IMG/VR virus record: IMGVR_UViG_3300045988_126226 | Span: 131,035-192,808 of that record | Strand: one strand, 5' to 3' | DNA from: a virus | Length of the DNA: 61,774 bases | Shown here: in pieces, positions 1-61,774 of the stretch | Layout of the letters: each line of letters starts with the position of its first letter | Position numbering within the stretch: position 1 is the first letter of the stretch | Notes under the pieces: model-generated | What the model saw: the letters and a program-made list of their open reading frames with translations, nothing else | Databases searched by the model: none | What the model was told of the DNA's origin: nothing | Program-made: the position numbers and the translations under genes

Positions 1-306
1 AAATTATTCTATAATTTTTCTAAGTTTAAATTACTCTATCTTAAAGACTAAGAGAACTTAGTCAAATCCATTTTTCCAGTTTTTATATTTACTGTTTGAG
101 ATAAAATAGTCTATAACTTAGAAGCGGCTATTTGTGCTTCTGTCAATTCTTTTGTTATAGGTAATTTTTGAGTTTGAACTTCATTTACTGAAGACTTCAA
201 TAAATTATCTAACTAAAATTGCAAATCTCTAATTTGATTCTGAGCAGATTTAGAATCAGCAGTAAATTGTAAATTAACCTAATAACTATTTAATTGTTTA
301 GCCATA
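1..306 (-). CDS. late structural protein, N-terminal part (gene continues beyond window start); coiled-coil-like, several in-frame TAG
   Basis: ATG at 306-304 with SD aaggag upstream on minus strand; frame stays open to position 1 only if TAG is read as sense. Confidence 0.4.
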
Positions 307-349
307 GAAATCTCCTTTCTCTCCAAGTTTTATCTTTATATAAAAATAA

Positions 350-392
350 AACGGGGATAAGAGCAATTACACTCTTATCCCCATCACTCTAT
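350..392 (-). terminator. intrinsic terminator after gene 428..961
   Basis: GC hairpin ggggataagag...ctcttatcccc followed by T-run on minus strand. Confidence 0.5.
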
Positions 393-427
393 TATTTTTC
401 AAAAAATAATATTATTAACTAATTTAA

Positions 428-961
428 TTAGCCCAATTTAGTAAGTACATCTTTCAACAAAGCCATATTATCTGGATCATTCAATTTCTTTTGAATATCT
501 GTTGCGTCCAAATCTAAATTACTATAATCCGCGGAAATTGCTTCCATAATACCCATCGCGGAATTGCGATATGACACAATATTATTAGCCATTTCGTGAG
601 TCGTTTTATTTAAATAATAAAATTCTCCATCGGGCACAAGACCAATAATAAGATTAAGCACTTTAGAAGCATTAAGCATATCATAAAGCTTCATTGGATC
701 TTCTTTTTGCTTTTCAGTAAATGAAATATTACTATAAGCATAAACAATCTCTAAGCCAAGATTCATATCTAGCTTTAAAAGATTATAATATCCAGTATTT
801 TCATCTACTGAATTATTCAATACACGAGTAATTAATTCACTCTTTTCCGCAATAGGAAGATATTGCTTTACTTCAATGGTCTAATCATTATATTCAACAG
901 TTTGAACTTTATTAAATTCATCCTTAGTAATTCCTAATTTATTATATGAAATTTTAGCCAT
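428..961 (-). CDS. late structural protein (177 aa, 1 in-frame TAG)
   Basis: ATG 961-959 with SD ggagg; ORF 428..820 extends in frame through TAG; stop TAA. Confidence 0.5.
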
Positions 962-1021
962 AATTAGCCTCCTTTTACTCTTTATTAAATTATACAAAAA
1001 ATTTTTTATTTAGTCAATTTT

Positions 1022-2125
1022 TTAGAGATTCTAAAATTTACTTTGATTAATTCTAATACGTCCATACAAAGCTTTTTCCCAACTTATATCCCCATTAAAA
1101 TAATCATCGTCAATATTATCAATAAGTTCTTTTACTACAGTTATAGTTGGAATAACTTTAATTACTCCATTTAAATTCAATACTAAAAATTTAGTATAAT
1201 TACCACCAATCAATTTATTCAATACAGTATCTACATAATTAGATTTTCCGCCTGTTAATTCATAAATTGCTCTTAATCTATAAAAATATTTAGGAGCGTC
1301 AGGGTGTTCTTTAGGATAGTGTCTCTATTTACAACCTAACATACGATAATATCTTTGTATTTTACTAGAAGCCCCACCAAGAGGAATCATAGTCATAAAA
1401 ACGCGGAAAGGATTTGTTGATCCTAGCTCAATCTAAGTATTGGACATATAATTTTTTGCAGTAAAAGTAGCATTTAATAAAGCATCATAAAGATCCTCGT
1501 CTATTTGATAATGAGAATTCTACTATATAGTATAAGTTTGCTATATTCCTATAATATCAGTTTTACCTGACACTCCTCTCATTGTTGAAATAGAATTCTA
1601 AACGTCTTTTTTAATCTAATCTCCTGCTTTCTTATATATATCACCCATTAAATTCTTAATATCATCATCAATATTTTTAGATAAATCAATAACATTAACT
1701 TGCCCTGTTCCAGCTTTTTTACTTGCACTTGTAATAGTCATGCCTCTATTACCTGCAAAATAATTCTCCGCTGTTGCCACTGCTTCAGCCACTACATTTT
1801 CAAAATATTTGCCACGAGAATCATTATTATCCAAATTTTTAGGAATATTAAACAAAAAATTCATTGAAGAAAATAAATCTGGATTAATCTATTCTAAAGA
1901 ATCTAATAATTCTGCCATTTGAGCGTCTTGAATTACATTTCCTTGTTGCCGGTTTTGAATACTTCTAAAAAATTCTTCCAACTTCTTTGCTTGCTTTTCC
2001 TAAGTTCCTCTCGCATGTAGCTTCTAACTCATACTTCTTTTTGTATAATCATAAGATTTTTTTAAAAAATCCTAAGTGTTCATTTCTCGCGGACTCATTT
2101 TAATACTTCTCTATAATGAATTCAT
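1022..2125 (-). CDS. late structural protein (367 aa, >=8 in-frame TAG)
   Basis: ATG 2125-2123 with SD ggaaaaggagg; fragments 1616..1864 and 1031..1222 lie in one frame joined only by TAG codons; TAA stop at 1022. Confidence 0.5.
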
Positions 2126-2186
2126 AAATCCTCCTTTTCCACATAACGAAAAAATGGGAGAGAATATTTCTATTCTCTCCCATTAA

Positions 2187-2375
2187 TTAATCTTTTTTAT
2201 CTAATTCAGATAAAATCTTACTTACCTCATCTTCCTCTTGAAGAACTACTTCCTCAACAGGTTTAATAGGCTCTTTCTTTACTACAGCCTTTTCTACTTT
2301 TGGCTGCTTTTTAGTAGACTTTTTATCAGGCTGTTTCGGCTGTATATCAATTTTTACAGGACCTTTTACAACCAT
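2187..2375 (-). CDS. small Lys/Glu-rich protein (62 aa)
   Basis: ORF with SD aaggac, TAA stop. Confidence 0.5.
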   Translation of the reverse strand: MVVKGPVKIDIQPKQPDKKSTKKQPKVEKAVVKKEPIKPVEEVVLQEEDEVSKILSELDKKD

Positions 2376-2381
2376 AATTAA

Positions 2382-3449
2382 TTAGTCCTTACTAGCGCTA
2401 TAAGCGTTGGTCTTTCTACGAATATCGTTGTCAACAGTTTCGTCTTCTTCAATGATCTGAATAGCAGCCAAAACCTTCTTACTATGATCGAAACGAGTAT
2501 AATCAGGGAACGCATCCATAGTAAAGGTGAAGGTAGAAGGATCACCAGAAGAAGCCATTGCAAAGTTGAAGTTAGACTGAATCTTACAGTTAGGAATAAT
2601 AAATTCAGCAGGCATATCTACACCATCTTGATTACGGAATAAAGTAGAAGCCTCAAGATAATAGTTACCACCAAATTTATCAGCAGTGATTTCAATCTAC
2701 TTAGCGCCAGAAGCACGAGTAGTATAATAATCAACCATTACAGAGTCAAAATCACTCAAGCAATCAGCAAAATCTTCCGCGACAATATCGTATCCATTTT
2801 TGTCAGATCTTTCAAAAGCAATTACTTGAACGCTCTTTAGTTCATCAGCAGTATCTTTTACAATAGAGCCATCGCTTTCTTTAATTTTCTTAGCAACATT
2901 ATGTGAAAGATAAGCTTCGGAAATAATTTCTCCGTTTTTCATAAAGAAAACATAGACATAATCTTCATCAGCAGAAGTCTTATCAAAATAAGGCTCATAA
3001 TTAAGAGGAATATCGACAGAAGTAATTGCCTTTAAAGCCGTCATTTTTTCATCATTGCTTGTATAAGACTTTTCTAAAGCAGCCTTAAGAGCAGGATCAA
3101 ATTTTAAAACATCTTTCTTATCAATAGTTTGAGTTACATGCTGTTGAATTTTATTATTGGCGGAAGCCTCAGTAAGACCAGCACCGGAAAGAATCATGAA
3201 ACCTTCAGGAGAAATAAGAGCATCTTCCATTGTGAAGGTAACAGTACGCTCGCCTTCCCATGCGACTAAGTTAGTATTACCACGAGCACCTTGTGCGTAT
3301 ACGGTGGTAGCAGCGCCTTCCATACTGGAAGTCTTTAAAGTGTCGAAATAAATAACTGGCTCATTCTTATAAAATTGCTTATTACCAATTACTTGATTAG
3401 TCTTTGCCTTTAAAACGACATCGCAAATTTCGCGTACACCAAATTTCAT
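2382..3449 (-). CDS. major structural protein, possibly tail tube/sheath-class (355 aa, 1 TAG)
   Basis: ORFs 2697..3449 and 2382..2615 are in frame across a single TAG; strong SD; abundant-protein-like composition. Confidence 0.5.
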
Positions 3450-3473
3450 AGGTTTTTTTCCTCCTTAAAAAAT

Positions 3474-4199
3474 TTAATGGATATTTTTCATCCAGTTATC
3501 CGGCTTATTATCAGGCTTCGCGCCAGCTAATCTAGACCGGATATCAATATCCCAATTAATATAAAGTTGATATCTTTCAACAAGGTCATAGAGTTGGAAC
3601 ATTGTTAAATCCATTAAATCCTGTAAAGACATTGAATCAAGACCTACAGTAAGCATTGAAAGATACTAACTAAATATACTAGCGTTAGCCGTGCCGTTTA
3701 ATTCAGCGACACGTTGTCTACCTCGCATTAATTTATCGGCTATTTTTTTCGCGGCCGCATTTCCAGGATTAAATCCCATTTCTTGCGAAGCATTAGACTT
3801 AAAACAAAATATTTCTTTAATATATTCCTATAATATATTAAAATTACTTTCGTCAATCATTATTTGCGGGTCACCTTGTAAAACAATTGACCTAGGGGTA
3901 AATAAAACATTTTGCTTTGGAAACAATAATGTAAGAACCTACATAGATGCTTGTTTTTTATCGGCCATCTCTTTTTCTTTCATCATTGTCATAAATATCT
4001 AAAAATTATTTGTTTCTCTTAAAAGACTTTCGCCCGAATTCTCTATTATGTTTTTATCAATACATAAGCACTAAATCCCCAAGAAAAGATCTTTTTCACC
4101 TATAAAAGAAATCTCTTTTATAGATGGCTAATGAATAGTAACTTCTAATTCAGGTATCGGCAAATCAATACCAGTCATTAAACCAAGTCTAATATCCAT
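3474..4199 (-). CDS. late structural protein (241 aa, 9 in-frame TAG)
   Basis: ATG 4199-4197 overlaps upstream stop (TAATG); frame open to TAA at 3474 only with TAG as sense. Confidence 0.45.
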
Positions 4200-4780
4200 T
4201 ACTTTTCAGTTCTTTTTTTAAAATCTTCTATAAATCTTTCCTCATCATTAGGATTTGGCATAAATTTCTTATCTTCTTCACCATGGACTGCTTGATACAT
4301 AAGACACAAACCAGCATATTCATCAGTTAAAATAATTTGATTAGCACCAAGAAACTCCAACTTGCCAATACCAGTTAAATGTGTTTTATCTATCATACTG
4401 TCAATTTCAGCAGCAATGCGATAAGGGCGTAATTGATAATCTTTTAAATGCCACTAATCATAATGACACACAATATCAAATTCAATAATATTATCTCTAA
4501 ATTCTGGATTTTCACTCTAGACAAAATTATCAAAATTAATAACTATATAATTTAATACACTTCCATCAACATAAAGTTTAGGAATTATTTTAATATTTTT
4601 ATTAAATAATTGAATCATCTGTTCATCATTTAAATCCGGTTTATCAATAGCATCTTTTGTTGTATAGTATAATAAACGTTTAAGTCTTTCATTTTTACAA
4701 AGATGCTTTACAACAATTTCTAAATCTTTTTCAACAGAAAGAAAACTTGATTTAGGTAAATTTACACCATTAATTTTCAT
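4199..4780 (-). CDS. late structural protein (193 aa, 3 TAG)
   Basis: ATG 4780-4778 with SD aaggag; 4517..4780 and 4199..4396 in frame via TAG. Confidence 0.5.
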
Positions 4781-4795
4781 AACACCTTTTACTCC

Positions 4796-5860
4796 TTAAA
4801 ACAATGATTGAACTACAATTGTTTTTTTATAATCTCCATAACATAAGTCAAACTATCCACTATATCCAGAAGTCCAACTTATTTCAACTGTTGGCTTTTT
4901 AGCCTCTTTAATAACTTTTAAAGAAACTGGCAACTTTTTATTATTCTCTATTTTCCATTCTAAAGCAACTTTACCATCAAAATAATAAGTATAAGTTTTC
5001 TTTGGAAAAATAAACGTTTCCCCTATAATATCAGTTGTCATAGGATTTGGATCGACCGGTTCCGCAATTAAAGAACCAACAGTCTTATCATCTAAATTAT
5101 CTTCCTACTCATTAATATAATATTCAGTTGCATTGACTTCCAAAATGCCAGGCATGCCTATGGAATCTACAGCTTCAACGCGCCAACAAATTAAATTATC
5201 TCCTTCATCCTAACTATCTAAATAAAATTTAGTATAACGTCTAAAATAACTTAAAGTATCTTTATTTTTAGGCATTAAAATATTTAATGAATAATTAGGT
5301 CGATCCACGCTAATTTCATGTTTCTAAATATAATCAATTTTCGTTTCTACTGGACCGCGAATCGCTGCGTAAGTAGATTTTTTCTCTCCATCATCCACCC
5401 AATTTATTTTATAAGAGCATTTTCTAATATCCCCTCTAAAATAAGCTAATTCAGTCAAATCCTAAAGATAACAAATCCAATAAGTATTAGTTCCGCACCA
5501 TTCAAAAATATCTCCTGGTTTAAACTAATATTCATTTCCAACAGACAAAATCTTATCATCATAATCCTATTTTAATTTATTAGGATTAATCAAACATCTA
5601 ATAGGTTTTTTATATTCCGCGTCCTACTTAATAATTTCCGCGGCTTGGTATGAATTCCATACTGCTCTATCCAAACTTCTGCGCTTAGATAAAATCATAC
5701 GTTCTTGTTGGCGGTTTCCGCCCATTTGACCGAGCCGAACCGCTGTATAATTAACGCCTTCAACAGGGCTACCTTCAAAGGGTGGTTTATCATAAATCCC
5801 TAAACGACCTTGCTATAATCTAAAAGGTTGCTTACTACTATAATCAAACCCTGACGCCAT
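4796..5860 (-). CDS. late structural protein (354 aa, ~9 TAG)
   Basis: ATG 5860-5858 with SD aggag; continuous frame to TAA 4796 when TAG is read through; includes ORF 4853..5041. Confidence 0.5.
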
Positions 5861-6062
5861 AATTTATCTCCTATAAAAGACTGATAGTTTCAAATACAGT
5901 CTTACGATAAAAATTAAAATCAGTATCTTGATTCTACAATCCCTCAAGTTTGTTTAATAACTATAAATAAAGGGGTTCAGCGTTAAAAATCACACTAAAC
6001 CCCACAATTTCATTTATAACAGTTTCTAGCTATTTATGCCAATCTTCATTATTTTCGCGCAT
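5844..6062 (-). CDS. small late protein (72 aa, 4 TAG), overlaps next gene start
   Basis: ATG 6062-6060, TGA stop at 5844; weak. Confidence 0.25.
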
Positions 6063-6141
6063 TGGAATTAATTTCCATAATTGATTGGTTAAGCGCAAAC
6101 AATTTACTTTTATACTCTCTATTGGAATATCAAAATTATAT

Positions 6142-6720
6142 TTAGTAATCATATCGACTTTTAAATACATCCCAATTAGATTCATACTCACCTTTATTAT
6201 TTAAACGTCTGCGTTTATATAAACGCTACATATGGTGAGATTGTCTTTGGCATTCACCTAATAAATTCAATAGTTTTGATAGATGATTTGCCTAAGAAGT
6301 AAATTTAAAATCAGAGCCACTATATTTCATTCGAGTATTCTCAATTGAAGTGACTTGTCTTTGCGTCCAACCGCACATCATTAAAATAGCTAAAATATTA
6401 ATTTCTTCTTCAGTTAGATCACAATTAAAACTGGATCTATCAACTAAAACTTGAGGTTCTTCACCCGGTTCTGGAAGTTCCCCCCATACTGTTCCTACAA
6501 TAAAATCATCCGGCATAGCGTCAGATTCATTAATAGTAGCGACATCTAAATTATAATTTAAAAGATTTTTTCGCGGAAATTCAAATCCAGGAATAGCATC
6601 TATTATAAGATTCTATAAATCTCTTAAAGTATCTTCGGGGGTTAATTCCAGATACATATCATCAGTAACCTTGTTTAGAAAGCGATTATAAACAGTTGAG
6701 AATAATGTTCCCACTTAATC
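6142..6720 (-). CDS. late structural protein (~192 aa, 3 TAG)
   Basis: GTG 6720-6718 preceded by SD ggaggg; includes ORF 6292..6516; TAA stop. Confidence 0.4.
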
Positions 6721-6733
6721 GCCCTCCTATAAA

Positions 6734-7327
6734 TTATTTCTTGGAGGAAGTTTCCTCGGTTTTATTAATTACTTTATATCCAGAACCGCTTGTGCGACGA
6801 CCTTGAGTAGTAGGCTCTTCTCTTACTACACGGCGCTTAGCCGCAGGTTCTTTCTCTACAATAGTATCTTCTTCTTTACTAGCGATATCATTAGCAATAG
6901 CTTTATCAACATCAAACCCAGTTTTTTCCTTCAAAGCTCTACGCTTATTAATATCAGTAATAGGAAGGCTAACAGATAAATTCTTGATTAAGTCAATAAT
7001 TCCAATAGGAGCAAAATCAAGAGCATCTAAGAAAGCATCTAATGAGCCATTAAGAATTAAATCAGCAACTTGTTGCTCTGACATATTATATTCAGGTTCA
7101 GTATGAACATTAAGAGTATGAGTTACTTCTGGCTCTAAAATTTGTAAAAAATTAGCGATTAATTCACGGCCGCCTGCCTGGTAAGTTAATTTCTCTAGCT
7201 CACCAAATGGAATACGCTTAGTTTCACCGGGCGCAAATTCACGGCGCAAATTAGTATCAGGAATAGTATAAACAACTACACTAGTGCTTCTATTTTTTAC
7301 ATTATAAATATCTTCATTATTAATCAT
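6734..7327 (-). CDS. head-associated protein (197 aa), basic C-terminus
   Basis: complete ORF with SD aaaggag, TAA stop; lies between capsid candidate and tail genes. Confidence 0.55.
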   Translation of the reverse strand: MINNEDIYNVKNRSTSVVVYTIPDTNLRREFAPGETKRIPFGELEKLTYQAGGRELIANFLQILEPEVTHTLNVHTEPEYNMSEQQVADLILNGSLDAFLDALDFAPIGIIDLIKNLSVSLPITDINKRRALKEKTGFDVDKAIANDIASKEEDTIVEKEPAAKRRVVREEPTTQGRRTSGSGYKVINKTEETSSKK

Positions 7328-7359
7328 TATTCAATTTCTCCTTTTACCCATAAAACAAA

Positions 7360-7396
7360 AATATGGGGGGAGGGAGTTTAATCCCTTCTCCCCATG
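7360..7396 (-). terminator. intrinsic terminator downstream of capsid gene
   Basis: G/C-rich hairpin ggggggaggga...tcccttctcccc plus T-run on minus strand. Confidence 0.45.
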
Positions 7397-7413
7397 GAAT
7401 AATTTATATTAAA

Positions 7414-8520
7414 TTAGACAGTACCGTCAAGGCGACCATCATAAGTGATAACCTTACCAGTAACTCCATCATAATTCCAAGTATACATCTGACCGAGAAG
7501 TGAAGTATCAACATAAGCACAGATGTTATTAGTAAGCATACAAACTATGCCAACCTTCTTGTAAACCTGAATCTCACGAGAACGATCATAATTATTGAAC
7601 TCATCAACAATAGTGCCGCCTTCGAAAGCAATCTTTACAGGCTTACCATCAGCGCCCGTAGGAATAACCCAAGCATAACCAGGATCAATAACCTTACGAG
7701 TATTAGTTTCATCTTCAAAACCCTGCTCAAGAATAATAACCTTAATGCCCTTATAAGTAGCAAGACGACCATTATTCCAAAGCTCGTTCTTCATAGCTTC
7801 AGTATATCTCCAAGCCTCATGAGGAATCATCTTAACAGCGAACTCATAAGTACAATAAATAGTAGGAGTACCATAAGCAGAAGCAATAGTGATCAAACGA
7901 TCCATAGCAGCTTCATCAAATCCGGCAGCCGCAACGCGGTTAGCAGGAGGAAGCTGATTGATAGAAGATCTAAGAGCCGCAGCAACTTCTTTATAAATAA
8001 GTTCATCCATACCATCCATGATGATCTTGGTTACTTCACCGAAATCAACACGACCATCAAGGAACTCTTCGAAGCCAATCTGAGCAGCTCCGCCGATAGC
8101 GCTAGTACGTACCTCGAAGGCTTCATTCTCTTTAGGTCCGAGCTTGAAGACTTCGTAAATACCAGCAAGACCAACGCGAGTTACAAACTGCTTAGCACGA
8201 GCGCGGTTATTAAGAGGACGACGGAAAATAGGCTTATCACCCTGAGCGAAAGTCTTAACCTCAGCAAACTGATCGTATTGCTGAATAACTTTCTTAGGAA
8301 GAACCTCATCAAGAGTCTGCTCGATCATGGAGAAAATAAGATTCTTATTTTCACGATAAAGAGCATAAGTACCAGCCAACTCATTCATTTCATTACGAAG
8401 AGTTTCATTTAAGGCTTCATAACTAAGATTTTTTCCCTCATAACTATAAGCAACAGGAGCAGAAGGATCAGCCTTAGCAACTTGCTTCATAAGAGCAATT
8501 AAATTATTTTTATCTAACAT
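7414..8520 (-). CDS. major capsid protein candidate (368 aa, TAG-free)
   Basis: uninterrupted ORF, SD aaaggag, followed by terminator; size and position (after scaffold-like gene) fit an HK97-class MCP; absence of TAG may reflect high expression. Confidence 0.45.
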   Translation of the reverse strand: MLDKNNLIALMKQVAKADPSAPVAYSYEGKNLSYEALNETLRNEMNELAGTYALYRENKNLIFSMIEQTLDEVLPKKVIQQYDQFAEVKTFAQGDKPIFRRPLNNRARAKQFVTRVGLAGIYEVFKLGPKENEAFEVRTSAIGGAAQIGFEEFLDGRVDFGEVTKIIMDGMDELIYKEVAAALRSSINQLPPANRVAAAGFDEAAMDRLITIASAYGTPTIYCTYEFAVKMIPHEAWRYTEAMKNELWNNGRLATYKGIKVIILEQGFEDETNTRKVIDPGYAWVIPTGADGKPVKIAFEGGTIVDEFNNYDRSREIQVYKKVGIVCMLTNNICAYVDTSLLGQMYTWNYDGVTGKVITYDGRLDGTV

Positions 8521-8537
8521 TATCCTTTTCTCCTTTC

Positions 8538-9455
8538 TTACTTAATACGCATTACCTTGACGCCCTTTTGACCATCAGGCATAGTATAAACCTTAACAAC
8601 CTGCCAGGTCATTGAATCGTCGCCAGTTTTGCTAAGAATACCCTTTGTAGCAGCAGAAGGAGAAAGTTTATCTCCAACAGCAAGAGTCTCTTCATTAATC
8701 ATATTAGTAGTATAAAGATCACCAATCATGGTCTTAAATACACGAGGAACCATAGAAGTGCCAGATTCCATGAACTTCTCATGATAGATACCTAACTTAT
8801 GATATGGATCATTGGTCCAATTCATTTCATACATATCAGGAACATCAGTAAGAAGTTTATCATAATAATACTTTACAGGAACATTAGCAACCTGATGATT
8901 ACTATCAAGAGTATATTCATTACCATCATAGGTAAACTTGCCGGTTTCATCAACATCATAAACACGACCAGCAATAGTAACAGTCTTTAAACCCTGATCT
9001 GCGGAAACGGTCTGATTGATTAATTTATAGGTTTGACCCTTTTCATCAACGCCGTTCCAGAAACGACCACCATATTCAACCTCGGTATGCTCCCAATCAT
9101 AAGGACTATAAACACGAGCCTGATAGTCATCTTTAATCATAGCAAATTCGCAATCCCACTGCTTACTGCCATCATAATGATCGCGATAAAGCTTGATCTC
9201 GTTATAAACGAGCATCCATTCACCTTCGCCAGTGAAGTTGACTTCGCCAATACCATTATCATTAGCAGCATAGTCATACTTTACAAACTGACCGTTTTCA
9301 AGAATCTCAATGTCTTTATTAGCAGGAAGTTGAGCATAGATTTGAGCATTTCTTTGTGCGGAAAGGTGATTAGGCTCGACCTGACCGTAACCAAACTCAA
9401 CATACTTTGCCTGAGACTTAATAAAAAGATTCTTATTCAAAAAGTCTTTAAACAT
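8538..9455 (-). CDS. head protein (305 aa, TAG-free); alternative MCP or decoration protein
   Basis: uninterrupted ORF with SD aaggagg between scaffold-like gene and MCP candidate. Confidence 0.45.
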   Translation of the reverse strand: MFKDFLNKNLFIKSQAKYVEFGYGQVEPNHLSAQRNAQIYAQLPANKDIEILENGQFVKYDYAANDNGIGEVNFTGEGEWMLVYNEIKLYRDHYDGSKQWDCEFAMIKDDYQARVYSPYDWEHTEVEYGGRFWNGVDEKGQTYKLINQTVSADQGLKTVTIAGRVYDVDETGKFTYDGNEYTLDSNHQVANVPVKYYYDKLLTDVPDMYEMNWTNDPYHKLGIYHEKFMESGTSMVPRVFKTMIGDLYTTNMINEETLAVGDKLSPSAATKGILSKTGDDSMTWQVVKVYTMPDGQKGVKVMRIK

Positions 9456-9472
9456 TTAGTATGTCCTCCTTA

Positions 9473-11059
9473 TTAATTTTTGTTGGCGGTAGCAAAAGCC
9501 GCCTTCACCCAAGCGGGCATATCATCATCTTCTGAACCATTATCGTTCAAATTAAAAGTAGTAGCACCATTGGGCTTATTATTTTCGTCAAGGTCGAAAC
9601 TCACCTTGTTGCGAACACAAATAACAGATAATTTAGCTTCAATATCATCAAGAGAATATTTATCAATATTTTCAACAACATCAGCCTTATCTTCATCAGA
9701 AAGCATATAGAATTTAGCAATCATATCTTCTTTATCTTTCTTCTCAGCGGCATTTTTAAATTCAACAAGTGGAGCAATTTGCTCTTTCAAGCTATTATTT
9801 TCAGTTTCAAGAGCCGCGAATTTAATCTGTAATTCATCATACTGAGCTTTAAGTTCAGTATATTCAACAACGTCCTCAAGAGAATAATTTTTCTTTTTCT
9901 TTTTATCATCATCATTCTCGCCATTGTCGCCTTTATCAGACTTATTAGAGGGTTCCCCATTATCAGGGTTCTTTTTATTATCATTGCCCTCTGATTTATT
10001 ATCAGGGTTTTGGCCATTAGATTTATTATTTTTGTCCTCTTCCTCAGCCTTTTTCTTTGAAGCATAGTCAGTCTCAAAAGCTTCAACATCAGCAAGAACA
10101 AATTGAGGCTCTGCTGCCGGAGTATAAGACTTAGTTACTTCAGTTAAAGCATCAGAAGGAACAAAGCCTTCTACATCGGTAAGAGAAAAGTCCATGCGAT
10201 AATATTTTTGGTCTTGTCTATTTTGAAGAATAGCAAACTTTTGTCCAGCATCTTCATAAACGCCTTCAATGCGATAAATAGAACAATAACTACTAGGCTC
10301 GCCAGGATATTTAGTCTCAACATAAGACCAGAGAGAATTCCACAAACTATCGCCAATTTCAACAGCATATTGTGTAAACACTTTGGGTCCTCCTTCTTTC
10401 ATAAATTCTTTAAGTTCATTCATCATGGAGAACAAAGTGTTCTTAAAACCATCATCGAATGAAAAATTCACATTGATTTGGGAGCCTTCGAAACAAGGTT
10501 CATTTTCTTCTCCCAAAATACAAAGTTTAGAAATAATTGCCTTATTTATAATAAAAAACTAAGGCTTTCCATTACTATCTTTTGCCCACGTAGCATTTAA
10601 TGTTTTTTCATCAAGCTCCATAGAATGATTATTCCCTTTCTCAACTACACGTTTACACTCAGGATACTAACCAGTCCACAAATAACCTTCAGTCATTAAA
10701 TACTCACGTTCAGCAACACCATCATCCAAAAATTTCTAAAACCAAACTTTAGCTCCAAGATCAACAAAACCATAAGGGCGAGTATTATCTCTCATTCTAA
10801 ATTCGCCATTAGATAACTCAATTATCCTATTATGTTCTTCAAAATCTTCCGCATTCTCATTAAAAAAGCCAACAATAGGACTGCCAGGAAGGCTATTAGC
10901 CATCTCAGTCGCTACATCTTTAGTAATTACGCTTTTGTTACGATTAGGTTTATCATCTACATAACAAACCTTAATTTGACATTTAGAAATTAAAGGATTT
11001 ACAGGAGTTATATTTATAAACTCACAAGGTGTATTTAATTTAATACTTGTATGTTTCAT
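9473..11059 (-). CDS. prohead protease/scaffold-like fusion protein (528 aa, 3 TAG)
   Basis: ORF 10736..11059 (ATG, SD aaggagg) continues in frame through TAGs into ORF 9473..10516; C-terminal coiled coil and K/D/N-rich low-complexity tail; sits immediately upstream of capsid genes. Confidence 0.45.
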
Positions 11060-11068
11060 AAATCCTCC

Positions 11069-12631
11069 TTATTTCATCGCTTCTTTATTTTGAATAGTTT
11101 TTTCACTTTTCTAATCATCAGGTTTTTCCGGACGTCCTGCCTCGCCATTAGAAACTTTAGCAGTTCCAGAACCTGAACTTCCTGAATTATTTTGAGTTTT
11201 ATTATTAGATGATGAACCTTTTAAACCCAAAATATCTTCACTACCCATAGTAGAACTCATAAGAGGAGGAATCATAATTTCACTTAAATGTAAAATCTCA
11301 TTTTCAAAATGAGCTGCATTAAGAATAAAACTCTATGAATGTCCAAGAGCAATCTAAGACAATAGTTTTGATTGTCCCATTTGCGCTTGTTCTTTATACA
11401 TTTTAGAAAGTGTTTGATAATTATTTTGAGTAGTTTCTAATAAATAAAATCTAAAATTATATTTTTTATTACTACTCTTTTTCTCAATAATTCTATTAAA
11501 GAATATATTAAACTATAAAATTAAGCTTCTTATTGTAGATTCATCATTTAATACTGATTTTTCTAAAGCCATATTGCCATCAGTATTAAATAAATTCTAT
11601 GAAATACCTAATGAATTATAAACACTACGTTCAACTTTAGCTAAATCATCTGTCGTTGTAGTAGTATTCTTATCAGACATATCAATAGAATCTACATCAG
11701 TAAATGTAGTTAAAACATCTACTCCAATAGCCCTCTATAACATCTAAACGGCATTATTATGGATATCTCTGGCTTCATCAACATCAAATATCAAATCACC
11801 ATTTTTATCCATTGGGAGCTTTTGGACTAAAATTTTAAGCAACTTCTACATTTGTTTCTTGCGGTCAAGATCTTGCGCTGCATCTAAATCCATAATAGTA
11901 GGAATGGAATTTACAAAAATAGGAACATCACTATTATTAATATTAAATTTAATACAATTTTCTGGCTCAAGAACATACCAACTACCAGTATGCTAGCATC
12001 CAACCGCTTCTTCTAAAGCAAGTTTTCCTTGCTTATATAAAACATAACCTTTAGCAAATTCTTCTGGGAATAATTTTAATACTTTTAAGCGGTAATTCAT
12101 ATCTCTAAAAGTATCAAAAAATCGCATATCAAATTCGACAACTGGGGTATTATTTACACTATAACGTGTTCTACAATATCTAACGGGCAATTCTTGTAAA
12201 ATTAGATTTTTTTCTGAAGGAACTATATATCCATAATAGCATCCATTTTTAACGACTTGTAAAGCAATATCTCCGCAAATCTTTTTAATATAACTATTAT
12301 CAAAATAATTCAGCATTCTATAAAAATCTTTTAAAACTTTTTCTTCTTTTACATTATCATCATAAGTTTCGGCCGCAATATACCAATCATAGCGGTATAA
12401 AAAAGCAACATAATTACAAACTCGTTGATATACACCACTTATATCATAATAAAAATTAGAAATGTATCGTAAAGCATTTAAGTCCCTTTCTGCGAGCGCG
12501 CGAAGCACATCAGGTTTCGTGATAATACGAGTTTGACCTGGGTATCTAATCTTACTATAATCACCAAGTTTTAAAATAGCATCATCTAAAGTTTTTGTGC
12601 CAACTTTTATTTTTCTATTGGCATAATCCAT
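11069..12631 (-). CDS. portal protein candidate (~520 aa, several TAG)
   Basis: ORF 11993..12631 continues through TAGs to TAA at 11069, which abuts the SD of the next gene; Ser/Gly/Asn-rich C-terminus; position after terL; start could be TTG near 12718. Confidence 0.45.
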
Positions 12632-12731
12632 AGTGTCATTATAATTATATTCATAACGACTATTATAAATATCAAAACCTTTAGCGTGAATCTAATCATT
12701 ACGATCTTGCGTATCCAAAGTTCCACCTCCT

Positions 12732-13088
12732 TTAATAACCTGCCAATTTCATTATATAATCATAAGAAATAAGGTTTTCGTCGGTATATGGAATCTCTAT
12801 TAATCTAAAATCATGTAAAGCGCAAAAACGTCTTTTTTGATTATCATTATATTGCTACTGGTATAAACCGCGTTTTCCGCCAAATTTAGAACTGGCTTCA
12901 TAATGCTATTTTCCCTAATACTCAATAATGAAATCAATTTTTCCATCATCATCAAATATAACAAAATCAAAACGAAGCGGACGCCCGCTGGGGCTTTTTA
13001 AATCTGGAAAGATATATTCCATTTTAAAAGGTAGTCCTGCTTCTTCTAAGATTTCTTCAATTTTAATTTCTCCTCTTGAAGCACGCAT
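12732..13088 (-). CDS. stand-alone PD-(D/E)XK (Vsr/DUF559-like) endonuclease, HEG-like (118 aa, 3 TAG)
   Basis: ATG 13088; motif RFDFVIFDDDGKIDFIIEY-Q-GKQHY resembles the C-terminal domain of the 40346 endonuclease; inserted between terL and portal. Confidence 0.45.
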
Positions 13089-13100
13089 TTTCCACCCTCC

Positions 13101-14840
13101 TTAATTTAAAAAGCACCAATCAGCCGCATTAAACTTTTTACGTTTTTTCTTTTTATCTTCTTCAAGTTTTAAATAATATAATCCATATTCAAAAGCCGAA
13201 AATTTATCTTTACGAATTCCGCGATTCGCCTGTTTTAGAATAATATTAATACCTTCATTTTCTTCGCGTAAATTCATCATTTCTTCTTTTAATATGGAGG
13301 TTAAAGTAAATGGTTTTAAATAATCTGCCCTTTGTTCAGAAGTCATTTTTGAACCTTTTTGAGTAGCTAATAATTTTTCTTTAGCTGTTCTCTCATCTAT
13401 TAAGAATTTTATCTTGCCCGCCTGTAATTGAGTCTAAGCATTAGCATGACATTCAGTATTTATTGGAGCATTTGCTTTAATAACATACATAGCATCAAAT
13501 TGAGTATTTGGTGTGCGATATTTTTTATAATATCCATCATCATCATTCTCAACACCAAAATCAGGTAAAAATTCACCATCTTCATCATTTTGAGATTTTA
13601 CCATATAATCTAAAAGTCCAATACCTAAACCGTTACCGTCTATAACCAAAGTTTTAGCTTTATATTTATAAAATAATTTCTTTAATTTAATAGCCTAATC
13701 TTCAAAATGGTCATCTGACATAGTATACATATTTACTAAAGATTTAATAGCTGGACCTTGGGCTTGTGGTGTTACTTTAAATACGCAAACTACCGAATCG
13801 CACCCCTTACGACCTACATCTACAGAAAGCACATAATAAGCTTGCGCGCCCGCGCGTCCAGAAGCTTCATATTCAGGCTATAATAGTTTTCTATTTCTAT
13901 CAAAATGCTCTCCATTAAAGAAAGCATCTTCAACAGTTCCTGACCACTTAGATTCATATTCACGTTCAAATGAGGCCTCGTTATAAGTTCCTTCATTCTT
14001 TTGGTCAGTAATAAATGTCTTACTTTGTAATCCTACCGCAACAGGAGTTCGCCATGTTCCACCTAATACCATACAACGATCGGGCTAAGTCACCATACGA
14101 ACTAAGAAACCAATAAGTCTATCATAAGGGAACGTGCCCTTATAACCAGCAGTAGTAATATAGATTTGTGATTTATTTAATGGCTCTTGTTCATTGGTAG
14201 TGCCATCTTTAGCTCTACGAGAAATTGCCATAACAGGAATAATAACTTCACGAAGAATAGCATCATCAATACCAACACACTCTTCCATTAATCCACCATG
14301 ACGACGCTGACCACGAGTGCTTTCACGAGCTGCGAGGTTATCCAAAACTGAACCATTTTTAAATACATATCTAACTTTATCTTTTCCTTCAAGAGTTTTT
14401 CCTCGGCTCCAATCAATTTCTCGATTAAAGTTTGGAATAAGTTCACATATTTCTTGAACTTTATCATGAAGAATACTAGCACCTTGCTCTTTACCTCCAG
14501 AAGTAACGAACAAATGCGCACCAGGATATAAAATACATCTAATCATTAATGCCATAACAGACAAAAATGATTTAGAATAAGCACGAGGGAAAACCGCGTA
14601 AACATACTAATAACGCATAACAGAACGGAGAAATACTCTCTAATAAAAATAAAAATTAAATTCTCCATCTTTTATTTCAGTGCGTCTTCCTCGCACCATA
14701 AAATCTACAAATAAATCAGGATATTCTCTCCAAAAGGCAACGTATTTGCGGATAGTAGGCATTACCGCTTCTACTCGCTCCGGTGATAACCCTATTTTTC
14801 TACGGCTATCACTTAACTACAGTAAATCTTGTAATGCCAT
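13101..14840 (-). CDS. terL: terminase large subunit (579 aa, 7 in-frame TAG)
   Basis: hand translation joins ORFs 14085..14564, 13878..14072, 13434..13649, 13101..13346 in one frame through TAG; N-terminal ATPase region and C-terminal nuclease-like IDGNGLGIG/ESKWSG motifs; ATG overlaps upstream stop (TAATG). Confidence 0.6.
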
Positions 14841-16027
14841 TATTTATCCAAACCCTATAAGAACTCATTATCTTGCGCAGACTCCTATTCTTTAAATTCC
14901 TCAAAATCCGCGTAATCACTATCTTTAATAGTTTTTTCAAGTTCTTCAATACTTAAATCAGCATCATCAACGATATCGCTTTCCGCGTTCTTTGCTTTCT
15001 CTTCATCTTCTTTAGCATTTTCGCGTAAAGCCTTTTCTACCATTGTGCTAATATTAGTTTCATCTTCAATAAGAGTGCGAGTATAACGTTGCATATCTTG
15101 AATAGTTAAATCCACTTTATCATGTGGCTATTCAACATAATATCTTTCAATATATCCTTCTTTTTCACATAATTCAATTAATTCGCCAATTGAATCAACA
15201 AATTCACCTGATTCTGCTTTGTTTTGAGCAGCAGTAAATTTACCAGACTTCATTAAGCTATCGTATACTTTGCTCATCTTTTGGAAACCTTCAATATCAC
15301 CAATATCGATCAATTGATTTGCCTTTAAAGATGTCTTACATATTAATTTTAGCGTATCTTTATGTCCGGCACCTTGAATATCATAAGAAGCCATCATTTC
15401 TTCATACAACTATTCAAGCTTAACCCATTCTTCAGGCTTATAAGTCTTGCCCCATTTAAGTCTTAAATAAGTGCGGTCTTCATCAGTTAAGTCTAACTCT
15501 TGTTCAACTTTACCACTCTATTGTGCAAAATAATCTTCCGTAGGGGCATTAGGTGGTGGAGCATAAACCGGTTCTTTTAATTCTCCTCCTGGAATAGTGA
15601 TTGAACTTTTTTCAATAGCAGTTGCGATCTACTGAGCGTCATATCCTTGACGTTTCATAGTTTGCTCTAATTTATTATTCGCCATCTATTGTAAAAATTC
15701 AGTATCTTTCCAACGATAATCTTTAAACTATTTGAGTTTCATTTTTGACAAATAACGTCCAAGAATCGTCATACCGGTCATAGACTGCGGATCGCGCCCA
15801 TATTTTTCCATTAATTTATTCCATTCATCTGGAACATAAGGAACATCCGCTTCTTGTAAAATCCATAAATAAGTATCTGGATTCCAATTATCGACGTGCA
15901 TTGTCATACATTTTTTGCACACGGGAAATTTACCATCATTAGGATATTTTTCTAAATTATTAGATGAATAAAATTCCGTGCCATTCATTGTACGATTACA
16001 TTTTTCGCAATAATATGTTTCAGCCAT
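14840..16027 (-). CDS. Zn-ribbon protein upstream of terL (395 aa, 7 TAG); possible small terminase/DNA-packaging protein
   Basis: ORFs 15728..16027, 15128..15409, 14885..15115 share one frame via TAG; N-terminal CxxC...CxxC; acidic C-terminus; coupled to terL. Confidence 0.4.
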
Positions 16028-16076
16028 AAATAAAATATTCTCCTTTCAACTATTTATTATAAACAAAAGGACAATA

Positions 16077-17132
16077 TTAAGATTTTTTGGCCTTAGAATT
16101 TCGACAACTTTTACAAATACTATAAAAGCCATCTTTGCTTGTTTTATTTTTACTAAAATATTTATTATGAGCTAATTTTATTTTACCACAACGACTACAT
16201 TTTTTATATTTACCTTTTTCAACATTTAAATAATAATTATCTAAATATTCATCTTCCGCAGTCGAAGCAATTAATTTTGGAATTTTATTACGCCATAAAC
16301 TTGAAATATATTCAAGGCTGTGCTTAATACCAAATTCCATTTGTATTTTCTCTTGAATGTCAATATTTTGTAAACCATCAATTTTATATTCAACGATTCT
16401 ATCATAAAGAGGATAATTAGCTAAAGCTTTATCACAAAGCTTATCAAAATCCTCCATTAAGTACCACAAGTCTTTATCATATTCGCCCCAACTATCTTGT
16501 TTTAATCGGGAATAATTACATAAAACCGCAGAACATATTTCAGGTCTTAATAAACTAATTCCATCAGGAATGGGAAAACCATCATCATCAAAAATAAATG
16601 TTTTATCATCTAATGGAATATAAGACTTTGATCTGGTTAATTTTGTAGGCACTATTGGACGACGATAAGCATTTTTCATAACATACTAATCTTTGCGCAT
16701 TTCAATAAGAGCCTTTTTAATAACAAAAGCATCTTTGCCTTCTGTTACTTTTAATTTAGCCTCCCAAACATTAATGGCTTCTCTTAACTAATTTAAACTT
16801 GGTATCTCTTCTAAATCTTTTTTTGTAATTGTAATATGTGGTTGAAATATTGTATTTCTATTATTTGTAATTAAATTATAAATTCCATCTTCGCCATTTT
16901 CGAGTTGGGAAACAAGACCTTCAAAAGAAGTCTCACGCTTATTAACTGTAGCCATACGATTATCAGTTAATAATTTTTTCTCCTTTTTTTCTTGTTTCTC
17001 CATACAAAGAACCAAATAGTCTGCTAAAATTTCTAAATACTTTTCAGGCGGATCTGGATTATCAGCCAAAATTTGTTCGACTAATTGATTTCTTTCTTCT
17101 GGAGTTTGTAAAGAATAATCAAGTTTTATCAT
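16077..17132 (-). CDS. first gene of late operon (351 aa, 2 TAG), C-terminal CxxC Zn ribbon
   Basis: ORFs 16788..17132 and 16077..16679 in frame across TAG; ATG 17132 directly after divergent promoter region. Confidence 0.45.
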
Positions 17133-17324
17133 TTTTTACCTCCAGTCTATATTTATATTATACTCGAAAAAATTTTTTTTGTCAAGTTTCATTTAAAATT
17201 TTTTCTTTTTATATTTAAAAATTTTTTTAATAAAACAAATAACTTTTGCCCAATCACGCTCCACGATTTGACATTTCTTTATTTTTATTTTATTATTATT
17301 ATAAGAAAAAGAAAAGGAGTATTT
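17133..17324. promoter_or_regulatory. divergent AT-rich promoter region between late (minus) and early (plus) modules
   Basis: TTGACA-like boxes on both strands, A/T tracts, followed by SD aaaaggag and ATG 17325. Confidence 0.4.
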
Positions 17325-17432
17325 ATGGAAATTATTTTTATTATATTATTGAGTTGTGCGTTAGTAGCATCGTTCCTTTTTTTATGGTTATATAGAAAAG
17401 CTTTTTGGGTATTATACCAAAAAATGGCAAAT
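17325..17432 (+). CDS. small hydrophobic peptide (35 aa) ending in TAG; in frame with next ORF
   Basis: SD aaaaggag 8 nt upstream; only early ORF terminated by TAG. Confidence 0.4.
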
Positions 17433-17462
17433 TAGCAAAAAGAATTAAATAAATGGCCAATC

Positions 17463-17717
17463 GTGCAATATGAGTGTATGTTATTATTAAATATATTTTA
17501 TAATTATGATTTTGAGGGAAGAGCAGTAGATTTTTCGCGATATGAGACACAAGGATTAATTGTTTATAATTGTTTTCATGATGCGAAAAATAGTCCAAAA
17601 GGAATCGCGAATGATGGAATTGTTTCATCATTTTATAAACAGGCATTTGTATATGAATTAGATGATGGAACATTTGAATGGGAGGATATTGAAGATGAGG
17701 CGGAACCAGCCTTTTGA
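17463..17717 (+). CDS. hypothetical early protein (84 aa, GTG start) or C-terminal part of a TAG-readthrough fusion
   Basis: ORF track; same frame as 17325..17432. Confidence 0.35.
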   Translation: MQYECMLLLNIFYNYDFEGRAVDFSRYETQGLIVYNCFHDAKNSPKGIANDGIVSSFYKQAFVYELDDGTFEWEDIEDEAEPAF

Positions 17718-18090
17718 AGTAAGAGGAATAGATGCGGTAATATTTAGATTAGAACAAGAATATTTTAACGCAACAAGAGATAAAGATCCTTTTGTAAGAG
17801 ATTGGAAATTATTTAAAACAATACGTGTTGAGCAGAAGGATAATGGGTCAAGAACAATTACTTATAAACCTTTATCAAACGCGGAAAAGGCTCAATTAAG
17901 CACCAAAGAAGAACAAGAAGAATACCAGTTAAATAAATACAAATATGTATTAGAACACTTAATGGAAAAATATGATATAAATACTATTAATAGATATATT
18001 GATAGTTGTAAATATAAAGATAAATTAATCAAATATATGGAGGAAAAATTAAATGCGGAAACCACTCAGCCCCTTGAAGGCAGTTGCTAA
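17695..18090 (+). CDS. hypothetical early protein (131 aa)
   Basis: ATG 17695 with SD ggagg; TAA stop. Confidence 0.5.
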   Translation: MRRNQPFEVRGIDAVIFRLEQEYFNATRDKDPFVRDWKLFKTIRVEQKDNGSRTITYKPLSNAEKAQLSTKEEQEEYQLNKYKYVLEHLMEKYDINTINRYIDSCKYKDKLIKYMEEKLNAETTQPLEGSC

Positions 18091-18517
18091 AAAGTATCAG
18101 CAGAAAGCTACTTATTCTGCTACTTCTGGACTATACACTCTTATGTGGGGTGAGAAGCCTAAAAGAGGTAGAAAAAAGAAATCGTAATTTAAGATTATTG
18201 TTTTAACCCGTAATTTGAAATTGAAAATTGATTTAGATTGTGTTTTGACCAGGCAAAAGAAAAAACAATAAATAAAAATTTATTTTTCCCGAAATACACC
18301 CCGCCCCATGCAGGTTTTATTCATTCTTGAGTGAATAAAAATGCAAAGGTATGATGCAAGGGTGCCGCGCCCGTCAAACTGCACAAAAGCCCGCCCCGTA
18401 CAAAACAAATCTTTGTGCAATCCGTTAATTGTATTCCGTGGCTGAATCTGCTACCATGTAGCCATGCTGAACGGCGGAACATCGAATGGCAAATTACATG
18501 AAACGAGGATTTACAAA

Positions 18518-18820
18518 ATGACGAACGCCAAAATTAAAGAAATTTGTGAACTGTCTGAACAGATTAAAAAGTTGAGCGCACGGTTAGAAGAACTCAAGGC
18601 CGAATTCCGCGCCGATAGTGAGTTGACCGGCACGACGGTTTACACCGCCGAAAACAAGTACACCGTGCAGATTCGCGCCGGTGGCATGAACGCGGGCGGC
18701 CTTGATACGAAAGCCTTTAAGACTAAAGCGCCCGCTTTGTACGCGGAATGTCTGCGCAAGTATCCCAAAGCCGCGACTGCCCGCGCCGCCCAGGTGCTTC
18801 CCACTACCGCGAATAAGTGA
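18518..18820 (+). CDS. hypothetical protein (100 aa) in GC-richer island
   Basis: ATG 18518, TGA stop; composition differs from flanks. Confidence 0.45.
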   Translation: MTNAKIKEICELSEQIKKLSARLEELKAEFRADSELTGTTVYTAENKYTVQIRAGGMNAGGLDTKAFKTKAPALYAECLRKYPKAATARAAQVLPTTANK

Positions 18821-18859
18821 GGGCCTTGCGCCCTCCCCCCTTGCGGGGCAATCATCTAT

Positions 18860-18879
18860 ACACACACACACACACACAC
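18860..18879. repeat. (AC)10 dinucleotide microsatellite
   Basis: acacacacacacacacacac read directly. Confidence 0.9.
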
Positions 18880-18908
18880 GTTAGCGCGTTAGCGCAGAAA
18901 GGCACATT

Positions 18909-19070
18909 ATGTCTACTATCAAGACTCTTCTCGACGGTGTTCTTCTTGTCAAGCCCTTGTCTTATGTCCTCGGTGAGGACTGGACTTACCTCTATTCCGA
19001 CGTCTACAAGGGCGTGGAATATGACGTCCATGCTTGCATGAACGGCGAGGTTGTCGCGGTGTTATGCTGA
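18909..19070 (+). CDS. hypothetical small protein (53 aa)
   Basis: ATG 18909 after gaaagg, TGA stop, followed by hairpin gaggggattatcccctc. Confidence 0.45.
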   Translation: MSTIKTLLDGVLLVKPLSYVLGEDWTYLYSDVYKGVEYDVHACMNGEVVAVLC

Positions 19071-19134
19071 GGGGATTATCCCCTCAGCCCCTCTAAAAAC
19101 TATATGCGCGCTTTAGCGCGGGAAAGGTCATATT

Positions 19135-19611
19135 ATGCCTATCAATATCACTTCTTTCACTTGTCACACTATCAAGAACGCGGCGAGACTTTATCAAAAA
19201 TTTGCCGTTCTCAAGGCCGAGGACGTGGCGGAAAAGTTCACCGCTTATCAGAAACTCATCGGATATGCGCCCTATGCGGAAAAGGTCGCGGCGCGCCGCG
19301 CCTATCGCAATGCCAGAACTGACGCTGAAGACTGGCGTAAGCGCGCGGACATTATGTCCATGATTGCAAAGGTATGGATTGACACGCGCTTTACCGTGGT
19401 AGACTATATCATAGACGATGCCGAGTTTGGCGACATCTACAATTATAGCGGGTATTTTATGACCGCTGATGAACAGGCCAAGTTTGAGCGCGAAAACATT
19501 AGCGCAGGAAACAAGCTGACCATTCTGGACACGTACAAATGCGGGATTGATCAACTTCCCAATGACCTGCACGATGACTATATTAAGACGTTGTTTAGCG
19601 AGTGGGTTTAA
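19135..19611 (+). CDS. hypothetical protein (158 aa)
   Basis: ORF track, SD gggaaagg, TAA stop. Confidence 0.5.
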   Translation: MPINITSFTCHTIKNAARLYQKFAVLKAEDVAEKFTAYQKLIGYAPYAEKVAARRAYRNARTDAEDWRKRADIMSMIAKVWIDTRFTVVDYIIDDAEFGDIYNYSGYFMTADEQAKFERENISAGNKLTILDTYKCGIDQLPNDLHDDYIKTLFSEWV

Positions 19612-19642
19612 CCCACTCGCTCCATAGAAAGAGGTGTATATT

Positions 19643-19774
19643 ATGTCTACTATTGCTATTATCTGTCTTGCTTCTATCTGCGCTTATAATTTTGTGTATA
19701 GCGTAGACAGTAAGAAGCCCGCTCGCGCTATTGCCAGCACTATCGCCCTTGTGTCGCTCATTGCCATTCTGTGA
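19643..19774 (+). CDS. small membrane peptide (43 aa)
   Basis: SD agaggtg, hydrophobic, TGA stop. Confidence 0.45.
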   Translation: MSTIAIICLASICAYNFVYSVDSKKPARAIASTIALVSLIAIL

Positions 19775-19790
19775 AAGAGAGGAAAGAATT

Positions 19791-20150
19791 ATGAAAAACA
19801 TCATCAACTATATGCTTGCTATTGCACTTCTAATTAGTGCTACTATGTTTGTATCTCACAACCAAACTACCGAAGCGTGTGAAGAAGCACCGCAGTCATA
19901 TGACCTCACTGTTATTGACAACTGGTGCGGCGCAGGCACAGAACGCGGAAGTATTCGTTTCGTCGGCGCGGAAGTTAAATCCCGAAACGGGGACATTATC
20001 ACACTACTGGACGAACAGGGCAATCTGTGGGAAGTCGAACATATGAACATTGATGATAATGACTTCCTGTTGTTGTGGATAAATGACAACGATACATATG
20101 ATGACTTTTCAGATGATGTTATCATTAAGGTATGGAGAGAAGCTTATTAA
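19791..20150 (+). CDS. secreted/signal-peptide protein (119 aa)
   Basis: SD gagaggaaag, N-terminal hydrophobic segment, TAA stop. Confidence 0.5.
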   Translation: MKNIINYMLAIALLISATMFVSHNQTTEACEEAPQSYDLTVIDNWCGAGTERGSIRFVGAEVKSRNGDIITLLDEQGNLWEVEHMNIDDNDFLLLWINDNDTYDDFSDDVIIKVWREAY

Positions 20151-20159
20151 GCTTCTCTC

Positions 20160-20440
20160 TTTATTTTTCATTTTGATTCATAAATATTCATATGAATATT
20201 CATTGCATATTCATACATTGGCTTGGCCGGCCCGCTGACGTGCGTTGCGCAAGTCAGCGGGCCGAGTTTTGCAATAGGCAAGTTGCACAAAAATTTTCAG
20301 ACGAATTTGTGCATTATGCCAGTCGCCTTTATGCACCCGAAAATGAATATTTATACATGAATATTTATGCAGCCCTGATGAATAAATATTTTTTTCAAAA
20401 ACCTATTGACATTCAGTCCAAAAGTGGTATAATAGAGGTA
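20160..20440 (+). promoter_or_regulatory. regulatory cassette A: ATGAATATTCAT palindromes, 11-bp GC hairpin (20229-20263), TGCACAAA/TTTGTGCA inverted repeat, promoter ttgacat-N17-tataat (20406-20434)
   Basis: sequence read directly; architecture shared with cassettes B-G. Confidence 0.5.
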
Positions 20441-20465
20441 TCAAAAGAAAAGGAGATACGCCACA

Positions 20466-20762
20466 ATGACTAATACCGAATTTCTCAAGACCCTCTCGCT
20501 CGAAAAGACGCGCCTCGAACATGAGCTTGCCACTGCCACGGAAAAGGCTGATGACCTCGATGATGCGGAAACGCTTGCATGGGCGGCAGTCGTTACCATG
20601 GAGCACGCACCAGAAGAGGAATATACCCGTGAACAGTGCGAAGCCATCTATGACGCATATGAACAGGCAATGCGCGCAAGTGAGGAGCAAGCCGACTATA
20701 TAGAAGAAATTGAAAACACAATCGAAAAAATCAAATCGTTAATGGAAATGTACGAGGATTAA
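20466..20762 (+). CDS. acidic helical protein (98 aa)
   Basis: SD aaaaggag, TAA stop. Confidence 0.55.
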   Translation: MTNTEFLKTLSLEKTRLEHELATATEKADDLDDAETLAWAAVVTMEHAPEEEYTREQCEAIYDAYEQAMRASEEQADYIEEIENTIEKIKSLMEMYED

Positions 20763-20850
20763 ACCTCGTACATTTTTTTATAAATGGTATTGACAAATGC
20801 CCTGTTATCTGCTATAATGTAGATACAATAAAGAAAAGGAGATAACAACA

Positions 20851-20979
20851 ATGTATGAATTCGAGTTTATCAATAAAATCACTAATGAGCATGACATTCG
20901 ACAGTCATTATACTGCAAGGCTCCGGATCTCGGTCCGGACTGGGAGCTTGTTTTTACTGAGTATGTGGAGGAATATTAA
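20851..20979 (+). CDS. small protein (42 aa)
   Basis: promoter ttgaca/tataat upstream, SD aaaaggag, TAA. Confidence 0.45.
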   Translation: MYEFEFINKITNEHDIRQSLYCKAPDLGPDWELVFTEYVEEY

Positions 20980-20980
20980 A

Positions 20981-21085
20981 ATGAGTTTACATGATGGTTT
21001 AGTTTTACTTTTCATTTATACCGGTACAATCGGCGTGGGCGCGCTCATTGAATGGGCAGAAAAGAAACTGAAAAAGAGAAGTTGA
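20981..21085 (+). CDS. small membrane peptide (34 aa)
   Basis: ATG 2 nt after previous stop; terminator follows. Confidence 0.4.
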   Translation: MSLHDGLVLLFIYTGTIGVGALIEWAEKKLKKRS

Positions 21086-21172
21086 AAAACTTCTCTTTTT
21101 TTTCATTTTACCTATTGACAAACTCTAAAAGTGTGCTATAATGGTAGTATCAAAAGAAAAGGAGCTTTTCAA

Positions 21173-21448
21173 ATGAAAACATACAACATCATCGACGCTG
21201 AGACTAAGACTACCGCAGTTTTCCATGTCGCAAAGAATGAAAAACTTTTAGACCGGCTCGAAGAAACACTCTATATCACACAAGAATTAGAGCCGTATTT
21301 CAGAGATTGGAAATCGCATCTTGCGACTTTTGGTTGGGCTGATTTTAGTTACCATTGTGTTGAATTTTTCCGCGTGTCCTATGACTGGGCTGACTCGCCG
21401 ATTGAGGTTAAACCAATCGACTATCCGGTGAATAGATTGGAGCAGTAA
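21173..21448 (+). CDS. hypothetical protein (91 aa)
   Basis: promoter ttgacaa..tataat, SD aaaaggag, TAA. Confidence 0.55.
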   Translation: MKTYNIIDAETKTTAVFHVAKNEKLLDRLEETLYITQELEPYFRDWKSHLATFGWADFSYHCVEFFRVSYDWADSPIEVKPIDYPVNRLEQ

Positions 21449-21543
21449 TGCTCCAATCTTTTTTCAAACTTTTTTGAAAAACCTATTGATAAATCCCGAA
21501 TCTATGGTATAATAAGAGTATAAAAAGAAAGGGGATAAACCAA

Positions 21544-21738
21544 ATGTTATTTATTGTTTCTGTCAACTACTACAACTATAAGGCTGATGATAACAACCGT
21601 TATCGCTATGAAGTGTCTGTCGCGGGACAGGAAAACGCATATGCCCTCGGGCAGAAGTTCATGGACGCAGACAACGTCCTCTCGGTTGACATTATCGATG
21701 CAATGACCGGCGAAGTCATCGAGAGTTGGGAAGAATAA
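21544..21738 (+). CDS. hypothetical protein (64 aa)
   Basis: promoter ttgataa..tataat, SD aaagggg, TAA, terminator. Confidence 0.5.
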   Translation: MLFIVSVNYYNYKADDNNRYRYEVSVAGQENAYALGQKFMDADNVLSVDIIDAMTGEVIESWEE

Positions 21739-21869
21739 AAAAGCTCGGCAGGATATACAAAATCCTGCCGAGCTTTTTATTCAATTTGCCTATTGACTTT
21801 TGTTATAGCTCATGCTATACTATAATTGTTCCAAGGGAACGACATTAAAGATGAAAGAGGTTAATAAAG

Positions 21870-22109
21870 ATGACTTTGGGCATGGTTAAAAATGTGATTG
21901 GTCTGGTAAAGGGCGCGCTGATGTTCTATGAGGGGAACGGTATTGAAGTGATAAATGAAAACACTTGCGGCCGCTATCTCAAAGACCGCAAAGGTCGCAT
22001 GACTCTGAACGGCGATGTTTTGGGCGCAAGCGAGGAATGGGTGCTGGGACTGCCGGTCAGCGGTTTGAAAGCCAAAGATGACGTTCTCATTATTTATGTT
22101 GATGGTTAA
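21870..22109 (+). CDS. hypothetical protein (79 aa)
   Basis: SD agagg, TAA. Confidence 0.5.
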   Translation: MTLGMVKNVIGLVKGALMFYEGNGIEVINENTCGRYLKDRKGRMTLNGDVLGASEEWVLGLPVSGLKAKDDVLIIYVDG

Positions 22110-22124
22110 AATTAAATTTTTTGA

Positions 22125-22330
22125 ATTAAAAATCTCCCCAAAAATGGGGAGATTTTTTTGTATATTTTGCCTATTGACAATCCCAAAACTTTGTGGTATA
22201 ATCGGCCGGCCGTGCACGCCAGGCGCGGCCGGAATTTTGTGTCAATATGCAAGTTCAACAATTTTTATGGCGAAAGTTTGTGCATAATGTCAATAGACAG
22301 AATCCCGAATCGGTGCTATACTATAATCAC
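22125..22330 (+). promoter_or_regulatory. regulatory cassette B: terminator; P1 ttgaca(22174)-tggtataat; hairpin ccggccg..cggccgg (22203-22232); P2 tagaca-N17-tatact (22293-22322)
   Basis: read directly. Confidence 0.55.
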
Positions 22331-22374
22331 AGTAAGGGAAGGAAAACCTAAACAAACCGGAAAGGGATAACAAC

Positions 22375-22683
22375 ATGATTAACATTCGTTCTATTCGCAA
22401 GCTCGCTGAAAACGATGGCCTGACTCTCAAATATGGCAAGAAAATCAACTACAAGTCCGGTTGGCAAGTCGCTACCGATGGCGTAGAGTGCAAGACCGCG
22501 CGCGAGGCCATTAACGCGGTCAAGGAATATGGCGGAAACTGCGGGGTATGGCTTGCGAACGGCATCTATTATGTTGACAAGTCCAAGAGAGTGCAGACTA
22601 AGAAGCAGGCGCTTGAAATTGGCAAGGCGTGCAATCAAATCAGCGTATATGGCTGGGCGCGCGGGAATCTCGCCTATTGCTAA
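22375..22683 (+). CDS. hypothetical protein (102 aa)
   Basis: SD aaagggat, TAA. Confidence 0.55.
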   Translation: MINIRSIRKLAENDGLTLKYGKKINYKSGWQVATDGVECKTAREAINAVKEYGGNCGVWLANGIYYVDKSKRVQTKKQALEIGKACNQISVYGWARGNLAYC

Positions 22684-22761
22684 AAGAAATTGCATATAGG
22701 GCTTGACAAAAGCCCTTCCGCATGATATAATACATATACAATCAAGAAAGAGGTAAGTAAG

Positions 22762-22911
22762 ATGGATATGGTTCGAGTTTACAATAGACACACTAACGAA
22801 GTTCTTGAAAAGACCTTTGCAGACCCCGCGGACGCAGACGACTTTGAAACTATTCTCGACTTCCTTGAAGCGGAATATGAGCGCTACCACGATGGGGAAC
22901 AATGTTATTAA
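22762..22911 (+). CDS. small acidic protein (49 aa)
   Basis: promoter cttgacaa..tataat, SD aagaaagagg, TAA. Confidence 0.45.
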   Translation: MDMVRVYNRHTNEVLEKTFADPADADDFETILDFLEAEYERYHDGEQCY

Positions 22912-22983
22912 AGGGGCTTGACAAGCCCCTCCCCATATGGTATAATACAATCAATCCAAGAGGAAAAGAAAGAGGTAAAACAA

Positions 22984-23322
22984 ATGCTTATCAAAATGTC
23001 AAAACACGCCACGCAAGACCGCATTGACCGCTTGTTCTTCATCTATGACAATATCGGTATTGGTGAGCCATATATCGACAGCGCTGAGGAAGATGTTCTC
23101 TACACCATCACTACAACAGGCGTTCTTCTTGTTCGTAGTGCTACGGACGGCACACTCATTACAGCCTATATCGCGAATATTGACAAAATCACCGCGATAT
23201 GGAGAAACAAGCACGGCGAGCGCCCCATGCCTGACAACCTTTACAAGCGTGTCCTCGCAAATGCGTTCTTTGATAGAATGTGGAATAAACAGGAAAAGGA
23301 GAAAAAGAAAAATGTTCGGTAA
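22984..23322 (+). CDS. hypothetical protein (112 aa)
   Basis: promoter ttgacaa..tataat, SD aaagagg, TAA. Confidence 0.5.
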   Translation: MLIKMSKHATQDRIDRLFFIYDNIGIGEPYIDSAEEDVLYTITTTGVLLVRSATDGTLITAYIANIDKITAIWRNKHGERPMPDNLYKRVLANAFFDRMWNKQEKEKKKNVR

Positions 23323-23668
23323 GAAGAAAGAAAAGAAATTCAATCCCTATGAGAATCGCGCAGACGAAATGCTTTATAAGGTTTGGGAAGAGCGCGACCG
23401 CCTGCTTGAAAAGACAAGGCAAGCTATTACGCGCGTAGGAGTGATTAACCTCTACCCCGATGGCGCTGACCGCAAGAAAGCCGTCTCTGACGCCGAAGAA
23501 GCGAAGCACGCTTTGCTTGTAGCTATTGGAGCATACGACACCGCGCGCATGGAGTATAATAACTACATCAAAAAGTATGCGGAAAAGTTCGATAGCCCCA
23601 AAGAGGAATGGACTACCACGAGCCATGAAATTATTGAATGGGCTTACAAATACTATTATAAAGGGTGA
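23312..23668 (+). CDS. hypothetical protein (118 aa), basic N-terminus
   Basis: ATG 23312 with SD aaaaggag; overlaps previous gene end. Confidence 0.5.
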   Translation: MFGKKKEKKFNPYENRADEMLYKVWEERDRLLEKTRQAITRVGVINLYPDGADRKKAVSDAEEAKHALLVAIGAYDTARMEYNNYIKKYAEKFDSPKEEWTTTSHEIIEWAYKYYYKG

Positions 23669-23673
23669 ACGAA

Positions 23674-23913
23674 ATGAAAATTACTGTTAAGCATAGCAAC
23701 AAAATGGTTGCATTTGAAGACCTCCCCGAGGGTATGATTTTTCAAGACCCTGCTTCTGGAAACGTTTATTACATCAAAATCGCGTCTGTGGTTGATGAAG
23801 ATACCGGCGCAGAAGAATGGAACGCTCTCAATTTAGACACTTACAATCTCGACTGCTTTGGCGCGCCCTGCATGGTTCGGCCTGTCTATGACGCGGAACT
23901 GATTATCCCTTGA
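23674..23913 (+). CDS. hypothetical protein (79 aa)
   Basis: ORF with SD aagggtg, TGA. Confidence 0.5.
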   Translation: MKITVKHSNKMVAFEDLPEGMIFQDPASGNVYYIKIASVVDEDTGAEEWNALNLDTYNLDCFGAPCMVRPVYDAELIIP

Positions 23914-24009
23914 CAAAACCGAACTTTTGTTCGTGTTTTTCTCCCCCTTTCCTATGGCTTTGGCGGTTGTGCCTGAAACAACCGCCACCCTTTCCAAAAA
24001 ATAAATTGA

Positions 24010-24201
24010 ATGGAGATAAGAAAAATGAAAAATGAGAAACTGAGCGAGGTTGTTGAAACGGTGTGCAGAATGGCTCGATACGGTATTCAGAAGAGATATC
24101 CATCGGGCGGGACAGCGGCAAATGAAATGATTGAGCGTGTCGCGCTTCTTGAAGATAAGCTCGTCCCCATTCTCGTCGACCTCGAAGCCGTAGGAAACTA
24201 A
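24010..24201 (+). CDS. hypothetical protein (58-63 aa)
   Basis: two candidate ATGs (24010/24025) after ggagataag; TAA; terminator follows. Confidence 0.45.
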   Translation: MEIRKMKNEKLSEVVETVCRMARYGIQKRYPSGGTAANEMIERVALLEDKLVPILVDLEAVGN

Positions 24202-24203
24202 AT

Positions 24204-24400
24204 GAAAAATCACCCAATTTGGGTGATTTTTTTTGTTTACTTTCACTATTGACAAAGTTCCTTGAATGTGATAAAATTGGCGGCGCGCGGACGATTGTAG
24301 CGCGCCGAGTTTTTTGTCAAGAGGTAGATTCAACAAATTTTCATACGAATTTTTGTGCAAAATGCCAATAGACAAAAATCCTATAATGTGGTAAGATGTA
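24204..24400 (+). promoter_or_regulatory. regulatory cassette C: terminator; P1 ttgaca(24249)-tgtgataaaat; hairpin cggcgcgc..gcgcgccg (24279-24309); TGTCAAGAG (24314); P2 tagaca-N17-taagat
   Basis: read directly. Confidence 0.55.
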
Positions 24401-24424
24401 TACAACAAATAAAGGGGGACTAAA

Positions 24425-24772
24425 ATGATGGTTGCATGGTATTGGTTGATTCTCGCGTTTTGCGTGGGTATTGCGTTCGCTACAATCACCGATGAGTGGT
24501 GTGATTGGGAAAATACTTTAACAGATGTTCTCGCATGGATTGCTCTGATTATCGGCTTCGTTCCTTTGTCTTTCTATTGCATATTTCTCAAACTGACGGT
24601 TTTTCACCCCACAACGCCAGAGAAATTTGAAGAAGTTAAAAAGGTTAGCGGAGAGACTTGTAAAATCTATCGAGTATGCGGAAACGTGTATTTTTGGATT
24701 GACCTTAAAGCAACAAAAATCTATAACAAGGTCTTTTTTGTCCGAGTAAAGGAGACTGAAAACAATGTATGA
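24425..24772 (+). CDS. membrane protein (115 aa, 2 TM)
   Basis: SD aaaggggga, hydrophobic helices, TGA. Confidence 0.55.
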   Translation: MMVAWYWLILAFCVGIAFATITDEWCDWENTLTDVLAWIALIIGFVPLSFYCIFLKLTVFHPTTPEKFEEVKKVSGETCKIYRVCGNVYFWIDLKATKIYNKVFFVRVKETENNV

Positions 24773-24923
24773 GGAAGTTAATACTTTGCGCTTGATTGAT
24801 TGGTTGCGCGCTTGGACGGAAACCTTTAATGACTGCGCTTGTTGTCCTTTGTCCAACGAGTGCGACCGCCGAAGCATCAGCTATGAATGTGCTGATGACC
24901 TATTAGAAAAATTAAAAGAGTAA
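24765..24923 (+). CDS. Cys-rich small protein (52 aa)
   Basis: SD aaaggagac, CACCP..C..C motif, TAA. Confidence 0.45.
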   Translation: MYEEVNTLRLIDWLRAWTETFNDCACCPLSNECDRRSISYECADDLLEKLKE

Positions 24924-24996
24924 ATTAAAAACTCTCTATTGACATTTCTATTATAATATGATATTATTATAATAGAAAAAGGAAAGGGTGATAATA

Positions 24997-25470
24997 ATGA
25001 ATACAATTCTTCTGTTCGCACTTTGCACGGCGGTGAATGTGATTCTGTCAACCATCAAAAGCATTTTGACTGTCAACGGCGGAAAGATTAGCGCGTCTCT
25101 TATCAATGCCATCACTTATGGTTTTTATTCCTATGTGATTGTGCTGACTTCCGCGGACGGTATGCCTATTTGGTTAAAAATGGCTATTACTGCCGTTTGT
25201 AATTTCATAGGCGTTTACCTTGTCAAGTGGATTGAAGAGAAAGCCCGCAAAGATAAATTATGGAAAGTCGAGCTTACTGTCCCGACAAAATACACTAACA
25301 CCATTGATTTTGATTTGCATGACGTTCCACATTCTTACATTGAATTGAGCGATAAACATACGCTTTTCAATTTTTACTGCGCGACCCAAAAGGAAAGCGC
25401 AAAAGTCAAGGCTATTGCCAATCAATACGAAGCAAAATATTTTGTCGCGGAAAGCAAAAATCTTGAATAA
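24997..25470 (+). CDS. membrane protein (157 aa)
   Basis: SD aaaggaaagggtg, N-terminal TM helices, TAA. Confidence 0.55.
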   Translation: MNTILLFALCTAVNVILSTIKSILTVNGGKISASLINAITYGFYSYVIVLTSADGMPIWLKMAITAVCNFIGVYLVKWIEEKARKDKLWKVELTVPTKYTNTIDFDLHDVPHSYIELSDKHTLFNFYCATQKESAKVKAIANQYEAKYFVAESKNLE

Positions 25471-25534
25471 AGGACTTGACAAAAGCCTTTTGTTCTGCTA
25501 TACTTAATGTATCAAGTGAAAGGGGAAAATTAAA

Positions 25535-25987
25535 ATGAAAGCTACTGGTATTATCCGCAGAATTGATGACCTTGGACGTGTGGTTATTCCGAAAGAGATT
25601 CGCCGGACTTTGAAGATTCGCGAGGGCGACCCGCTTGAAATCTTCATTGAAGACAACGACTGCGTTTGCTTTAAGAGGTATTCGGTGCTTGGTTCGCTGA
25701 CCGAAGAAGCTCTGCGAACCGCTATTACAATGGCATCGAATTCCGGTCTGCGCCCTATCGCAATCTATGATACTACCGTGAAACTGCGGGGTATGGAAAA
25801 CTATCCGGCTTATGTTCCGACCCAGTGGAAATTTGAAAGAAAGCCGTTTGTTTTCAATAGCACTTATGGCGTTTATCCGATTACCGCGGACGGCGACCTT
25901 GTGGGTTATGCGGTTTGCGACCAGCAAGACATGGGTTGCGAAATGGATATGATTGTCCGCTATCTCAGCATTGTGTCTGAATGTTAA
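25535..25987 (+). CDS. AbrB/SpoVT-family transcriptional regulator (150 aa)
   Basis: N-terminus GIIRRIDDLGRVVIPKEIRRTLKIREGDPLEIF matches the swapped-hairpin AbrB/MazE/SpoVT DNA-binding domain; C-terminal extension as in SpoVT. Confidence 0.65.
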   Translation: MKATGIIRRIDDLGRVVIPKEIRRTLKIREGDPLEIFIEDNDCVCFKRYSVLGSLTEEALRTAITMASNSGLRPIAIYDTTVKLRGMENYPAYVPTQWKFERKPFVFNSTYGVYPITADGDLVGYAVCDQQDMGCEMDMIVRYLSIVSEC

Positions 25988-25992
25988 AAATA

Positions 25993-26245
25993 TTTTGAGA
26001 CGAGATAACCAAATCTCGTCTCAAAATTTTATTTATTTTGCCTATTGACAAAAATCCAATAGCGTGATAAAATGGCCGGCCGTTCGCGCATGCCACGGCC
26101 GGAAATTCCATTATACCACCATCTCAGCAATTTGTCAATAGGAAATTTAGCCAAAAGTCTAACTAATTATTTTCCCGAATTTGGGCATTTTACCAATAGA
26201 CAAGAATGTAATAATCTGCTATACTATGATTACCGTAAAGGAAAG
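25993..26245 (+). promoter_or_regulatory. regulatory cassette D: terminator; P1 ttgaca(26045)-gtgataaaat; hairpin ccggccg..cggccgg (26074-26102); conserved spacer; P2 tagaca(26197)-N17-tatact
   Basis: read directly. Confidence 0.55.
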
Positions 26246-26257
26246 GGGATATAAACA

Positions 26258-26521
26258 ATGTATTACACTCACGATTTTTCTACTGAAAAGTTCTCTACTC
26301 GCGGAGAATGTGTGGAAGAGCTTCTTTCTTCTATGGATTCTCTTGATATTTCAGAGTTTCTCGCCCACCGCGTTTCTCTTGCTGATATTATTAGTGAACG
26401 CATGGCCCGCGACCCCGAGGACTTTTACGACTGGTTAGATAGAGAAATTCAGATTGCGACTAATGCCTATCTTGAATGGCATATCAACGAACACTACGGT
26501 CATATAGAGGATTTAGAATGA
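26258..26521 (+). CDS. hypothetical protein (87 aa)
   Basis: SD aaaggaaagggg, TGA. Confidence 0.55.
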   Translation: MYYTHDFSTEKFSTRGECVEELLSSMDSLDISEFLAHRVSLADIISERMARDPEDFYDWLDREIQIATNAYLEWHINEHYGHIEDLE

Positions 26522-26661
26522 TTATTTTAATCGGCATTTTCGGCCTCGTTTTTGGCTTTATTTTTGCTTATTCCTGTGAAAGTCTCGGGTGGGACTATTT
26601 CAATATCGTATACGCTATTCCTGTGCTGATTTTGCTTAATTTCTTATCTTTCGTGTATTGA
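26518..26661 (+). CDS. small membrane peptide (47 aa)
   Basis: ATGA overlap with previous stop; hydrophobic. Confidence 0.4.
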   Translation: MIILIGIFGLVFGFIFAYSCESLGWDYFNIVYAIPVLILLNFLSFVY

Positions 26662-26752
26662 AAAAGACCGCGAAAATTTTGAAAAAAACGCTTGACAAGC
26701 AAATCCAATAGTGGTATAATACAGATACAGTAAAGGAAAGGGGTAAATACCT

Positions 26753-27253
26753 ATGAAAATCACTTACATCAAGTCTCACGTTGTAGCTACTCGACGCTCC
26801 ATCAACTTTGATATGGACGGCACTATCGCCAATCTGTATAATGTTGACAAGTGGTTAGAAAAACTTGGAGAAGAAGATGCTTCTTGTTATAGTGAAGCTG
26901 GCCCTATGTGCGATATGGCCGCGCTGAATGAAATCTGCGAACTTCTCCGCGCCGAGGGTTGGGAAATCAATATCATCACTTGGCTTGCTAAAAATTCAAC
27001 TGAGGAATATAAAAACCTCGTGCGTGAAGCAAAGCGCGAATGGCTTGAAAAATGGGGTTTCCATTACGACCATTTTTACGGCGTCCAGTATGGCGCAACC
27101 AAAGCCGACAGCGTGCGCGGTCGTTATGACGTGTCTATCCTGATTGACGATAATGAAAAGGTTCGGAATGGTTGGCACTTGGGCGCTACCATTGACCCGA
27201 CCGCAGTAAACATTATCGAAAAACTTTCGGAACTTTTGGAGAAAAGGGCTTGA
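26753..27253 (+). CDS. HAD-superfamily phosphatase, likely 5'(3')-deoxyribonucleotidase-like (166 aa)
   Basis: motif I FDMDGTIANL (DxDG[TV]) near N-terminus and ILIDDN motif IV; promoter cttgacaa..tataat; SD aaaggaaagggg. Confidence 0.6.
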   Translation: MKITYIKSHVVATRRSINFDMDGTIANLYNVDKWLEKLGEEDASCYSEAGPMCDMAALNEICELLRAEGWEINIITWLAKNSTEEYKNLVREAKREWLEKWGFHYDHFYGVQYGATKADSVRGRYDVSILIDDNEKVRNGWHLGATIDPTAVNIIEKLSELLEKRA

Positions 27254-27308
27254 CAAAGCCCTACTCCAATGGTATAATAAATACATCAAATGAAAAGGGG
27301 AAAATAAA

Positions 27309-27515
27309 ATGTTTGTTCTTTTGATTCTGCTGTCTCTCGCTGTTTCGTTCCTGCTTACCTCGGGTTTGGTTTGGCTTCTCTGTTGGCTTCTTCCCGCCCT
27401 CGGTATCACCGCAATCGGCACTTTTGTTATCGTGTTCTCGTGGAAGCTGGCGCTCGTGGTTTGGATTGTTCTCGTGCTTTTACAGTCCATCTTCTCGGTC
27501 GGCAATAAGGGGTGA
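27309..27515 (+). CDS. small membrane protein (68 aa, 2 TM)
   Basis: SD aaaagggg, hydrophobic. Confidence 0.5.
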   Translation: MFVLLILLSLAVSFLLTSGLVWLLCWLLPALGITAIGTFVIVFSWKLALVVWIVLVLLQSIFSVGNKG

Positions 27516-27520
27516 TAAAA

Positions 27521-27664
27521 ATGATGCCTTACTTTTGGCTTACTCTTGGCGTTCTCGCCAAAGTGACCGGACGAACTGCCGGTGGTAATTACCGTTATGA
27601 AACGGTTGTCTCTAAGGAAATTGGACTTGTGACCGCAGATTGGGTTAATACCCATCTGTTGTGA
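27521..27664 (+). CDS. small protein (47 aa)
   Basis: ATG 27521 after ggggtgataaaa; TGA. Confidence 0.4.
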   Translation: MMPYFWLTLGVLAKVTGRTAGGNYRYETVVSKEIGLVTADWVNTHLL

Positions 27665-27671
27665 GGTAAAA

Positions 27672-27986
27672 ATGCTGTATTTGATGATGGATAATTTAAC
27701 CAATAGCCATTTGGTTAAAGTTGGCTATTCTGACGGCACTAAGAACCTCGCAAAGCGTCGTAAAAGCTATTATAGCCACAATCCGAAAGCAATAATGCGT
27801 AGCACTTGCGCCGGAAGTCGAGACATAGAAAATTCTTGTCATCTGACTTTAAGTGAGTTAGGCAATCGCATTAGTGGCACAGAATGGTTTGAAGTGTCTG
27901 CGGATTTGTTTAATTCTCTTTATACCGAGGGAATGGCATTTTTCAGACCAAACCATAAACCGATTCATTTCTTAGAAGAATTTTGA
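27672..27986 (+). CDS. T5orf172/GIY-YIG-like domain protein (104 aa)
   Basis: VKVGYSDGTKNLAKRRKSY...TEWFEV pattern typical of the T5orf172 family. Confidence 0.45.
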   Translation: MLYLMMDNLTNSHLVKVGYSDGTKNLAKRRKSYYSHNPKAIMRSTCAGSRDIENSCHLTLSELGNRISGTEWFEVSADLFNSLYTEGMAFFRPNHKPIHFLEEF

Positions 27987-28000
27987 AAGAGGAAATAAAA

Positions 28001-28258
28001 ATGAAAGTAAATTTTGGCACTAAGGGTCAGCTTCAAATTATCAACATTCTCAGTGGTGGCACGTTCACCACCCCGCGTTCCAATGGCGTCGGCATGGGAA
28101 TGTATCTCAAAATTGACAGCAACAACAACACGCCGTTCGTTCGGTCGAGAGGTTCGCAGTATTGCTACGCGGTAAATCTTGAAACGGGTCAGGTTCGCGA
28201 GTTCTCGCGCGACAAAATGGTGACGCCGGTCAAGACCGAAGTCAATGTGATTGGCTAA
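28001..28258 (+). CDS. hypothetical protein (85 aa)
   Basis: SD agaggaaa, TAA, terminator. Confidence 0.5.
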   Translation: MKVNFGTKGQLQIINILSGGTFTTPRSNGVGMGMYLKIDSNNNTPFVRSRGSQYCYAVNLETGQVREFSRDKMVTPVKTEVNVIG

Positions 28259-28261
28259 AAG

Positions 28262-28492
28262 AAAATCTCCCCAAAAATGGGGAGATTTTTTTTGTTTACT
28301 TTAACTATTGACAAAACCATCTAAATGTGCTAAAATTGGCCGGTCGCTGACGCATGTTGCGACCGGAATTTACCATTATACACCCCACCAGCATTTTTGT
28401 CAAGAGAAATTTCGCACAAATTTCAATTTTATTTTTTCCCGTTATTTGGTTATTTTACCAATAGACAAATCATTACCAATCTGCTATACTAC
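28262..28492 (+). promoter_or_regulatory. regulatory cassette E: terminator; P1 ttgaca(28308)-tgtgctaaaat; hairpin ccggtcgc..gcgaccgg (28338-28366); TGTCAAGAG (28399); P2 tagaca(28462)-N17-tatact
   Basis: read directly. Confidence 0.55.
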
Positions 28493-28494
28493 AT

Positions 28495-28638
28495 AATGTC
28501 AGGAGGAAAGAGTAAGACCTGCGGAAAGGCAGTTCCCTTGACCATTATACCAAAATCCGACGGAATGTTCCAAGCGTGGCGTGCCGAACAAACTTTCAAA
28601 AAAAGTTTGAAAAACCCCTTGACAAACCGTTCTACGTA
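28495..28638 (+). ncRNA. promoter-proximal leaderless transcript AAUGUCAGGAGG... (sRNA or 47-aa leaderless ORF MSGGKSK.. ending in TAG)
   Basis: AUG lies 5 nt after -10 tatact; no SD; paralogous to 31032 and 31215 elements; ends at -35 of next promoter. Confidence 0.4.
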
Positions 28639-28901
28639 GGGTATAATGAATACATCAAATAAGAGAGGTAAACAAAATGATTTCTGATGCTCGTCCACCG
28701 CCTTAAAGACTGATTTGGTTTAGTAAAATGAATTGATTTATGATTATAGATAAAGGTAGGTATAAACAAGATGTATAGTAATAAACCTCGCGACCGCCCC
28801 CTAAAAAAATTGTAAAACCTATTGACAACCTGCTCCGCCTATGATATAATAACTACATCAAAGACAAGGACAGTCTTAAAAACCAGAAAGGAATTGATAC
28901 T

Positions 28902-29276
28902 ATGTCTACTTCTACTGTTAAGAAGCTCACCAAGCGCGACCGTTTCGAGGCTCTGCTCAAAATGAGCGAGGTTCAGGCGAATCCTGATATGGTGGCGTTC
29001 ATTGAGCATGAGATTGAACTGCTCGCCAAGAAGAACGCGGGCGATAAGAAGCCCACGGCCAAGCAGATGGAGAATGACGCCGTGAAGCAGGTCATTCTGG
29101 ACGAGATGACCGCAAACCCTGACAAGCTGTATACCGTGACCGACCTCATCAAGGGCGTTCCCGAGCTTGCGGAGTATACCAACCAGCGCGTTTCCGCTCT
29201 TCTGCGTCAGATGATTGATGCAGACACGGTTGTCAAGACGGTTGACAAGCGCAAGTCCTACTTCTCCCGCGCGTAA
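28902..29276 (+). CDS. paralog family protein A (124 aa)
   Basis: SD aaaggaa; about 70% identical to 31522..31899; distant paralog at 50327. Confidence 0.6.
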   Translation: MSTSTVKKLTKRDRFEALLKMSEVQANPDMVAFIEHEIELLAKKNAGDKKPTAKQMENDAVKQVILDEMTANPDKLYTVTDLIKGVPELAEYTNQRVSALLRQMIDADTVVKTVDKRKSYFSRA

Positions 29277-29419
29277 GGGTAAAGGGCAGGGGATAAAAAA
29301 AATCCCCTGCCCCACAATAAAAAACTGTTGACAAACCAATAGCAAAGTGCTATACTATTATCAGAGGTTGAGAGAACGATGGTAAACCTCAATCTACTTT
29401 TCCAATAGGAGACGATAAA

Positions 29420-30196
29420 ATGGGTATTGATAGGCGCAGAAACTACGGTATTATGCTGGACACGGAAACCGCAAACACCATTCAAGATGGTGATAAGCTG
29501 GATATGTCAAATGTTCTCCCCTACGACTTTGGCTGGGCGGTCATTGATTCCAAGGGTAATGTTTATGAGACTTATTCTTTTGTGAATCGAGACATTTTCT
29601 GCTATGAGCGCGACCTGATGCAGTCCGCATACTACGCCAATAAGATTCCCCGCTACATCGAGGACATTAAGAACGGTTCGCGCGTGATGGCTGACCTTTA
29701 CGAAATCCGCAAGGCATTTTGTGATTGCGTCGAGCGTTATAACTGTTCTTTCGTGTGCGCTCACAATATGCGGTTCGACCTTAACGCCTGCAACAACGCG
29801 CAAAGATGGGACACGAAAAGCAAGTATCGCTATTTCTTCCCCTACGATCTCGAAATCTGGGACACTCTGAAAATGGCGCGACAGGTTATGGGTAAAATGC
29901 CCACTTACCGCGACTATTGCGAAAAAAACGGCTACAAGACCAAGAACGGACAGCTCCGTTTCACCGCAGAAATTCTTTACCGCTTTATCAGCGGTGAAGA
30001 TAGCTTTGATGAATCCCACACGGGACTTGAAGATGTTCTCATTGAAGTTGAGATTCTGCGCTATTGCGTCCGACAGCACAAGGAAATGGAAAAGTCCCTT
30101 TTCAAAACTCCCACAGTGGAACGTCCCAAGCCGACCGAGTTTCAGCGCGCGCTCATGCGAAACATTAAGGAAAATCCCATGATAAACATGAGCTAA
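29420..30196 (+). CDS. DEDDh-type 3'-5' exonuclease (DnaQ/RNase T-like, 258 aa)
   Basis: Exo I MLDTETA, Exo II CAHNMRFDL, Exo III HTGLEDV motifs in correct order and spacing. Confidence 0.65.
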   Translation: MGIDRRRNYGIMLDTETANTIQDGDKLDMSNVLPYDFGWAVIDSKGNVYETYSFVNRDIFCYERDLMQSAYYANKIPRYIEDIKNGSRVMADLYEIRKAFCDCVERYNCSFVCAHNMRFDLNACNNAQRWDTKSKYRYFFPYDLEIWDTLKMARQVMGKMPTYRDYCEKNGYKTKNGQLRFTAEILYRFISGEDSFDESHTGLEDVLIEVEILRYCVRQHKEMEKSLFKTPTVERPKPTEFQRALMRNIKENPMINMS

Positions 30197-30274
30197 AAAA
30201 AAATAGGGAATGGGGCTTGACAAGTCCTATTCCCTATGGTATAATCAATGTATCAAATGAAAGAGGTGTTTTAC

Positions 30275-30553
30275 ATGACTGCTAAACAAGTCCTTTTTGT
30301 AGTCCCTGATGACAATGACCCTCACATGGGCATTTTAATCGACCATGACTATATTATCTGCGCCGAGTGCGGTGGCGTCTTTGAAGCTGACGAAGTTTTC
30401 ATTATTCAGATCTACGACTCTTGGGTAAACTTTGAAGATGAAATTGCGGACGAGCTTGACCTGCTGACCGCAAAAGACATTGGCAAGGAGCTGGATAGCA
30501 AGGAAAAGTTCGGCTGGGACGCGTGGAAAGAAGCCATTAAAGGGGAGTTCTGA
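30275..30553 (+). CDS. hypothetical protein with CxxC pair (92 aa)
   Basis: promoter cttgacaa..tataat, SD aagaggtg, TGA. Confidence 0.5.
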   Translation: MTAKQVLFVVPDDNDPHMGILIDHDYIICAECGGVFEADEVFIIQIYDSWVNFEDEIADELDLLTAKDIGKELDSKEKFGWDAWKEAIKGEF

Positions 30554-30555
30554 AA

Positions 30556-30648
30556 ATGGATTTGGATTTTACTTACATGACCAACGAAGAACTGGACGAA
30601 CTCATCGCTCAGATAAAGGAAGTCAAAGAAACCCGAGCGGAAAGCTGA
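30556..30648 (+). CDS. small acidic peptide (30 aa)
   Basis: ATG 3 nt after previous stop. Confidence 0.3.
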   Translation: MDLDFTYMTNEELDELIAQIKEVKETRAES

Positions 30649-30799
30649 AAGACTGACCTTTGGAGAAACGTTCAGCGGTCGGTTCAGAATTACGTCATGG
30701 AGTGTGGAATGATTGAACTCTTTACCGAGGACTACAATTCCACGCTGGACGCTGATTCTTTCCGTATTCCCGGCGAGATTAACCTGCTGGACTAAAATA

Positions 30800-31030
30800 A
30801 AAAACTGCCCAAAAATGGGCAGTTTTTTTTGTCTATTTTGCCTATTGACAAACGCGGATTTTTGTGATAAAATGGGCGGACCGCTGGCGCATGCGGCGGT
30901 CCGAATTTTTAATTATACCATGCCCCGCCAATTTTGTCAAGAGAAAAGCTGCACAAAAGTAAAGAAAATTTTTTCCCGTAATTTGGTTATTCTGTCAATT
31001 GTAATTTGTGGGCAATCTGCTATAATGAAT
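30800..31030 (+). promoter_or_regulatory. regulatory cassette F: terminator; P1 ttgaca(30845)-gtgataaaat; hairpin cggaccgc..gcggtccg (30875-30903); TGTCAAGAG (30935); P2 -10 tataat (31021)
   Basis: read directly. Confidence 0.55.
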
Positions 31031-31031
31031 A

Positions 31032-31175
31032 ATGTCAAGAGGGAAACCCCTGAGCCACAGGTCGGTGTGGGGCTACGGTTGGAAGTAGCAATAGACCGTT
31101 CACCTATTACGTTAAGGTCTCTTCGGAGCGGAACGCACGGGATAAAAGAAAAAATTCATGAGTTTTTTCTTGAAA
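31032..31175 (+). ncRNA. candidate sRNA 1 (starts AAUGUCAAGAGGGAAA; contains CUC-UUCG-GAG tetraloop hairpin)
   Basis: own promoter (-10 tataat 31021); no SD; only an 18-codon ORF ending in TAG; ends at -35 of next promoter. Confidence 0.45.
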
Positions 31176-31214
31176 ACCTCTTGACAAATCCCAGCGAGTG
31201 TGCTACAATAGAAA

Positions 31215-31440
31215 ATGTCAAGAGGGAGTAGCCCAAGAAATCCGAGGGCGCGCGACTTCGAGAAAGTACAGGAAGTAAACATAATATACCACGTTGTAAA
31301 GCCAAACGTTGAACGCGAAAGTGAGTTTGATTGAGCCAACTATACTCGAAGCGGTTTTCGCTGACAGATAGATTGAACCAACAAACAATAAATTATCCGT
31401 CAGGTCGGGGTAGTAATTCGTGTAAAAAGTTTGCGAAACC
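31215..31440 (+). ncRNA. candidate sRNA 2 (starts AAUGUCAAGAGGGAGU; shares CAGGUCGG motif with sRNA 1)
   Basis: own promoter ttgaca(31181)-N17-tacaat; no long ORF or SD; followed by promoter of 31522 gene. Confidence 0.45.
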
Positions 31441-31521
31441 TCTTGACAAGCACTCTAAAATGTGGTATACTCAATATATCAAAAGGGTAGCGACCTACCG
31501 CCAAAGAAAGGAATTGATACT

Positions 31522-31899
31522 ATGTCTACTTCTACTGTTAAGAAGCTCACCAAGCGCGACCGTTTCGAGGCTCTGCTCAAACTGTCCGAAGTTCAGGCTG
31601 ACCCCGCCATGGTTGAGTTTATCAATCACGAGATTGACCTGTTGGCTCGCAAGAACGCGGGAGACAAGAAGCCCACGGCGAATCAGATTGCCAACGACGG
31701 CTACAAGGACATTATCTTTGCTGAGCTGTCCGCGAATCCCGACAAGCTGTATACCGTGACCGAACTCATCAAGAACGTGGACGGTCTGGGTGACCTCACC
31801 AATCAGCGCGTTTCCGCTCTTTTGCGTCAGATGATTGACGCGAACGGCGTCGAGAAGATTGTGGACAAGCGCAAGTCCTACTTCCGTCTCGCGCGCTGA
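31522..31899 (+). CDS. paralog family protein B (125 aa)
   Basis: promoter cttgacaa(31443)..tatact, SD aaaggaa, TGA, strong terminator 31903-31935. Confidence 0.6.
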   Translation: MSTSTVKKLTKRDRFEALLKLSEVQADPAMVEFINHEIDLLARKNAGDKKPTANQIANDGYKDIIFAELSANPDKLYTVTELIKNVDGLGDLTNQRVSALLRQMIDANGVEKIVDKRKSYFRLAR

Positions 31900-31999
31900 T
31901 TCAGGGGGAGCGCCTGAAAAAAATCAGGCGCTCCCAAAAATTTCTCTTGACATTTGCTGACGGCGGTGTTATAATCATACTTGAAAGGGGGCAAAAGAA

Positions 32000-32407
32000 A
32001 TGCCTAAAATGAGTGAAAAGGACTTTCAGGCAAAGATTGATAATCTAATGAAAAAATTAGATTGTACTGCCGAGGAAGCAAAAGAAATTCTCATGGACGA
32101 TGATGACATTGACCATGGAATCGCCAAGGACTTTGACCTGTCCGCGGAAAAGCTCAAAGAAGCTAACAAGTATTCTAAGACCGGAACACGCAAAGCGCCG
32201 ACCGCTTATAAATTCGAGAAGCGACAGCGCAAGGAAAACCCCACAAAACGCTCGATTATCGCTGAACTTGCGACTTTTTTGCGTGAAAACAGCGAAAATG
32301 CGTGCGAAAATGTGGAAATTACGAATGTGGAGCGCATGATTGCGTTCCATGTGGGCGAAAATGACTACGAATTGACCCTGATTCAGAAGCGAAAGCCCAA
32401 AAACTGA
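32000..32407 (+). CDS. hypothetical protein (135 aa)
   Basis: promoter ttgacat..tataat, SD aaaggggg, TGA, terminator 32412-32452. Confidence 0.55.
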   Translation: MPKMSEKDFQAKIDNLMKKLDCTAEEAKEILMDDDDIDHGIAKDFDLSAEKLKEANKYSKTGTRKAPTAYKFEKRQRKENPTKRSIIAELATFLRENSENACENVEITNVERMIAFHVGENDYELTLIQKRKPKN

Positions 32408-32525
32408 TGAAAAAGGGTGAAAAACCGCTGAAAAATGCGGTTTTTCACCCAAAAACAAGTCAAAAAATGCAAAAAAATAATGGTTGAAAGAACGATGGTA
32501 AACCTCAATCAATAGAGAGGATTTT

Positions 32526-32942
32526 GTGCGAATGGAAGAAATTACTATTAAGCTACGCCGATTTAAGGACGGCAGACCGCCCGTTTCAATGGAGTTTATG
32601 CCCGATTGTGGCGAGAATCTGAAAGACGTTCAAGCGGTTTATTTCTTCAAGTTTTACAACAACAACAAACTTGAATTTAACAAGGTAGGCACTTCCGCAA
32701 AAGACGTTGTAGGGCGCTTACGTGATGAAATCGGCGAATACTCGAAAAAGTATTCTATCACTCGCGTTGAGATTCACCGAATCCGTTCTTGTGGGGACTA
32801 TCCCGCCGAGGGTGCGGAATCGGCATTGCGTGCGGAACTGATTAGACGCTACCCCAAAGCGTTTAGAAAGAATGACCGCTTTTTCAATGTGGACATTAAC
32901 CCCACGGTTTTCGATGAAATTGTAAACGCATTTCTTGCATAA
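32526..32942 (+). CDS. hypothetical protein (136-138 aa; GTG 32526 or ATG 32532)
   Basis: SD agagagga; preceded by conserved leader stem-loop; TAA; terminator 32950-32985. Confidence 0.5.
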   Translation: MRMEEITIKLRRFKDGRPPVSMEFMPDCGENLKDVQAVYFFKFYNNNKLEFNKVGTSAKDVVGRLRDEIGEYSKKYSITRVEIHRIRSCGDYPAEGAESALRAELIRRYPKAFRKNDRFFNVDINPTVFDEIVNAFLA

Positions 32943-32949
32943 ATATTCA

Positions 32950-33062
32950 ATCAGCAGGTTGACTAAAACCTGCTGATTTTTTTTGTGTATTTTGCCTATT
33001 GACACCGATCGGAAAATGTGGTATAATGGCCGGGCCGGGGTGGGACGTCCCGGCCCGATTTC
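32950..33062 (+). promoter_or_regulatory. regulatory cassette G: terminator; P1 ttgaca(32998)-tggtataat; GC hairpin 33028-33057; followed by ~270 bp non-coding with CCATATG inverted repeat
   Basis: read directly. Confidence 0.5.
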
Positions 33063-33336
33063 CCGATCGGTATACCCATATGCAAAATTTCTCATACTTC
33101 TAGCACCTCTCCATATGGCCCAAAAAAATCCCGAAAATTGACTTTTTATAAAAAATATGTTATAATGATAAAAAAAGACTTTTTTAAGCCCGCGTAGGAT
33201 CATATGCCTTTATAATTAATTAAAAATTGCTTCGCCCTTACATTGTTTCACGCGTATGTTTTCGTCCAAAAAAATCTTGACATTTTTAAAAAAAAAGTAT
33301 ATAATATATATAGAAAATAAGAAAAGAGGTATTCAT

Positions 33337-33714
33337 ATGGATATGAATGATATTATTGCTCGTCTAAAAAATGGTGAGGACGCTCAGGCTATTGCGGACG
33401 AAATGGCTAAGTCTCTGAATGATGCGGTTAAGCAAGTGGAGAAGGAAACTAAGCAGGCCGATCGGAAGACCGCGCTCGCGCAGGAAATCGCTGATCGGAT
33501 TAACGAGTATGCCGCTCTTAATGGCTGCAAGGATTCCGCGTTGACCGCGTCTGATGTGGAGAATATCTTTGCTGAGGTTTACGGTCTTATGACCGGGGTT
33601 ACCGATCTTCTTGACGCGCTTTTTCCCAAGAGTGAGAAGGTAAAGGTTAAGAAGGTCAAGAGAACTGATGATGATGTAATTGCCGAATTTTTGAATACTT
33701 TCATCAATAAGTGA
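33337..33714 (+). CDS. hypothetical helical protein (125 aa), first gene behind middle-type promoter
   Basis: promoter cttgacattttt..tatataat, SD aagaggt, TGA, terminator agagagac..gtctctc-T8. Confidence 0.55.
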   Translation: MDMNDIIARLKNGEDAQAIADEMAKSLNDAVKQVEKETKQADRKTALAQEIADRINEYAALNGCKDSALTASDVENIFAEVYGLMTGVTDLLDALFPKSEKVKVKKVKRTDDDVIAEFLNTFINK

Positions 33715-34011
33715 ACAATGTGTAGGGTGAGATATTTTTCATCCTAAGAATCGACAATTTCACCAAGAATTGCCTAATATGAAAAAAGAGAGACTGAAAA
33801 AAGTCTCTCTTTTTTTTAGGTCCGGAGATCGGAGACGGGAAAATGTGGTTGGTGGTTTAGTTAAACCGATCGACACCACATTTCCGCAATTTCCGCAATT
33901 TCTACGATTTCTACGATTTTTATCATCTTTTATTACTCTACATCTTCCAATTCCGAACCATCCATTAATTTAATCACTATCCAAAAGCGAATCAACCAAT
34001 ATAGGTCTATT

Positions 34012-34086
34012 AACGATCTCTTCCAGCGTTCCATAGGCAATATCCAATAGCAACACCAAGTAAAAAACAAATAACACCAGCCATAA
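34012..34086 (-). CDS. small hydrophobic peptide (24 aa)
   Basis: SD gaggaggg 7 nt upstream, coupled to previous stop. Confidence 0.35.
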
Positions 34087-34094
34087 TACCCTCC

Positions 34095-34490
34095 TCAATG
34101 AGAACACGTAGTGTTCGAATCTGTTAAAAGCTCTTCCAACTTTGTTTTAAATGCGCTATCAAGAATGTCATCAGCAAGCGTTCTCTTGCTAAGATCCACA
34201 TCATCAGATCCAGGAGCAACAGAATTAACAACCTGCGGTTTCTCCTCAATGACAGGCTTCACATAGCTATATTCATTCTCGATATATTCTACCCTACCTT
34301 GCTCAGTAATTCGACCAAGAACCTTACCATGAAAAACTAACTTATTACAGTCGTCCCAAATAAGATATGCGCCTCGCGTATCCTCCCTATTAAAGAACTC
34401 TTTCTTAGTAGTAGCAATTACATTCCAATTGCGGAAGACGCCTACCTTTTCTCCATTATTTTTCTTTAATTCTTCAATCGTAAATTTCAT
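34095..34490 (-). CDS. hypothetical protein (131 aa)
   Basis: ATG 34490 with SD aaaagga; TGA stop; structured GC-rich 5' leader. Confidence 0.5.
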   Translation of the reverse strand: MKFTIEELKKNNGEKVGVFRNWNVIATTKKEFFNREDTRGAYLIWDDCNKLVFHGKVLGRITEQGRVEYIENEYSYVKPVIEEKPQVVNSVAPGSDDVDLSKRTLADDILDSAFKTKLEELLTDSNTTCSH

Positions 34491-34669
34491 TTCATTTTTC
34501 CTTTTCAAATTTCGCGTTCGCCACGCCGGCAGGCGACTCGGATCTACGATCCTCCCTGCCTACGGGGTATTATTTTTCATTTCATTTTTTCTTTTATTAT
34601 ATATATTATAATATATTATTTATTATAAATCAAATAATACCCCTATAAACGAGGGCATTTATACCCTTA

Positions 34670-34945
34670 TCAACGAGGATACGTAGTATCCGAGTTAATT
34701 GACTCTTGTAAGAATGGATTTTCTTCTATTGATTCAGGTCTATCTTCCCTATCAACGAGGGCACTTGTGCCCGAAGTCTTATCTGGAATAACAAAATAAA
34801 TAGTATCATCTTTTAAATATAAATCAGGCTTTACCATATTTGTTTTATCCATCTTATCAAACTATTCTTGCGTTCCTCTCATAAATTTTACTATCGAAGG
34901 ATTGCCTTTTCCTCCTCTTATTACATCTTCATAACTATAACTCAT
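34670..34945 (-). CDS. hypothetical protein (91 aa, 1 TAG)
   Basis: ATG 34945 with SD ggagtaaaat; TGA stop. Confidence 0.4.
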
Positions 34946-35095
34946 ATTTTACTCCTTTTACTCTCAAAAAACACCCCAGTATATATTTATAAAACGAAGG
35001 GCGTAGCCCGGAGTTTTATAAATATATACATTTCTATTTCTATTTATAAAGGATACTAAAATTTTAACAACTGGCGTCTAAATTTTTAACATTTC

Positions 35096-35752
35096 ATTTA
35101 GAGGGGTTGTGCAATAAATTTAACAAACTAAATGAAATATTTACTCTATTACATTTGTTAACCAATCAAGTCTATAAATAGTTTTTACATTCTCAAATGA
35201 ATCATTCTCTTGCTAAAAAGTAGATAATGAATATTTAATTAAACCAATTTTTCCTAATACATATAAAATATTTATAATTATATCATTATTACTTCTTGTA
35301 GTAGTGCAAATACCAATATGAGCTTTAATACTATCTAAAGTAAACTGATAGGGTTTACATCCTTGTCTATAATATTCATTCAATAAATAAACATAAGCTG
35401 AAATACAATTTTCACTTAAAGTGTCAGTAAGTAATTTTAAAGTATTATAAGGAATCAATGAAGCGTAATCTTTATCTAATTTAATTAAAGAATAAGTATT
35501 TTTATCTACTTCAATAATTAATCCTAATTCTTTTAAATTCTTAAATTTAGTAGAAATAGTCTAACGAGTTAATCCAAATTTTTCACCTAATTTGCTAAAA
35601 TTAATATCTTTCTTATAAAATAATCTTTCACCAGTCATTTCATTAAGAACAGACACCTATTGTAAATAAGCATAAAGGATATCATAATATTTTTTATTAG
35701 AACAAATATCTATAGTTTTTGGAACCTATCTTGAATTCTTCTATATATCCAT
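35096..35752 (-). CDS. winged-helix/HTH DNA-binding protein, candidate iteron-binding replication initiator (218 aa, 5 TAG)
   Basis: HTH segment LGEKFGLTR-Q-TISTKFKNLKELGLI; ORF 35213..35458 extended both ways through TAG; adjacent to iteron array. Confidence 0.45.
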
Positions 35753-35814
35753 TTTATACCTCCTTTCTCATATATACATCAAATATCTTGTTAACTCATT
35801 AACAACATTCGTCC

Positions 35815-35965
35815 AATAAATAGATGTCTAATTTTTTAACAAAATATATAGGTGTCTAAAATTTTAACAAAATTTTTTAACATTCATATAGATGTCTAAA
35901 ATTTTAACACTTTTAATATTTTTATATAGGTGTCTAAAATTTTAACAAAAATTTTTAACACTTTT
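35815..35965. repeat. iteron array: 4 direct repeats of RRRTGTCTAAAATTTTAACA (plus a fifth copy at 35065-35082)
   Basis: repeats read directly at 35822, 35852, 35891, 35929; intergenic between divergent gene blocks. Confidence 0.7.
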
Positions 35966-36247
35966 TCTTACATTGTATTACGCGGTTTCCCTTGCCCTAA
36001 TCCGCCTCTATACTTGCTATCCGATCTCTTCATCAAAAATTTTTGACCAGAAATATAGAAAAAAAACGGACAAAAATATAGAAAATTTTGACCATTTTCA
36101 TTTAAAATGACCATTTTTGGTAAGCCGATCATTGAACCCAGTCTTTATGCTACCTTGAAGCGACAAAACCGCTTTATTGATTTTTATTAAATTTTAATAT
36201 ATAATATAAATATAAAATAAAGAAAAACTATTGAAAGGTGATAAATA

Positions 36248-36586
36248 ATGTCTGTTGATTTTGGTTCTAAGCTCGTATGCGGTTATAAAGTCCCCAAGAA
36301 CCTTCTTGAAAAATATGATAATATGACTGAGGCTATTGAACAGCTTACCGAGGAAGGTTATTGGCATCGCGCAAGCTACTATGACAACGATGAGAATCCT
36401 ATCTTCGGCTATCTTCTCGGTGAGTCTTCCGCAGGCGAGGCCGTCCGCATCGACAATATCTTCATCGCTCCGCAGGAGTATTATCGCCTTAATGATACGA
36501 TGAAAGAAGCTTACGCAAAGTTTCTTAAAATCCCCATCGAAAGCCTTGACGATCCCGAGATTTTTCTAATCTCTACAATCTCTTAA
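36248..36586 (+). CDS. hypothetical protein (112 aa)
   Basis: middle-type promoter upstream; SD gaaaggtg. Confidence 0.55.
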   Translation: MSVDFGSKLVCGYKVPKNLLEKYDNMTEAIEQLTEEGYWHRASYYDNDENPIFGYLLGESSAGEAVRIDNIFIAPQEYYRLNDTMKEAYAKFLKIPIESLDDPEIFLISTIS

Positions 36587-36602
36587 AGAAAGGAGAATAA
36601 AT

Positions 36603-36857
36603 ATGAAACAGTATCCCGTTTATTATGAAGCGCGCTATTGGGACGACTCTGACAAAATAGATAGATTTACGTGCGGTTTTATCTTCGCAGAAACCCTCGC
36701 AGAAGCCGGCCATTGGGCAGAAGAATATTTCGACGATCTTATTACTGTCGCATTTACCCCTCTTAATGATGGCCCTTTGCGCGTTAATCGCGAACTCGCC
36801 AATAAGATTCTAAAATTTGACAGCGAAGATGAACCCTATTCTGCTAAAACGCTATGA
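36603..36857 (+). CDS. hypothetical protein (84 aa)
   Basis: SD aaaggag; ATGA coupling downstream. Confidence 0.55.
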   Translation: MKQYPVYYEARYWDDSDKIDRFTCGFIFAETLAEAGHWAEEYFDDLITVAFTPLNDGPLRVNRELANKILKFDSEDEPYSAKTL

Positions 36858-37303
36858 TGACTTTTTATTGTAATAACTGCGGTTATTACCGGCCAACGAC
36901 CGGATTATGTCAAATCACAGGCAATACAATTGACCCAAATCATGCGATCTGCGATAATTTTCTTTGCGGTGAATATTACACTTGTAAAGCATGTCATACT
37001 CCAATTTTCCATAAGCAAATGATCATCGACGATCAAGGCAACACTTACTGCGATAAATGTTGGGCAAAACTTAGCACATGCGCAAATTGTGAACAAAATG
37101 TGAACTGCGCGTTTAATGATTCTCCCGACACGCCGAAAATGATCCAAAAGCGAGAAATCGTTGGAAATATGCAAACCGTTATGAATGTCCGTAATCCCGA
37201 CATTGTCCGAGACACATGCCAAAATGGTTGTTCTTGTTTCAGCGAAGAAAATGGCTGTATGAGAGATTTCAATTGTTGCAATAAACTTAAACCTATTCTT
37301 TAA
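36854..37303 (+). CDS. Cys-rich multi-zinc-finger protein (149 aa)
   Basis: at least 5 CxxC pairs. Confidence 0.55.
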   Translation: MMTFYCNNCGYYRPTTGLCQITGNTIDPNHAICDNFLCGEYYTCKACHTPIFHKQMIIDDQGNTYCDKCWAKLSTCANCEQNVNCAFNDSPDTPKMIQKREIVGNMQTVMNVRNPDIVRDTCQNGCSCFSEENGCMRDFNCCNKLKPIL

Positions 37304-37317
37304 AGGAGTTTTTAAAT

Positions 37318-37917
37318 ATGCTTATCTTCTTCTTGAAAACGCTCGTGGGCGGATTTGTTCTACCGACCTTAATTATTTTTCTGATTTTCGCCATTCATTC
37401 TGCATATTGTAGCTATGGATATTACAGCACTCTTTCCGATCCTAAGGCCAAGCGCTTCCGCAATTGGTCTCATCGCGACCGCGTTGACATTCCTCGTCAA
37501 ATTATTCCTGCCTTTTGGATCGGTGTTTGTTGGTATCTTGCTATTGGAATGTTCGGTGGAGTTATGATGTCTTCTATTAAGGAAGATTATGCCGACTATG
37601 ATTATACGATTGCGGAAGCCCAAGAGTTAACAAGTATGGATGACGATGGCTGTATCTATACTTACCGCGCGTTCGAGGGTGAAAGTGTTTACTATACTTA
37701 TCTTACGCTTAGCGCTGATGGCATTACAAGCACTAAGAATTATCCGGCAAATGACACGGTAGTTGTTTACTCTAATCAGATTCCGCACGTTGAGAAGCGA
37801 CTCCCGCGCTATGGCGATTGGAGAGAGTGGTTCTTCATTTGTTCTAAGTCAACGCGCACTTATCTCTATATTCCAGAAGGAACAGATGTAGCGAAAGATT
37901 ATATTGTGGAGAAGTAA
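37318..37917 (+). CDS. membrane protein (199 aa)
   Basis: SD aaaggag; N-terminal TM helices. Confidence 0.55.
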   Translation: MLIFFLKTLVGGFVLPTLIIFLIFAIHSAYCSYGYYSTLSDPKAKRFRNWSHRDRVDIPRQIIPAFWIGVCWYLAIGMFGGVMMSSIKEDYADYDYTIAEAQELTSMDDDGCIYTYRAFEGESVYYTYLTLSADGITSTKNYPANDTVVVYSNQIPHVEKRLPRYGDWREWFFICSKSTRTYLYIPEGTDVAKDYIVEK

Positions 37918-37918
37918 A

Positions 37919-38188
37919 ATGAATAAAGGTGAATTGATTTATTTAAAAATGTCTAACGGCGACCGCGTTTTTCTTAACGCAAATGAGATTGTCGTGGTTT
38001 TGGCTAACCGCATTACTATGGATAACTCAGATGACGATGATATCTCCACCGAGACTTCTGGAACAAAGCTTGAATTTTGTCTAAAAGATAAATCTCGCTA
38101 TGAATACACTTTTACCGATAGAGATCCCGATGGTATGGCAGTTATAAAACAGCTCAAAAAGTTTGTGTCTGAGGAGGCATTTGTATGA
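37919..38188 (+). CDS. hypothetical protein (89 aa)
   Basis: SD ggagaag; ATGA overlap with next. Confidence 0.5.
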   Translation: MNKGELIYLKMSNGDRVFLNANEIVVVLANRITMDNSDDDDISTETSGTKLEFCLKDKSRYEYTFTDRDPDGMAVIKQLKKFVSEEAFV

Positions 38189-38430
38189 TTGTAATTTTAC
38201 ACAACTTCCGCGGTTCTAAGTATCTTATTAATACTAACAATATTAATGTCGTTGAAATTCGACCCGTGAATTCTGAAACTTACGCAAAGGAAATTGCGGA
38301 AGCGGGCGGTGGTCCGCTCTCATTTATCTACATTGACTGGCAATTCAATGCTTCAACACGCATTCTTGTATCTTCTGAGACTGCCGAAGAGTTTCTCAAT
38401 CTTTTTGAAGACGCAATTGAAATCTTTTAA
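38185..38430 (+). CDS. hypothetical protein (81 aa)
   Basis: coupled ORF. Confidence 0.5.
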   Translation: MIVILHNFRGSKYLINTNNINVVEIRPVNSETYAKEIAEAGGGPLSFIYIDWQFNASTRILVSSETAEEFLNLFEDAIEIF

Positions 38431-38488
38431 TTTCTAAATATATTATAACAAAAATTTTGGGTAAAATCAATTAATGGAGGAATAATAT

Positions 38489-38704
38489 ATGAATCATATG
38501 CCTGTCGTATTCGTTTATGACGCGCCTTGTGATGAGATTTATTGCGCTACAAACGTAAGTGAGTCTGATGCTCTCGAAATCGCTATGTCCGCGATCGAAG
38601 AGAATGTTGAGAAACGATTCCACTGTCGTAAATTTGATACAAGACTTTACAAAGATGCATTGGAAAACATGATTATTTATTATAATTATGCTCCCGTTCT
38701 CTAA
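38489..38704 (+). CDS. hypothetical protein (71 aa)
   Basis: SD ggagg; terminator follows. Confidence 0.5.
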   Translation: MNHMPVVFVYDAPCDEIYCATNVSESDALEIAMSAIEENVEKRFHCRKFDTRLYKDALENMIIYYNYAPVL

Positions 38705-38801
38705 TCTTTAAAGGATTTGCGCAAACCGCAAATCCTTTTTTGATTTTTTATAAAAAATAATATATAATATATATATAAAGTAAAGAAAGGAAATAAAAAT
38801 T

Positions 38802-39122
38802 ATGATTACTTCTAATTCTAATATTAAAATTCATTCCATTGGTATTCTTTGTGATACGGCCGGAGACCATAATTTCTATTTCCTGAATGCGTCCGAAGCC
38901 GATATGCAGGAAATGTTTATGGAATATTGTCGAGATATGGTCGATGATAGCCTTATGGAGCATCAGTTCGAAGCAATTCAGAAAGATTCTGATTATGATT
39001 GGTATCTCTACCACGGCGAGATGACCGGCGATTGGACGAAAAGATTCTCTTCTTATCTCGATATGATGAATAACGTCGCCGATGATGTTTTCATTGATTT
39101 CGTTGATGCGATTGAAATGTAA
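38802..39122 (+). CDS. acidic hypothetical protein (106 aa)
   Basis: middle-type promoter; SD aaaggaaa. Confidence 0.55.
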   Translation: MITSNSNIKIHSIGILCDTAGDHNFYFLNASEADMQEMFMEYCRDMVDDSLMEHQFEAIQKDSDYDWYLYHGEMTGDWTKRFSSYLDMMNNVADDVFIDFVDAIEM

Positions 39123-39133
39123 GGAGAATAATT

Positions 39134-39409
39134 ATGAAAGAAATTACTTGTTATAAAATTGAAGATGAAATGACTGGTAAGTCTTGGACATTCGCCAACA
39201 TTTCTGAGGCAGAAGCGCAAGAACTTTACCTCGCTTTCCTTGAAGGTGCGATCGAAGAAGACATTATGGAAACTCAACGAATTGAGTATTACGATCTTCC
39301 TCTTCCTGCTCCTGATTGGTGGAAAATCGATCATCGAGAAGAGATTGATAGACTTCTTCTTATGGATGGCGAGTTCTATATGTATAAATTTAATGCTTAC
39401 GCATTTTAA
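39134..39409 (+). CDS. hypothetical protein (91 aa)
   Basis: SD aaggag. Confidence 0.55.
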   Translation: MKEITCYKIEDEMTGKSWTFANISEAEAQELYLAFLEGAIEEDIMETQRIEYYDLPLPAPDWWKIDHREEIDRLLLMDGEFYMYKFNAYAF

Positions 39410-39419
39410 GGAGGACTAA

Positions 39420-40157
39420 ATGATTCCTGGACTTTATGAAATCTTTAATACGCGCTGGGGTGGTCAGACGGTCTGGGTATCCTCTGATTGGCATTTTGGC
39501 GATTCGGATCTGCGGAACGGCCACCCCGACCGCATTTCTGATGATGACCTTGTAAAATTGCTGAATAGCAAAGCCGGTCGGAAAGATGTGCTTCTTTGTT
39601 TGGGTGACGCAGGTGCGATCTCCTATGTGCGGAAACTGCGTGCCGGTTATAAGGTTCTTATCAAGGGCAACCATGATGCGGGATCTGAAAACTATAAGCG
39701 CAAAATCATTAAGAAAAAGTTCCCTATGGATCAGTATCAAAAAGACGAAGCGCTTATGGAAATGAAACGTCTTTATCCTGATTGTAAATATTCTATTGAC
39801 TCGGGATATGATTTCCATTCTCCTTTTGAATATTGGGAGATTTCCGCGGATAACGGTCTTTTTGACGAAGTATATGATGGCGCGCTCCTTATTGGTGAGA
39901 AACTTATGCTTTCTCACGAACCGATTAAGCAGGACTGGGCTCTCGATCTTCACGGCCACGACCACAATCATAAAGAGACGGACATCTATCACAAGAATGT
40001 TTGCGTGGATGTATTTGGCCCCGCCCCTTTGAACTTAAATCAGTTCATGAAAAATGGTCCGACTGCGAAGATCGAGAGCGTCCACAGGCAAGTGATTAAC
40101 AAAGCCACGATCAAAGCCCGGAAACGCGGATACAAATTGTCCGGACAAAAATATTGA
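39420..40157 (+). CDS. calcineurin-like metallophosphoesterase (245 aa)
   Basis: motifs SDWHFGD, CLGDAG, GNHD, HGHDH in canonical order. Confidence 0.65.
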   Translation: MIPGLYEIFNTRWGGQTVWVSSDWHFGDSDLRNGHPDRISDDDLVKLLNSKAGRKDVLLCLGDAGAISYVRKLRAGYKVLIKGNHDAGSENYKRKIIKKKFPMDQYQKDEALMEMKRLYPDCKYSIDSGYDFHSPFEYWEISADNGLFDEVYDGALLIGEKLMLSHEPIKQDWALDLHGHDHNHKETDIYHKNVCVDVFGPAPLNLNQFMKNGPTAKIESVHRQVINKATIKARKRGYKLSGQKY

Positions 40158-40197
40158 ATAATCCCATCTTTGTTTTCATATTTATTGAGGTGATTAT

Positions 40198-40356
40198 ATG
40201 AAAACTAAAAATAGTAGAATTGAAATTAGATTGCCTGAATAGATTAAAAATCAATTTCAGCTTTTAGCGAATAAAAAAAATACTACTATGAGCGCTATCT
40301 TATTAGAATACATTTTATTTTTACTAAGAAAAGAAGGTAATGAAAATGGGATATAA
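40198..40356 (+). CDS. ribbon-helix-helix (Arc/CopG-like) DNA-binding protein (52 aa, 1 TAG)
   Basis: SD gaggtg; beta-strand RIEIRLPE-Q-IKNQFQ followed by helices; overlaps start of endonuclease gene. Confidence 0.45.
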
Positions 40357-41269
40357 AATTGATATGACTGGATAGAAATTCGGTCGTTGGACTGTCATAG
40401 GTTTTGATTGTAATAAAAATAGACGAACTATGTGGAAGTGTAGATGCGATTGTGGCACTGAAAGAAGTGTTGAAGGAGCTCGTTTGAGAGGTGGTCGATC
40501 AAAATCTTGCGGATGCCTTTTAAGAGAAAGCACAGCATTACGTAGTCGTAAAGACATAACAAATTAGAGGTTTGGTCGATTAGTTGCTTTATATCCAACC
40601 GAAGAGCGTCAAGGTGGAAAAATTATTTGGTTATGTAAATGCGATTGTGGTAATGAAGTAAAAGTCCCAATAGATAGATTAACTGGAAAAAATACTTAGT
40701 CTTGTGGTTGTTTATCGAAAGAAAAAACAAGTGAAAGATTTTGTATTGATTTAACGGGATAGATATTTGGAAAATTAACTGTAATAAAAAGAGATAATAC
40801 TAAAAACTATAAACGAGTGCGTTGGCTTTGTAAATGTTCTTGCGGAAATTCAGAATTAGAATCTGTTGATGGCTATTATTTAAGGTCAGGAGAAAAAACT
40901 CAATGTTCTAAATGTGTTCCTAAGTCAAAAGGAGAAGAACAAATAAAAAATATTTTAATTAAAAATAATATTTCTTTCACACAAGAAAAAAGTTTTGATG
41001 ATTGTCGTTTTCCTAAAACTAATAGACTTGCTCGTTTTGATTTTTATATAGATAATAAATATTTAATAGAATTTGATGGAAGATAGCATATTTAGAATAC
41101 CAGTAAATGGAACAGTGAATGGAATTTAGAATATGTTTAGGAGCATGATTAGATAAAAAATAATTATTGTAAAGAACATAATATTCCTTTAATTAGAATT
41201 CCATACAGTAAAATTAATTATATCAAGCTTGAAGATCTTTTATTAGAAACTTCTAAATATAAAATATAA
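40346..41269 (+). CDS. multi-repeat Zn-ribbon / PD-(D/E)XK homing-endonuclease-like protein (307 aa, ~9 TAG)
   Basis: three repeats of G[KR]W..C[KR]C.CGN..(n)..SCGCL plus C-terminal FDFYIDNKYLIEFDGR-Q-HI Vsr/DUF559-like domain; open only with TAG as sense. Confidence 0.5.
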
Positions 41270-41291
41270 ATTCGGCTTGAAGAAAGGATCA

Positions 41292-41455
41292 TTATGATTA
41301 TTATGCTATTTATTATATTAGTATTTTTCGGCTTTATGTATATTGATTTGCTGAATGATGATACTATGCCTCTCAATGAGAAGTATTATTACTGCGGTAT
41401 GGGCATGTTGCTTTGCCTGTTTGCCGGCTTCATTCAGTCAGTCTTTTATGCTTAA
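41292..41455 (+). CDS. small membrane protein (53 aa)
   Basis: SD gaaagga; hydrophobic. Confidence 0.45.
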
Positions 41456-41531
41456 AGTAATTATTCTTTGTTTTTGCGCTCTTGGCATTTTATCCGTTTT
41501 GTTCGATGACTTAGATTAAGGAGGAGGATAT

Positions 41532-41738
41532 ATGGTAGAGTTTATTGTAGAAATTATTCTTGGATTAATTATAGCAAGGCTTGCCTTATGTATCTTCAAG
41601 CTTGCTGATGGCGCTTCCCCTCCCGAAGATACGTTTTTAATTGACACTTGTGTCATTACTGGAAGTTTGCTACTTATAATCTCTACGCTCCCAATCATAT
41701 CAGGAGTGTATGGAGTAATTCAATATTTTATTCATTAA
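41532..41738 (+). CDS. small membrane protein (68 aa)
   Basis: SD aaggaggagg. Confidence 0.55.
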   Translation: MVEFIVEIILGLIIARLALCIFKLADGASPPEDTFLIDTCVITGSLLLIISTLPIISGVYGVIQYFIH

Positions 41739-41751
41739 GGAGAAAATAGTT

Positions 41752-42156
41752 ATGCTTTATGTAGTTTTTATTCTTGTGCTTGCGGGCTTTATCGCTTTTG
41801 CAATTTGGGGTTTTGATAAATATTCTGCTCTTGGTTGTCTTAGTTCGATTGTCGGCATCATTGGCACGATTATCTTTGGAATTGTAGTGGTATTTTCCAC
41901 TATTGCAGTTATCAATGAAAACGTGTATAGTGATGCTCTTTATGAGAAATATACGGCTCGTCGAGAAGCTCTTGAATGGCGACTCGAACAGGATTATACC
42001 GATAATGATAACAACCTTGGCGCAACTGAACTTTATAAAGAAATTCAGGAATATAATGAAGACCTTGCGAGCGCAAAATCTAATCGCGCAAACCCTTGGT
42101 TGAAGATCTACGCCGGAAAATATGTTGATCGGCTTGAATTTATTGAGTTGAAGTAA
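41752..42156 (+). CDS. membrane protein with C-terminal coiled coil (134 aa)
   Basis: SD aaggag; 2 TM helices. Confidence 0.55.
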   Translation: MLYVVFILVLAGFIAFAIWGFDKYSALGCLSSIVGIIGTIIFGIVVVFSTIAVINENVYSDALYEKYTARREALEWRLEQDYTDNDNNLGATELYKEIQEYNEDLASAKSNRANPWLKIYAGKYVDRLEFIELK

Positions 42157-42253
42157 ACAATAAGGGCTTATGTTAATTCATAAGTCCTTATTTTATTTTT
42201 ATAAAAAAATATAATATAATATATATATAAAGTTAAGAAAGGAAATAAAAATT

Positions 42254-42529
42254 ATGTATGTAGAGCTTTGGGATCTGATTGGTAGAAAGTATACTGATCC
42301 AGAAGATGATGAATACGCAATGCTCGTTTCTAAGGATGGCGTTCATATCGCCAACGCGGTCGAGATTCTTTTCTCTAAGGCTAAGGGCGAGGGTCGAATC
42401 CGTGAGTATAACATCGAAATCCCCTGCGTTTTCGATACAATCGGCATTGAAATGGTTTACGTGCTGATTGTTTCTTGGATTAATGCAGATGGCTCTCTTG
42501 GAACTTATTATACGGAGGTATGTCATTAA
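42254..42529 (+). CDS. hypothetical protein (91 aa)
   Basis: middle-type promoter; SD aaaggaaa. Confidence 0.55.
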   Translation: MYVELWDLIGRKYTDPEDDEYAMLVSKDGVHIANAVEILFSKAKGEGRIREYNIEIPCVFDTIGIEMVYVLIVSWINADGSLGTYYTEVCH

Positions 42530-42777
42530 TGACTGTTTATGCTCTTTGTTATCATTATGATAGTTTTGGCGGTGATGATACCGCAGTGCTTAGCCTTTAT
42601 TCTACTGAGGAAAAGGCTTTTGAAGCAGGACGAAAGAAAGAAAAGGAAGCGCAAGAACGTTGGGAAAAAAATAAGTCTATCTCATATCGTAAAAAGCCTT
42701 CGTTTGATGGGTTTTTCGTTCACGGCTATGGCGACTACTATGTAAAGATTATGGAAGTTGATAAGGAGACTATCTAA
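42520..42777 (+). CDS. hypothetical protein (85 aa)
   Basis: coupled ORF; TAATG overlap with next. Confidence 0.5.
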   Translation: MSLMTVYALCYHYDSFGGDDTAVLSLYSTEEKAFEAGRKKEKEAQERWEKNKSISYRKKPSFDGFFVHGYGDYYVKIMEVDKETI

Positions 42778-43094
42778 TGGTTGTAATGATTTATGCTTAT
42801 GAAAGCGTCTATTGCGGACTCCACGGCATCAATACTGGCGGTGTCTTTGAGGTTGATAGTGTCGCAGAAGCTGATGATATTGGCAAAGGAATGGCTTATG
42901 ATGTAATTGATGGTTATAGCCATGTCTTTGCGGATTACGACCTGGAAGAGGTAGAGGAAGGCATTGAATGGGAGGTTTGGCCCGTCCGCGATAACACTGG
43001 GCTTTCCGTTAGTGAGCTTGACTGCGAATTTGCGCGTCTCGGTAGAAGTCTCTTTATTGATGAGTATTGTTGTGTAGATATCCACAATACTTAA
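42777..43094 (+). CDS. acidic hypothetical protein (105 aa)
   Basis: coupled ORF. Confidence 0.5.
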   Translation: MVVMIYAYESVYCGLHGINTGGVFEVDSVAEADDIGKGMAYDVIDGYSHVFADYDLEEVEEGIEWEVWPVRDNTGLSVSELDCEFARLGRSLFIDEYCCVDIHNT

Positions 43095-43345
43095 TATAAA
43101 ACTCTGGAAGGGCATTCTCTTCCCCAATAGGATAAAGTTTCAGTCCATACCGCTCAGGGATGCTATTCAATAAGGTTAGATTATAAGTGGGTATGATAGT
43201 TCTGCTAACAAACTTGAATAGGCTATATTATATACGCTGAATCCTTGATTGTATGATACCTCCAAAAAAGAGTTTTATTGATTTTTTATAAAAAAATATA
43301 TTATAATATTTATAGAAAGTTAAAGAGAAGATAAAAAAAGGAGAG

Positions 43346-43624
43346 ATGCTTATGCTTGGGGCTGTTAATATTCCTTATTCTAAAATTAAAGAAGACATTG
43401 AGGACATTTGCGTTGAGTATGGTCATGGTGGTTATGACGTAATGACTTGTGATGAGAGCGCAGTTGATAAAATTATTGAATACTTTCAAGCTAAGCGCGC
43501 ATCTCAGCAATGGATTCTTTCTTGCGCTGAATGGCCTAATAAAGAAGGCGGTGCTTGCTTTGTCTCTTGGATGGAGGAAGGCCGTTTGTGTGCTTATGAA
43601 TTTGATTATTTAATGGAGAATTAA
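43346..43624 (+). CDS. hypothetical protein (92 aa)
   Basis: middle-type promoter; SD aaaggagag. Confidence 0.55.
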   Translation: MLMLGAVNIPYSKIKEDIEDICVEYGHGGYDVMTCDESAVDKIIEYFQAKRASQQWILSCAEWPNKEGGACFVSWMEEGRLCAYEFDYLMEN

Positions 43625-43625
43625 T

Positions 43626-43877
43626 ATGGAAGTTAAATTTTATCACATTCAAACATACACCTGCTATTGTGGTGAAACAATAGATCATTTCTTTAAAGGC
43701 ACGGAAAAAGAAATGGAACGATATGCAGAATCTTGTGTTGAAGATGACGCTATGGAATGGTGGGATCAGCAAAGCGAAGAAGACTTTTATGATGAGTATG
43801 ACGCTTATCTTGCCGAATGTGGGTATAATGTTTGGGAAGTCTCGGAAGAAGAATATGAAAAGTATAAGGAGTTTTAA
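43626..43877 (+). CDS. acidic hypothetical protein (83 aa)
   Basis: coupled ORF. Confidence 0.5.
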   Translation: MEVKFYHIQTYTCYCGETIDHFFKGTEKEMERYAESCVEDDAMEWWDQQSEEDFYDEYDAYLAECGYNVWEVSEEEYEKYKEF

Positions 43878-43879
43878 TT

Positions 43880-44194
43880 ATGAAAACGATTTACGCTATT
43901 AGAGACAATGAGACTGAGGAGATTGTTCTTCTTACAGAAACTATTGATGACGCTCAGGAAACAGTTCTTTCTCTCCAAGAGGAAGCAATGTATGAGCGAT
44001 TCCTTAGCGATACCGTGCGATTCACAAGTTCTTATCTTACCATTAAACCGGAAAAGTGGTGGGCGGAGGTCGCCAGCTTGAAAGATTGGTATAGCAAGCT
44101 TCAAGCTATGAAGTCTCCTTATATCACAACCGAAGGTTTCGCAATTCAGTTTAAGAGCCATGAATATTATATTGAGGAGCAGACAATCCTATGA
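43880..44194 (+). CDS. hypothetical protein (104 aa)
   Basis: coupled ORF. Confidence 0.5.
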   Translation: MKTIYAIRDNETEEIVLLTETIDDAQETVLSLQEEAMYERFLSDTVRFTSSYLTIKPEKWWAEVASLKDWYSKLQAMKSPYITTEGFAIQFKSHEYYIEEQTIL

Positions 44195-44478
44195 AAAGAG
44201 TTCACTTAGTATGTGATGAATTTCGCCCCGTTTTAGCTTGCGGTGATCTTTCAGATGCATATGAAATGCTTCTTTCTTTTTATGAAGAAAGAACTTATGA
44301 TGATTTTCTTTGGTCTTGTGTTTATCATGATTTGTCCATTGAGGATTATTTTGATAGTATGAAATGTTCTTTTGAGCTATATAATAAATATAATAACTCT
44401 AAGAAATATGAAACACTTGAAGCTTATATCTTAGAGGATGAAAAACATTTTAGCATAGTTAGTTTGTGGGAGGTGTAA
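44191..44478 (+). CDS. hypothetical protein (95 aa)
   Basis: ATGA coupling. Confidence 0.5.
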   Translation: MKRVHLVCDEFRPVLACGDLSDAYEMLLSFYEERTYDDFLWSCVYHDLSIEDYFDSMKCSFELYNKYNNSKKYETLEAYILEDEKHFSIVSLWEV

Positions 44479-44481
44479 AGC

Positions 44482-45201
44482 ATGGTAGCTCCGAGTTTTC
44501 AGTCGTATAAAGTAATCGGTGATGTTTATATTTCCGGTGGTAAAAAGTATATTCAAGTTCAGCATCCCCGAACTCTTAATGTGAGACAGGTTAGGTGGTA
44601 TGAAGACGCGGAGTATGCTAAGCTTTACCCTGAAAAATCCCAAGAGGTAGCAACTAAGATGGCTCCGCATCGTCAGGTTCTTGGGTTTGGCGATGCGGGC
44701 TACATCACGATTTTCAAAGGTAATTGTGATGAAGAGAATGATTGGTTTAAGATGAGTCCCGCACGTTATACGCGGTTGTGGGGTTGGTATTTCCGCTCGT
44801 GTGATGAAATTCCTGCCCTTCCCGCGGACGTTGAACCGATTCGTCTTGATTGGGATAAGGTCGGCGGAGCGGATGGCGAACTTTATCGTGAAGAAGTGGT
44901 AAAGCACGCGGTTGATGCCCTTGTGTATGACGAAAGTTTGGCTCAGTGGATCGGCAACATCGGCGACCGCCTTGACATTACTGTAAAAGTTGATGATAAG
45001 CACGCTCTTGAAAGCAAATATGGTCATACCATTGCTTATTCTATGAGCGATGCTGATGGTAATCAGTTTATGTGGATTACTTCTTCCAAGAGTGATTGGA
45101 CTGTTGGAAATACTTATCATATCCGCGGAACGGTGAAATCGCAAGATGTTCGTAAGAATGTAAAGATTAACACGTTAACAAGATGTAGTGAGGTAAAATA
45201 A
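44482..45201 (+). CDS. hypothetical protein (239 aa)
   Basis: SD ggaggtg; TAATG coupling downstream. Confidence 0.55.
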   Translation: MVAPSFQSYKVIGDVYISGGKKYIQVQHPRTLNVRQVRWYEDAEYAKLYPEKSQEVATKMAPHRQVLGFGDAGYITIFKGNCDEENDWFKMSPARYTRLWGWYFRSCDEIPALPADVEPIRLDWDKVGGADGELYREEVVKHAVDALVYDESLAQWIGNIGDRLDITVKVDDKHALESKYGHTIAYSMSDADGNQFMWITSSKSDWTVGNTYHIRGTVKSQDVRKNVKINTLTRCSEVK

Positions 45202-45377
45202 TGGAAATGGAACCTATTTATTGTGCGTATGATACGCTAAATCCTACTCTGAATCCTGATGGGACAGAGAAGCACTGGTGCGACTATTATAATAGTTATA
45301 TTTGTCTCAAATGTCCCTCTCGATTCAATGGTGAACGTATCAAGAAGTATATGGAAAATAATCCGAAGGAGCATTAA
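45201..45377 (+). CDS. small Cys-containing protein (58 aa)
   Basis: coupled ORF. Confidence 0.4.
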   Translation: MEMEPIYCAYDTLNPTLNPDGTEKHWCDYYNSYICLKCPSRFNGERIKKYMENNPKEH

Positions 45378-45380
45378 ATT

Positions 45381-46052
45381 ATGAAGAGATTTATTTGTGG
45401 TATTATTGCGATTATCCTTTGCCTTTCGTTGACTGCGTGCGGTGGTCCAGAAGCAACTACAATTACCGCCGAGCCGGAGGATGGCGATGTTAAGCTTTCT
45501 TTCCTTGCTACCTTTTATGATAACTACGGTACTCAGTGGCTTCAATGTGAAGGTGAAACCTTTGACATTAAGCCTAACAAGGTAAAGGAATGGGCTTATA
45601 GCACGGACGGTCATTGGGTTAGTTCTTATTCTCTTTCGTCTATTGTAAGCGTCAATATTGATGGTAAGAGTATTGAGAGTTGCGGTTCTACTATTGTTTT
45701 TGCTAATAGCCGTCTCACTCAGTATGATGTAGATATTCCCGCGGAAGCCTCGACTAATAGTGGCAATGGAGCTAGCATTTCCGCGCCTACCGACCGCCGT
45801 TGGAATGATTATTGGGATCTTTCTTGGTGGTATTTGAAGTCTAAGAATTTGAATAATGCGGATTCCGGCAGTAAGATTGTAGTGATTCAGTCTCAGATGG
45901 GCGACCCCATTTGTATGTTTGTAGGAGATGACGTCTCTTGGGACATTCCAAAGAATCTTCCTAAGACTACTCAGTTGATGATTGATGGTAAGGCAGTATA
46001 TATTCATCGCGCGAATTTCGCCATCATTGATACTGAATTATTCAATAATTAA
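45381..46052 (+). CDS. lipoprotein (223 aa)
   Basis: signal peptide with lipobox LSLTAC; SD aaggag. Confidence 0.6.
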   Translation: MKRFICGIIAIILCLSLTACGGPEATTITAEPEDGDVKLSFLATFYDNYGTQWLQCEGETFDIKPNKVKEWAYSTDGHWVSSYSLSSIVSVNIDGKSIESCGSTIVFANSRLTQYDVDIPAEASTNSGNGASISAPTDRRWNDYWDLSWWYLKSKNLNNADSGSKIVVIQSQMGDPICMFVGDDVSWDIPKNLPKTTQLMIDGKAVYIHRANFAIIDTELFNN

Positions 46053-46131
46053 ATAAATAAAAAGTCCTTTTTTGATTTTTTATAAATATTATTATATAAT
46101 ATTTATAGAAAGTTAAGAAAGGACTTTTTTT

Positions 46132-46416
46132 ATGGATTATACTTTGAAACCTATTGTATATGGAAGTCAATTTAGGATTTGGCTTCATGATACTTTCCCT
46201 GAGTGGTCAGAGAATGATATTGATGATGTTTTAGATATTATTCTTGGTGATTGGAGTTATACCGAAGTTTATTTCATTAACAATGATGAAGATTTATCTC
46301 TTGTTGATGAAGATGAGCGCGAAATCTTCGCTAACGTGAATCGTGTTTATGCCGAACTTCGTAATGCCTTTTGTGATACTGACTATGTAAGTATACTCGT
46401 GTGTCGTAGTTGGTAA
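46132..46416 (+). CDS. acidic hypothetical protein (94 aa)
   Basis: middle-type promoter; SD aaaggac. Confidence 0.5.
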   Translation: MDYTLKPIVYGSQFRIWLHDTFPEWSENDIDDVLDIILGDWSYTEVYFINNDEDLSLVDEDEREIFANVNRVYAELRNAFCDTDYVSILVCRSW

Positions 46417-46485
46417 GATCTTTTTGACATTTTTAAAAAAATAATATATAATATATATAGAAAATAAGAAAAGAGGTTATTTGTT

Positions 46486-46728
46486 ATGGAGTATCACTAC
46501 ATAGCTCATGTTAATGCAGTAGACCCAGGAAAGGAAGATTTTCAGGGTGTAATAGTAGCCTCTGATTATTTGGAAGCAATTAAGCGTATTGTATATTTCT
46601 ATAAATATGATATTGCTTTTGTTGAAATTATTATCGCTGATGATAAAACAGTTCCTTACCTTGGAGCAAAGATTACTTTTAGTCATCAGGCAATTTGTGA
46701 TATATTAGGAGAAGATAACAATGATTGA
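46486..46728 (+). CDS. hypothetical protein (80 aa)
   Basis: middle-type promoter ttgacattttt..tatataat; SD aagaggt. Confidence 0.55.
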   Translation: MEYHYIAHVNAVDPGKEDFQGVIVASDYLEAIKRIVYFYKYDIAFVEIIIADDKTVPYLGAKITFSHQAICDILGEDNND

Positions 46729-46996
46729 AAAAGTAATCGCAATTCATAGTGAGCACTATGGTTTGGTGTTCTGCACGGCTACTGAAACTTGGACTCCCGA
46801 GGAATTCATTACTCATTTAGCCATTCCGCACAAGTCTCGTTATAAGATTCGTGAAATTTGGGAAATGGATTATCCCGAAGATGGTATTCATGCTCATATG
46901 ATGGATATCCTTATTAAGAAAGATAAGGACGGTAAAGCGCATACTGAGTTTGATTTCTTTTGGGACGATAAAGATACGTTGGAGTGGATGGAGTAA
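46721..46996 (+). CDS. hypothetical protein (91 aa)
   Basis: coupled ORF. Confidence 0.5.
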   Translation: MIEKVIAIHSEHYGLVFCTATETWTPEEFITHLAIPHKSRYKIREIWEMDYPEDGIHAHMMDILIKKDKDGKAHTEFDFFWDDKDTLEWME

Positions 46997-47157
46997 TGGA
47001 TAATTTGTTTATGTGTTATGCGAATCATACTGAGGAACTTGAAAGAATTATCAAGGAAATCAGTGCGGGCGCAACAAGTTTCCAGACTGAACTCACTCTG
47101 ACGGATAGCGATATGGAATATATCCGACGAGAAGTGGAGAGGAGACTAAATGGCTGA
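46996..47157 (+). CDS. small protein (53 aa)
   Basis: TAATG coupling on both sides. Confidence 0.4.
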   Translation: MDNLFMCYANHTEELERIIKEISAGATSFQTELTLTDSDMEYIRREVERRLNG

Positions 47158-48502
47158 AACTAATGTAATGGGAACTTATAAATTCCCACCTAATGTTTTT
47201 GATAAAATCTTAGACAATTTTAGTCAAGCAGTTCAAGATAATAAGTATCATAAGCTTGATTACGTCTTTTGGCGTAAGTTAAAGACTTCTAAGAATAGTG
47301 TTAGGATTGTCGTTAAAATTGGCCTTAATGGCCAAATTTTCTTTGATGTTTTTCCTGATACTTACATTATGAATTCTTTCTTTGCTAATGCTGACGATGG
47401 TTCTTTTGGTGAATTTTTAGCTGATAATGTTTGTAATATTTTTACAAATGATTATGCGATTGAATGTTCGGAAAAGTTTCTTGAATATAAGATGCGTAGG
47501 GCAAAGAAGACTGTTGAAAAGAATAACGATATAAGCAAAACCCGCGATGACTTTGATTATATCAAAGTGTATGACAAGGGAATATGGAGCACAGAATTTT
47601 CTTGTGCGAATACTATTTCTGATGAAGAAGCCCAGAAGATTCTTGGAGAGTTAAATACTACACCTATTACGGTAGTTTCTGATAGCGATTGTATGACTGG
47701 AAAAGTTGCTTCAATTGATTCTAACACGATTTTCGCTACCTCTACTCCTGCCACAATTACACTCGGTAGTAAAATTGACGCAATTAAAGATAAGTGCGCC
47801 ATGCTTGATAACGATTATATTGATGATCGAATCAATAAAGTTTTGAACGAACAAAATACATTTAACAATAATGTTGATAATAAGAAAGGAAATAAGAAAA
47901 TGAAGGCGTTTAATTTTGATTTTGGCCCCTGCACCACTGATAACATTCGTATGTCTATGTATGGCCTGGCCGTAAAGAACGCGAACGGCACTTGGGTTTC
48001 TTACAACCCTGAGAGCAAGGAGATTATCGACGTCGATATCTTCAACTTTGATGGCGGTAAGTTCCTTTACAAGATGCCGGTTGCCATCAAGGACGTTAAG
48101 GTCGGCGACATTGTGATCCACAACCGCAAGGCGATGTTTGTGATCGATGTGTCTGAGACCGGTATGACTGCGATTGATCCGCAGGCTGGTGAGGAGAAGA
48201 AGATTCTGCTTACCAAGTCCCCGTTTGGTTTCAACTTCGCAACGAAGGTCGTGTCTCTCTTTAACATGACTTCTGATGCGCCCACTCCGGATGCGCCGTT
48301 CGGCAATATGCTCCCCTTCCTCATGATGAGTGAGAATAGTGGCGAGTTCGATATGAACACCATGCTGATGCTCTCTATGATGGGCGGTCAGAGTGGCATG
48401 GATTTCTCTAAGAATCCTATGATGATGTATTTCCTTATGAAGGACTCCAAGAACGCGGATGATCTTCTTCCGCTCATGTTCATGGGTAATCTTTGTAAGT
48501 AA
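47150..48502 (+). CDS. large hypothetical protein (450 aa) with Met-rich low-complexity C-terminus
   Basis: ORF track; SD ggagagg; TAA; terminator 48511-48560. Confidence 0.6.
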   Translation: MAETNVMGTYKFPPNVFDKILDNFSQAVQDNKYHKLDYVFWRKLKTSKNSVRIVVKIGLNGQIFFDVFPDTYIMNSFFANADDGSFGEFLADNVCNIFTNDYAIECSEKFLEYKMRRAKKTVEKNNDISKTRDDFDYIKVYDKGIWSTEFSCANTISDEEAQKILGELNTTPITVVSDSDCMTGKVASIDSNTIFATSTPATITLGSKIDAIKDKCAMLDNDYIDDRINKVLNEQNTFNNNVDNKKGNKKMKAFNFDFGPCTTDNIRMSMYGLAVKNANGTWVSYNPESKEIIDVDIFNFDGGKFLYKMPVAIKDVKVGDIVIHNRKAMFVIDVSETGMTAIDPQAGEEKKILLTKSPFGFNFATKVVSLFNMTSDAPTPDAPFGNMLPFLMMSENSGEFDMNTMLMLSMMGGQSGMDFSKNPMMMYFLMKDSKNADDLLPLMFMGNLCK

Positions 48503-48631
48503 ATATAATAAAACCCCTTTCGCAAGAAAGCCCTTTGATTGACCGCAAAGGGCTTTCTTTATTTTTATAAAAAAATATATTATAATATATATATAAGGTT
48601 AAGAAAGATATTAAAAAGAGGTTGATAAGAT

Positions 48632-50236
48632 ATGGCTAATTTATTTGAACTCCTTTCCAAAGAAGATTGCGAAAAGATTGAATGGTATATCCGCAATTTT
48701 GCGGGTCTTGGCGGAGATAGTTCCGATATGAAGGCATCGCTTGATTATATTCTTCGCTTTTGGTCTTATAATAAACAGAGTCTTTATAAGATGCTTGGAA
48801 ATAATCTTATCATTTCTCGCAAGGTAAATTATTCTCGCACCTATGAAGATATGAGCGATGACTATTATGATTATTTCGGTCGAAATGGCGATGGGTATGA
48901 ATTCCGAAATATTTTTTATGAGGGAGTAGAGAATCTTTATCGTGAGGGAGCTCTTACTGATAACCAATATTTTACTATGGCAAATCTTTTGAATGTTGAG
49001 GCTTTAATGTCTAACATTTATGATAGGGAGTCTTTTAAACTTACCTATAACAATAAAACTCTTATGATTAATCAGGGTATGAAGCTTAGTAAGATGCTTG
49101 GTAAGATGAGTGATATCTTGGAGATTGATCGCGATATCTATGAGAAGTTCCGTATCGCTCATTCTCAGTTCCTTAATCAGAAGAATATTTCTGGTGAGCT
49201 TTGTCTTTCTATCCATCCTCTCGATTATATCACTATGAGTGATAATAACTGCGGTTGGGACTCTTGTATGAGATGGCAAAATGGCGGTGGTGAGTATCGT
49301 CAGGGAACCGTTGAAATGATGAACTCTCCTATTATCCTTGAAGCTTATCTCAAATCTGATAAGGATATGGAACTTTGGTATAAGAACGGTCAGCCTGTTA
49401 TGTGGAATAGTAAGCGTTGGCGCGAGCTCTTCATCGTAGACGAGCACCTTATTCTTGGTATTAAGGGTTATCCTTATTGTAATGAAAATCTTGAAAGCAT
49501 TTGTCTTTCTTGGATTAAGGAACTTACTGAGAAGAATCTCGGTTTTGGTCCTTATACTCAGTATCTGAATCAGATTCATAATTATAGCATTAATTTTATT
49601 GGTGAGCTTGATGCAAGTGTATATTTCAATCTTGACACCAATTTTATGTATAATGATATCTACGGAGATCATAACGCTTATATTTCCACTAAGATCTGTA
49701 CTGATGATAATATTGACCTCAATTATTCGGGTGAATCTGAGTGTATGTGTTGCGGAGAGCTTCTTGATGATTCTCTCTTCGATGATAGAGAGAATAACGC
49801 GGAAATGGTCATTTGCACGAGTTGTTCGGGTGCAGTAAAGTGCGATAAGTGTGGCGATATTGTTTATGTCGATGACACTTATAATGTCAATGGAAAAACT
49901 TATTGTGTTTATTGTTATGATGAAAGTACAGAAGTTTGTCCTTGTTGTGAAGTCCGCAAAGATTATGATGATATGAAACAAATCCGCCTTCGATTCCAGA
50001 AGAAGTCAGTTGGATTTTATGCGGATATTTGTTGGGATTGTTGTGAAGATAAAAAAGTAAAGACTTTCTTCACTGGTGAAATTGAAGAAGACAGAGATGG
50101 TTGGCGCACCAATTATTATGTCGATGGAGAAACTCTCACTGAAAAAGGCAGAGATCTCTTTGATATTAATGAAAAGGAATTTATTTCTTGGGTTAATGGC
50201 ACTAACCCAAATCAAAGACCTTCTTTGATTTTTTAA
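48632..50236 (+). CDS. large Cys-rich protein, paralog 1 (534 aa), C-terminal Zn-ribbon cluster
   Basis: middle-type promoter; shared motifs with 52744 gene (S[IV]HPLD[YF]..S[DE]N...W.SC....GEYR.G and WNSK[RK]WR); 8+ CxxC pairs. Confidence 0.6.
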   Translation: MANLFELLSKEDCEKIEWYIRNFAGLGGDSSDMKASLDYILRFWSYNKQSLYKMLGNNLIISRKVNYSRTYEDMSDDYYDYFGRNGDGYEFRNIFYEGVENLYREGALTDNQYFTMANLLNVEALMSNIYDRESFKLTYNNKTLMINQGMKLSKMLGKMSDILEIDRDIYEKFRIAHSQFLNQKNISGELCLSIHPLDYITMSDNNCGWDSCMRWQNGGGEYRQGTVEMMNSPIILEAYLKSDKDMELWYKNGQPVMWNSKRWRELFIVDEHLILGIKGYPYCNENLESICLSWIKELTEKNLGFGPYTQYLNQIHNYSINFIGELDASVYFNLDTNFMYNDIYGDHNAYISTKICTDDNIDLNYSGESECMCCGELLDDSLFDDRENNAEMVICTSCSGAVKCDKCGDIVYVDDTYNVNGKTYCVYCYDESTEVCPCCEVRKDYDDMKQIRLRFQKKSVGFYADICWDCCEDKKVKTFFTGEIEEDRDGWRTNYYVDGETLTEKGRDLFDINEKEFISWVNGTNPNQRPSLIF

Positions 50237-50326
50237 AAAAAATAATATATAATATTTATGTAAGGTAAAGGAAGAAATACTTCCTAAAAATAAAATTGTT
50301 ATTTATGAAAGGTTAAGGTAAAAATT

Positions 50327-50743
50327 ATGACTAATGAAGTTAAGGTTTCTAAGCGCGACTATCTGACCGCGATTATCGGAGCTATGCACACTGGTGAGAT
50401 CAAGTATGATCCCAACGACGTGATCGCATTTTGCGAGCATGAGATTGAGTTGCTTGATAAGAAGACTGCCAAGGCTAAGGAGCGTGCGGCCGCCAAGCGC
50501 GCTGAGGGTGATGAGCTGACCGAGCAGATTTATGACGTTCTTTCTGGCGATGAGTTTATGACCATCCCTGAGATCGTCAAGGCTCTCGGCGATGAGGATG
50601 TCTCTGCGCAGAAGGCAAGTTATCGACTTCGCACTCTTGTGAGCGAGAATCGTGCGGAGAAGACTGAGGTCTCTGTGCCGGGCGCTGATGGCGGTAAGGC
50701 CAGCAAGAAAGTGGCTTATCGTAAGGTCGCTTTTGAGGGCTGA
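50327..50743 (+). CDS. paralog family protein C (138 aa)
   Basis: distant paralog of 28902/31522 (shared FxEHEIELLxKK core); Rho-independent terminator after. Confidence 0.55.
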   Translation: MTNEVKVSKRDYLTAIIGAMHTGEIKYDPNDVIAFCEHEIELLDKKTAKAKERAAAKRAEGDELTEQIYDVLSGDEFMTIPEIVKALGDEDVSAQKASYRLRTLVSENRAEKTEVSVPGADGGKASKKVAYRKVAFEG

Positions 50744-50914
50744 GAATTAAATGATTAAATGGACTGAAAAATTTTCAGTCCATTTTTTCTTGTTATCTGC
50801 TCCGACCGGTGCTGGCCGCATACACCGAAAGTCCAAAAGTAAAAAGCCGTTTAGAATTTTCTTGACAAAATTGGAGTTTTTTGTTATAATTATATTATAA
50901 AGGAGTGATATAAT

Positions 50915-51715
50915 TTGAAATATTGTGTTTCCGTGCGTCAACCTGATGTTGTCCGCGAGAAAGCTGATGAGCTTATGGTTAATTATAATGATATAAACAT
51001 TATGTATGATATGATTTAGAAATTCCCCAATAAGCGATATATTATCAGAATCCGCAAAAACGAAGAAGTGAATTGGGAAGAGATTGACTCCTTTAAGGAT
51101 AAAGTCGATCTTATTGTAGCATTTGAAGATATGCTTACTCGTAATGGGTGTAATATTGATGTAAAGTATTATTTCGCTTATCCTGCTACTACATGGGCGG
51201 AAGTCCGCGTTCTCCTTGATCTTAAAGTTAGCGAACTTTTCATCGGGGCACCGCTTACGTTTGATTTAAAACAATTAAATCAGCAAGCAAAAGTTCCAAT
51301 TCGTATGATTGCGAATAAATGCTATGACGATAACCTTCCAAGAGAAAATGGAATATGCGGCTCCTACGTCCGACCGGAAGATGTAGATTATTATGGAACA
51401 TATGTTTCAACGTTAGAATTCGATGAACCCGCACTCTCTAAGGAAGCCGTGCTTTTGGATATCTACCAAAGCGGTCATTGGCAAGGTAATCTAAACCTTT
51501 TATTAACTAATTTAAATTATAATGCGGATAATCGTGGAATTCCCGAAGATTTTGGCCCTAACCGCATTAATTGCGGTCAGCGCTGTCAACGACAAGGTAC
51601 TTGCCACTATTGTGAAACCGCGTTTATATTCTCTCGTGTTATAGATAAAGCAGTTCAAGCAAGCAAGCAGAATAATCCTATCTCCGAGGCGGAAGAGGAG
51701 TCAATTGACAAATAA
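50915..51715 (+). CDS. hypothetical protein (up to 266 aa if TTG 50915 and TAG readthrough; 215 aa if GTG 51068)
   Basis: SD aaaggagtg before TTG; C-terminal CGQRCQRQGTCHYCE motif. Confidence 0.4.
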
Positions 51716-51766
51716 AAAAAATAATGTTATAATATAAATATAAGATAAAAGATAGGAGAATAAACT

Positions 51767-52873
51767 GTGAGAGGTTTTAAAACTAATGAACTTTGGTTAT
51801 TTGAATATCTGGTTCGCTCGACGCAAGATGAGTTAAGAGAATATGTTGCCGATGTATTGAAAGCTAAATACACTCAAGTAATTGATACTAAAGAGTATGT
51901 TTGCGCGGTTGGGGATATTCCAATCGCATTAGTGGCTCATCTTGATACGGTGTTTGAGAAGCCGGTCAAAGATTTATATTATGATACAAGAAAAAATGTG
52001 CTTTGGTCTCCGGATGGGCTTGGCGCGGATGATAGAGCGGGAGTATATGCGATTCTTCATATTTTGAGAAATACACCTTTGCGCCCTTCTATTATTTTCA
52101 CTACCGATGAAGAGCTTGGTGGATTAGGCGCCGAAGCATTAGTATTACAGTATTTTGATTGTCCGTTTCCTGATTTGAAATATATTATTCAATTAGATAG
52201 ACAAGGTACAAATGATTGTGTGTTTTATGATCTTTACAATCCTAAGTTTATGGATTACATTGAGTCTTTTGGATTTGTAGAGGATTTTGGCACGTTTAGC
52301 GATATTAGTATTTTATGTCCCGAATGGAAAATTTGTGGTGTAAATCTTTCAGTAGGTTATAAAAACGAACATAATCGTATTGAAACATTAAATGCGGGTG
52401 CTCTTTTTGACACAATTAATAAGGTAATCCGCATGCTCCAAGAAAAAGTTATCCCTGATTTTGAGTATTATCGTGATTACCATAGTGTTTGGTTCGATAA
52501 TATGTGTAAAAATTTCCCAACTGATGGCGATGGATTCTACGTTCATTGTAGAGGATGCGGTCAGTTATTTAGTGAATATGAAACATTTCCAGTAAAGGGA
52601 TTAGATGGACATACATGTTTTTATTGCCCTGATTGTATTCCCAGTAATGTTGAATGGTGTGCGGAGTGTGAAGAGGCATTTGAGATTGACCCTGCGAACC
52701 CACACAGCGAGTATTGTAAAGATTGTATTGGAGGATTAGTCAAATGTCATATGACTTCGACATCGAAAGCATTAGAGAACAGTTCAACAAAGTCATCAGT
52801 TACTCCCAAGGAATCAGTAATCCAAAAACAGAAGAACTATTCGAAAGATTCCTCGAAGCCAAAAAAGACTTAA
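51767..52873 (+). CDS. M20/M28/M42-type Zn metallopeptidase fused to C-terminal Zn-ribbon module (368 aa, GTG start)
   Basis: metal-ligand motifs AHLDTV, GADDRAGV, TTDEELGGLGA; C-terminal C..C..C..C pairs; last 130 nt overlap next gene. Confidence 0.55.
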   Translation: MRGFKTNELWLFEYLVRSTQDELREYVADVLKAKYTQVIDTKEYVCAVGDIPIALVAHLDTVFEKPVKDLYYDTRKNVLWSPDGLGADDRAGVYAILHILRNTPLRPSIIFTTDEELGGLGAEALVLQYFDCPFPDLKYIIQLDRQGTNDCVFYDLYNPKFMDYIESFGFVEDFGTFSDISILCPEWKICGVNLSVGYKNEHNRIETLNAGALFDTINKVIRMLQEKVIPDFEYYRDYHSVWFDNMCKNFPTDGDGFYVHCRGCGQLFSEYETFPVKGLDGHTCFYCPDCIPSNVEWCAECEEAFEIDPANPHSEYCKDCIGGLVKCHMTSTSKALENSSTKSSVTPKESVIQKQKNYSKDSSKPKKT

Positions 52874-54177
52874 TTAAATTTTTTCACGGTCATTTAATTT
52901 ATGAGTGGCCGGAAAAGGTATCTTTTTCCTTAGATGATAAAACTAAAGAGCATCGTCTTGAAGAGTTTCTTGAAACAATTAATTATACTTATAATAATGA
53001 AGATTTAAAAGATTTTATTTCAGTAAATAAAGAAGGATTCTTTAATAATACAGTTATAGATACTTATTTTTATAAGGATAAAAAGATTCCAAGAGGAATG
53101 AAATTAGTTAAGGCTTTTAAGTATTTTGAAGAGAATCCGCGCTCTTTGGAAGATATCCAAAATTACGCAAGTCGCATTATCCAAGAGGATAAGATTGAGG
53201 GAACATTATGTTTCTCAGTTCATCCTTTGGATTTTTTGAGCGTAAGTGAAAATACTTACAATTGGCGCTCTTGCCATGCGCTTGACGGCGAATATAGAGC
53301 AGGAAATTTATCCTACATGGTAGATAGAAGTACTTTTATTTGCTATTTGCGCGGAGCGGAGAATCAGAAACTTCCGCATTTCCCTGAAGATGTTCTTTGG
53401 AATTCTAAGAAATGGCGTATGCTTCTTTACATGGAAGATAAACGACGCGGTCTGATGGCTGGTCGTCAATATCCTTTTATGACAACCAATGCTTTAATTA
53501 AAATTAAAGATATTATCAATACTTTTGATAAGGCTTTTCAGCTGCGTGAATGGGTAGACGGAGGTATTACTACTGTCTCTAATAGGATGAGTAGCACTCC
53601 TTTTGGAGAAGAGACTATTGGATTATCTGAAACATGGATTCCTATTTTGTCTCGTTTATATCCTATTAGTGATATCGTTGAAGATATTGGTGAGCATACT
53701 CTTCAATATAATGATTTGCTTTATTCTTCTTGCTATTTGCCTATTTATAGTTTAAAATTGTATTATTATCCATTTGACAAGACTGATCTTCCTCATTGGT
53801 CTATTGGTGGTGATGTTCCTTGTTTACAATGCGGTAAAACTATAATTGAAAGTGGAGAATATATGCGATGCGGAGATTGTGAATTCAGTTATGGAGTAAA
53901 TGAAGACGATAACTATGGTTATTGCGCTTGTTGCGGTTCTCGTATAATCCTTGATGAAGCAAATTCCGTAGGCGATGAAAATGAATTGGTTTGCGATAGT
54001 TGTGCGGATACTTATTGTAAACGATGCGAATGTTGTAATAATTTATATTATACAGAAGATATTCACTATCATAAAGGAACTGATATGTATTTATGTCCTT
54101 GGTGCTTTAGAGATGCTGGTGAAGAAAAAGTTAATAATTTTAGGTCTTTAAAAGACTTTATACATAATTTTAGTTAA
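52744..54177 (+). CDS. large Cys-rich protein, paralog 2 (477 aa)
   Basis: ATG 52744 with SD ggagga; paralog of 48632..50236 over whole length. Confidence 0.6.
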   Translation: MSYDFDIESIREQFNKVISYSQGISNPKTEELFERFLEAKKDLIKFFHGHLIYEWPEKVSFSLDDKTKEHRLEEFLETINYTYNNEDLKDFISVNKEGFFNNTVIDTYFYKDKKIPRGMKLVKAFKYFEENPRSLEDIQNYASRIIQEDKIEGTLCFSVHPLDFLSVSENTYNWRSCHALDGEYRAGNLSYMVDRSTFICYLRGAENQKLPHFPEDVLWNSKKWRMLLYMEDKRRGLMAGRQYPFMTTNALIKIKDIINTFDKAFQLREWVDGGITTVSNRMSSTPFGEETIGLSETWIPILSRLYPISDIVEDIGEHTLQYNDLLYSSCYLPIYSLKLYYYPFDKTDLPHWSIGGDVPCLQCGKTIIESGEYMRCGDCEFSYGVNEDDNYGYCACCGSRIILDEANSVGDENELVCDSCADTYCKRCECCNNLYYTEDIHYHKGTDMYLCPWCFRDAGEEKVNNFRSLKDFIHNFS

Positions 54178-54258
54178 GGAGAATTATATATGGCTAAAGG
54201 TAAAAAATGATTAATCCTTTAGCCATAAAATTCTATTTCTATAAAGGGAGTTGATTTT

Positions 54259-54996
54259 ATGATTGATGAAACTGGAAATAGATACGGTAAATTAACTGTT
54301 ATAGAATATGTTAAAATTAAACAAAAAACCGGAAAAATAAAAGGTAAATGGAAATGTTAGTGTGATTGTGGAAATATTGCTTATTGTGATGGAGCAGATT
54401 TAAGAAGAGGACATTCTACTTCTTGCGGATGTTTATAGAAAGAAAAAAGTAAAAAAAGTGTTTTTATTGATTTAACTGGATAGCAATTTGGAGGTTTAGA
54501 AGTTTTAGAGAGAGATATGAATTATTAGGGACATGGCTCTAGGACTCATTGGATTTGTAAATGTCATTTTGCGGAAATATAAAGAGTATTGGAAGTTATG
54601 CTTTAAGAAAAGGCCAAGTTGTTTCTTGCGGATGCTAGCGATCTAAAGGCGAATTAAAAATTGCTAAAATGTTAAATGAAAATAATATAAAATTTGTTTA
54701 GGAATTCAAGTTTGAAGGTCATAAAAATAGACGTTTTGATTTTGCAATATTGGATGATAATAATAAAGTAATTCGTTTAATTGAATTTGATGGAATTCAG
54801 CATTATTATAAGCCTAGAGCAAATCATTGGAGTGCTAGTTCTACTTTAGAGGAAACATAGTAGAGAGATAAAGAAAAAAATAATTTAGCTAAATAGTATA
54901 ATATTCCATTAGTTAGAATACCTTATTGGGATATAGATAAATTTACTATAAAAGATTTGATAAATAATGATAAATTTTTAATTAAGGAGAATTAAA
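54259..54996 (+). pseudogene. frameshifted paralog of the 40346 Zn-ribbon/PD-(D/E)XK endonuclease (TAG-rich)
   Basis: N-terminal repeats and C-terminal RFDFAILDDNNKVIRLIEFDGI-Q-HYY domain both present, but need a frame change near 54566 (2-nt indel relative to copy 1) plus TAG readthrough. Confidence 0.45.
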
Positions 54997-54997
54997 T

Positions 54998-55306
54998 ATG
55001 GCAAGCAAAGGTGCAGTAGCTAAGGAACAAATTGCCAAGAAGATGGCAGAAACATTTGGCGCTGACTGGATCGGCGAGAGAGATAAAAAGTATTACCTTT
55101 GGGCTAATGAGAATGGCGAGCGAATTCAGATTGCTATTAGTATGACGTGTCCCAAGACCCCGGTCGGTGAAGCAGGCGCAACCGCGGATTCAAATGTTTT
55201 GAATTTTGAAGATGGGGCAACCGCAGGCGGAGAAACACAGGTTGAAATTACTGTGGATGAAAAGAAAAATGTCGCCGACCTAATGGCAAGATTGGGATTG
55301 AATTGA
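54998..55306 (+). CDS. hypothetical protein (102 aa)
   Basis: SD aaggagaa; TGA; clean terminator 55320-55345. Confidence 0.55.
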   Translation: MASKGAVAKEQIAKKMAETFGADWIGERDKKYYLWANENGERIQIAISMTCPKTPVGEAGATADSNVLNFEDGATAGGETQVEITVDEKKNVADLMARLGLN

Positions 55307-55424
55307 TTTAAAGAGTAATGTCATTTGACATTACTCTTTTTTATTTAACCAAATTAAATTAATGACTTACCTATAAATTTTTAAATTTTATAGAAATAAT
55401 AAAATTTATAAGGAGGTCATTTAA

Positions 55425-55976
55425 ATGGCAATTCCAAAAGCTATAGAACATATGCGTAGTGGAAGTGGTAGTTTAGAAATTATTCCAATTACTTCTACTG
55501 ATGGATTAACTTACACAGGAACCGCAAGATCTATTAAAGAATATAAAGACGGAATGATTATTGGCCTTATTCCAAATATGAATAACGTTGCAACAAATCC
55601 CATTACTAATATAACAATAAATATAAATGGATTAGGTCCTTTAAAATTAACTCAATATTTTATTAAAAAAGAGCACTCTAATAATGGATTAGGGTGTTGG
55701 CATTCAAATACTGCTGTAGAAGCAAATTTTTTATATAAAGATGAAGCTTTTATTGGTCAAATACAATTACAAGAATCTAATAATTATATTTTACCTATCA
55801 ACCCAGGATTAGATTTAACTTAGATTACTAATGGCTCTATGGGGTCTAATTTATCTATTACTGCTAATTCTTCTTATTTAAATAATAATATTTTAAGAAA
55901 TATTAAAATATCTACTTCCGCACCCACTTCTTCAGATGGAAATGTTGGAGATATTTGGATTTAGTATTTCACTTAA
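55425..55976 (+). CDS. late tail-associated protein (183 aa, 2 TAG)
   Basis: SD aaggaggt; frame open to TAA only with TAG as sense. Confidence 0.45.
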
Positions 55977-55992
55977 TAAAGGAGGGATTTAA

Positions 55993-57408
55993 ATGCCAAA
56001 TACTTATAATCCTTCTGGCACTTCTATAACTGACTATTCTTCTATTAAATTTATCCCAGGAGATACTATTAATGGTAGTTATTCGGGAGCAGTAAATCCA
56101 GTAAAGCTTCCCGCAGGAAATTATCAACTAGAGTGTTGGGGTGGTTATGGTGGAATCGGCTATTCTGGTTCTTTAACTTCATCAACAATGACTTCATGGA
56201 TATATATAGGAAGTGGTAATGCAACTAGCTATTTTAACATTAATAATGATTCAAATTATTATTTTCGTCAAGATGGAAATGATTGGATAGCTACTAATGG
56301 AGGAATAAATTCAAGTACTGCTACAACTACATTAACTTGTACTTCTGGAGGAACTTATAAATTTTCATATTATTATAAAACTGAAGCGGGCTATGATGAA
56401 GTCACTTTAATAGTTGGAGGAACTACAGTTTTAAATGCTGTTTCTGGATCAAGTTCTCTTACTACCACTGGTACTTACTCTTTATCGTCAGGATCTACTA
56501 TTGTAATGACTTACTCTAAAGACAATTCAAGTTCAGTAGATAATGAAGAAGTTTATTTTTAGATTCAAAAATAGGAAAGTAGTACCACTTATACTCCTGC
56601 GAGTTCAAAAAATAGTTATTGGGGTGGGACAGGGGGATATTCTACGGGTATTCTTTCTTTATCAACCCCAACTTCTATTTATTTGTATACAGGGGGGCAA
56701 GGTAATTATTCAAGCGATAGCGAAAAAGGCAAAACGGTTGATGGTGGATTTAATGGAGGAGGTAGCTCTAAAATTAGATGGTATACTTCTGCTTATAGTT
56801 CCGGCGGTGGTGGTGGTGGAGCTTCTGATATTCGTATTGGATCAGATTCTCTTTACGCTCGTGTAATCGTTGCTGGTGGTGGTGGTGGCGGAGCAGGAGA
56901 AAGTAAATCTTCTGTTAAACAAGGTGGTGGATTAACTGGTAATTCTGCTGTTGAAGAATATAAAGCTACATAGACTAAAGCTGGTACTAATGGATCATTT
57001 GGGTAGGGAGCTAATTCTACTGGTTCTGGTAATTATAATTATGGTCCTGGTGGCGGTGGTGGCGGCTGGTATGGCGGCGGTGCTTCTACTAATGTAAGCG
57101 ATGGATCTGCTGATTATAGAACTTATAACGGTGGTGGTTCTGGTTATGTATATACTTCATCAACTGCTTCTAATTATCCCTCTGGCTGTTTATTAAATAG
57201 TAATTATTATTTAACAAATGCTTCTACTACAATAGGATATAGTAAAACTAATCCAGGAGGAAAACATGGATATATTCGTATTACTGTATTATCACCATTA
57301 AATGTAAAAATTAATTCTAATACTTATGTCCCTATTAAAGCAATATATACAAAAATAGATAATACAACTTGGAAAGGAGGTATAACCACATGGCAACCTA
57401 TGACTTAA
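55993..57408 (+). CDS. Gly-rich fibre/receptor-binding-like protein 1 (471 aa, 4 TAG)
   Basis: SD aaaggaggg; ORFs 55993..56562 and 56683..56973 co-linear via TAG; GGGGGGA and NGG repeats; motif LPAGNYQLECWGGYGG; C-terminal HGYIRITV. Confidence 0.5.
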
Positions 57409-58691
57409 CTTCTTCAATTCCTTCTTCTTCTTTTTTAAAAACGGGAGATATATTAAATTGTCCTTATAGCGGAACATATAAATCTATTACTCTCCCAAAA
57501 GGTACTTATAAATTAGAATGTTGGGGTGCTTAGGGAGGAAATGGAACTGCTTCTCCTTCTAATAATTCTCAATTATTTGGAGGAAAAGGAGGTTATTCAT
57601 ATGGAGTTTTTTCTCCTACTTCAGATACAGTTTTATACCTTTATTCTGGAGGACAAGGGGCAACTGCGACTGATACTTCATCCGGCCCAAATGGAGGATA
57701 TAATGGAGGAGGAGCTGGCAGTAAAAATGGAGATAATAATTCTAATACTCAAACTTCAGGTGGAGGAGGAGGAGCAACACATATTGCGATTACTTCAGGA
57801 TTATTAAATACTTTGTCTTCTTCTACGGCTTCAATTTTACTCATAGCTGGTGGAGGAGGAGGAGCTGGAGGTTGGTATGGTTCTTTCTCAACTCAATCTA
57901 GTGATGGCGGATATGGAGGAGGAAATTCTGGAGGATCTGCAGCGAATGGAGGAGGATATTCCGTCTCAGGAGGAACTCAATCAAGTGGATACTCTTTTGG
58001 GCAAGGGGCTAGTGCTTCGACTCATGTAGACCAAGGAGGTGGCGGAGGAGGATATTATGGAGGATATTGTTCCACTGGCACTTCAGATAGTAATATTTGT
58101 GGAGGAGGCGGGGGTTCTGGATATATAAATACTTCAAAACTTACTTCTGCTTCCACAATAGCTGGTAATACTTCATTTACATCTCCAACAGGGACAACTG
58201 AAACCGGACACAGCGGAAATGGATATATAAGAATTACTATTTAGTCTATTGTTAACTGGGCTTATTCTACTATATCAATATCTGCTCCTACTTATAATAA
58301 ATAGAATACTTCTTCTTGGACTTTGACTCCAAGTGCTTGTCGTTATTTTTCTTTTACCCCTACTATTTCAGGAGATTTTATTGTTTATTCTAATTCTTCA
58401 ATAGATACTTATGGTTATTTAACATCAAGTATTACTTCTCTTAATAATAGTGGATCGCCTTCTTCTAATATTTTAGCTAGTAGTGATGATTCCGCAAGAA
58501 AATATGGTGGATCTGGATATAATTTTGGTATTTGTTATAAAGTTACTGCCGGAACTACTTATCATATATTCGTTAAACCTTATAGCGATTCTACTACAGG
58601 TTCAGTATACTTAACTTATTATATGGCTCATCCTGATAGTAGAGTATATGTAAAAATAAATAACACTACATGGAAACTAATAACGAATTAA
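57390..58691 (+). CDS. Gly-rich fibre/receptor-binding-like protein 2 (433 aa, 3 TAG), paralog of previous
   Basis: SD ggaaaggagg; motifs LPKGTYKLECWGAQGG, LYSGGQG, NGYIRITI; includes ORFs 57813..58244 and 58323..58691 in one frame. Confidence 0.5.
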
Positions 58692-58770
58692 AAAATTTTT
58701 TGACATTTTTAAAAAAATAATATATAATATATTTATAAAATAAAGAAAGACCTTTACAGCAAAAATAACT

Positions 58771-58841
58771 TCCAGAATAGACTAAAGGTTAGGTCATAAT
58801 CATTTAAGATTAAGTTAATGGTTCAAATCCATTTTCCGGAC
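58771..58841 (+). ncRNA. tRNA-like element with non-canonical 6-nt anticodon loop
   Basis: acceptor 6/7 bp, D arm with GG, perfect T arm aatgg-ttcaaat-ccatt; anticodon stem taatc/gatta closes a 6-nt loop ATTTAA; needs tRNAscan/Infernal. Confidence 0.25.
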
Positions 58842-58863
58842 AAAGTTAAGGTCTTGTTTATAC

Positions 58864-58948
58864 AAGGGGGTCGCATAGCGGCGATTGCATCGGTCTCCAA
58901 AACCGACGGTTAATACCCACCAGGGTTCGAGTCCCTGCCCTCTTGCCA
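58864..58948 (+). tRNA. tRNA with anticodon CCA (Trp-type) but long variable arm
   Basis: acceptor aaggggg/ccctctt, G73, anticodon arm tcggt-CUCCAAA-accga, variable hairpin ggt-taat-acc, T arm caggg-ttcgagt-ccctg, encoded CCA. Confidence 0.6.
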
Positions 58949-59028
58949 AAACATTTACTTTGGAGGTCGAATTTATATAATTATATAAAAATAAATTTTA
59001 TATAATTATGAAAGGTAGATGTTTAATT

Positions 59029-59775
59029 ATGATAGGAATTTATAAAATTACAAATAAAGTAAATAATCATTGTTATATTGGATAGTCAATAAATATTTAT
59101 GATAGATGGAAGCATGAAAAAAGTGATGCTTTTCGTGAATAGAGTAAAAGTTATGATTATCCTCTTTCACGAGCATTAAGAAAATATGGAGTAGAGAATT
59201 TTACTTTTGAAATTTTAGAAGAATGTTCTCGTGAAGATTTAAATAAAAAAGAAATTGAATATGTTAAAAAATTTAATAGCTATAATGATGGATATAATTA
59301 GACATTAGGTGGCGATGGAACCAAGGGGTTTCAAATAAAATTATCTAATGAAGATATTTATGAAATATATAAATTACTATTAAATGAAGAAATTACTCAA
59401 AATGATATAGCAAAAAAATATGGCGTTGGGATAGATACCATATCAGAAATAAATCATGGGAAAACTAGAATATTAGATGGTTTTACATTTCCTTTAAGAG
59501 ATAATAGAAAAATTCATTTTTGTGTTGATTGCGGAAAAGAAATTTATCGTAGCTCTATAAGATGTAAAGATTGTGATTCAAAAAATTAGAGAAAAGTAGA
59601 ACGTCCTTCTCGTGATATTTTCAAATCTGAAATTAGAAATATTTCTTTTTTACAATTAGGTCATAAATATGGAGTTAGTGATAAATCAATATCTAAATGG
59701 TGTAAATATTATAATTTACCTAGTAAAAAATCAGATATAAAGAAAATTTCTGATGAAGATTGGAAGAATATTTAA
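59029..59775 (+). CDS. GIY-YIG homing endonuclease, I-TevI-like with Zn finger (248 aa, 4 TAG)
   Basis: N-terminus MIGIYKITNKVNNHCYIG-TAG-S (GIY...YIG); DRW; CVDCG..CKDC zinc finger; SD aaagg. Confidence 0.6.
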
Positions 59776-59861
59776 TTTATTTAAACAAAAGAACTTTTTT
59801 GATTTTATTAAAAATATATAATATAATATATATAGAAAGTTGAGAAAGGAGAAAATAAATA

Positions 59862-60044
59862 ATGAATATTGAAGTTGGTAATTCTTATTGTTTTGTCCCT
59901 TATCGCGGTCGTTGTTATCGTAGACAGTATCTTAAATGTACTGTCATTCGAGTATTAAATTATCAGATTGAAGTCCTTGATGAGCATGGTGAAAAATGGC
60001 TTCTTTCAGAAGATGATTTAATGCCAATTCAAAGACCTTATTGA
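59862..60044 (+). CDS. hypothetical small protein (60 aa)
   Basis: middle-type promoter; SD aaaggag; TGA. Confidence 0.5.
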   Translation: MNIEVGNSYCFVPYRGRCYRRQYLKCTVIRVLNYQIEVLDEHGEKWLLSEDDLMPIQRPY

Positions 60045-60197
60045 CATTTTATAAAAAATATTATATAATATTTATATAAGATGAAGAAAGAAAAAAGAAA
60101 ATAAAAAAACTTGGGTAAAAGAGAAAAGTTGATTTTTTAAAAAAAATATAATATAATAAATATATAAAGTAAGGATTTTAAAAAGTCCTTCTTTTAT

Positions 60198-60743
60198 GGG
60201 AGATTAGCTCAGCTGGTCAGAGCATTCGGCTGTTTACTTGACCTTATCATTTTCTTATAAAAAAATGAAATGAATAGTAAACAAAAAGGTAATATTACCG
60301 AGCTTGAAACAATGTTAGCATTTATGAAACTTGGTTATAATGTTCTTACTCCTTACGGAGATTGTGAGCGTTATGATTTTGTGGTTGATGTAAATGGTAA
60401 ATTTATTAGAATTCAAGCTAAAACATCGCGAACTGAAGATGATGGAGCTTCTTTTGCTTTTTCAGGTAGAAGTTCTCACAGGAAAGATGGAAAGATAGTT
60501 CATCATCAATATACTAACGAAGAAATTGATTACTTCGTAACTACTTTTAATGGAAAATGTTATTTGATTCCAGTGGAAGAGTGCGGAGCAGATAAAAGAC
60601 TTCGTATTCTTCCGCCTAAAAACAATCAAGTAAGAGGTATTACTTGGGCGAAAGATTATGAGTTGGAGGAAGTAGTAAGAAAATGGTAAGCTGATGTGTA
60701 AGCAACCGAAGTGCCATAGGTTCGAATCCTATATTTCCCGCCA
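60198..60743 (+). tRNA. tRNA gene split by a 469-bp intervening sequence (exons ~60198-60233 and ~60703-60743); anticodon after splicing depends on junction (GUC/Asp if group-I-like U|...G| junction)
   Basis: 5' half gggagat-ta-gctc-agctggtca-gagc-a-ttcgg; 3' half ccgaa-gtgcc-atagg-ttcgaat-cctat-atttccc-g-cca pairs perfectly with 5' acceptor and anticodon stem. Confidence 0.55.
60270..60689 (+). CDS. PD-(D/E)XK-type endonuclease encoded inside the tRNA intervening sequence (139 aa)
   Basis: motif YDFVVDVNGKFIRIQAK (D..D..QxK); occupies nearly the whole insertion; analogous to intron-encoded PD-(D/E)XK homing endonucleases of tRNA group I introns. Confidence 0.5.
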   Translation: MNSKQKGNITELETMLAFMKLGYNVLTPYGDCERYDFVVDVNGKFIRIQAKTSRTEDDGASFAFSGRSSHRKDGKIVHHQYTNEEIDYFVTTFNGKCYLIPVEECGADKRLRILPPKNNQVRGITWAKDYELEEVVRKW

Positions 60744-60983
60744 TTGGGGCGTTAACACGGATTTTGTAAGTTTAAACTACCACCGATCGAAAGAGTATGT
60801 GGCTTGCGGAAAACGCCCGACTAAATATAAGGAAGCGAAGTAAAACTTATTGTGAAGTAGTGGCTATACTCACATTAATCAAGGCTAAGGGTTCTGGGGA
60901 TCCAAAAGAGTAAAAGTTGGTTCGAGTCCTAACGATTGACGAAGTTCGAATCTTCGCGATGTGGGTTATAAAACTCTTTATTT

Positions 60984-61068
60984 GCCGAATTGGTGGAATG
61001 GTAGACATAGCAGAATTAGACTCTGCCGCCTTAAAGGTGTAAGAGTTCGAGTCTCTTATTCGGCACCA
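60984..61068 (+). tRNA. tRNA-Leu (anticodon UAG), class II
   Basis: acceptor gccgaat/attcggc, A73, CCA encoded, 3-bp D stem, anticodon arm gcaga-AUUAGAC-tctgc, long variable arm, T arm aagag-ttcgagt-ctctt. Confidence 0.65.
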
Positions 61069-61155
61069 GTCCCTCCCTGGGAATGCGTTAAAGGCTTGCG
61101 AACTTTGAACGCAGGTGGTTGGCGACTCCATCTATACATAAATAAGTCGCATTTC

Positions 61156-61231
61156 GGGCTTCGGGACTGCATGGCGTGGTCGTCTGTCTTGCACACAGAA
61201 AATCAGGTGAGTTCGATTCTCACGAGGTCCA
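61156..61231 (+). tRNA. tRNA-Ala (anticodon UGC)
   Basis: acceptor gggcttc/gaggtcc with G3:U70, A73; D stem gact/ggtc; anticodon arm tctgt-CUUGCAC-acaga; T arm gtgag-ttcgatt-ctcac; no CCA encoded. Confidence 0.6.
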
Positions 61232-61704
61232 GTCATCTAAAATTCACAACCGCCACGAGGTAGATGATGGGTAACGCTAATAGTGAATAGAAATGGTTAT
61301 ATGGTGTAAAGTGTAAGCACGGCGGTTAAGTAAACCGCAAGTTTGGGAGCATTGCCCAATATAACCGATTATATGACGATTATATGATTGGTGATAAAAG
61401 CAGCCAGAAATATTATCTTATTAATTAAACTTAATACAATATACTAAATGATATAATAGATAAGGTATATTAATAAAACTTATATATAATAAGATAATAT
61501 ATACAAAATGCTAATAGTGATTTTGGTTTCAGCGCTAAGAAAGTTTTTCCCACTAAGAAGAGAAAATTTGAGTAGTTAGCGTAGTCTTGATAATTATATC
61601 TTAAATAATTATCCCTTTTTGGCTCATAACCTTTTTTTGGATAAAAAATTATATTATATTTACCGTGATGCCGCGGAGGGACGGCCGCCCTAAAGTGCGA
61701 TTAA

Positions 61705-61774
61705 GATTAGAAAGAAGTTGGAAGATCTTCTTAAAACTTCCATTAGATTAGAAAGAAGTTGGAAGATCTTCTTA
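61705..61774. repeat. 29-bp direct repeat GATTAGAAAGAAGTTGGAAGATCTTCTTA x2 separated by 12 bp, at window edge
   Basis: read directly; contains palindrome AAGATCTT. Confidence 0.7.

Follow-up and report, generated by a model that had tools for sequence, protein, structure and literature searches.

A repeated site flanks a single gene of a recoded gut phage

The window analysed here, a stretch of 61,774 nucleotides (61.8 kb), comes from a stop-codon-recoded gut phage with a genome of roughly 190 kb. Between 0.4 and 17.1 kb its minus strand encodes the portal, the large terminase (TerL), a virion structural protein and a sigma factor, and a block of small plus-strand genes with a G+C content of 43% (vs 33%) occupies 17.6–33.7 kb. 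At a strand-switch node between gene blocks lies a cassette organized around a minus-strand gene for a 203-residue protein, preceded by a ribosome-binding site (AGGAGG) 8 nt upstream of its ATG and, at 22% G+C, markedly poorer in G+C than the 33–43% around it (Table 1). TerL and the packaging genes are 20 kb away, and a gene for a calcineurin-like phosphoesterase (Metallophos) lies ~3–4 kb from the 203-residue gene; the genes immediately downstream are small and without a Pfam match, and the neighbours differ between relatives of the phage.

The gene is flanked on both sides by one repeated site. Its 16-nt core, GTCTAAAWTTTTAACA, occurs in five copies with at most one mismatch, against 0.02 ± 0.14 expected from 100 shuffles, and all five flank this gene, with none elsewhere in the 61.8 kb. 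A scan allowing up to three mismatches finds six copies of 0–2 mismatches around the gene, all inside 35054–35947, while the window's four remaining matches are weak, with 3 mismatches in three cases and 2 in the fourth. Eight of the window's 13 occurrences of the octamer TTTTAACA, which constitutes a half-site, likewise fall within 35062–35960, all on the plus strand. The four direct repeats that the original prediction placed upstream of the gene are present where it put them, with cores spaced 28, 40 and 38 nt start to start, and so is the motif it wrote ahead of each copy, (T/C)ATA(T)AG(A/G)T; lying 5′ of every upstream core, this motif extends the site to ~25 nt, and the full upstream site on the gene strand reads TGTTAAAAWTTTAGACAYCTATATA. 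The same prediction counted a fifth copy on the gene's other side: a copy does lie there, but as one of three sites.

The motif occurs nowhere else in the 61.8 kb and is therefore not a genome-wide promoter element: the remaining 60 kb, with its 17 kb of late genes and its other strong promoters, contains no copy of the full form. When viral contigs were scanned with a degenerate 17-mer, many chance single matches appeared and, among the matches listed, one site-bearing stretch on a related 80.5-kb contig; a literature search for the motif sequences found no paper. The array thus has features of an iteron origin—direct repeats in the ~17–25-bp range, in one orientation, beside a gene, and unique within the 61.8 kb. 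At 18% G+C it has the highest A+T content of any 150-nt stretch in the region, within a cassette that is AT-rich throughout and in which a discrete 13-mer-type element is not defined.

Between the array and the start codon, two arms of the half-site form an inverted repeat that covers the gene's putative −35 and spacer. An inverted repeat that shares part of the iteron and overlies the initiator's promoter is a further feature of iteron origins, and the sequence is present here; it is probably an autoregulatory operator over the gene's promoter. Beyond the sites on the far side of the gene stands a long hairpin, in which an AT-rich lower stem of 17 bp leads through a 3+3 internal loop to a 4-bp GC top; its predicted DNA fold (−15 kcal/mol) is well below expectation (z = −5.7). 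The outer border of the cassette on the array side is a strong divergent promoter, separated from the array by a spacer without an Rfam match; across the cassette Rfam returned only a chance miRNA match. A near-identical strong promoter at 34605–34633 has no sites.

Table 1. Coordinates of the cassette's features in the window (position 1 is the first nucleotide of the stretch)
Feature	Position	Strand	Remarks
Long hairpin	34979–35029		51 nt; directly after the downstream sites
Downstream sites	35054–35125	+	three sites, just past the stop codon
Downstream terminal variant	35054–35069	+	2 mismatches; gene strand TGTTAAAATTTTAGTATCC
Downstream exact site	35076–35091	+	
Downstream variant site	35108–35125	+	TGTGCAATAAATTTAACA
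Gene for predicted tandem winged-helix protein	35141–35752	−	ATG 35752; TAA 35141–35143; 203 aa
Inverted repeat of half-site	35788–35805		TTGTTAA-CTCA-TTAACAA; 37 nt from last full site, ~50 nt before ATG
Upstream array	35817–35960	+	four full sites and two half-sites, one orientation
Upstream full-site cores	35826–35841, 35854–35869, 35894–35909, 35932–35947	+	
Upstream half-sites	35875–35882, 35953–35960	+	TTTTAACA
Spacer, array to divergent promoter	35961–36176		relatively G+C-rich; closed by GCGGTTT...AAACCGC; length not conserved
Strong sigma-70-type promoter	36177–36205	+	TTGATT-17-TATAAT; divergent TAG-free operon starting 36248

Mapping of the GC skew, proposed as a check for an origin, did yield a local sign change at about 36.2 kb, where the gene strand also switches, but the window minimum lies at 17 kb; the skew follows gene strand and does not discriminate as origin evidence. 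No replication gene, loader and helicase included, was recognized among the neighbours tested, and DnaA boxes (at most one mismatch) are conserved in none of the loci compared.

The gene is read with TAG as glutamine

The reading frame contains five in-frame stops, all of them TAG (codons 4, 9, 32, 64 and 180), bearing out the expectation that the gene requires TAG readthrough. It had been assigned a length of 218 residues, ending at 35096, and this is wrong, because such an end reads through two TAA codons; the frame closes at the TAA at 35141–35143. In an alignment of this gene and its orthologues, TAG falls in columns that are otherwise CAA or CAG, the invariant Gln positions 9, 31 and 64 among them; the other residues in TAG columns are 24% Gln against a background of 4.6%, and a protein 99% identical to this one (P0001) carries Q wherever this gene has TAG. 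This phage therefore reads TAG as glutamine, as in genetic code 15. The window holds no suppressor tRNA(CUA).

TAG is frequent in the window's late genes (68 in 5,348 codons) and absent from the block at 17.6–33.7 kb (0 in 3,209 codons). With 2.5 TAG per 100 codons, the 203-residue gene ranks with the window's most TAG-dense genes, and TAG accounts for 56% of its Gln codons (5 of 9, including codons 4 and 9) vs 30% in late genes. Other markedly TAG-dense genes of the window include an annotated homing endonuclease.

Since the protein can be made only once TAG means Gln, the module would act after the code switch, and such heavy TAG use would leave the protein unavailable at the very start of infection, a point that counts against an origin. 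Late production, which the original prediction had deduced, is reasonable for this phage, but it is not a conserved property, because six of 20 orthologues are free of TAG. The others vary in TAG position, and a range of 0–9 TAG at varying positions rules out these codons as a conserved timing device. Recoding of replication genes is reported to vary between phage clades (Borges et al., bioRxiv 10.1101/2021.08.26.457843).

The predicted fold resembles plasmid initiators

At the level of sequence, the Pfam and other profile matches to residues ~43–100 are confined to generic winged-helix families (HTH_11, 8e-6; Crp; MarR; BirA-N), and profile searches of Pfam, NCBIfam and PDB sequences yielded generic regulators only, with no significant homology to known initiators. 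The iteron-initiator family Rep_3 (PF01051 plus PF21205) gave no Pfam match to the 203-residue protein at E ≤ 10 and is absent among the 25 most frequently matched families listed, of 51, for 79 relatives; hhalign of the family profile against RepE of plasmid F and an alignment of the RepE family returned a probability of 0.3% (E 0.2), and tblastn found no homologue among the plasmids of PLSDB. Weak profile matches do connect the protein to three replication-initiator PHROGs (phrog_678, O-like; phrog_428; phrog_270). The family itself is large: grouping at 90% identity gives 276 clusters, and 374 representatives are found at the 50% level, on contigs of up to ~199 kb.

An AlphaFold2 model built from 27 homologues (pLDDT 91, pTM 0.86) predicts an N-terminal strand followed by two winged-helix domains, so that the winged-helix character recognized at the outset is confirmed, with two such domains in tandem in the model. 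When this model was compared with the PDB by Foldseek, the best 33 matches were all initiators of iteron plasmids, among them RepE54 (1rep, 7rva) and Rep bound to iteron and DUE DNA (8aan, 8ac8), with Pi (2nra) at rank 37; the initiator matches span the full length with moderate scores (E 2.5e-4 to 3e-3, TM ~0.46), and the tandem WH1–WH2 arrangement is superposable on RepE and Pi. Among predicted viral structures (BFVD), the named matches include ‘Replication initiator protein’ and ‘Replication protein O’ (E ~4e-6). Profile comparison with RepE, of the kind proposed as a check, was thus negative at the level of sequence, while RepE, Rep and Pi head the fold search. With a fold match but no sequence-level link, the protein is RepE/Pi-like in predicted fold and cannot be shown to belong to Rep_3. 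Conservation across the family is highest in the recognition helix of WH1 (RQTxSKxFK).

Another profile match points elsewhere: phrog_3396, annotated ‘segregation and condensation complex subunit ScpB’, aligns over the full length with E = 1e-13, and the archaeal centromere-binding protein AspA is a weak match (E ~2e-3). Both would suit a role in DNA organization, the cassette being a centromere-like or a condensation/packaging site bound by a tandem winged-helix protein of the ParR/TubR/AspA/ScpB (‘kite’) type, and direct-repeat arrays upstream of an autoregulated gene are indeed typical of plasmid centromeres. The company such proteins keep is missing, however. ParR, TubR and AspA-type proteins have a cognate NTPase in their operon, and no neighbouring NTPase is encoded in the relatives; ScpB works with the kleisin ScpA and SMC encoded alongside, and neither the window nor the relatives have an SMC or kleisin partner, or a ParA, ParM or TubZ, beside the gene. 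The partition site that had been offered as an alternative to an origin thus has no support, as no locus has a ParA/ParM/TubZ-type partner next to the gene. ScpB is absent among the 50 best Foldseek matches in the PDB, the packaging genes including TerL are 20 kb off, and PLSDB holds no plasmid homologue. The PHROG label, on which the ScpB assignment depends, is an automatic name, not a tested function; we found no experimental basis for it, and the fold search lends it no support. We consider a role in DNA organization quite improbable.

The cassette recurs across distant relatives

We compared ~20 non-redundant loci from metagenome assemblies, IMG/VR, three MAGs and GenBank, whose proteins range from 72% down to 31% identity. 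Complete genomes of relatives include IMGVR_UViG_3300024272_001728 (191,974 bp) and ERZ28594164 scaffold_15 (185,843 bp), and Clostridia or Lachnospiraceae are suggested as hosts. The same order of elements recurs: array, inverted repeat over the promoter, gene, sites after the stop codon, long hairpin. The upstream array consists of 2–7 units in relatives, and 1–5 sites follow the stop codon in every orthologue. Within the site, the TGTTAAAA half is invariant across the family, while the distal half changes with lineage (TAGACAYC, GTACATC, GACGACATC, TTTCTAT, TTGGCC, GTATACC, GTAGA). Two relatives at ~31–32% identity (L151 and L152) have exact 22-nt tandem arrays, of 3 and 5–6 copies, that abut or overlap a TTGACA-17-TATAAT/TAAGAT promoter of the gene: one site falls within the promoter spacer of L152, and the array of L151 runs up to the −35.

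The inverted repeat, TTGTTAA-N3/4-TTAACAA, turned up in 13 of 19 loci in a regular-expression scan; L003, which the scan missed owing to a mis-called start, has it too. The arms are conserved and the 3–4-nt spacer is variable. It stands at −49 to −58 in 11 of the 18 other loci, and at −74 in L028. Downstream, the succession of the terminal variant TGTTAAAAAAATAGTATCC and then TTATAAATAGAAATAG is conserved down to a ~32%-identity relative (L152), and the hairpin keeps its shape with a different sequence in L003, L008, L009, L024 and L151. Geometry relative to the cassette's own gene is fixed: counted from the start codon, the last site stands at ~−89 and the inverted repeat at ~−52. The surroundings of the array are looser: a promoter of the form TTGATT-17-TGaTATAAT stands beside it in most relatives, at a distance of ~10–215 nt, the intervening spacer (0–200 nt) is bounded by TGCGG...CCGCA, the array is inverted in four loci (L021, L024–26), and the upstream array is absent in one (L022).

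These promoters invite another reading, in which the protein would be a local transcription regulator rather than an initiator and, much as phi29 p4 does, would switch early to late genes at this intergenic node. Produced once the code has switched, it would bind cooperatively to the arrays and the inverted repeat, repress its own promoter at ~35760–35810 and modulate both the divergent promoter (36177–36205) and a promoter-like element at ~35033–35071, after the downstream sites; the terminal downstream element does resemble TTGTTA-15/16-TATAAA. Consistent with such a role, sequence searches return only winged-helix families of transcription regulators (HTH_11, Crp, MarR, BirA-N, ArsR), the inverted repeat covers a putative −35 and spacer, in L152 and L151 the sites reach into or up to a promoter, the array usually adjoins a conserved strong promoter, and TAG gating fits a late-acting factor. 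The distribution of the sites is harder to accommodate. Within 61.8 kb they are confined to the surroundings of the protein's own gene, with none at other promoters, that at 34605–34633 included; they lie upstream of the divergent promoter's −35, not over it; and it is the distance to that promoter, together with the orientation or presence of the upstream array, that varies between relatives, whereas the geometry to the own gene holds. Up to seven direct units of 22–28 nt, with a second set after the gene, would be unusual for a simple repressor, and full-length fold comparison finds initiators first. Because autoregulation belongs to the initiator model as well, much of the evidence for a regulator does not discriminate between the two. 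A regulator without replication function, which would fit the same data, is the main rival to an initiator; we judge it possible but less likely.

The architecture matches that of mini-F

The closest counterpart of the cassette is the oriS-repE-incC region of mini-F, whose initiator RepE has relatives in R6K Pi, pPS10 RepA and P1 RepA (incC/incA). The two share a common order and nearly common distances. Analysed with the same repeat finder, mini-F has four iterons spaced 21, 33 and 22 nt, an operator with the half-iteron TGTGACAA ~50 nt before repE, and five iterons starting 3 nt past the repE stop; in the phage cassette, likewise, four direct repeats lie upstream, an inverted repeat carrying the half-iteron stands between them and the start codon, and further repeats begin within a few nucleotides of the stop codon. 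Both proteins are of ~200–250 aa with tandem winged helices (predicted for the phage protein), and RepE is the best full-length structural match. In mini-F the first set is bound at the origin, the operator lets dimers repress their own gene, and the second set exerts negative control through looping (PMC13028717).

The cassette also departs from mini-F. The phage protein has no detectable sequence homology to RepE, and the phage loci have no DnaA boxes; the sites are spaced at 27/28 nt (+13 with a half-site) vs 21–22/33 nt; the downstream sites have the orientation of the upstream ones, where those of mini-F are inverted; and the module resides in a ~190-kb phage genome, not in a plasmid, with a gene that needs TAG to be read as Gln. 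Classical iterons repeat in phase every 22 nt, and the different spacing in this phage counts against an origin. In RepE it is the C-terminal winged helix that reads the shared half of the site, whereas in the phage the conserved half-site appears to be paired with the N-terminal one.

Known phage initiators offer a second comparison. Lambda O and SPP1 G38P are, as the protein here seems to be, phage-encoded winged-helix proteins with repeated sites, and the weak matches to phrog_678, phrog_428 and phrog_270 and the structural match to ‘Replication protein O’ in BFVD (E = 4e-6) point the same way. The iterons of lambda and SPP1 are internal to the initiator gene, and a helicase-loader gene comes next; the cassette described here has its sites on either side of the gene, and neither a loader nor a helicase was recognized nearby. 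True sequence relatives exist among the members of phrog_3396, which include hypothetical proteins of Enterococcus phages H1, EF1, EF5 and VRE9; tblastn aligned one such relative with 31% identity over 81% of the protein. The H1 gene, too, lies ~3–4 kb from a Metallophos gene, but the H1 homologue (31% identical) has no recognizable repeat array, and so this cultured phage is of no help here.

A candidate initiator–origin module

Taken with the fold, the four-part match to mini-F architecture, the confinement of the sites to one locus and a family-wide conservation that extends to 22-nt arrays make an initiator with iterons the best-supported reading of the cassette. In its full form—an autoregulated Rep-like initiator with an iteron-type origin, together a self-contained module—we give it about an even chance. 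The layout and the predicted fold resemble the initiator/origin modules of plasmids, which makes the cassette a testable candidate origin. The original prediction of a Rep-plus-iteron phage origin has accordingly gained the fold, the inverted repeat over the promoter and the recurrence of the cassette in ~20 relatives, while a sequence link to Rep_3, DnaA boxes and nearby replication genes were not found in the searches and loci described above.

How such a module might operate can be sketched from RepE, whose division of labour between monomers on iterons and dimers on the operator the proposal follows. One protein molecule, with its two winged-helix domains, would bind one site of ~19–25 bp: the WH1 recognition helix (RQTxSKxFK), the most conserved part of the protein, may fit the invariant half-site and read its TGTTAA, and WH2 would read the lineage-specific distal half (TAGACAYC here), about one helical turn away. 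With the four same-orientation upstream sites occupied, a nucleoprotein complex would form where the region is richest in A+T, and this complex could open the DNA or recruit a phage or host helicase and primase. A dimer on the inverted repeat of the half-site would shut off the promoter of its own gene. The sites past the stop codon may pair with the upstream set and so limit firing by looping or handcuffing, as incC does in mini-F, or might instead control the next promoter.

The TAG codons allow a bolder proposal. The initiator would be among the most TAG-dense genes of the window, and the origin could then fire only after TAG reassignment; the module might on these grounds be a code-gated replication switch, serving a second, late replication mode or a looping copy-number control coupled to TAG reassignment, with two structure-conserved hairpins that bracket it acting as priming or strand-entry signals. 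Alternatively, it could be a semi-autonomous selfish replicon inside phage genomes. We regard this pair of ideas as unlikely. Two observations may be recorded beside the second: the module greatly exceeds its surroundings in A+T content, and the window also encodes a TAG-dense annotated homing endonuclease.

Implications

To our knowledge, origin mapping has hardly begun for large uncultured gut phages, and for recoded phages the inference of origins has until now relied on GC skew alone (Borges et al., bioRxiv 10.1101/2021.08.26.457843). Compact, conserved and defined by sequence, the cassette offers a concrete candidate protein–DNA pair. The system belongs to a known class, as a variant, rather than being categorically new. 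Should the protein prove only a regulator, the finding would be an ordinary one. If it is an initiator, a new sequence family, now carried under the PHROG label ‘ScpB’, would join the RepE/Pi structural class, and the whole PHROG would need re-annotation; the initiator would moreover stand behind a stop-codon gate in some lineages and not in their close relatives, which would bear on how recoding sets the timing of infection. The cassette is of value because it supplies a large group of recoded gut phages, as yet uncultured, with an origin candidate open to testing, and because it corrects the ‘ScpB’ label.

Boundaries of the winged-helix cassette

The cassette, which comprises an upstream array of sites, an inverted repeat, the winged-helix gene, the downstream sites and a hairpin, is flanked by a near-identical pair of strong sigma-70-type promoters, one per side and both pointing outward, which lie inside a 49-nt inverted repeat (73% complementary). 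The cassette thus stands apart as a low-GC island, with a standard-code transcription unit on each side. On the array side, the segment leading to the neighbouring promoter varies in length from 0 to ~200 nt, is relatively G+C-rich and carries TGCGG...CCGCA at its borders; it has no Rfam match, and resembles either a variable hairpin or a short insertion placed at a TGCGG site that is itself conserved.

On the other side, the final downstream site is a distinct variant with the distal half TAGTATCC, followed by TTATAAATAGAAATAG. Its family-wide conservation exceeds that of the ordinary sites, extending down to ~32% protein identity, and it may serve as the promoter of the next gene (TTGTTA-15/16-TATAAA) or, alternatively, as a special site. 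Beyond the downstream sites we find a long hairpin in all relatives examined (L003, L008, L009, L024 and L151), in which a small symmetric internal loop separates an AT-rich lower stem of 13-17 bp from a GC top of 4-5 bp closed by a tri- or tetraloop; its shape is the same among relatives and its sequence different. Because a T-run is often missing, this is not a typical intrinsic terminator; an RNA element is one possibility for the hairpin, and a signal in single-stranded DNA is another. Separately, in one relative (L005) the orthologous gene is followed, ~180 nt further downstream, by an unrelated AAATTGTGGGTGTG-type repeat array.

Coordinates of features in the window and in loci encoding relatives of the winged-helix protein (L numbers)
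Feature	Window	Relatives	Remarks
Variable segment, array to neighbouring promoter	35961-36176	L151 645-670; upstream regions of L009, L014, L024, L025	
Sigma-70-type promoters	34605-34633 (-); 36177-36205 (+)		TTGATT-17-TATAAT
Last downstream site and following element	35033-35071	L152 1270-1300	Gene strand: TTGTTAAAATTTTAGTATCCTTTATAAATAGAAATAG
Long hairpin, 3' of downstream sites	34979-35029	L003 6714-6753; L008 4715-4759; L009 2421-2459; L024 4690-4732; L151 1462-1526	
Unrelated repeat array		L005 4774-4927	
Calcineurin-like phosphoesterase gene	39420-40157	L002 127-864; L003 407-1144; L007 9235-9879	
Cys-rich repeat protein	40328-41269		TAG n=8
535-aa protein	48629-50236		
485-aa protein	52720-54177		
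tRNA-like gene	58771-58841		ARAGORN; abnormal anticodon loop ('tt')
tRNA, 85 nt	58864-58948		Anticodon CCA (Trp); adjoins tRNA-like gene
GIY-YIG/HNH homing endonuclease	58981-59775		TAG-dense

Code use and gene neighbourhood

Code use and composition form a sharp mosaic across the window: the small-gene block (17662-33714; G+C 43%) has TAG at 0 of 3209 codons, a zero that arises partly by construction as its ORFs were chosen under the standard code, whereas the late block (428-17135; G+C 33%) has 68 in 5348. In the right-hand block, the genes with the highest TAG density include, besides that for the winged-helix protein, those for the Cys-rich repeat protein and the homing endonuclease and the gene at 54561-54995; the endonuclease echoes the reported preferential recoding of homing endonucleases. 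The window contains no tRNA with anticodon CUA; the variable arm of its tRNA(CCA) is long, which is uncommon in tRNA-Trp, and Rfam did not confirm the adjoining tRNA-like call.

By eye, the 535-aa and 485-aa proteins appear to be paralogues, with a common ...HPLD(Y/F)...S(D/E)N...W.SC... core and C-termini rich in Cys; Pfam gave no hit for either, and only the 485-aa protein matches PHROG 18912 (uncharacterised).

For a group of TAG-recoded gut phages, the phAss-1 paper made a ViPTree comparison that took in EF1 (PMC10607447). The window, close relatives and Enterococcus phage H1, whose homologue of the winged-helix protein is 31% identical, all have a gene for a calcineurin-like phosphoesterase at a distance of a few kilobases from the winged-helix gene; this shared placement suggests that the region has common ancestry with EF1/H1-type Enterococcus phages.

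Follow-up and report, generated by a model that had tools for sequence, protein, structure and literature searches.

A conserved non-structural gene cassette of large gut phages combines an orphan Cys-rich protein family with an M28-type hydrolase

Two large Cys-rich paralogs flanking a metallopeptidase-like gene raise the question of whether they and their neighbors form one functional system in this phage genome and what such a system might do. The locus lies in the window analyzed here, i.e., the whole stretch of 61,774 nucleotides, and a first-pass annotation had described it as a co-transcribed, non-structural unit acting in processing, host takeover or anti-defense, a choice among three roles that is a guess. 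Its features are the following (positions in the window):

46424..46452, plus strand: promoter of the unit ending with g450, a perfect TTGACA-N17-TATAAT inside a 66-nt repeated promoter/leader element
47150..48502, plus strand: g450, 450 aa, acidic, Met-rich C-terminus, optional upstream cassette member, dN/dS 0.23-0.27
48524..48559, plus strand: intrinsic terminator after g450, 14-bp stem plus T run
48546..48611, plus strand: 66-nt promoter/leader element repeated in front of P1, with a good -10 but a weak -35
48632..50236, plus strand: P1, 534 aa, orphan alpha/beta core and six CxxC pairs, dN/dS 0.12-0.21
50213..50278, plus strand: 66-nt promoter/leader element repeated in front of g138, TTGATT-17-TATAAT, overlapping the 3' end of P1
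50327..50743, plus strand: g138, 138 aa, N-terminal domain, Lys/Ala coiled segment and C-terminal winged-helix-like domain
50757..50785, plus strand: intrinsic terminator after g138
50862..50890, plus strand: g266 promoter, perfect sigma-70 with TG extension
50915..51715, plus strand: g266, TIM-barrel protein, TTG start, invariant C-terminal Cx3Cx5Cx2C cluster, RPED motif
51705..51733, plus strand: promoter of pep-P2-g102, perfect sigma-70
51767..52873, plus strand: pep, M28-type di-zinc hydrolase domain (approximately residues 1-240) followed by a double Zn-ribbon tail
52744..54177, plus strand: P2, 477-aa paralog of P1, AF2 model with pLDDT 88, core dN/dS 0.01-0.04
54190..54995, plus strand: guest HNH/DUF2726-type homing-endonuclease gene, frameshifted, 9 TAG codons
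54998..55306, plus strand: g102, 102 aa, acidic, located after P2, dN/dS 0.07
55310..55339, plus strand: intrinsic terminator after g102

Gly-rich fiber-like genes lie downstream of the cassette at 55993-58691.

Conservation and expression signals of the cassette

The block is a real, strongly conserved set of non-structural early genes of large gut phages. The cassette consists of P1-g138-g266-pep-P2-g102 with g450 as an optional first member, belongs to the early/middle class and has a core order that is fixed across the clade: this order is intact, at identities as low as 30%, in approximately 70 of 80 IMG/VR loci and approximately 20 GTDB MAG contigs, the full cassette is present in approximately 69 of the 80 loci, and pep adjoins P2 in 78 of them. 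The phages concerned are gut phages with contigs of approximately 125-200 kb and TAG recoded as Gln; the cultured phages nearest by terminase infect Firmicutes, and no DNA-level similarity to the region was found among GenBank phages. Purifying selection acts on all cassette genes (dN/dS 0.02-0.27), the fastest evolving being g450 and P1 with 62% identity to the related locus L002 vs. 84-93% for the other members. With the gene order kept in approximately 100 loci and every gene under purifying selection, the claim of a conserved functional unit withstood the co-occurrence check across phage genomes. Inclusion of g450 was right in part: it is a real gene by its dN/dS, yet not all relatives have it beside P1; it adjoins P1 in L002, L004, L009-L011, L015, L016 and at least 26 IMG/VR loci.

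Reading TAG as sense more than doubled the total length of open reading frames of at least 250 aa, and translation of TAG as Gln (code 15) with TAG-poor early genes agrees with the alignment of the TAG at 51017-51019 to CAA in L002. The cassette contains a single in-frame TAG in approximately 2,300 codons vs. 1-13 per late gene, which bears out the earlier assignment to non-structural genes. It is most improbable that the cassette instead serves morphogenesis, e.g., with pep as prohead protease and its partners as scaffold-like proteins. Head maturation often involves peptidases and the fiber-like genes follow the cassette, but the recognized head and packaging genes are TAG-rich and occupy 1-17 kb of the opposite strand, the pair of a P-family protein and pep occurs also in a non-phage integrative element, and M28 is not known as a prohead-protease family.

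Transcription of the locus as one unit, as proposed initially, was not confirmed. Strong terminators follow g450, g138 and g102, and at least four promoter/leader elements lie within the module (at 48546, 50213, 50862, and 51705), so the cassette is several transcription units and not one operon; pep-P2-(HNH insert)-g102 looks like the sole operon-like stretch. The promoters at 50862 and 51705 match the consensus at 12 of 12 positions and are of the type that precedes the phage sigma-factor gene. Promoter type and TAG usage in the sequence suggest early expression of the cassette genes.

The P family and its hydrolase partner

P1 and P2 proved to be full-length paralogs as claimed: BLASTP aligned a 150-aa core at 30% identity (E = 2e-17), and both proteins are collinear end to end in an alignment of 45 sequences from the two families. 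This alignment has 33 invariant columns, which outside the Cys array include S143, G153, P161, D163, S168, N170, W174, S176, C177, G182, G187, W219, K222, W224, R225, Y243, and P244, with invariant PxD, WxSC, GxY, R, and YP residues in the common core; the array itself holds 11 invariant Cys of a 12-position set, with C451 conserved in at least 90%. The motifs S[IV]HPLD, W.SC, GEYR.G, and WNSK[KR]WR listed previously were all found in the paralogs, while the count of about eight C-terminal CxxC pairs had to be lowered to six conserved pairs per paralog, i.e., approximately three Zn sites. The family comprises 3,911 clusters at 50% identity, 2,088 of these with E ≤ 1e-30, and the copy number per genome varies from 1 to 3; P2 is missing from L030, L031, L036, and L038.

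That the paralogs belong to no recognized family held up in searches of Pfam (single sequence and 45 members), NCBIfam, PHROGs, PADLOC and PDB profiles, the PHROG matches being to families that carry no functional assignment. Full-length and core alignments matched only Zn fingers among the PDB profiles, the AF2 model of P2 returned no solved structural relative, and a nucleotide- or cofactor-binding fold was not recognized in P; PADLOC models did not match P1, P2, pep, g266, g450 or g102 either. The novelty of the family is one of distance from known families; a new mechanism would be conjectural. The C-terminal CxxC array of P aligns with LIM domains of CRP1 and CRP2 (E = 2.3e-5 over 70 residues for the CRP2 LIM) and weakly with the Cys-rich region of PriA, and Pfam LIM was matched in 3 of 45 members (best E = 0.031). 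However, the ligands in P are all Cys, arranged in six pairs for approximately three Zn sites as compared to the two-Zn LIM unit, and the context is bacterial or phage; the likeness may reflect CxxC spacing alone. PcfJ (PF14284), a conjugative-plasmid protein sharing an operon with a P-like gene in Vescimonas, shows by eye a similar order of short motifs (PxN/D ... C..G.Y ... beta strands), but identity of P with PcfJ was rejected: Pfam gave no match, and in hhalign comparisons with a seven-sequence PcfJ alignment the P core, represented by 16 or 77 sequences, reached a probability of 0.1%.

Between the paralogs, the proposed M20/M28/M42-type metallopeptidase was recovered by M28, M20, NCBIfam PepT-type and PHROG peptidase matches. 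Pep scored 21.1 bits with Pfam M28 (PF04389; gathering cutoff 21.3, E = 2.8e-4) and 19.6 bits with M20 (PF01546; cutoff 24.6), NCBIfam matches were of the ArgE and PepT types, and the phage peptidase families of PHROGs matched at 1e-41 to 3e-17 (phrog_34186 1.3e-41, phrog_4191 1.9e-27), PHROG 34186, 4191, and 21791 being the close ones. The HxD, DD, and EE ligands read from the letters correspond to H58, D88, E115/E116, D144, and H202, conserved to at least 93% in 28 homologs that take in those of Enterococcus phages and Vescimonas. Pep hence has the HxD, GxDD, EE, D, H ligand set of clan MH (M28, M20, M42), including the catalytic Glu beside the Glu ligand of the His-Asp-Glu-Asp-His series; its motifs align to PepT and tripeptidase structures, its ligand spacing is that of single-domain M28 aminopeptidases, and it looks like an active hydrolase, as predicted from the conserved ligands. 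It has neither the M20 lid nor the M42 PDZ-like domain and differs from the M28 family by the fused double Zn ribbon that it has in common with the P proteins. The predicted Zn-ribbon tail, with CxxC at 261, 284/287, 298, and 317, proved to be a homolog of the tails of P1 and P2 (hhalign probability 77%, E = 2e-5) and runs into an unconstrained Ser/Lys-rich end that overlaps P2 by exactly the 130 nt reported before (52744-52873). L002 and L009, which are close relatives, retain the overlapping tail (pep of L009 at 96% identity), more distant ones do not have it, and dN/dS in the peptidase frame of the overlap is approximately 1.2.

A minimal pair of P and pep was detected also in cultured Enterococcus phages and in a Vescimonas integrative element. 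P2 matches phrog_18912 (2e-18) and, weakly, phrog_29713, which represent Enterococcus phages EF1, EF5, H1, and VRE9 and whose genes flank the same peptidase family in the arrangement P...P-pep-P. The pair heads an RNR/helicase/PolIII block in VRE9_3 and H1, in the latter an RNR/flavodoxin/thymidine-kinase/replication block, and in Vescimonas pMM35_02 it follows lambda-exonuclease/RecD/YodL/PcfK/PcfJ/LigA beside an integrase; literature on the PHROG identifiers, PcfJ/PcfK/YodL and the Enterococcus phages yielded nothing useful, and no NCBI cluster names were found for cassette homologs. The Enterococcus and Vescimonas versions do not have the TIM-barrel protein, and in the Enterococcus version g138 and g102 are missing and some P copies have no Zn tail. 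The tail is absent from several P or pep homologs (Enterococcus P2-like, Vescimonas pep, L021, L026, L027, and L038), so that the core pair cannot depend on docking through the tail. Moreover, in Thermus P23-45, Lactococcus P087-like, Bacillus Tsamsa-like and Cellulophaga phages, M28-like peptidases of the pep family are present while a P partner was not detected; together with the loci that have no P2, this implies that the partnership is not obligate in both directions. A link of the cassette to the TAG code switch, considered for loci with RF2 inserts, is unlikely, as the Enterococcus phages, which presumably use the standard code, and the Vescimonas element carry the pair.

The operon of the Vescimonas pair holds PcfK/'AcrIIA9 family' protein and PcfJ on an integrase-bearing element, which would fit a counter-defense module: shortly after the phage DNA has entered, P and the hydrolase would destroy or inactivate a component or signal of host immunity, and with more than one P paralog a genome would cover several targets. 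The early-type promoters, the TAG-free coding, the varying number of P copies and the faster evolution of g450 and P1 point in the same direction. Still, we regard such a role as unlikely: the cassette is near-universal with a fixed position and behaves as a core gene set and not as an accessory one, dN/dS is low everywhere, above all in the P2 core, PADLOC models show no similarity to its proteins, and anti-defense proteins known so far are mostly small, single and patchy in distribution.

Accessory and guest genes

The protein of 215-266 aa with a CGQRCQRQGTCHYCE motif annotated earlier is g266, 266 aa from the TTG at 50915. It contains the single in-frame TAG of the cassette (51017-51019), read as Gln and aligned with CAA in L002. 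None of 45 members had a Pfam match, and the fold matches were no better than dozens of unrelated barrels. Among TIM-barrel metalloenzymes with Cys clusters, the peptidase U32/UbiU-V type and IspG were compared: the Cx3Cx5Cx2C cluster of g266 differs in lying after the barrel and does not match the U32 spacing, and neither a specific fold match nor the Cys signature of U32/Fe-S TIM barrels was found. Assignment of g266 to U32-type, prephenate-dependent hydroxylases, prompted by a chorismate mutase insert in L004 that sits at a moron hot spot, was rejected on account of a generic fold match and absent sequence support. The position of g138 is conserved in nearly all loci; it matched HTH_20 weakly (E = 0.003) and LmuB of PADLOC at chance level (0.013), and has a paralog in the window at 28902-29276. 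Profile searches of Pfam, PHROG and NCBIfam found no family for g450.

The homing-endonuclease gene lies between two direct repeats of 27 nt (54168-54194 and 54976-55002), is absent in L002 and L009, has counterparts in other relatives and is not part of the cassette proper. Likewise, the cassette is interrupted by an RF2 gene in L062 and L066, and a transporter and chorismate mutase in L004 and L057. The latter inserts would suit a small-molecule or nucleotide pathway, in which P, acting through a nucleophilic Cys, would be one of three consecutive enzymes that make or remodel a metabolite, nucleotide or modified base, the others being the TIM-barrel/Cys4 enzyme and pep as M28/M20-like amidohydrolase. 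Three enzyme-like proteins with highly constrained cores, the deacylases and amidohydrolases among M20/M28 relatives (NCBIfam ArgE and PepT types) and the RNR and thymidine-kinase neighbors in phage H1 are likewise in favor of it. However, the insertion spot is a terminator/promoter boundary used also by RF2 and homing endonucleases, so that the guest genes are probably unrelated morons; the TIM barrel is missing from the Enterococcus and Vescimonas versions, no nucleotide- or cofactor-binding fold is recognized in P, and the Zn-ribbon/LIM-like tails suggest macromolecular partners. This pathway is accordingly considered improbable.

For g102, no PDB or Pfam relative was found. Its N-domain of 55 aa and its C-terminal helix, which ends in LGL, are conserved, whereas the acidic linker between them is variable, and the layout with its terminal LMxxLGL resembles clamp-binding tails. 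The cassette might supply replication or recombination accessories, with Zn-finger proteins loading or organizing the replisome and g102 as an adaptor recruiting a host factor via its C-terminal peptide, in keeping with neighboring helicases, ligase, exonuclease and PolIII and with the weak PriA match. We consider this quite unlikely. ATPase, primase, nuclease or OB folds were not detected in the cassette proteins, iterons or origin-like repeats were not found at 46-56 kb, where the repeats present are the promoter/leader elements, and it is hard to see what an intact peptidase would do in such a scheme. Moreover, all cassette proteins are acidic (pI 4.6-5.3), which argues against direct nucleic-acid binding.

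Proposed function and implications

Tentatively, and with well less than even confidence, we propose an early enzyme assembly with an establishment or host-takeover function. Two genes would make up its ancestral core, one for a P-family protein and the other for the M28-type di-zinc hydrolase. The LIM-like double Zn ribbons that P1, P2 and the hydrolase have in the gut-phage clade would dock the proteins onto each other or onto a common macromolecular target, and g266 as TIM-barrel/Cys4 enzyme, the winged-helix protein g138 and g102, small and acidic, would serve as accessory subunits particular to this clade. With expression from host sigma-70 promoters preceding the change to TAG=Gln decoding, the assembly might covalently process or modify a host or phage macromolecule during set-up of phage DNA replication. 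Complex formation, timing, target and biological role are all conjectural, and so is catalysis by P. The pairing with an apparently active di-zinc hydrolase, a TIM-barrel/Cys4 protein and a common Zn tail points to chemistry rather than scaffolding.

A candidate catalytic Cys in P is suggested by conservation. The core residues retained by the homologs of Enterococcus phages and Vescimonas, i.e., Pro-x-Asp, Trp-x-Ser/Thr-Cys, Gly-x-Tyr, one Arg and Tyr-Pro, unlike His160, Arg185 and the WNSKKWR motif, appear to ring a flexible loop, as expected of active-site residues around a nucleophilic Cys. The candidate Cys lies in residues 175-182, the sole low-confidence segment of the core of the AF2 model. 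It is conceivable, if rather doubtful, that the P proteins are a new enzyme superfamily with a Cys-Asp-Tyr-Arg center on a mobile loop, forming with the M28-type hydrolase a mobile two-gene module whose covalent chemistry, not described so far, would act on a target that is of the host or associated with DNA. If so, this would be a new mechanism of, for example, counter-defense or macromolecule modification during establishment, used by large phages related to Firmicutes phages and by at least one integrative element.

The P family is very large, strongly constrained and absent from Pfam, NCBIfam and PDB, and hence a blind spot in phage annotation, and its cassette is fixed at one position across a clade of abundant gut phages. 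Its presence in the cultured Enterococcus phages H1, VRE9, and EF1/EF5 makes it testable genetically now. A new activity of P would bring a further class of enzymes into the biology of early phage-host interaction, and even a mundane one would give a name to thousands of 'hypothetical proteins.'

Gene order and conservation of the cassette

The gene block at window positions 47150-55306, here called the cassette, comprises seven genes, among which P1 and P2 are paralogs of family P, pep encodes an M28-type di-zinc hydrolase, and the others are named by product length in amino acids.

Cassette genes in the window, from the ORF listing (coordinates, strand, gene)
47150-48502, cassette strand, g450
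48632-50236, cassette strand, P1
50327-50743, cassette strand, g138
51068-51715, cassette strand, 215-aa ORF, which becomes g266 when extended to the TTG at 50915
51767-52873, cassette strand, pep
52744-54177, cassette strand, P2
54998-55306, cassette strand, g102

The true start of g266 is the TTG codon at 50915, giving a product of 266 aa as compared to 215 aa from 51068. The 130-nt overlap of pep with P2 given in the first-pass annotation was exact; in more distant relatives, pep ends just ahead of P2. Compared with the close relative L002, the overlapping tail had a dN/dS of about 1.2 in the pep frame, with the P2 frame constrained, which suggests that this tail of pep is probably an unconstrained extension.

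In tblastn searches of the seven cassette proteins against the fetched loci, the order P1-g138-g266-pep-P2-g102 was found in L002, L004 and L006. About 20 contigs from GTDB MAGs have this order too, with identities falling as low as about 30%. The complete cassette was present in about 69 of 80 IMG/VR loci, with pep and P2 adjacent in 78 of the 80, so that the genes are indeed kept as a unit. Only part of the loci carried g450, P2 was absent in L030, L031, L036 and L038, and P1 was duplicated in L038 and a few IMG/VR loci. Contigs bearing the cassette were mostly about 125-200 kb; one of them, the 163,874-bp contig L009 binned as 'Mollicutes MAG', belongs to the same species as the window. L009 (CAMELE010000001.1) and other phage-sized GTDB contigs with the cassette (150-176 kb) were found in bacterial MAGs labeled Mollicutes, Saccharibacteria, Nanosyncoccus, Treponema, Lachnospiraceae and others; contamination during binning is a more probable explanation for them than prophages. 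Relative to L009 and L002, dN/dS was below 0.3 for every cassette gene; constraint was tightest for g266 (0.02-0.09) and the P2 core (0.01-0.04) and weakest for g450 and P1.

Family P, the peptidase and the other cassette proteins

The paralogy of P1 and P2 was confirmed by BLASTP (E=2e-17 across a 150-residue core) and by a joint alignment of 45 sequences, collinear from N- to C-terminus, whose 33 invariant columns include the motifs quoted in the first-pass annotation; the conserved CxxC pairs number six, and not about eight as had been counted there. More than 2,200 matches each were obtained for P1 and P2 in a metagenomic protein collection, two sets that may overlap. The P2 model (pLDDT 88) comprises a helical N-domain, an alpha/beta core, a beta-rich domain and a tail made up of small zinc knuckles; the invariant residues sit in the alpha/beta core, of which only the WxSC...GxY loop (residues 175-182) was modeled with low confidence. 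Foldseek comparison of this model with the PDB returned LIM/RING-like fragments only, and a profile search against PDB sequences gave no match for the core and LIM domains for the tail (E=2e-5). The P core is an orphan by every test applied, already catalogued among PHROGs of unknown function; no family had been recognized in the first-pass annotation either. What is new about P is how far it stands from known families, and not any demonstrated mechanism. Pro161, Asp163, Trp174, Ser/Thr176, Cys177, Gly182, Tyr184, Gly187, Arg225 and Tyr243-Pro244, and no others, are kept in the most distant P homologs (Enterococcus phages, Vescimonas), and these residues may form a catalytic or ligand-binding center.

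The assignment of pep as a metallopeptidase was right: the M28-type ligand set H58/D88/E116/D144/H202 and the predicted catalytic E115 showed conservation of at least 93% in 28 homologs. Its tail could be aligned to the final four CxxC pairs in the tail of P (hhalign E=2e-5, probability 77%), so that one Zn module is common to three cassette proteins.

All cassette proteins are acidic. For g266, the model of a homolog with 65% identity, P0242, showed a TIM barrel at very high confidence (pLDDT 95.8); an invariant Cx3Cx5Cx2C cluster lies in the C-terminal part. A weak winged-helix signature was seen in g138; a 124-aa paralog with the same N-terminal KRD...AF.EHEIELL motif and its own perfect promoter lies in the early region (28902-29276). 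The g102 protein consists of a conserved N-domain, a variable acidic linker and a C-terminal helix, also conserved, whose last residues are ...LMxxLGL-COOH; it had no solved structural relative. This ending may resemble C-terminal clamp-binding peptides. In L085, a 731-aa protein with an FGE-sulfatase domain (8088-10283), inserted directly ahead of g102, has a similar tail.

Stop-codon recoding, expression and inserted genes

In the phage of the window, TAG codes for an amino acid: counting TAG as sense more than doubled the total length of long ORFs. TAG-bearing late and structural genes, with 1-13 in-frame TAG codons each, occupy 1-17132 (minus strand) and 54259-59775 (plus strand); among them are the head and packaging genes (portal, terminase, virion proteins; minus strand, 1-17 kb). 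The cassette has one in about 2,300 codons, located in the N-terminal part of g266 (51017-51019) and aligned to CAA (Gln) in L002. The phage is thus of the code-15 type, its early genes being TAG-free. Within 58700-58948, a tRNA-like gene (58771-58841), for which ARAGORN named no anticodon, lies directly past a perfect promoter; its loop, ATTTAAG, is possibly of the UUA/suppressor type. Next comes an 85-nt tRNA-Trp(CCA) whose variable arm is long; of the two, Rfam calls only this one a tRNA.

Perfect TTGACA-N17-TATAAT sites numbered 21 in the window as compared to 0.03 expected.

Perfect promoters of the cassette (window position)
46424
50862, ahead of g266
51705, ahead of pep

A 66-nt promoter/leader element occurs in five copies, including upstream of P1 and g138, and strong terminators follow g450, g138 and g102. 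With several promoters and terminators, the cassette is a string of short units for the host polymerase and not the single co-transcribed module that had been proposed; only pep-P2-g102 is clearly polycistronic. Fifteen of the 21 perfect promoters lie in a 12.5-kb stretch (20790-33305) of higher GC (0.40-0.46) with small ORFs only; behind most of these promoters come a ribosome-binding site and an ORF of 42-166 aa, behind a few no ORF. The stretch has the look of an early region dense in promoters. Upstream of the cassette, the early genes include one (45381-46052) for a DUF5052 protein (E=5e-43) that has a lipoprotein-type signal peptide. Because a perfect sigma-70 promoter precedes the phage sigma-factor gene (16077-17185, minus strand, phrog_5767, two TAG codons), a cascade from host polymerase via phage sigma factor to late genes is suggested.

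Insertions are concentrated at the junctions P1|g138, g138|g266 and P2|g102, and carry homing endonucleases, an RF2-type release factor, a transporter plus chorismate mutase, and an FGE-sulfatase protein; we treat them as morons. In the window, an HNH/DUF2726-type homing-endonuclease gene, frameshift-split and with nine TAG codons, lies between P2 and g102 (54168-55002) and is bordered by 27-nt direct repeats, a duplication of the g102 ribosome-binding site and start; same-size inserts occupy this junction in L066-L070, L077, L078, L080, L083 and L084. At g138|g266, a Na+/sulfate-citrate family transporter was found in L004 (6276-7943, then chorismate mutase) and L057 (2927-4351), and an RF2-type release factor gene (PCRF and RF-1 domains; SPF and GGQ motifs) in L062 (1620-2702) and L066 (3627-4709), which bears on the upkeep of UGA/UAA termination in TAG-recoding phages. 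Past two small genes, 1.3 kb downstream of g102, the close relative L001 has a cluster (4892-13251) with two radical-SAM proteins, a glycosyltransferase domain and a YcaO protein; its content suggests peptide modification, and the window lacks it.

Distant homologs and possible roles

Among GenBank phages, P homologs were found only in Enterococcus phages VRE9_1-4, H1, EF1 and EF5, where a 623-aa P1-like gene lies upstream and a gene of the pep family sits between two P2-like genes (phrog_18912 - phrog_34186 - phrog_18912). Among cultured phages, these also stand nearest by terminase (47% identity), with Geobacillus E3, Phass-1 and SPbeta-like phages next. In an integrase-bearing element on pMM35_02 of Vescimonas fastidiosa, a P-like gene (hhalign probability 98.8%) and an M28-like gene end an operon with the order lambda-exonuclease / RecD-like helicase / YodL-CHC2 / PcfK / PcfJ / LigA. 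Since P and the peptidase occur together in both, the ancestral unit is this pair. Members of the peptidase family are also present by themselves in Thermus P23-45 (gp56), Lactococcus P087-like, Bacillus Tsamsa-like and Cellulophaga phages, in which no P gene was detected, the neighborhoods read being those of P23-45 and LW31.

In phage H1, the cassette heads an RNR/helicase/PolIII block, and the genomic neighbors of the cassette are DNA-establishment or replication functions. Counter-defence and a nucleotide or metabolite pathway are both regarded as unlikely, a role as a replication accessory as less probable still, and one in morphogenesis as highly improbable. We tentatively favor the proposal that the P and peptidase pair would form the base of an enzyme assembly for establishment or host takeover. 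Taken together, the cassette fits a constrained enzymatic system that is made early and constitutes a core trait of the clade.

Follow-up and report, generated by a model that had tools for sequence, protein, structure and literature searches.

A tRNA-Asn gene apparently split by a mobile endonuclease insertion in the tRNA array of a TAG-recoding phage

The tRNA introns of bacteria and phages are generally held to splice themselves, while protein-dependent tRNA splicing is regarded as archaeal and eukaryotic. The locus described here, in which an endonuclease gene lies inside a tRNA gene with no recognized ribozyme, raises the question of whether and how such an insertion is removed from the transcript. 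The region belongs to a 61,774-nt stretch of viral DNA, analyzed as a whole (the window; IMGVR_UViG_3300045988_126226:131035-192808), and is the promoter-proximal part of an array of approximately 20 tRNA genes in a large tailed phage that uses TAG for an amino acid in late genes. TerL and portal were identified in the window, and related contigs are approximately 125-197 kb long. The late-gene open reading frames (ORFs) each contain 1-13 in-frame TAG codons and all terminate with TAA; TAG is recoded in this phage, and a CUA suppressor tRNA is present further down the same array in a relative (L057; related loci are cited by such numbers). TGA recoding as the reason for an ORF-poor block at 17.7-34 kb was rejected, the translations being junk except for short standard-code genes.

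In the array, exchangeable tRNA cassettes are mixed with selfish endonuclease genes and with small structured RNAs to form a mosaic; all genes and RNAs described from the window are on the + strand. A promoter-like site (TTGACA-17-TATAAT, 12/12 match; 58700..58728, + strand) precedes the first tRNA by approximately 40 nt, another 12/12 match is at 60041-60069, and a third site (60129-60157, 10/12 match) is upstream of tRNA-Asn. Promoter-like matches in total are not above shuffled expectation, and only the two perfect sites stand out. The GIY-YIG homing endonuclease gene (59029..59775) is free-standing and has four in-frame TAG codons, all inside a frame that runs stop to stop from 58981 to 59775. 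With TAG read as Gln, so that the motif YIG-stop-S becomes YIGQS, the Pfam GIY-YIG domain scores 32.7 bits (cut-off 22.6 bits) and is accompanied by an HTH. The first-pass annotation described a tRNA cluster that has atypical members and contains homing endonucleases, and as a description of the setting this holds; in broad terms the cluster resembles the tRNA regions of the phages T4 or T5. The same annotation had GIY-YIG and PD-(D/E)XK endonucleases interleaved with the tRNAs, which is correct for the former; the PD-(D/E)XK gene, however, is not between tRNAs but in the anticodon loop of a split tRNA-Asn (60198-60743, with halves at 60198-60234 and 60704-60743).

The split tRNA-Asn gene and its insertion

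The 5′ exon of tRNA-Asn(GUU) (60198..60234) comprises nucleotides 1-36 and ends in ...CUGUU, and the 3′ exon (60704..60743) comprises nucleotides 37-76 with an encoded CCA. Between tRNA positions 36 and 37 is an insertion of 469 nt (60235..60703), made up of a 35-nt 5′ arm, the ORF of a 139-aa PD-(D/E)XK homing endonuclease of the I-Ssp6803I family (60270..60689), and a 14-nt 3′ arm. The endonuclease matches PF11645 with 111.3 bits over residues 1-132 (cut-off 26.1 bits), and its YD...D...Q-x-K positions align with those of the I-Ssp6803I structure (2OST chain A, E = 9.5e-10). There are 35 related endonuclease loci.

The split became apparent when ARAGORN was run with introns allowed, a check that the first-pass annotation had proposed, although the program named the gene tRNA-Asp(GUC) with an intron at 35/36. 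That call was rejected in favor of Asn(GUU) and 36/37 because a related phage has, at the corresponding genomic position, an ortholog without the intron (L038, c[3389,3465]), which is identical to the joined exons at 75 of 77 positions and fixes the boundaries, and because the nearest intron-free tRNAs of the joined exons are Asn-GTT. With the 36/37 register, invaded tRNAs of the Asn, Lys, Ile, and Gln types also have natural anticodon loops, and all 21 products spliced in silico were called as tRNAs. This anatomy is very probably correct. Standard tRNA finders miss or misname such genes, as the Asp call illustrates, so tRNA inventories of recoded phages are incomplete.

Both occupied and empty alleles of the site occur among relatives: it is occupied in the window and L001-L003 and empty in L038, L046, L048, L050, and L057, and L004 is occupied while L054, L058, and L059 are empty. 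The insertion is 97-99% identical, yet the tRNA-Asn exon alleles are clearly different. These alleles, together with the endonuclease, point to a mobile (homing) intervening sequence. Its position in the anticodon loop is fixed, and the tRNAs that it invades are of at least five types (Asn, Lys, Ile, Gln, and UUA). The endonuclease would cut the anticodon region of intron-free tRNA-Asn genes in co-infecting relatives, and repair would copy the insertion in. Nothing relevant was found in the literature searched on phage tRNA introns with PF11645 or on ribozyme-less tRNA introns. The cultured Enterococcus phage EFP01 has the same arrangement, with the split tRNA unannotated.

A more conventional description would be an ordinary T4-like tRNA cluster that serves host-rare codons and contains free-standing endonucleases and a few degenerate remnants. 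The free-standing GIY-YIG gene would fit, tRNA cassettes are swapped between relatives, and PF11645 genes do lie between tRNAs in cultured phages (My1 and Kuttervirus, for example); however, the PD-(D/E)XK gene of the window is flanked by halves of one tRNA, and for this gene the intron-free ortholog contradicts the description, which is very improbable also in view of the other RNAs of the array (below).

Fate of the insertion in the transcript

In the window, 60231-60237 pairs with 60698-60704 (helix H1) and 60243-60257 pairs with 60676-60690 (helix H2), with an internal loop (UUGAC/CUGAUGU) between them; the endonuclease stop codon is in H2 and the start codon is in the loop just past H2. 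Among 21 distinct variants, 88% of the helix positions pair, compared to 54% with shuffled partners. G.U pairs are tolerated, and 13 of the 21 have a U35.G wobble. The last three bases of the insertion pair with the anticodon and covary with it in these variants, so that the terminal triplet tracks the anticodon in Asn (AGC/GUU), Lys (AAA/UUU), Ile (AUC/GAU), Gln (CAA/UUG), and UUA (UAA/UUA) types. The junctions are inside a continuous helix of 7-10 bp in which a 32x38 mismatch is the sole irregularity. The internal-loop sequences (YUGAC/CUGAUGU) are strongly conserved, while the endonucleases are only 57-90% identical. Inspection by hand rejected this loop as a hammerhead, hairpin, or K-turn, since the third helix is absent; for a K-turn the strand asymmetry is also wrong, and the loop of L016 is symmetric.

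Insertions with 139-aa-type endonucleases are approximately 462-483 nt long with ORFs of 396-423 nt, and because the insertion of the window has only about 50 non-coding bases, it has no room for a ribozyme. Intron_gpI (RF00028) has no match at E ≤ 10 in the window and none at E ≤ 1 in L008, and is absent among the best 150 of 165 gathering-threshold matches in 17 loci. Silent-site variation is uniform along the endonuclease ORF, with no suppressed stretch that would mark an overlapping core. The last insertion base is never G (C in the window and in the Ile type, A for Lys and Gln). The 5′ exon has a terminal U in three types (Asn, Lys, and Ile), as self-splicing would favor, but a terminal G in the Gln type. 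A group I intron was therefore rejected on its core (P3-P9, approximately 200 nt, none of it detectable), its boundaries (the U...G rule is broken), and the evenness of silent sites. Self-splicing by an unrecognized ribozyme, whether a highly reduced group I core that shares sequence with the ORF or a novel small ribozyme made of both arms plus the conserved internal loop, is improbable: the strong conservation of that loop speaks for it, as does the occurrence of PF11645 endonucleases in true group I introns, namely those of tRNA-fMet and tRNA-Arg (PMC13011429), but the loop is 7-9 bp from both junctions and no covariance model matches.

The two 3-nt bulges with the splice sites and the 4-bp helix of a bulge-helix-bulge tRNA intron are absent, and the position is 36/37 rather than 37/38. 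RNA ligase, RtcB, polynucleotide kinase, and splicing-endonuclease domains were found neither in the larger ORFs of the window nor in 81 ORFs flanking invaded tRNAs (among 25 of the 33 matched Pfam families). RNase III was rejected as the excising enzyme by arithmetic on the helix register, since RNase III cuts with a 2-nt stagger and a loop of 7 nt can be left only by a stagger of 1 or 3 nt.

In the proposed mechanism, the ends of the insertion would zip onto the anticodon of the transcript, first pairing 33 with 37 and then the bases 34-36 with the final triplet of the insertion. This would lengthen the anticodon stem by approximately 7 + 15 bp and place both junctions 3 bp apart in one helix. 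That the helix may be a recognition element for a protein endonuclease and an RNA ligase, of phage or host, which excise the insertion and restore a functional tRNA-Asn, is a tentative model judged slightly less probable than an even chance. The whole account is the best explanation of the locus, though with the inferred excision step included it too stops a little short of being probable.

Alternatively, the insertion may never be removed, the invaded tRNA-Asn being dead and a carrier for the endonuclease; this is quite possible, if on balance doubtful. The tRNA body would then make the RNA stable and a substrate for RNase P/Z, much as an engineered "tRNA scaffold" does, and the helix would be an mRNA panhandle, consistent with the positions of the start and stop codons and with the conservation of the helix even where the tRNA looks decayed. 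The panhandle needs neither exact pairing with 33-36 nor tracking of the anticodon in five tRNA types, however. Window-type arrays have a second, intact tRNA-Asn approximately 2.3 kb downstream, so the window phage may not need the invaded copy, but among the approximately 30 tRNAs seen in L004/L049 (contig 3300045591_000029), no canonical Asn is present other than the invaded gene. The T loops of some invaded alleles are degraded (L005, L007, L028, and L019) and no splicing enzymes were found nearby, but joined exons still fold as full tRNAs in 21 of 21 cases, and the acceptor stems of invaded tRNAs covary between lineages. Continued use of the invaded tRNA, as the excision model would have it, is also suggested by its 3′ end, where either the encoded CCA is kept or, in L016-18, a theta ribozyme is placed exactly. 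It is rather unlikely, though conceivable, that these insertions constitute a widespread phage class of mobile, ribozyme-free tRNA introns excised by proteins, which would be the first protein-dependent route of tRNA splicing in the bacterial world. On that reading, the two strands of the anticodon-intron helix would be cut 3 bp apart by a structure-specific nuclease, and an RNA ligase would reseal the anticodon loop. I-Ssp6803I cuts DNA with the same 3-nt 3′-staggered geometry, and the nuclease could conceivably be the insertion's own PD-(D/E)XK enzyme.

Other tRNAs and structured RNAs of the array

The remaining tRNAs were compared with the Rfam tRNA model (RF00005, gathering threshold 29 bits), and scores below threshold had been named in advance as grounds for dismissing them. 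Three pass and two do not. The element at 58771..58841, earlier described as tRNA-like with a 6-nt anticodon loop (AUUUAA), is a genuine match at 42.7 bits with one loop position deleted; ARAGORN reports it as "tRNA-???(tt)," and either UUA or UUU could be its anticodon. It is identical in five relatives, and since the 6-nt loop is also kept in the variants CUUUAA (L003) and CUUCAA (L046), it is not a sequencing error. A role as the TAG suppressor was rejected because the L046 variant changes UUA to UCA in a phage that still looks TAG-recoded, and because the L057 array has a normal CUA suppressor. The tRNA with a CCA anticodon at 58864..58948 is called tRNA-Trp(CCA) by ARAGORN and scores 49.4 bits, with an encoded CCA. 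An enlarged variable region (approximately 14 nt) and a 3-bp D stem were both noticed in the first reading; the Rfam alignment has an insertion of 11 nt in the variable region and a single non-standard pair in the D stem. This tRNA is identical in L048 and L050, and in L003 its place is taken by an ordinary Trp tRNA of 75 nt.

tRNA-Leu(UAG) (60984..61068), reported previously and also called by ARAGORN, is a class II tRNA with an encoded CCA that scores 50.8 bits. It is followed by an 87-nt spacer (61069..61155) that is 95-96% identical in L001-L003, with an MFE fold no better than shuffled sequence (z = -0.77). tRNA-Ala(UGC) (61156..61231) is divergent; its variable loop is 7 nt long and CCA is not encoded. 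The ARAGORN call and the G3:U70 pair agree with the earlier description, but the best clan score is 23.0 bits (tRNA-Sec model), below the Rfam tRNA threshold. It is nonetheless conserved in relatives. In the phage's own genes CUA and CUG each make up 2% of Leu codons, and GCA 17% of Ala codons; because CUA and CUG are so rare, the idea of codon supplementation is unsupported by the phage's own usage for Leu-UAG, which also speaks against an ordinary cluster. A fifth cloverleaf in the region, absent from the first-pass annotation, is at 61294..61368 (ARAGORN "Thr(AGU)"). All four stems are intact, the T loop (AGCAUUG) is non-standard, and position 33 is an A. This RNA has no Rfam tRNA match and rests on ARAGORN and conservation; the MFE z-score is -2.58, and L003 has a compensatory T-stem change from UUGGG/CCCAA to UUAGG/CCUAA.

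Between the split gene and tRNA-Leu, two further GTTCGA(G/A)T T-loop motifs had been reported in a region (60840-60965) that could not be folded. The motifs are present (60921-60927 and 60945-60951) with no ARAGORN or Rfam tRNA, but the region can be resolved into two elements. Element X (60744..60853) is a conserved pseudoknotted RNA with 38 copies among related loci, every one within a phage tRNA array. P1 (GGGCGUU/AACGCCC) is crossed by P2 (GUAAGUUU/AAACUUAU), and there is an inner hairpin (CCAC/GUGG); 14 different P2 sequences all pair, and P1 has compensatory changes. Rather than a degenerate remnant, as an ordinary cluster would have it, this is a covarying pseudoknot. It has no Rfam match, and the MFE fold of 60744-60983 is no better than that of shuffled sequence. 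An HDV-like P1/P2 topology brought a tRNA 3′-processing ribozyme into consideration, which was rejected since P3 does not abut P1, the GG of the putative P1.1 is unconserved, and a 3-nt spacer follows the encoded CCA. Element X is a well-supported, unnamed RNA class, which we take to be processed out of tRNA arrays. The second element, read from the sequence, is a double T-arm tRNA-like module (60871..60965) with an outer helix (CACAU/AUGUG), an inner helix (UUAAUC/GAUUGA), a hairpin (GGGUUC-UGG-GGAUCC), and T-arms at 60916-60933 and 60940-60956; T-arm 1 is canonical (GUUGG-UUCGAGU-CCAAC) in L038 and L048. This fold is provisional because only close relatives were compared. Tandem T-arm RNAs recur in unrelated viral contigs.

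The 3′ end of tRNA-Ala adjoins a predicted theta-type minimal HDV-like ribozyme (61232..61288), a feature absent from the earlier description. It scores 28.5 bits (E = 0.016) with RF02682, under the family threshold of 44, but all helices form without mismatch: P1 (GUCAUCU/AGAUGAU, with G1.U), P2 (AUUCAC/GUGAAU), P3 (ACC/GGU), and P1.1 (GG:CC), with L3 GCCACGA and J4/2 CUAAUA. The RF02682 alignment has the same elements. A strict descriptor gave this as the only clean match on both strands of the 61.8 kb window; a loose one gave hundreds of chance matches, and further HDV-like ribozymes behind other tRNAs were rejected. The context criterion of Kienbeck et al. 2024 (PMC10879173) is a cleavage site no more than 5 nt, in either direction, from the 3′ end of a tRNA. 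Here the ribozyme starts 0 nt after the tRNA-Ala discriminator, where L001-L003 encode CCA instead; the distance is also 0 in L048, L050, and L057, and 1 after tRNA-Met in L011. In L016-18 a ribozyme directly follows the invaded tRNA-Asn, beginning next to its discriminator G; ARAGORN misses this tRNA when run without introns. The ribozyme would cut itself off and create the tRNA-Ala 3′ end, to which CCA would be added afterwards.

Comparison with known systems

Theta ribozymes were described as minimal HDV-like ribozymes adjoining phage tRNAs (PMC10879173). The predicted ribozyme resembles them in its nested P1/P2/P3/P1.1, minimal P4, G1.U, C then AA in J4/2, cleavage site 0 nt from the discriminator, tRNA without encoded CCA, and TAG-recoding phage; it differs in that it scores 28.5 bits against a threshold of 44 for the nearest Rfam family and in that its partner is a divergent tRNA-Ala and not a suppressor. 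The group I intron of cyanobacterial tRNA-fMet, with I-Ssp6803I, and the PF11645-containing group I introns of tRNA-Arg (PMC13011429) share with the insertion the endonuclease family, the anticodon stem-loop target (a natural palindrome), and a place in the anticodon loop; however, they exceed 500 nt, have a group I core, follow the U...G rule, and self-splice, while the present insertion is 469 nt long, ends in C, and is at 36/37.

Archaeal and eukaryotic protein-spliced tRNA introns also pair with the anticodon and lengthen its stem, and archaeal introns can carry homing endonuclease genes. Since the junctions have no conserved sequences, recognition would be structural, as it is in those introns. 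The present position is 36/37 and not 37/38, and the helix is continuous without two 3-nt bulges; to our knowledge, junctions in a continuous, bulge-free helix are unlike those of every known protein-spliced tRNA intron, and we know of no splicing endonuclease in bacteria or these phages. A ribozyme-free cassette with a covarying anticodon helix would imply either an unknown RNA cut-and-join pathway in infected bacteria or the ride of a selfish gene in a tRNA, and the cultured phage EFP01 is a system in which both options are testable.

The tRNA regions of T4 and T5 have free-standing homing endonucleases (SegB and F-Tfl), and T4 has the stable RNAs C and D. The window phage is like them in its tRNA array with a GIY-YIG gene, in cassette shuffling, and in stable non-tRNA RNAs that would be freed by tRNA processing, but the endonuclease in a tRNA, the putative ribozyme-made 3′ end, and stop recoding are features that T4 and T5 do not have. 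In the split tRNAs of Nanoarchaeum and in engineered tRNA scaffolds, two halves are united by a long complementary helix extending from the anticodon stem; unlike the halves in Nanoarchaeum, those of the window are joined in cis through a protein-coding loop.

An endonuclease gene within tRNA-Asn

The sequence reads as a tRNA 5′ half at 60198, then a PD-(D/E)XK endonuclease ORF (60270-60689), and finally a T arm, acceptor, and CCA that end at 60743. The first-pass annotation had described this endonuclease as interleaved with the tRNAs; the ORF instead separates two halves of one tRNA. At the equivalent genomic position in the related locus L038, immediately upstream of element X (a conserved RNA at 60744-60853 of the window), the tRNA-Asn(GUU) gene is uninterrupted and matches the joined exons of the window at 75 of 77 positions; the intron-free allele of L038-type sequence is TTCGGCTGTTAACCGAA. 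The comparison therefore leaves a single possible insertion point, T36/A37, for a 469-nt insertion at 60235-60703. ARAGORN, with introns allowed, proposed a tRNA-Asp(GUC) with a 469-nt intron, which has the wrong isotype and register and is ruled out by the L038 ortholog, the nearest neighbours and the other invaded tRNAs. Among 661 intron-free tRNAs from related loci, the nearest neighbours of the exons are Asn-GTT, or Gln-TTG for a distant endonuclease group. The 36/37 register gives natural loops in other invaded tRNAs (Lys CUUUUAA, Ile CUGAUAA and UUGAUAA, Gln CUUUGAC), and products spliced in silico were called complete tRNAs for all 21 distinct variants. In a human-gut viral contig (L021, 3950-4460) this endonuclease insertion occupies a class I tRNA, whose joined loop UUUUAAA gives the anticodon UUA, which is ochre-suppressor-like.

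The ORF matches PF11645 (111 bits) and the structure of I-Ssp6803I (2OST), and 35 related viral loci have been retrieved with protein identities of 30-99%. The endonuclease gene lies inside a tRNA in most of the 35 according to ARAGORN with introns, and in all except L034 and L035 after hand inspection of the flanks. They include cultured Enterococcus phage EFP01, in which the split tRNA-Asn (approximately 105243-105779 of KY549443) is unannotated and the endonuclease CDS (105353-105730) is annotated just as “hypothetical protein.” At orthologous sites both occupied and empty alleles exist, and the insertion is 97-99% identical in visibly different tRNA-Asn exon alleles (the window compared with L001-L003), as expected for homing. 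The flanks of invaded tRNAs contain seven more PF11645 ORFs; a single array can thus have several targeted tRNAs. ARAGORN also proposed larger insertions (approximately 470-860 nt) in other tRNAs of the same arrays (L008 2999-3905, L015 2575-3122, L020 2036-2845, L027 6255-7004, and L029 6358-7160); those in L008 yielded no group I match.

The precursor helix and the fate of the invaded tRNA

Insertions of this type are approximately 462-483 nt long and their ORFs 396-423 nt; that of the window has 35 nt before the start codon and 14 nt after the stop codon. No match to Intron_gpI or another ribozyme was found in the insertion at E ≤ 10 (window) or E ≤ 1 (L008), and Intron_gpI is absent from the best 150 of 165 gathering-threshold matches in 17 loci. 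Group I introns require a terminal G; the last base of these insertions is C or A, never G, and the Gln-type 5′ exon ends in G, not U. Conserved residues show an even codon-level entropy throughout the ORF (0.7-1.5 bits per 10-codon window); the coding sequence hides no RNA core. That the insertion contains a ribozyme that has escaped recognition is thus considered quite unlikely.

The same precursor fold is present in 21 of 21 distinct variants: a 5-bp anticodon stem is followed by a 32×38 mismatch, helix H1, an internal loop, and helix H2. H1 (7-10 bp) consists of the pair 33:37, pairs of 34-36 with the last three bases of the insertion, and pairs of its first bases with bases from -4 onward. 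The internal loop often has YUGAC opposite CUGAUGU, with potential tandem G·A pairs, and the endonuclease stop codon lies within H2 (9-16 bp). Beyond the anticodon, pairing reaches 88%; shuffling the partners among sequences lowers this to 54% (maximum 69%). The terminal triplet tracks the anticodon (AGC/GUU, AAA/UUU, AUC/GAU, CAA/UUG, UAA/UUA). The U35·G wobble, kept in 13 of the 21 variants, would be a mismatch in DNA, and its retention argues for selection at the RNA level. Both junctions are 3 bp apart on H1, where cuts would leave 3-nt 3′ overhangs. RNase III was rejected as the excising enzyme, since its canonical 2-nt stagger cannot restore a 7-nt loop. As Bonocora and Shub reportedly found in 2001, I-Ssp6803I cuts DNA beside the anticodon with 3-nt 3′ extensions; this geometry may parallel the stagger of the H1 junctions, and the parallel is only a lead.

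The reading tentatively preferred is that the insertion would be excised from the precursor RNA by a protein-dependent pathway. Use of the tRNA is suggested by the retention of full cloverleaves, by a 3′ end that has either an encoded CCA or a putative theta ribozyme exactly there (L016-18), and by one contig in which the invaded gene is the sole canonical Asn of approximately 30 tRNAs. Counted against it are the decayed T loops in L005, L007, and L028, a second intact Asn in window-type arrays, and the lack of any candidate ligase, kinase, or nuclease both in the window and in the Pfam families listed for 81 flanking ORFs. A carrier tRNA that is never spliced is a possible, if somewhat doubtful, alternative to protein-dependent excision. 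The window also has a calcineurin-like metallophosphoesterase gene (39420-40157; Pfam 26.3 bits), the sole enzyme there with a conceivable action on RNA ends; no evidence ties it to tRNAs.

The tRNA array and its accessory RNAs

Five tRNA-shaped genes at the window end were called by ARAGORN and scored with Rfam models. The tRNA-Trp-CCA (58864-58948; 49.4 bits) and tRNA-Leu-UAG (60984-61068; 50.8 bits) are above the curated threshold. In a regional scan, a tRNA with a 6-nt anticodon loop and undetermined anticodon (58771-58841) scored 42.7 bits with one loop position deleted, tRNA-Ala-UGC (61156-61231) just 23 bits, and a “Thr-AGU” cloverleaf (61294-61368) had no match. The tRNA coordinates and descriptions of the first-pass annotation agree with the ARAGORN calls, and with Rfam for Trp, Leu, and the 6-nt-loop tRNA; its judgement of three convincing tRNAs holds for Trp and Leu but was overstated for Ala. 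The cluster is real and richer than first described. Among relatives the 6-nt loop keeps its length while its sequence varies (AUUUAA, CUUUAA, CUUCAA), and this tRNA is probably not a TAG suppressor. Two relatives share the identical enlarged variable region of Trp-CCA, whereas an ordinary Trp tRNA occupies this place in L003; G73 and the CCA anticodon agree with a presumed Trp identity. All four stems persist in the cloverleaf at 61294-61368, and its T stem has a compensatory change in L003; the cloverleaf also has A33 and a non-standard T loop. The tRNA cassettes vary between relatives that are otherwise 97-99% identical, while the spacers and element X are fixed.

Related arrays have more tRNAs with 8-nt (tgtt, tatg, taaa) or 6-nt anticodon loops (L004 6864-6938, L049, L026 2386-2463, L006 6889-6963, and L011 4844-4916), and the L004 8-nt-loop gene occupies the place of the second tRNA-Asn of its relatives. 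ROOL RNAs (265 and 341 bits) and a tmRNA (93 bits) share tRNA arrays with invaded tRNAs (L022 4930-5516, which is EFP01, and L024 5611-6235 and 6918-7219).

Element X was found by nhmmer in 38 copies in 86 loci (all within L001-L062, such as L036 5036-5167, L053 2303-2407, L010 4526-4659, and L027 4488-4618), approximately 105-150 nt long and all inside arrays and co-oriented with the tRNAs. For most copies, the preceding tRNA (Asn or Leu-UAG) ends 1-2 nt upstream and the next tRNA lies 2-10 nt downstream. Helix P2 covaries strongly: each of its 14 different sequences pairs. P1 has undergone compensatory changes (from GCGUU/AACGC to CCGUU/AACGG or CCGCU/AGCGG); because P1 and P2 cross, the element is a pseudoknot. 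Its junctions are long and invariant. It has no Rfam match, and its structure presumably departs from the patterns of HDV, twister, pistol, and hatchet ribozymes. Downstream lie two T loops (60921-60927 and 60945-60951) in a region previously considered unfoldable; the loops are present, and can be placed in a tRNA-like module in which one acceptor-like helix is nested within another, together with two T arms and a short hairpin. In L038 and L048, T-arm 1 is fully canonical; the fold is provisional because only near-identical relatives carry the module. Tandem T-arm RNAs (GGTTCGAGTCC ... GTTCGAATC, within approximately 25 nt) also occur in unrelated viral contigs (L068, L073, L076, L078, L079, and L081-L083), some with an acceptor-like closing stem. 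DUF2828/DUF7788 proteins are encoded by three of 81 ORFs flanking invaded tRNAs, and a link of tandem T-arm RNAs to Y-RNA/Ro-like systems is only a guess. The 87-nt spacer 61069-61155 is conserved; in the distant locus L020 (1336-1406) pieces of it and of the likewise conserved 60852-60886 spacer, both holding a CTATAC motif, are fused 3′ of tRNA-Leu(UAG), and might be processing or promoter signals.

The sequence 61232-61290 aligns to Rfam HDV-F-prausnitzii (28.5 bits, E = 0.016, under the 44-bit threshold). A strict descriptor (perfect 7-bp P1 starting with G, 3-bp P3, L3 CC pairing with GG, and P2) has its sole clean match here, on both strands of the whole window. The putative ribozyme starts immediately after A61231, the discriminator of tRNA-Ala; this tRNA lacks an encoded CCA. 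At the same place L001-L003 have GGTCCACCA and no ribozyme. The same ribozyme follows tRNA-Ala in L048, L050, and L057, and others follow tRNA-Met (L011) or invaded tRNA-Asn (L016-18). Theta ribozymes lie ≤5 nt from tRNA 3′ ends, mostly of tRNAs without CCA, in recoded gut phages (PMC10879173). Since fold and tRNA-end context match that definition, 61232-61288 is a putative theta ribozyme, in which the C of CUAAUA lies at 61276.

Recoding and known systems

Many ORFs of the window, including those for the large terminase (13101-14843) and portal protein (11069-12748), are long only if TAG is read through; each has 1-13 in-frame TAG codons and all end in TAA. TAG accounts for 74 of 8221 codons in confident genes, in which no in-frame TGA was found. 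Sense TAG spans 1-17135, 40328-41269, and 55993-59775, covering structural and late genes and the GIY-YIG gene. The latter has four TAG codons, and because one is within the YIG*S motif, TAG most likely encodes Gln. In a 16-kb block (17700-34000) of higher GC content (40-47% against 27-38%), none of the codes gives a long ORF. The block seems to be made up of numerous short standard-code genes, several of them with consensus TTGACA/TATAAT promoters before them and hairpin terminators after them (such as approximately 22130-22215 and 28250-28300). Between the GIY-YIG gene and tRNA-Asn is a 60-aa ORF (59862-60044) with its own promoter-like site (59799-59827) and no Pfam match. At 61700-61774 the 29-nt unit GATTAGAAAGAAGTTGGAAGATCTTCTTA occurs twice, approximately 12 nt apart, with an inverted repeat in each, running off the window end. 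Close IMG/VR relatives are contigs of 125-197 kb. In L057 the same array, which runs on for approximately 9 kb, comprises roughly 20 tRNAs, a CUA suppressor and a second tRNA-Asn among them, so the window holds only the array head.

Precedents exist for the theta ribozyme, the GIY-YIG gene, and TAG recoding. As far as the literature searched shows, a ribozyme-less, helix-guided endonuclease insertion at tRNA 36/37 is undescribed, as is element X. The phage resembles intron-rich crAss-like groups (Yutin et al. 2021, PMC7886860) in size, recoding, and selfish-element load. The PF11645-bearing tRNA introns that have been published are true group I introns of >500 nt (PMC13011429), whereas the window insertion is shorter and without a detected core. 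In the cultured phages My1 and Kuttervirus, relatives of the enzyme are free-standing beside tRNAs, while that of the window is inside one.

Follow-up and report, generated by a model that had tools for sequence, protein, structure and literature searches.

At positions 59083–59085 of a stretch of viral DNA of 61,774 nucleotides (hereafter the window; position 1 is its first letter) a TAG triplet directly follows the YIG motif of a GIY-YIG endonuclease gene. This raises the question of whether the codon ends translation or is read as an amino acid and, if it is read, which amino acid it specifies and what decodes it. A sequence-only reading had placed the TAG at the conserved Gln of the GIY-YIG motif and had taken this as internal evidence that TAG is decoded as glutamine and not, for example, as Trp or Tyr.

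A GIY-YIG gene intact across four TAG codons

The gene is a free-standing GIY-YIG homing-endonuclease gene on the plus strand (59029–59775), 248 codons long and closed by a TAA stop codon at 59773–59775; an alternative ATG lies upstream, at 59008. Its sequence runs ATG ATA GGA ATT TAT ... TAT ATT GGA TAG TCA, and the translation starts MIGIYKITNKVNNHCYIG-TAG-S, exactly as the sequence-only reading had given it. Four TAGs are in frame, at codons 19, 38, 91 and 187. The first (59083–59085) lies directly 3' of Y16-I17-G18 in a conserved-Gln column and the second (59140–59142) in a variable, indel-prone stretch. The third (59299–59301) comes after G-Y-N in a variable column where Gln ranks first among close homologs (67/120) and second in matches free of stops, and the fourth (59587–59589) occupies a variable column in which Gln is the plurality in close homologs (38/120).

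Read by the standard code the ORF falls into five pieces, and an unsuppressed endonuclease would stop after 18 residues. If TAG were a normal stop, this and the other TAG-containing ORFs would be pseudogenes or split genes, and GenBank annotators have in fact split the equivalents in phage phAss-1 into fragments. The gene nevertheless behaves as a single coding unit. A Pfam check of the table-15 translation had been suggested from the sequence alone; with its TAGs masked as X, the ORF reaches 32.3 bits for the GIY-YIG family (PF01541; cut-off 22.6, E = 1.3e-7), and it matches the I-TevI catalytic domain (1mk0) with an E value of 2e-6. A database search returned 874 homologs of the protein; the best 120 are full-length (~245–255 residues, 48–98% identity) and their alignment runs over all four TAGs, across which full-length homologs at 50–59% identity are also aligned. 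Because the domain is matched with the TAGs masked and full-length homologs align across all four of them, the gene is intact. Nor are the TAGs sequencing errors, since they are kept in other copies: a contig from an independent ENA assembly (L302) has the gene at 100% identity, with all four TAGs, and two IMG/VR contigs (L253 and L254) have it at 98.4%, again with all four.

Across the 121 sequences made up of the protein and its best 120 homologs, G3, I4, Y5, Y16, G18, R26, E75 and N90 are invariant. The catalytic residues Y5, Y16, R26, E75 and N90, equivalent to Y6, Y17, R27, E75 and N90 of I-TevI, are thus all present, and the protein is like I-TevI (1mk0) in having these residues conserved in an N-terminal GIY-YIG domain. 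In the RWxxH motif the His is displaced (RWKHE), a feature shared with a subset of the homologs. The C-terminal region, a candidate DNA-binding domain, has an HTH-like stretch, with HTH-type matches under the Pfam thresholds (Trp_repressor at 21.5 bits, HTH_3 at 21 bits), and four conserved Cys (C165, C168, C179 and C182) whose pattern suggests a zinc ribbon.

The codon after YIG

In the protein-database alignment every one of the best 120 of the 874 homologs has Q at codon 19. We rejected this 120/120 as sufficient evidence, for it is partly circular, some of the entries having been translated with TAG as Q. The gene of P0012, for example, itself has TAG at the codon 19 column and its protein was translated with TAG=Q, whereas in that of P0003 (on L005) the codon is CAG and TAG is absent throughout. 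Because of this circularity of code-15 translations, the codons of the homologs were instead read at the DNA level, by codon-level tblastn reading of 160 DNA loci that encode homologs (IMG/VR and GTDB genome contigs).

Opposite codon 19, the 157 homolog matches have CAA in 75 instances, CAG in 20, TAG in 32, AAA or AAG in 16, a Leu codon in 7 and others in 7. When the column is confined to the 94 matches free of in-frame stops, 74 (79%; CAA 55, CAG 19) are Gln, 10 (11%) Lys, 4 (4%) Leu and 1% Ser, and the placement of the TAG at the conserved Gln of the motif is thus upheld. Homologs from recoded phages have TAG 32 times, CAA 20 times and CAG once, the codon counts at this column being raw, with no correction for phylogeny or base composition. 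The 32 matches with TAG are divergent and represent 29 distinct sequences.

Gln ranks first in just four of 245 evaluable columns (19, 124, 143 and 200), of which column 19 is the most conserved, and the chance of one of four TAGs landing on it is ~0.02–0.06. Because so few columns are Gln-dominated, the codon 19 site by itself is correct but modest evidence for TAG=Gln. The idea that the site is internal evidence for this decoding therefore stands as far as Gln is concerned, with the main support coming from the tally over the whole window given below. The premise that YIG is followed by Q or S in most GIY-YIG proteins likewise holds in part. It is true of this subfamily, and also of I-TevI, which differs from our protein in having Ser after YVG where the latter has the Gln column and its TAG, but it does not extend to the whole superfamily, since among the fetched loci there are other GIY-YIG genes with YVGKT or YIGKT.

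TAG across the genes of the window

Once TAG is read as sense, 25 well-formed ORFs emerge from the window; TAG occurs in frame 106 times in them, TAA and TGA never. Every one of these 25 ORFs that ends within the window does so in TAA or TGA, at a length matching its homologs. A TAG-rich block of packaging and virion genes occupies 1–17132 on the minus strand and includes terL (13101–14840, seven TAGs), the portal gene (11069–12631, nine) and a small endonuclease-like ORF (12732–13088, three); a putative capsid gene in the same block (7414–8520) has none, nor have its two neighbours. The second TAG-containing block, on the plus strand (54259–58691), contains endonuclease-like ORFs and two Gly-rich (ALK_LTK_GRD-type) proteins (55993–57408 and 57390–58691) and, counted with the GIY-YIG gene, reaches 59775. 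Two more TAG-containing ORFs (35141–35752 and 40340–41269) lie outside both blocks.

These data leave the pseudogene and split-gene reading effectively refuted, and we give it virtually no chance. All 106 interruptions are TAG, with not one TAA, TGA or frameshift among them even in the essential terL and portal genes, and in tblastn alignments homology runs through the TAGs of terL, portal and other ORFs, in the first two across every TAG. The persistence of TAGs in independent assemblies likewise argues against pseudogenes, and the exchange of TAG with CAA or CAG at the same sites among relatives argues against a stop.

The packaging, virion and endonuclease ORFs carry 14.2 TAGs per 1000 codons, and not one occurs in the 3270 codons of the long ORFs between 29 and 54 kb together with the ORF at 60270–60689. 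By this split between TAG-containing and TAG-free genes, the predicted recoding is concentrated in packaging, virion and endonuclease genes. Any assignment of these genes as early or late goes by module identity only; Pfam and PHROGs mostly returned unknown function for the TAG-free ORFs, and we dropped functional early and late labels for them. We also asked whether TGA is recoded, or a second code used, in the middle region, which is richer in GC, and rejected this, as TGA read-through gives no long ORFs there.

Within the 25 TAG-containing ORFs, TAG makes up 36% of the putative Gln codons, and CAG is depleted (35 versus 154 CAA) relative to the TAG-free ORFs (40 versus 38). This depletion fits CAG-to-TAG transitions, in a comparison that is confounded by the differing base composition of the regions.

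Residues opposite TAG in relatives

To the proteins of all 25 ORFs we aligned 80 terL-centred loci (66–98% terL identity) and four GenBank relatives, which made 74 of the 106 TAG sites alignable. This is the tally that the sequence-only reading had proposed for terL, portal and the endonucleases, extended to every TAG-containing ORF. Such alignments show the ancestral or tolerated residue at a site, as distinct from the residue actually inserted. Opposite the 74 sites the commonest codons are TAG (1324), CAA (1187), CAG (452), GAA (194) and AAA (124); aligned positions have virtually no TAA or TGA. At the 70 sites with a majority non-TAG residue, that residue is Gln in 43, Glu in 6, Met in 5 and Lys in 4, residues other than Gln making up 27 of the 70. 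We looked for any other amino acid with which the TAGs might mainly align, and Gln predominated.

The same conclusion is reached by a likelihood test in which substitution profiles were taken from the same alignments and the residues opposite TAG were scored under each of the 20 amino acids. Gln was best in the pooled data, at −5905 against −10697 for the next best (Glu), and also for L001 (−114.5 against −153.8), L002 (−134.6 against −144.9), L003 (−38.3 against −41.6) and L004 (−118.8 against −135.2).

Relatives with no in-frame TAG at all have Gln at 36–38 of 59–60 of the window's TAG sites. Their Gln fraction at these sites (0.60–0.63) is as high as at the window's own CAA and CAG codons (0.52–0.56), and falls to 0–0.06 opposite window Glu, Lys, Trp, Tyr, Ser or Leu. 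The same equality of TAG sites and Gln sites is seen at lower identity in L001, L002 and L003. In the reverse direction, TAGs of the relatives fall on window Gln 5.0% of the time and on any other residue at most 0.5% of the time. TAG and Gln codons are equivalent in these alignments.

The contention that TAG is not Trp or Tyr is likewise sustained. Among the 3019 residues aligned opposite TAG in all relatives pooled there is a single Trp and there are 50 Tyr, and each standard-code relative has 0–2 Trp or Tyr in 50–60 TAG sites (Trp 0–1), even though TGG and TAG are only one transition apart. After Gln, the residues seen most often opposite TAG are Glu and Lys, and Lys also ranks second at the column following YIG. 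The spectrum opposite TAG is nonetheless that of Gln, whose usual substitutes are Glu, Lys and Arg, and the likelihood gap between Gln and Glu amounts to 39 nats for L001 alone and to ~4800 pooled. That UAG stands for some other residue of this kind, be it Glu, Lys or pyrrolysine (see below), therefore seems to us extremely improbable.

The tRNA array and a CUA tRNA beyond the window

The GIY-YIG gene sits in a tRNA array on the plus strand, which is preceded by a perfect sigma-70 consensus (TTGACA-17-TATAAT, 58700–58728). A tRNA-like gene heads the array (58771–58841; 42.7 bits), with a U1:A72 pair and a six-nucleotide anticodon loop, AUUUAA. It is followed by a tRNA-Trp (CCA) at 58864–58948, which adjoins the GIY-YIG gene; the variable arm of this tRNA is unusually long, base 73 is G and the CCA end is encoded. 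Downstream of the latter lie a PD-(D/E)XK endonuclease gene (PF11645; 60270–60689), which is free of TAG and forms a second insertion in the array, present or absent among relatives, then a tRNA-Leu with a UAG anticodon (60984–61068) and a tRNA-Ala (UGC) called by ARAGORN with weak Infernal support (61156–61231). A weak HDV-like (theta-type) match (RF02682; 28.5 bits against a gathering score of 44) starts right after this last tRNA, at 61232–61290, and the array continues past the window end.

Within the window neither ARAGORN nor Infernal found a CUA tRNA at permissive thresholds, and we infer the decoder from L302, the ENA contig mentioned above. This contig, taken from a 193-kb scaffold (ena:ERZ28660502 scaffold_27), is 99.97% identical to the window over its last 11.4 kb (50273–61705), and in it the array continues through 19 tRNAs to a 90-nt CUA tRNA (20063–20152; 56 bits), which by equivalent position would lie ~8.6 kb past the window end. 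An identical 90-nt tRNA is present in L256, a 98% relative. A CUA tRNA exists, then, in a near-identical genome, and this phage-encoded amber-suppressor tRNA, from the array beginning at 58771, would be the most likely decoder of UAG.

Among the genes of the window itself, only the first in the array (58771–58841) is a candidate stop-codon reader. It could be an ochre-type suppressor (UUA) that reads UAG by wobble, with UAA still terminating through RF2: its U1:A72 is as in tRNA-Gln, its loop reads UUA if U33 and A37 are kept, it stands first behind a perfect promoter, and it is conserved in all close relatives. However, all copies share the six-nucleotide loop, a size at odds with normal decoding geometry, and the same genomes carry a canonical CUA tRNA. 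Moreover, in contig _126669 the loop is CUUCAA, which would read UCA or UUC, although the phage in question remains TAG-recoded and shows no TGA in frame. This variant in particular disfavors the six-nucleotide-loop tRNA as decoder, and we consider it quite unlikely, so that the canonical CUA tRNA is our preferred candidate.

This 90-nt CUA tRNA folds into an ordinary cloverleaf; its variable arm is long, U1 stands opposite U72 without pairing, G73, G10 and a CUCUAAA loop are present, and CCA is not encoded. ARAGORN labels the CUA tRNAs 'Pyl', which would point to pyrrolysine, but the label derives from the anticodon alone, the fold of the 90-nt tRNA is the ordinary one just described, and no Pyl machinery was found among the scanned proteins.

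The bodies of these tRNAs raise a different possibility, that UAG is read as Trp, or ambiguously as Gln and Trp. In a crude pairwise comparison three of the CUA tRNA bodies of the lineage are closer to tRNA-Trp (CCA), their best match, than to tRNA-Gln, while the CUA tRNAs of L113 and L298 resemble tRNA-Gln. The CUA tRNAs look like tRNA-Trp with a single C35-to-U change, the anticodon arms being one base apart (GGUCUCUAAAACC versus GGUCUCCAAAACC), and it is a long-variable-arm tRNA-Trp (CCA) that adjoins the GIY-YIG gene. We dropped crude pairwise similarity as a means of assigning the isotype of the CUA tRNA, as scores are low and ambiguous between Trp-like and Gln-like. The classical amber suppressor that descends from tRNA-Trp is charged with Gln, U35 being central to recognition by GlnRS (PMC9976931), and such similarity accordingly does not predict Trp. 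Since a suppressor of this descent takes Gln, and since the alignments carry no Trp signal, the Trp-like body does not argue for Trp, and we hold a Trp or mixed reading to be very unlikely.

Charging of the CUA tRNA with Gln is instead suggested by analogy. Like E. coli supE (tRNA-Gln CUA) and su7 (tRNA-Trp CUA, charged with Gln), it has a CUA anticodon with U35, which directs glutaminylation (PMC9976931), and it resembles them also in its U1 unpaired with U72, G73, G10 and CUCUAAA loop. It differs from them in its long variable arm and in lacking an encoded CCA, and its host is likely a member of the Bacillota, which may be without GlnRS and use ND-GluRS and GatCAB. U35 being the main GlnRS determinant, the host machinery would probably charge the CUA tRNA with Gln.

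In L302 an HDV-like match again comes directly after the tRNA (20153–20207; 27.7 bits against a gathering score of 44), the Rfam model in both cases (RF02682) being that of the F. prausnitzii HDV family and not a theta model. Theta ribozymes lie behind phage suppressor tRNAs (PMC10879173), and the matches in the window and in L302 are like them in starting at the first base after a tRNA. They differ from theta ribozymes (PMC10879173) in that both fall below the Rfam gathering score, and self-cleavage is only predicted here; the CUA tRNA would thus be followed by a putative self-cleaving HDV-like ribozyme. Three unrelated CUA tRNA bodies were seen at this one locus, upstream of the conserved putative ribozyme.

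Mobility of the GIY-YIG gene and the possible role of suppression

The segment that holds the tRNA-Trp and the GIY-YIG gene (58870–59769) is present in L253, L254 and L302 and is absent or replaced in L249–L252, L255 and L256, and in some near-identical genomes an ordinary 73–75-nt tRNA-Trp takes its place. Judged by these comparisons, presence and absence follow the behavior that would be expected of a mobile homing-endonuclease gene. A tRNA lies within 1 kb of 29 of 35 full-length homologs versus 17 of 125 domain-only homologs. The tRNAs beside full-length homologs are of many kinds, and we rejected a specific link between this family and suppressor tRNAs in favor of one with tRNA arrays in general. 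CUA tRNAs do abut GIY-YIG homologs in L007, L089, L091 and L113.

T4 SegB is a GIY-YIG enzyme encoded in the T4 tRNA gene cluster, and to our knowledge it is the closest characterized analogue of the array-resident gene described here, both genes lying inside a tRNA array. The present gene is unlike those of I-TevI and T4 SegB in being interrupted by four TAGs, which make it dependent on suppression; its cleavage activity is only predicted.

Taken together, these data suggest the following scheme. UAG is very probably read as glutamine in the packaging, virion and homing-endonuclease genes, and the TAG at codon 19 is one of 106 such codons, one that replaces the CAA or CAG found after YIG in standard-code homologs. 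The endonuclease and virion genes would then be made only once the suppressor is active, and suppression may in this way serve as a timing or regulatory device.

A bolder version of this scheme holds that the TAG at codon 19 is a selected safety catch and not a neutral synonym, in that endonucleases in the array would be untranslatable until the suppressor of the same array is active, and that endonuclease-driven gene conversion moves tRNA cassettes (Trp CCA and Sup CUA, one anticodon base apart) between co-infecting phages. We note as hints in this direction the split of codons at the codon 19 column, the 29 sequences with TAG after YIG, the CUA tRNAs abutting homologs and the swapped CUA bodies; against it is the occurrence of the GIY-YIG family beside all kinds of tRNAs, not specially suppressors. 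We regard it as speculative and rather unlikely. If it were true, cassette transfer would help code 15 to spread and turn over.

A phage lineage that very probably reads UAG as glutamine

The TerL of the window shares 44–47% identity with its terminase counterparts in Enterococcus phages VRE9_4, H1 and EF1, in Geobacillus virus E3 and in phage phAss-1, the last of which NCBI files under "Caudoviricetes code 15 clade", and 60% with that of an unannotated faecal contig. Megablast of window positions 6000–16000 found no near-identical phage in GenBank, while the lineage is abundant in IMG/VR and ENA assemblies, where contigs of relatives reach ~197 kb. Recoded and non-recoded members are mixed in it at 66–98% terL identity.

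Reassignment of TAG to Gln in gut phages is well established (bioRxiv 10.1101/2021.08.26.457843; PMC9523058; PMC10607447; PMC11210395). In crAss-like phages it has been proven proteomically, by mass spectrometry (PMC9523058), and in the related phAss-1 group it goes together with a tRNA-SUP-CTA (PMC10607447). Like these code-15 gut Caudoviricetes (phAss-1/'Phassvirus', crAss-like and other recoded phages), the phage studied here has in-frame TAGs in terL, portal and other virion genes while other genes are free of TAG, its TAG positions align to Gln in standard-code relatives, and a CUA suppressor tRNA lies in a large tRNA array, here in the near-identical contig and past the window end. It is unlike them in belonging to a different lineage with a larger genome and without a megablast match among GenBank phages, and in a family that mixes recoded members with non-recoded ones. 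We are highly confident that the window belongs to a gut phage of ~160–195 kb, of the EF1/E3/phAss-1 terminase lineage, that reads UAG as Gln (code 15), most likely by means of its own CUA tRNA.

The window is an instance of a known phenomenon, code 15, in a new lineage, and in that sense the finding is correct but ordinary. Since TAG-to-Gln reassignment, CUA suppressor tRNAs and tRNA-linked ribozymes in gut phages have all been published, current understanding is unchanged. Three side findings may merit a look of their own, namely the tRNA with a six-nucleotide loop at the head of the array, the exchange of CUA tRNA bodies ahead of the putative ribozyme, and the repeated appearance of TAG after YIG in 29 divergent homologs. 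In practical terms the window needs translation table 15, without which terL, portal, the tail proteins and the endonucleases would be annotated as fragments. For the biology of the group, it brings a large lineage of Bacillota-type phages into the known set with code 15, and the coexistence of recoded and non-recoded members within that lineage provides a good natural series for how TAG replaces CAG.

Coding regions and endonuclease-like ORFs

At the center of the TAG-rich block that carries terL and the portal gene, three neighboring ORFs of the virion module (window 6734-9455, minus strand) contain no TAG codon at all, and one of these three is the putative major capsid gene (7414-8520, minus strand; phrog_4088). 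G+C content rises to 40-46% in window 18000-34000, as against 28-35% in the TAG-rich blocks, and the ORFs of this region are all short and lie on both strands. We looked for TGA recoding there and saw no sign of it.

Further endonuclease-like ORFs with TAG codons lie at 54259-54582, 54561-54995, 40340-41269 and 12732-13088. The first two overlap and look like two halves of one gene: their counterpart in L007, a locus with a GIY-YIG homolog, is a single ORF of 245 residues (16204-16941), and a frameshift in 54259-54995 is therefore possible. The apparently split gene is similar to the ORF at 40340-41269. ORF 12732-13088, which has a weak DUF2726-like match, is located between terL and the portal gene, the same interval in which Enterococcus phage VRE9_4 carries an annotated homing endonuclease. 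Two neighboring Gly-rich proteins (55993-58691), which match PF12810 (ALK_LTK_GRD) according to annotations already computed for related phages, are probably tail-fibre-like; their genes contain TAG codons and vary strongly between relatives that are 98% identical.

The tRNA array

The tRNA-like gene at 58771-58841 (Infernal, 42.7 bits) invariably heads the tRNA array, downstream of a sigma-70 promoter matching at 12 of 12 positions. It has a U1:A72 pair and, in all copies seen, an anticodon loop of six nucleotides (AUUUAA, CUUUAA or CUUCAA); if U33 and A37 are retained, these loops may be read as giving the stop-codon anticodons UUA or UCA. The tRNA-Trp (CCA) at 58864-58948 (85 nt, with G73 and an encoded CCA end) has a long, type-II-like variable arm. 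Some near-identical genomes have an ordinary tRNA-Trp of 73-75 nt at the same site, and a similar long-arm tRNA-Trp is found upstream of the GIY-YIG homolog in locus L005 (9823-9908).

A PD-(D/E)XK endonuclease gene (60270-60689; PF11645, E 5e-32), free of TAG codons, follows a second perfect sigma-70 promoter (60041-60069). The segment 60224-60708 is absent from the related contigs L251, L253 and L254 and mostly absent from L249, a distribution that marks this gene as a second mobile nuclease gene of the array.

The ~32-nt direct repeat GATTAGAAAGAAGTTGGAAGATCTTCTTA is present in two copies at the extreme end of the window (61703-61774) and, as second blast matches indicate, is duplicated in relatives too.

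The CUA tRNA locus

Weak HDV-like ribozyme matches (RF02682), both below gathering, begin immediately 3' of tRNA genes at 61232-61290 (28.5 bits) and, in the near-identical contig L302, at 20153-20207 (27.7 bits). They appear similar to published theta ribozymes. L302 also has a sub-threshold twister-P1 match within its tRNA array, outside the window (13942-13992; 41 bits, gathering 67).

The CUA tRNA is located at L256 20628-20717, L301 20102-20174, L302 20063-20152, L303 20007-20079 and L304 19426-19498. In these closely related phages, the tRNA bodies at this one locus are of three unrelated types, one of 90 nt and two distinct ones of 73 nt, and all three precede the same conserved ribozyme-like sequence, which shows almost no variation among relatives. 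This arrangement suggests that the suppressor tRNA is replaced in a cassette-like manner.
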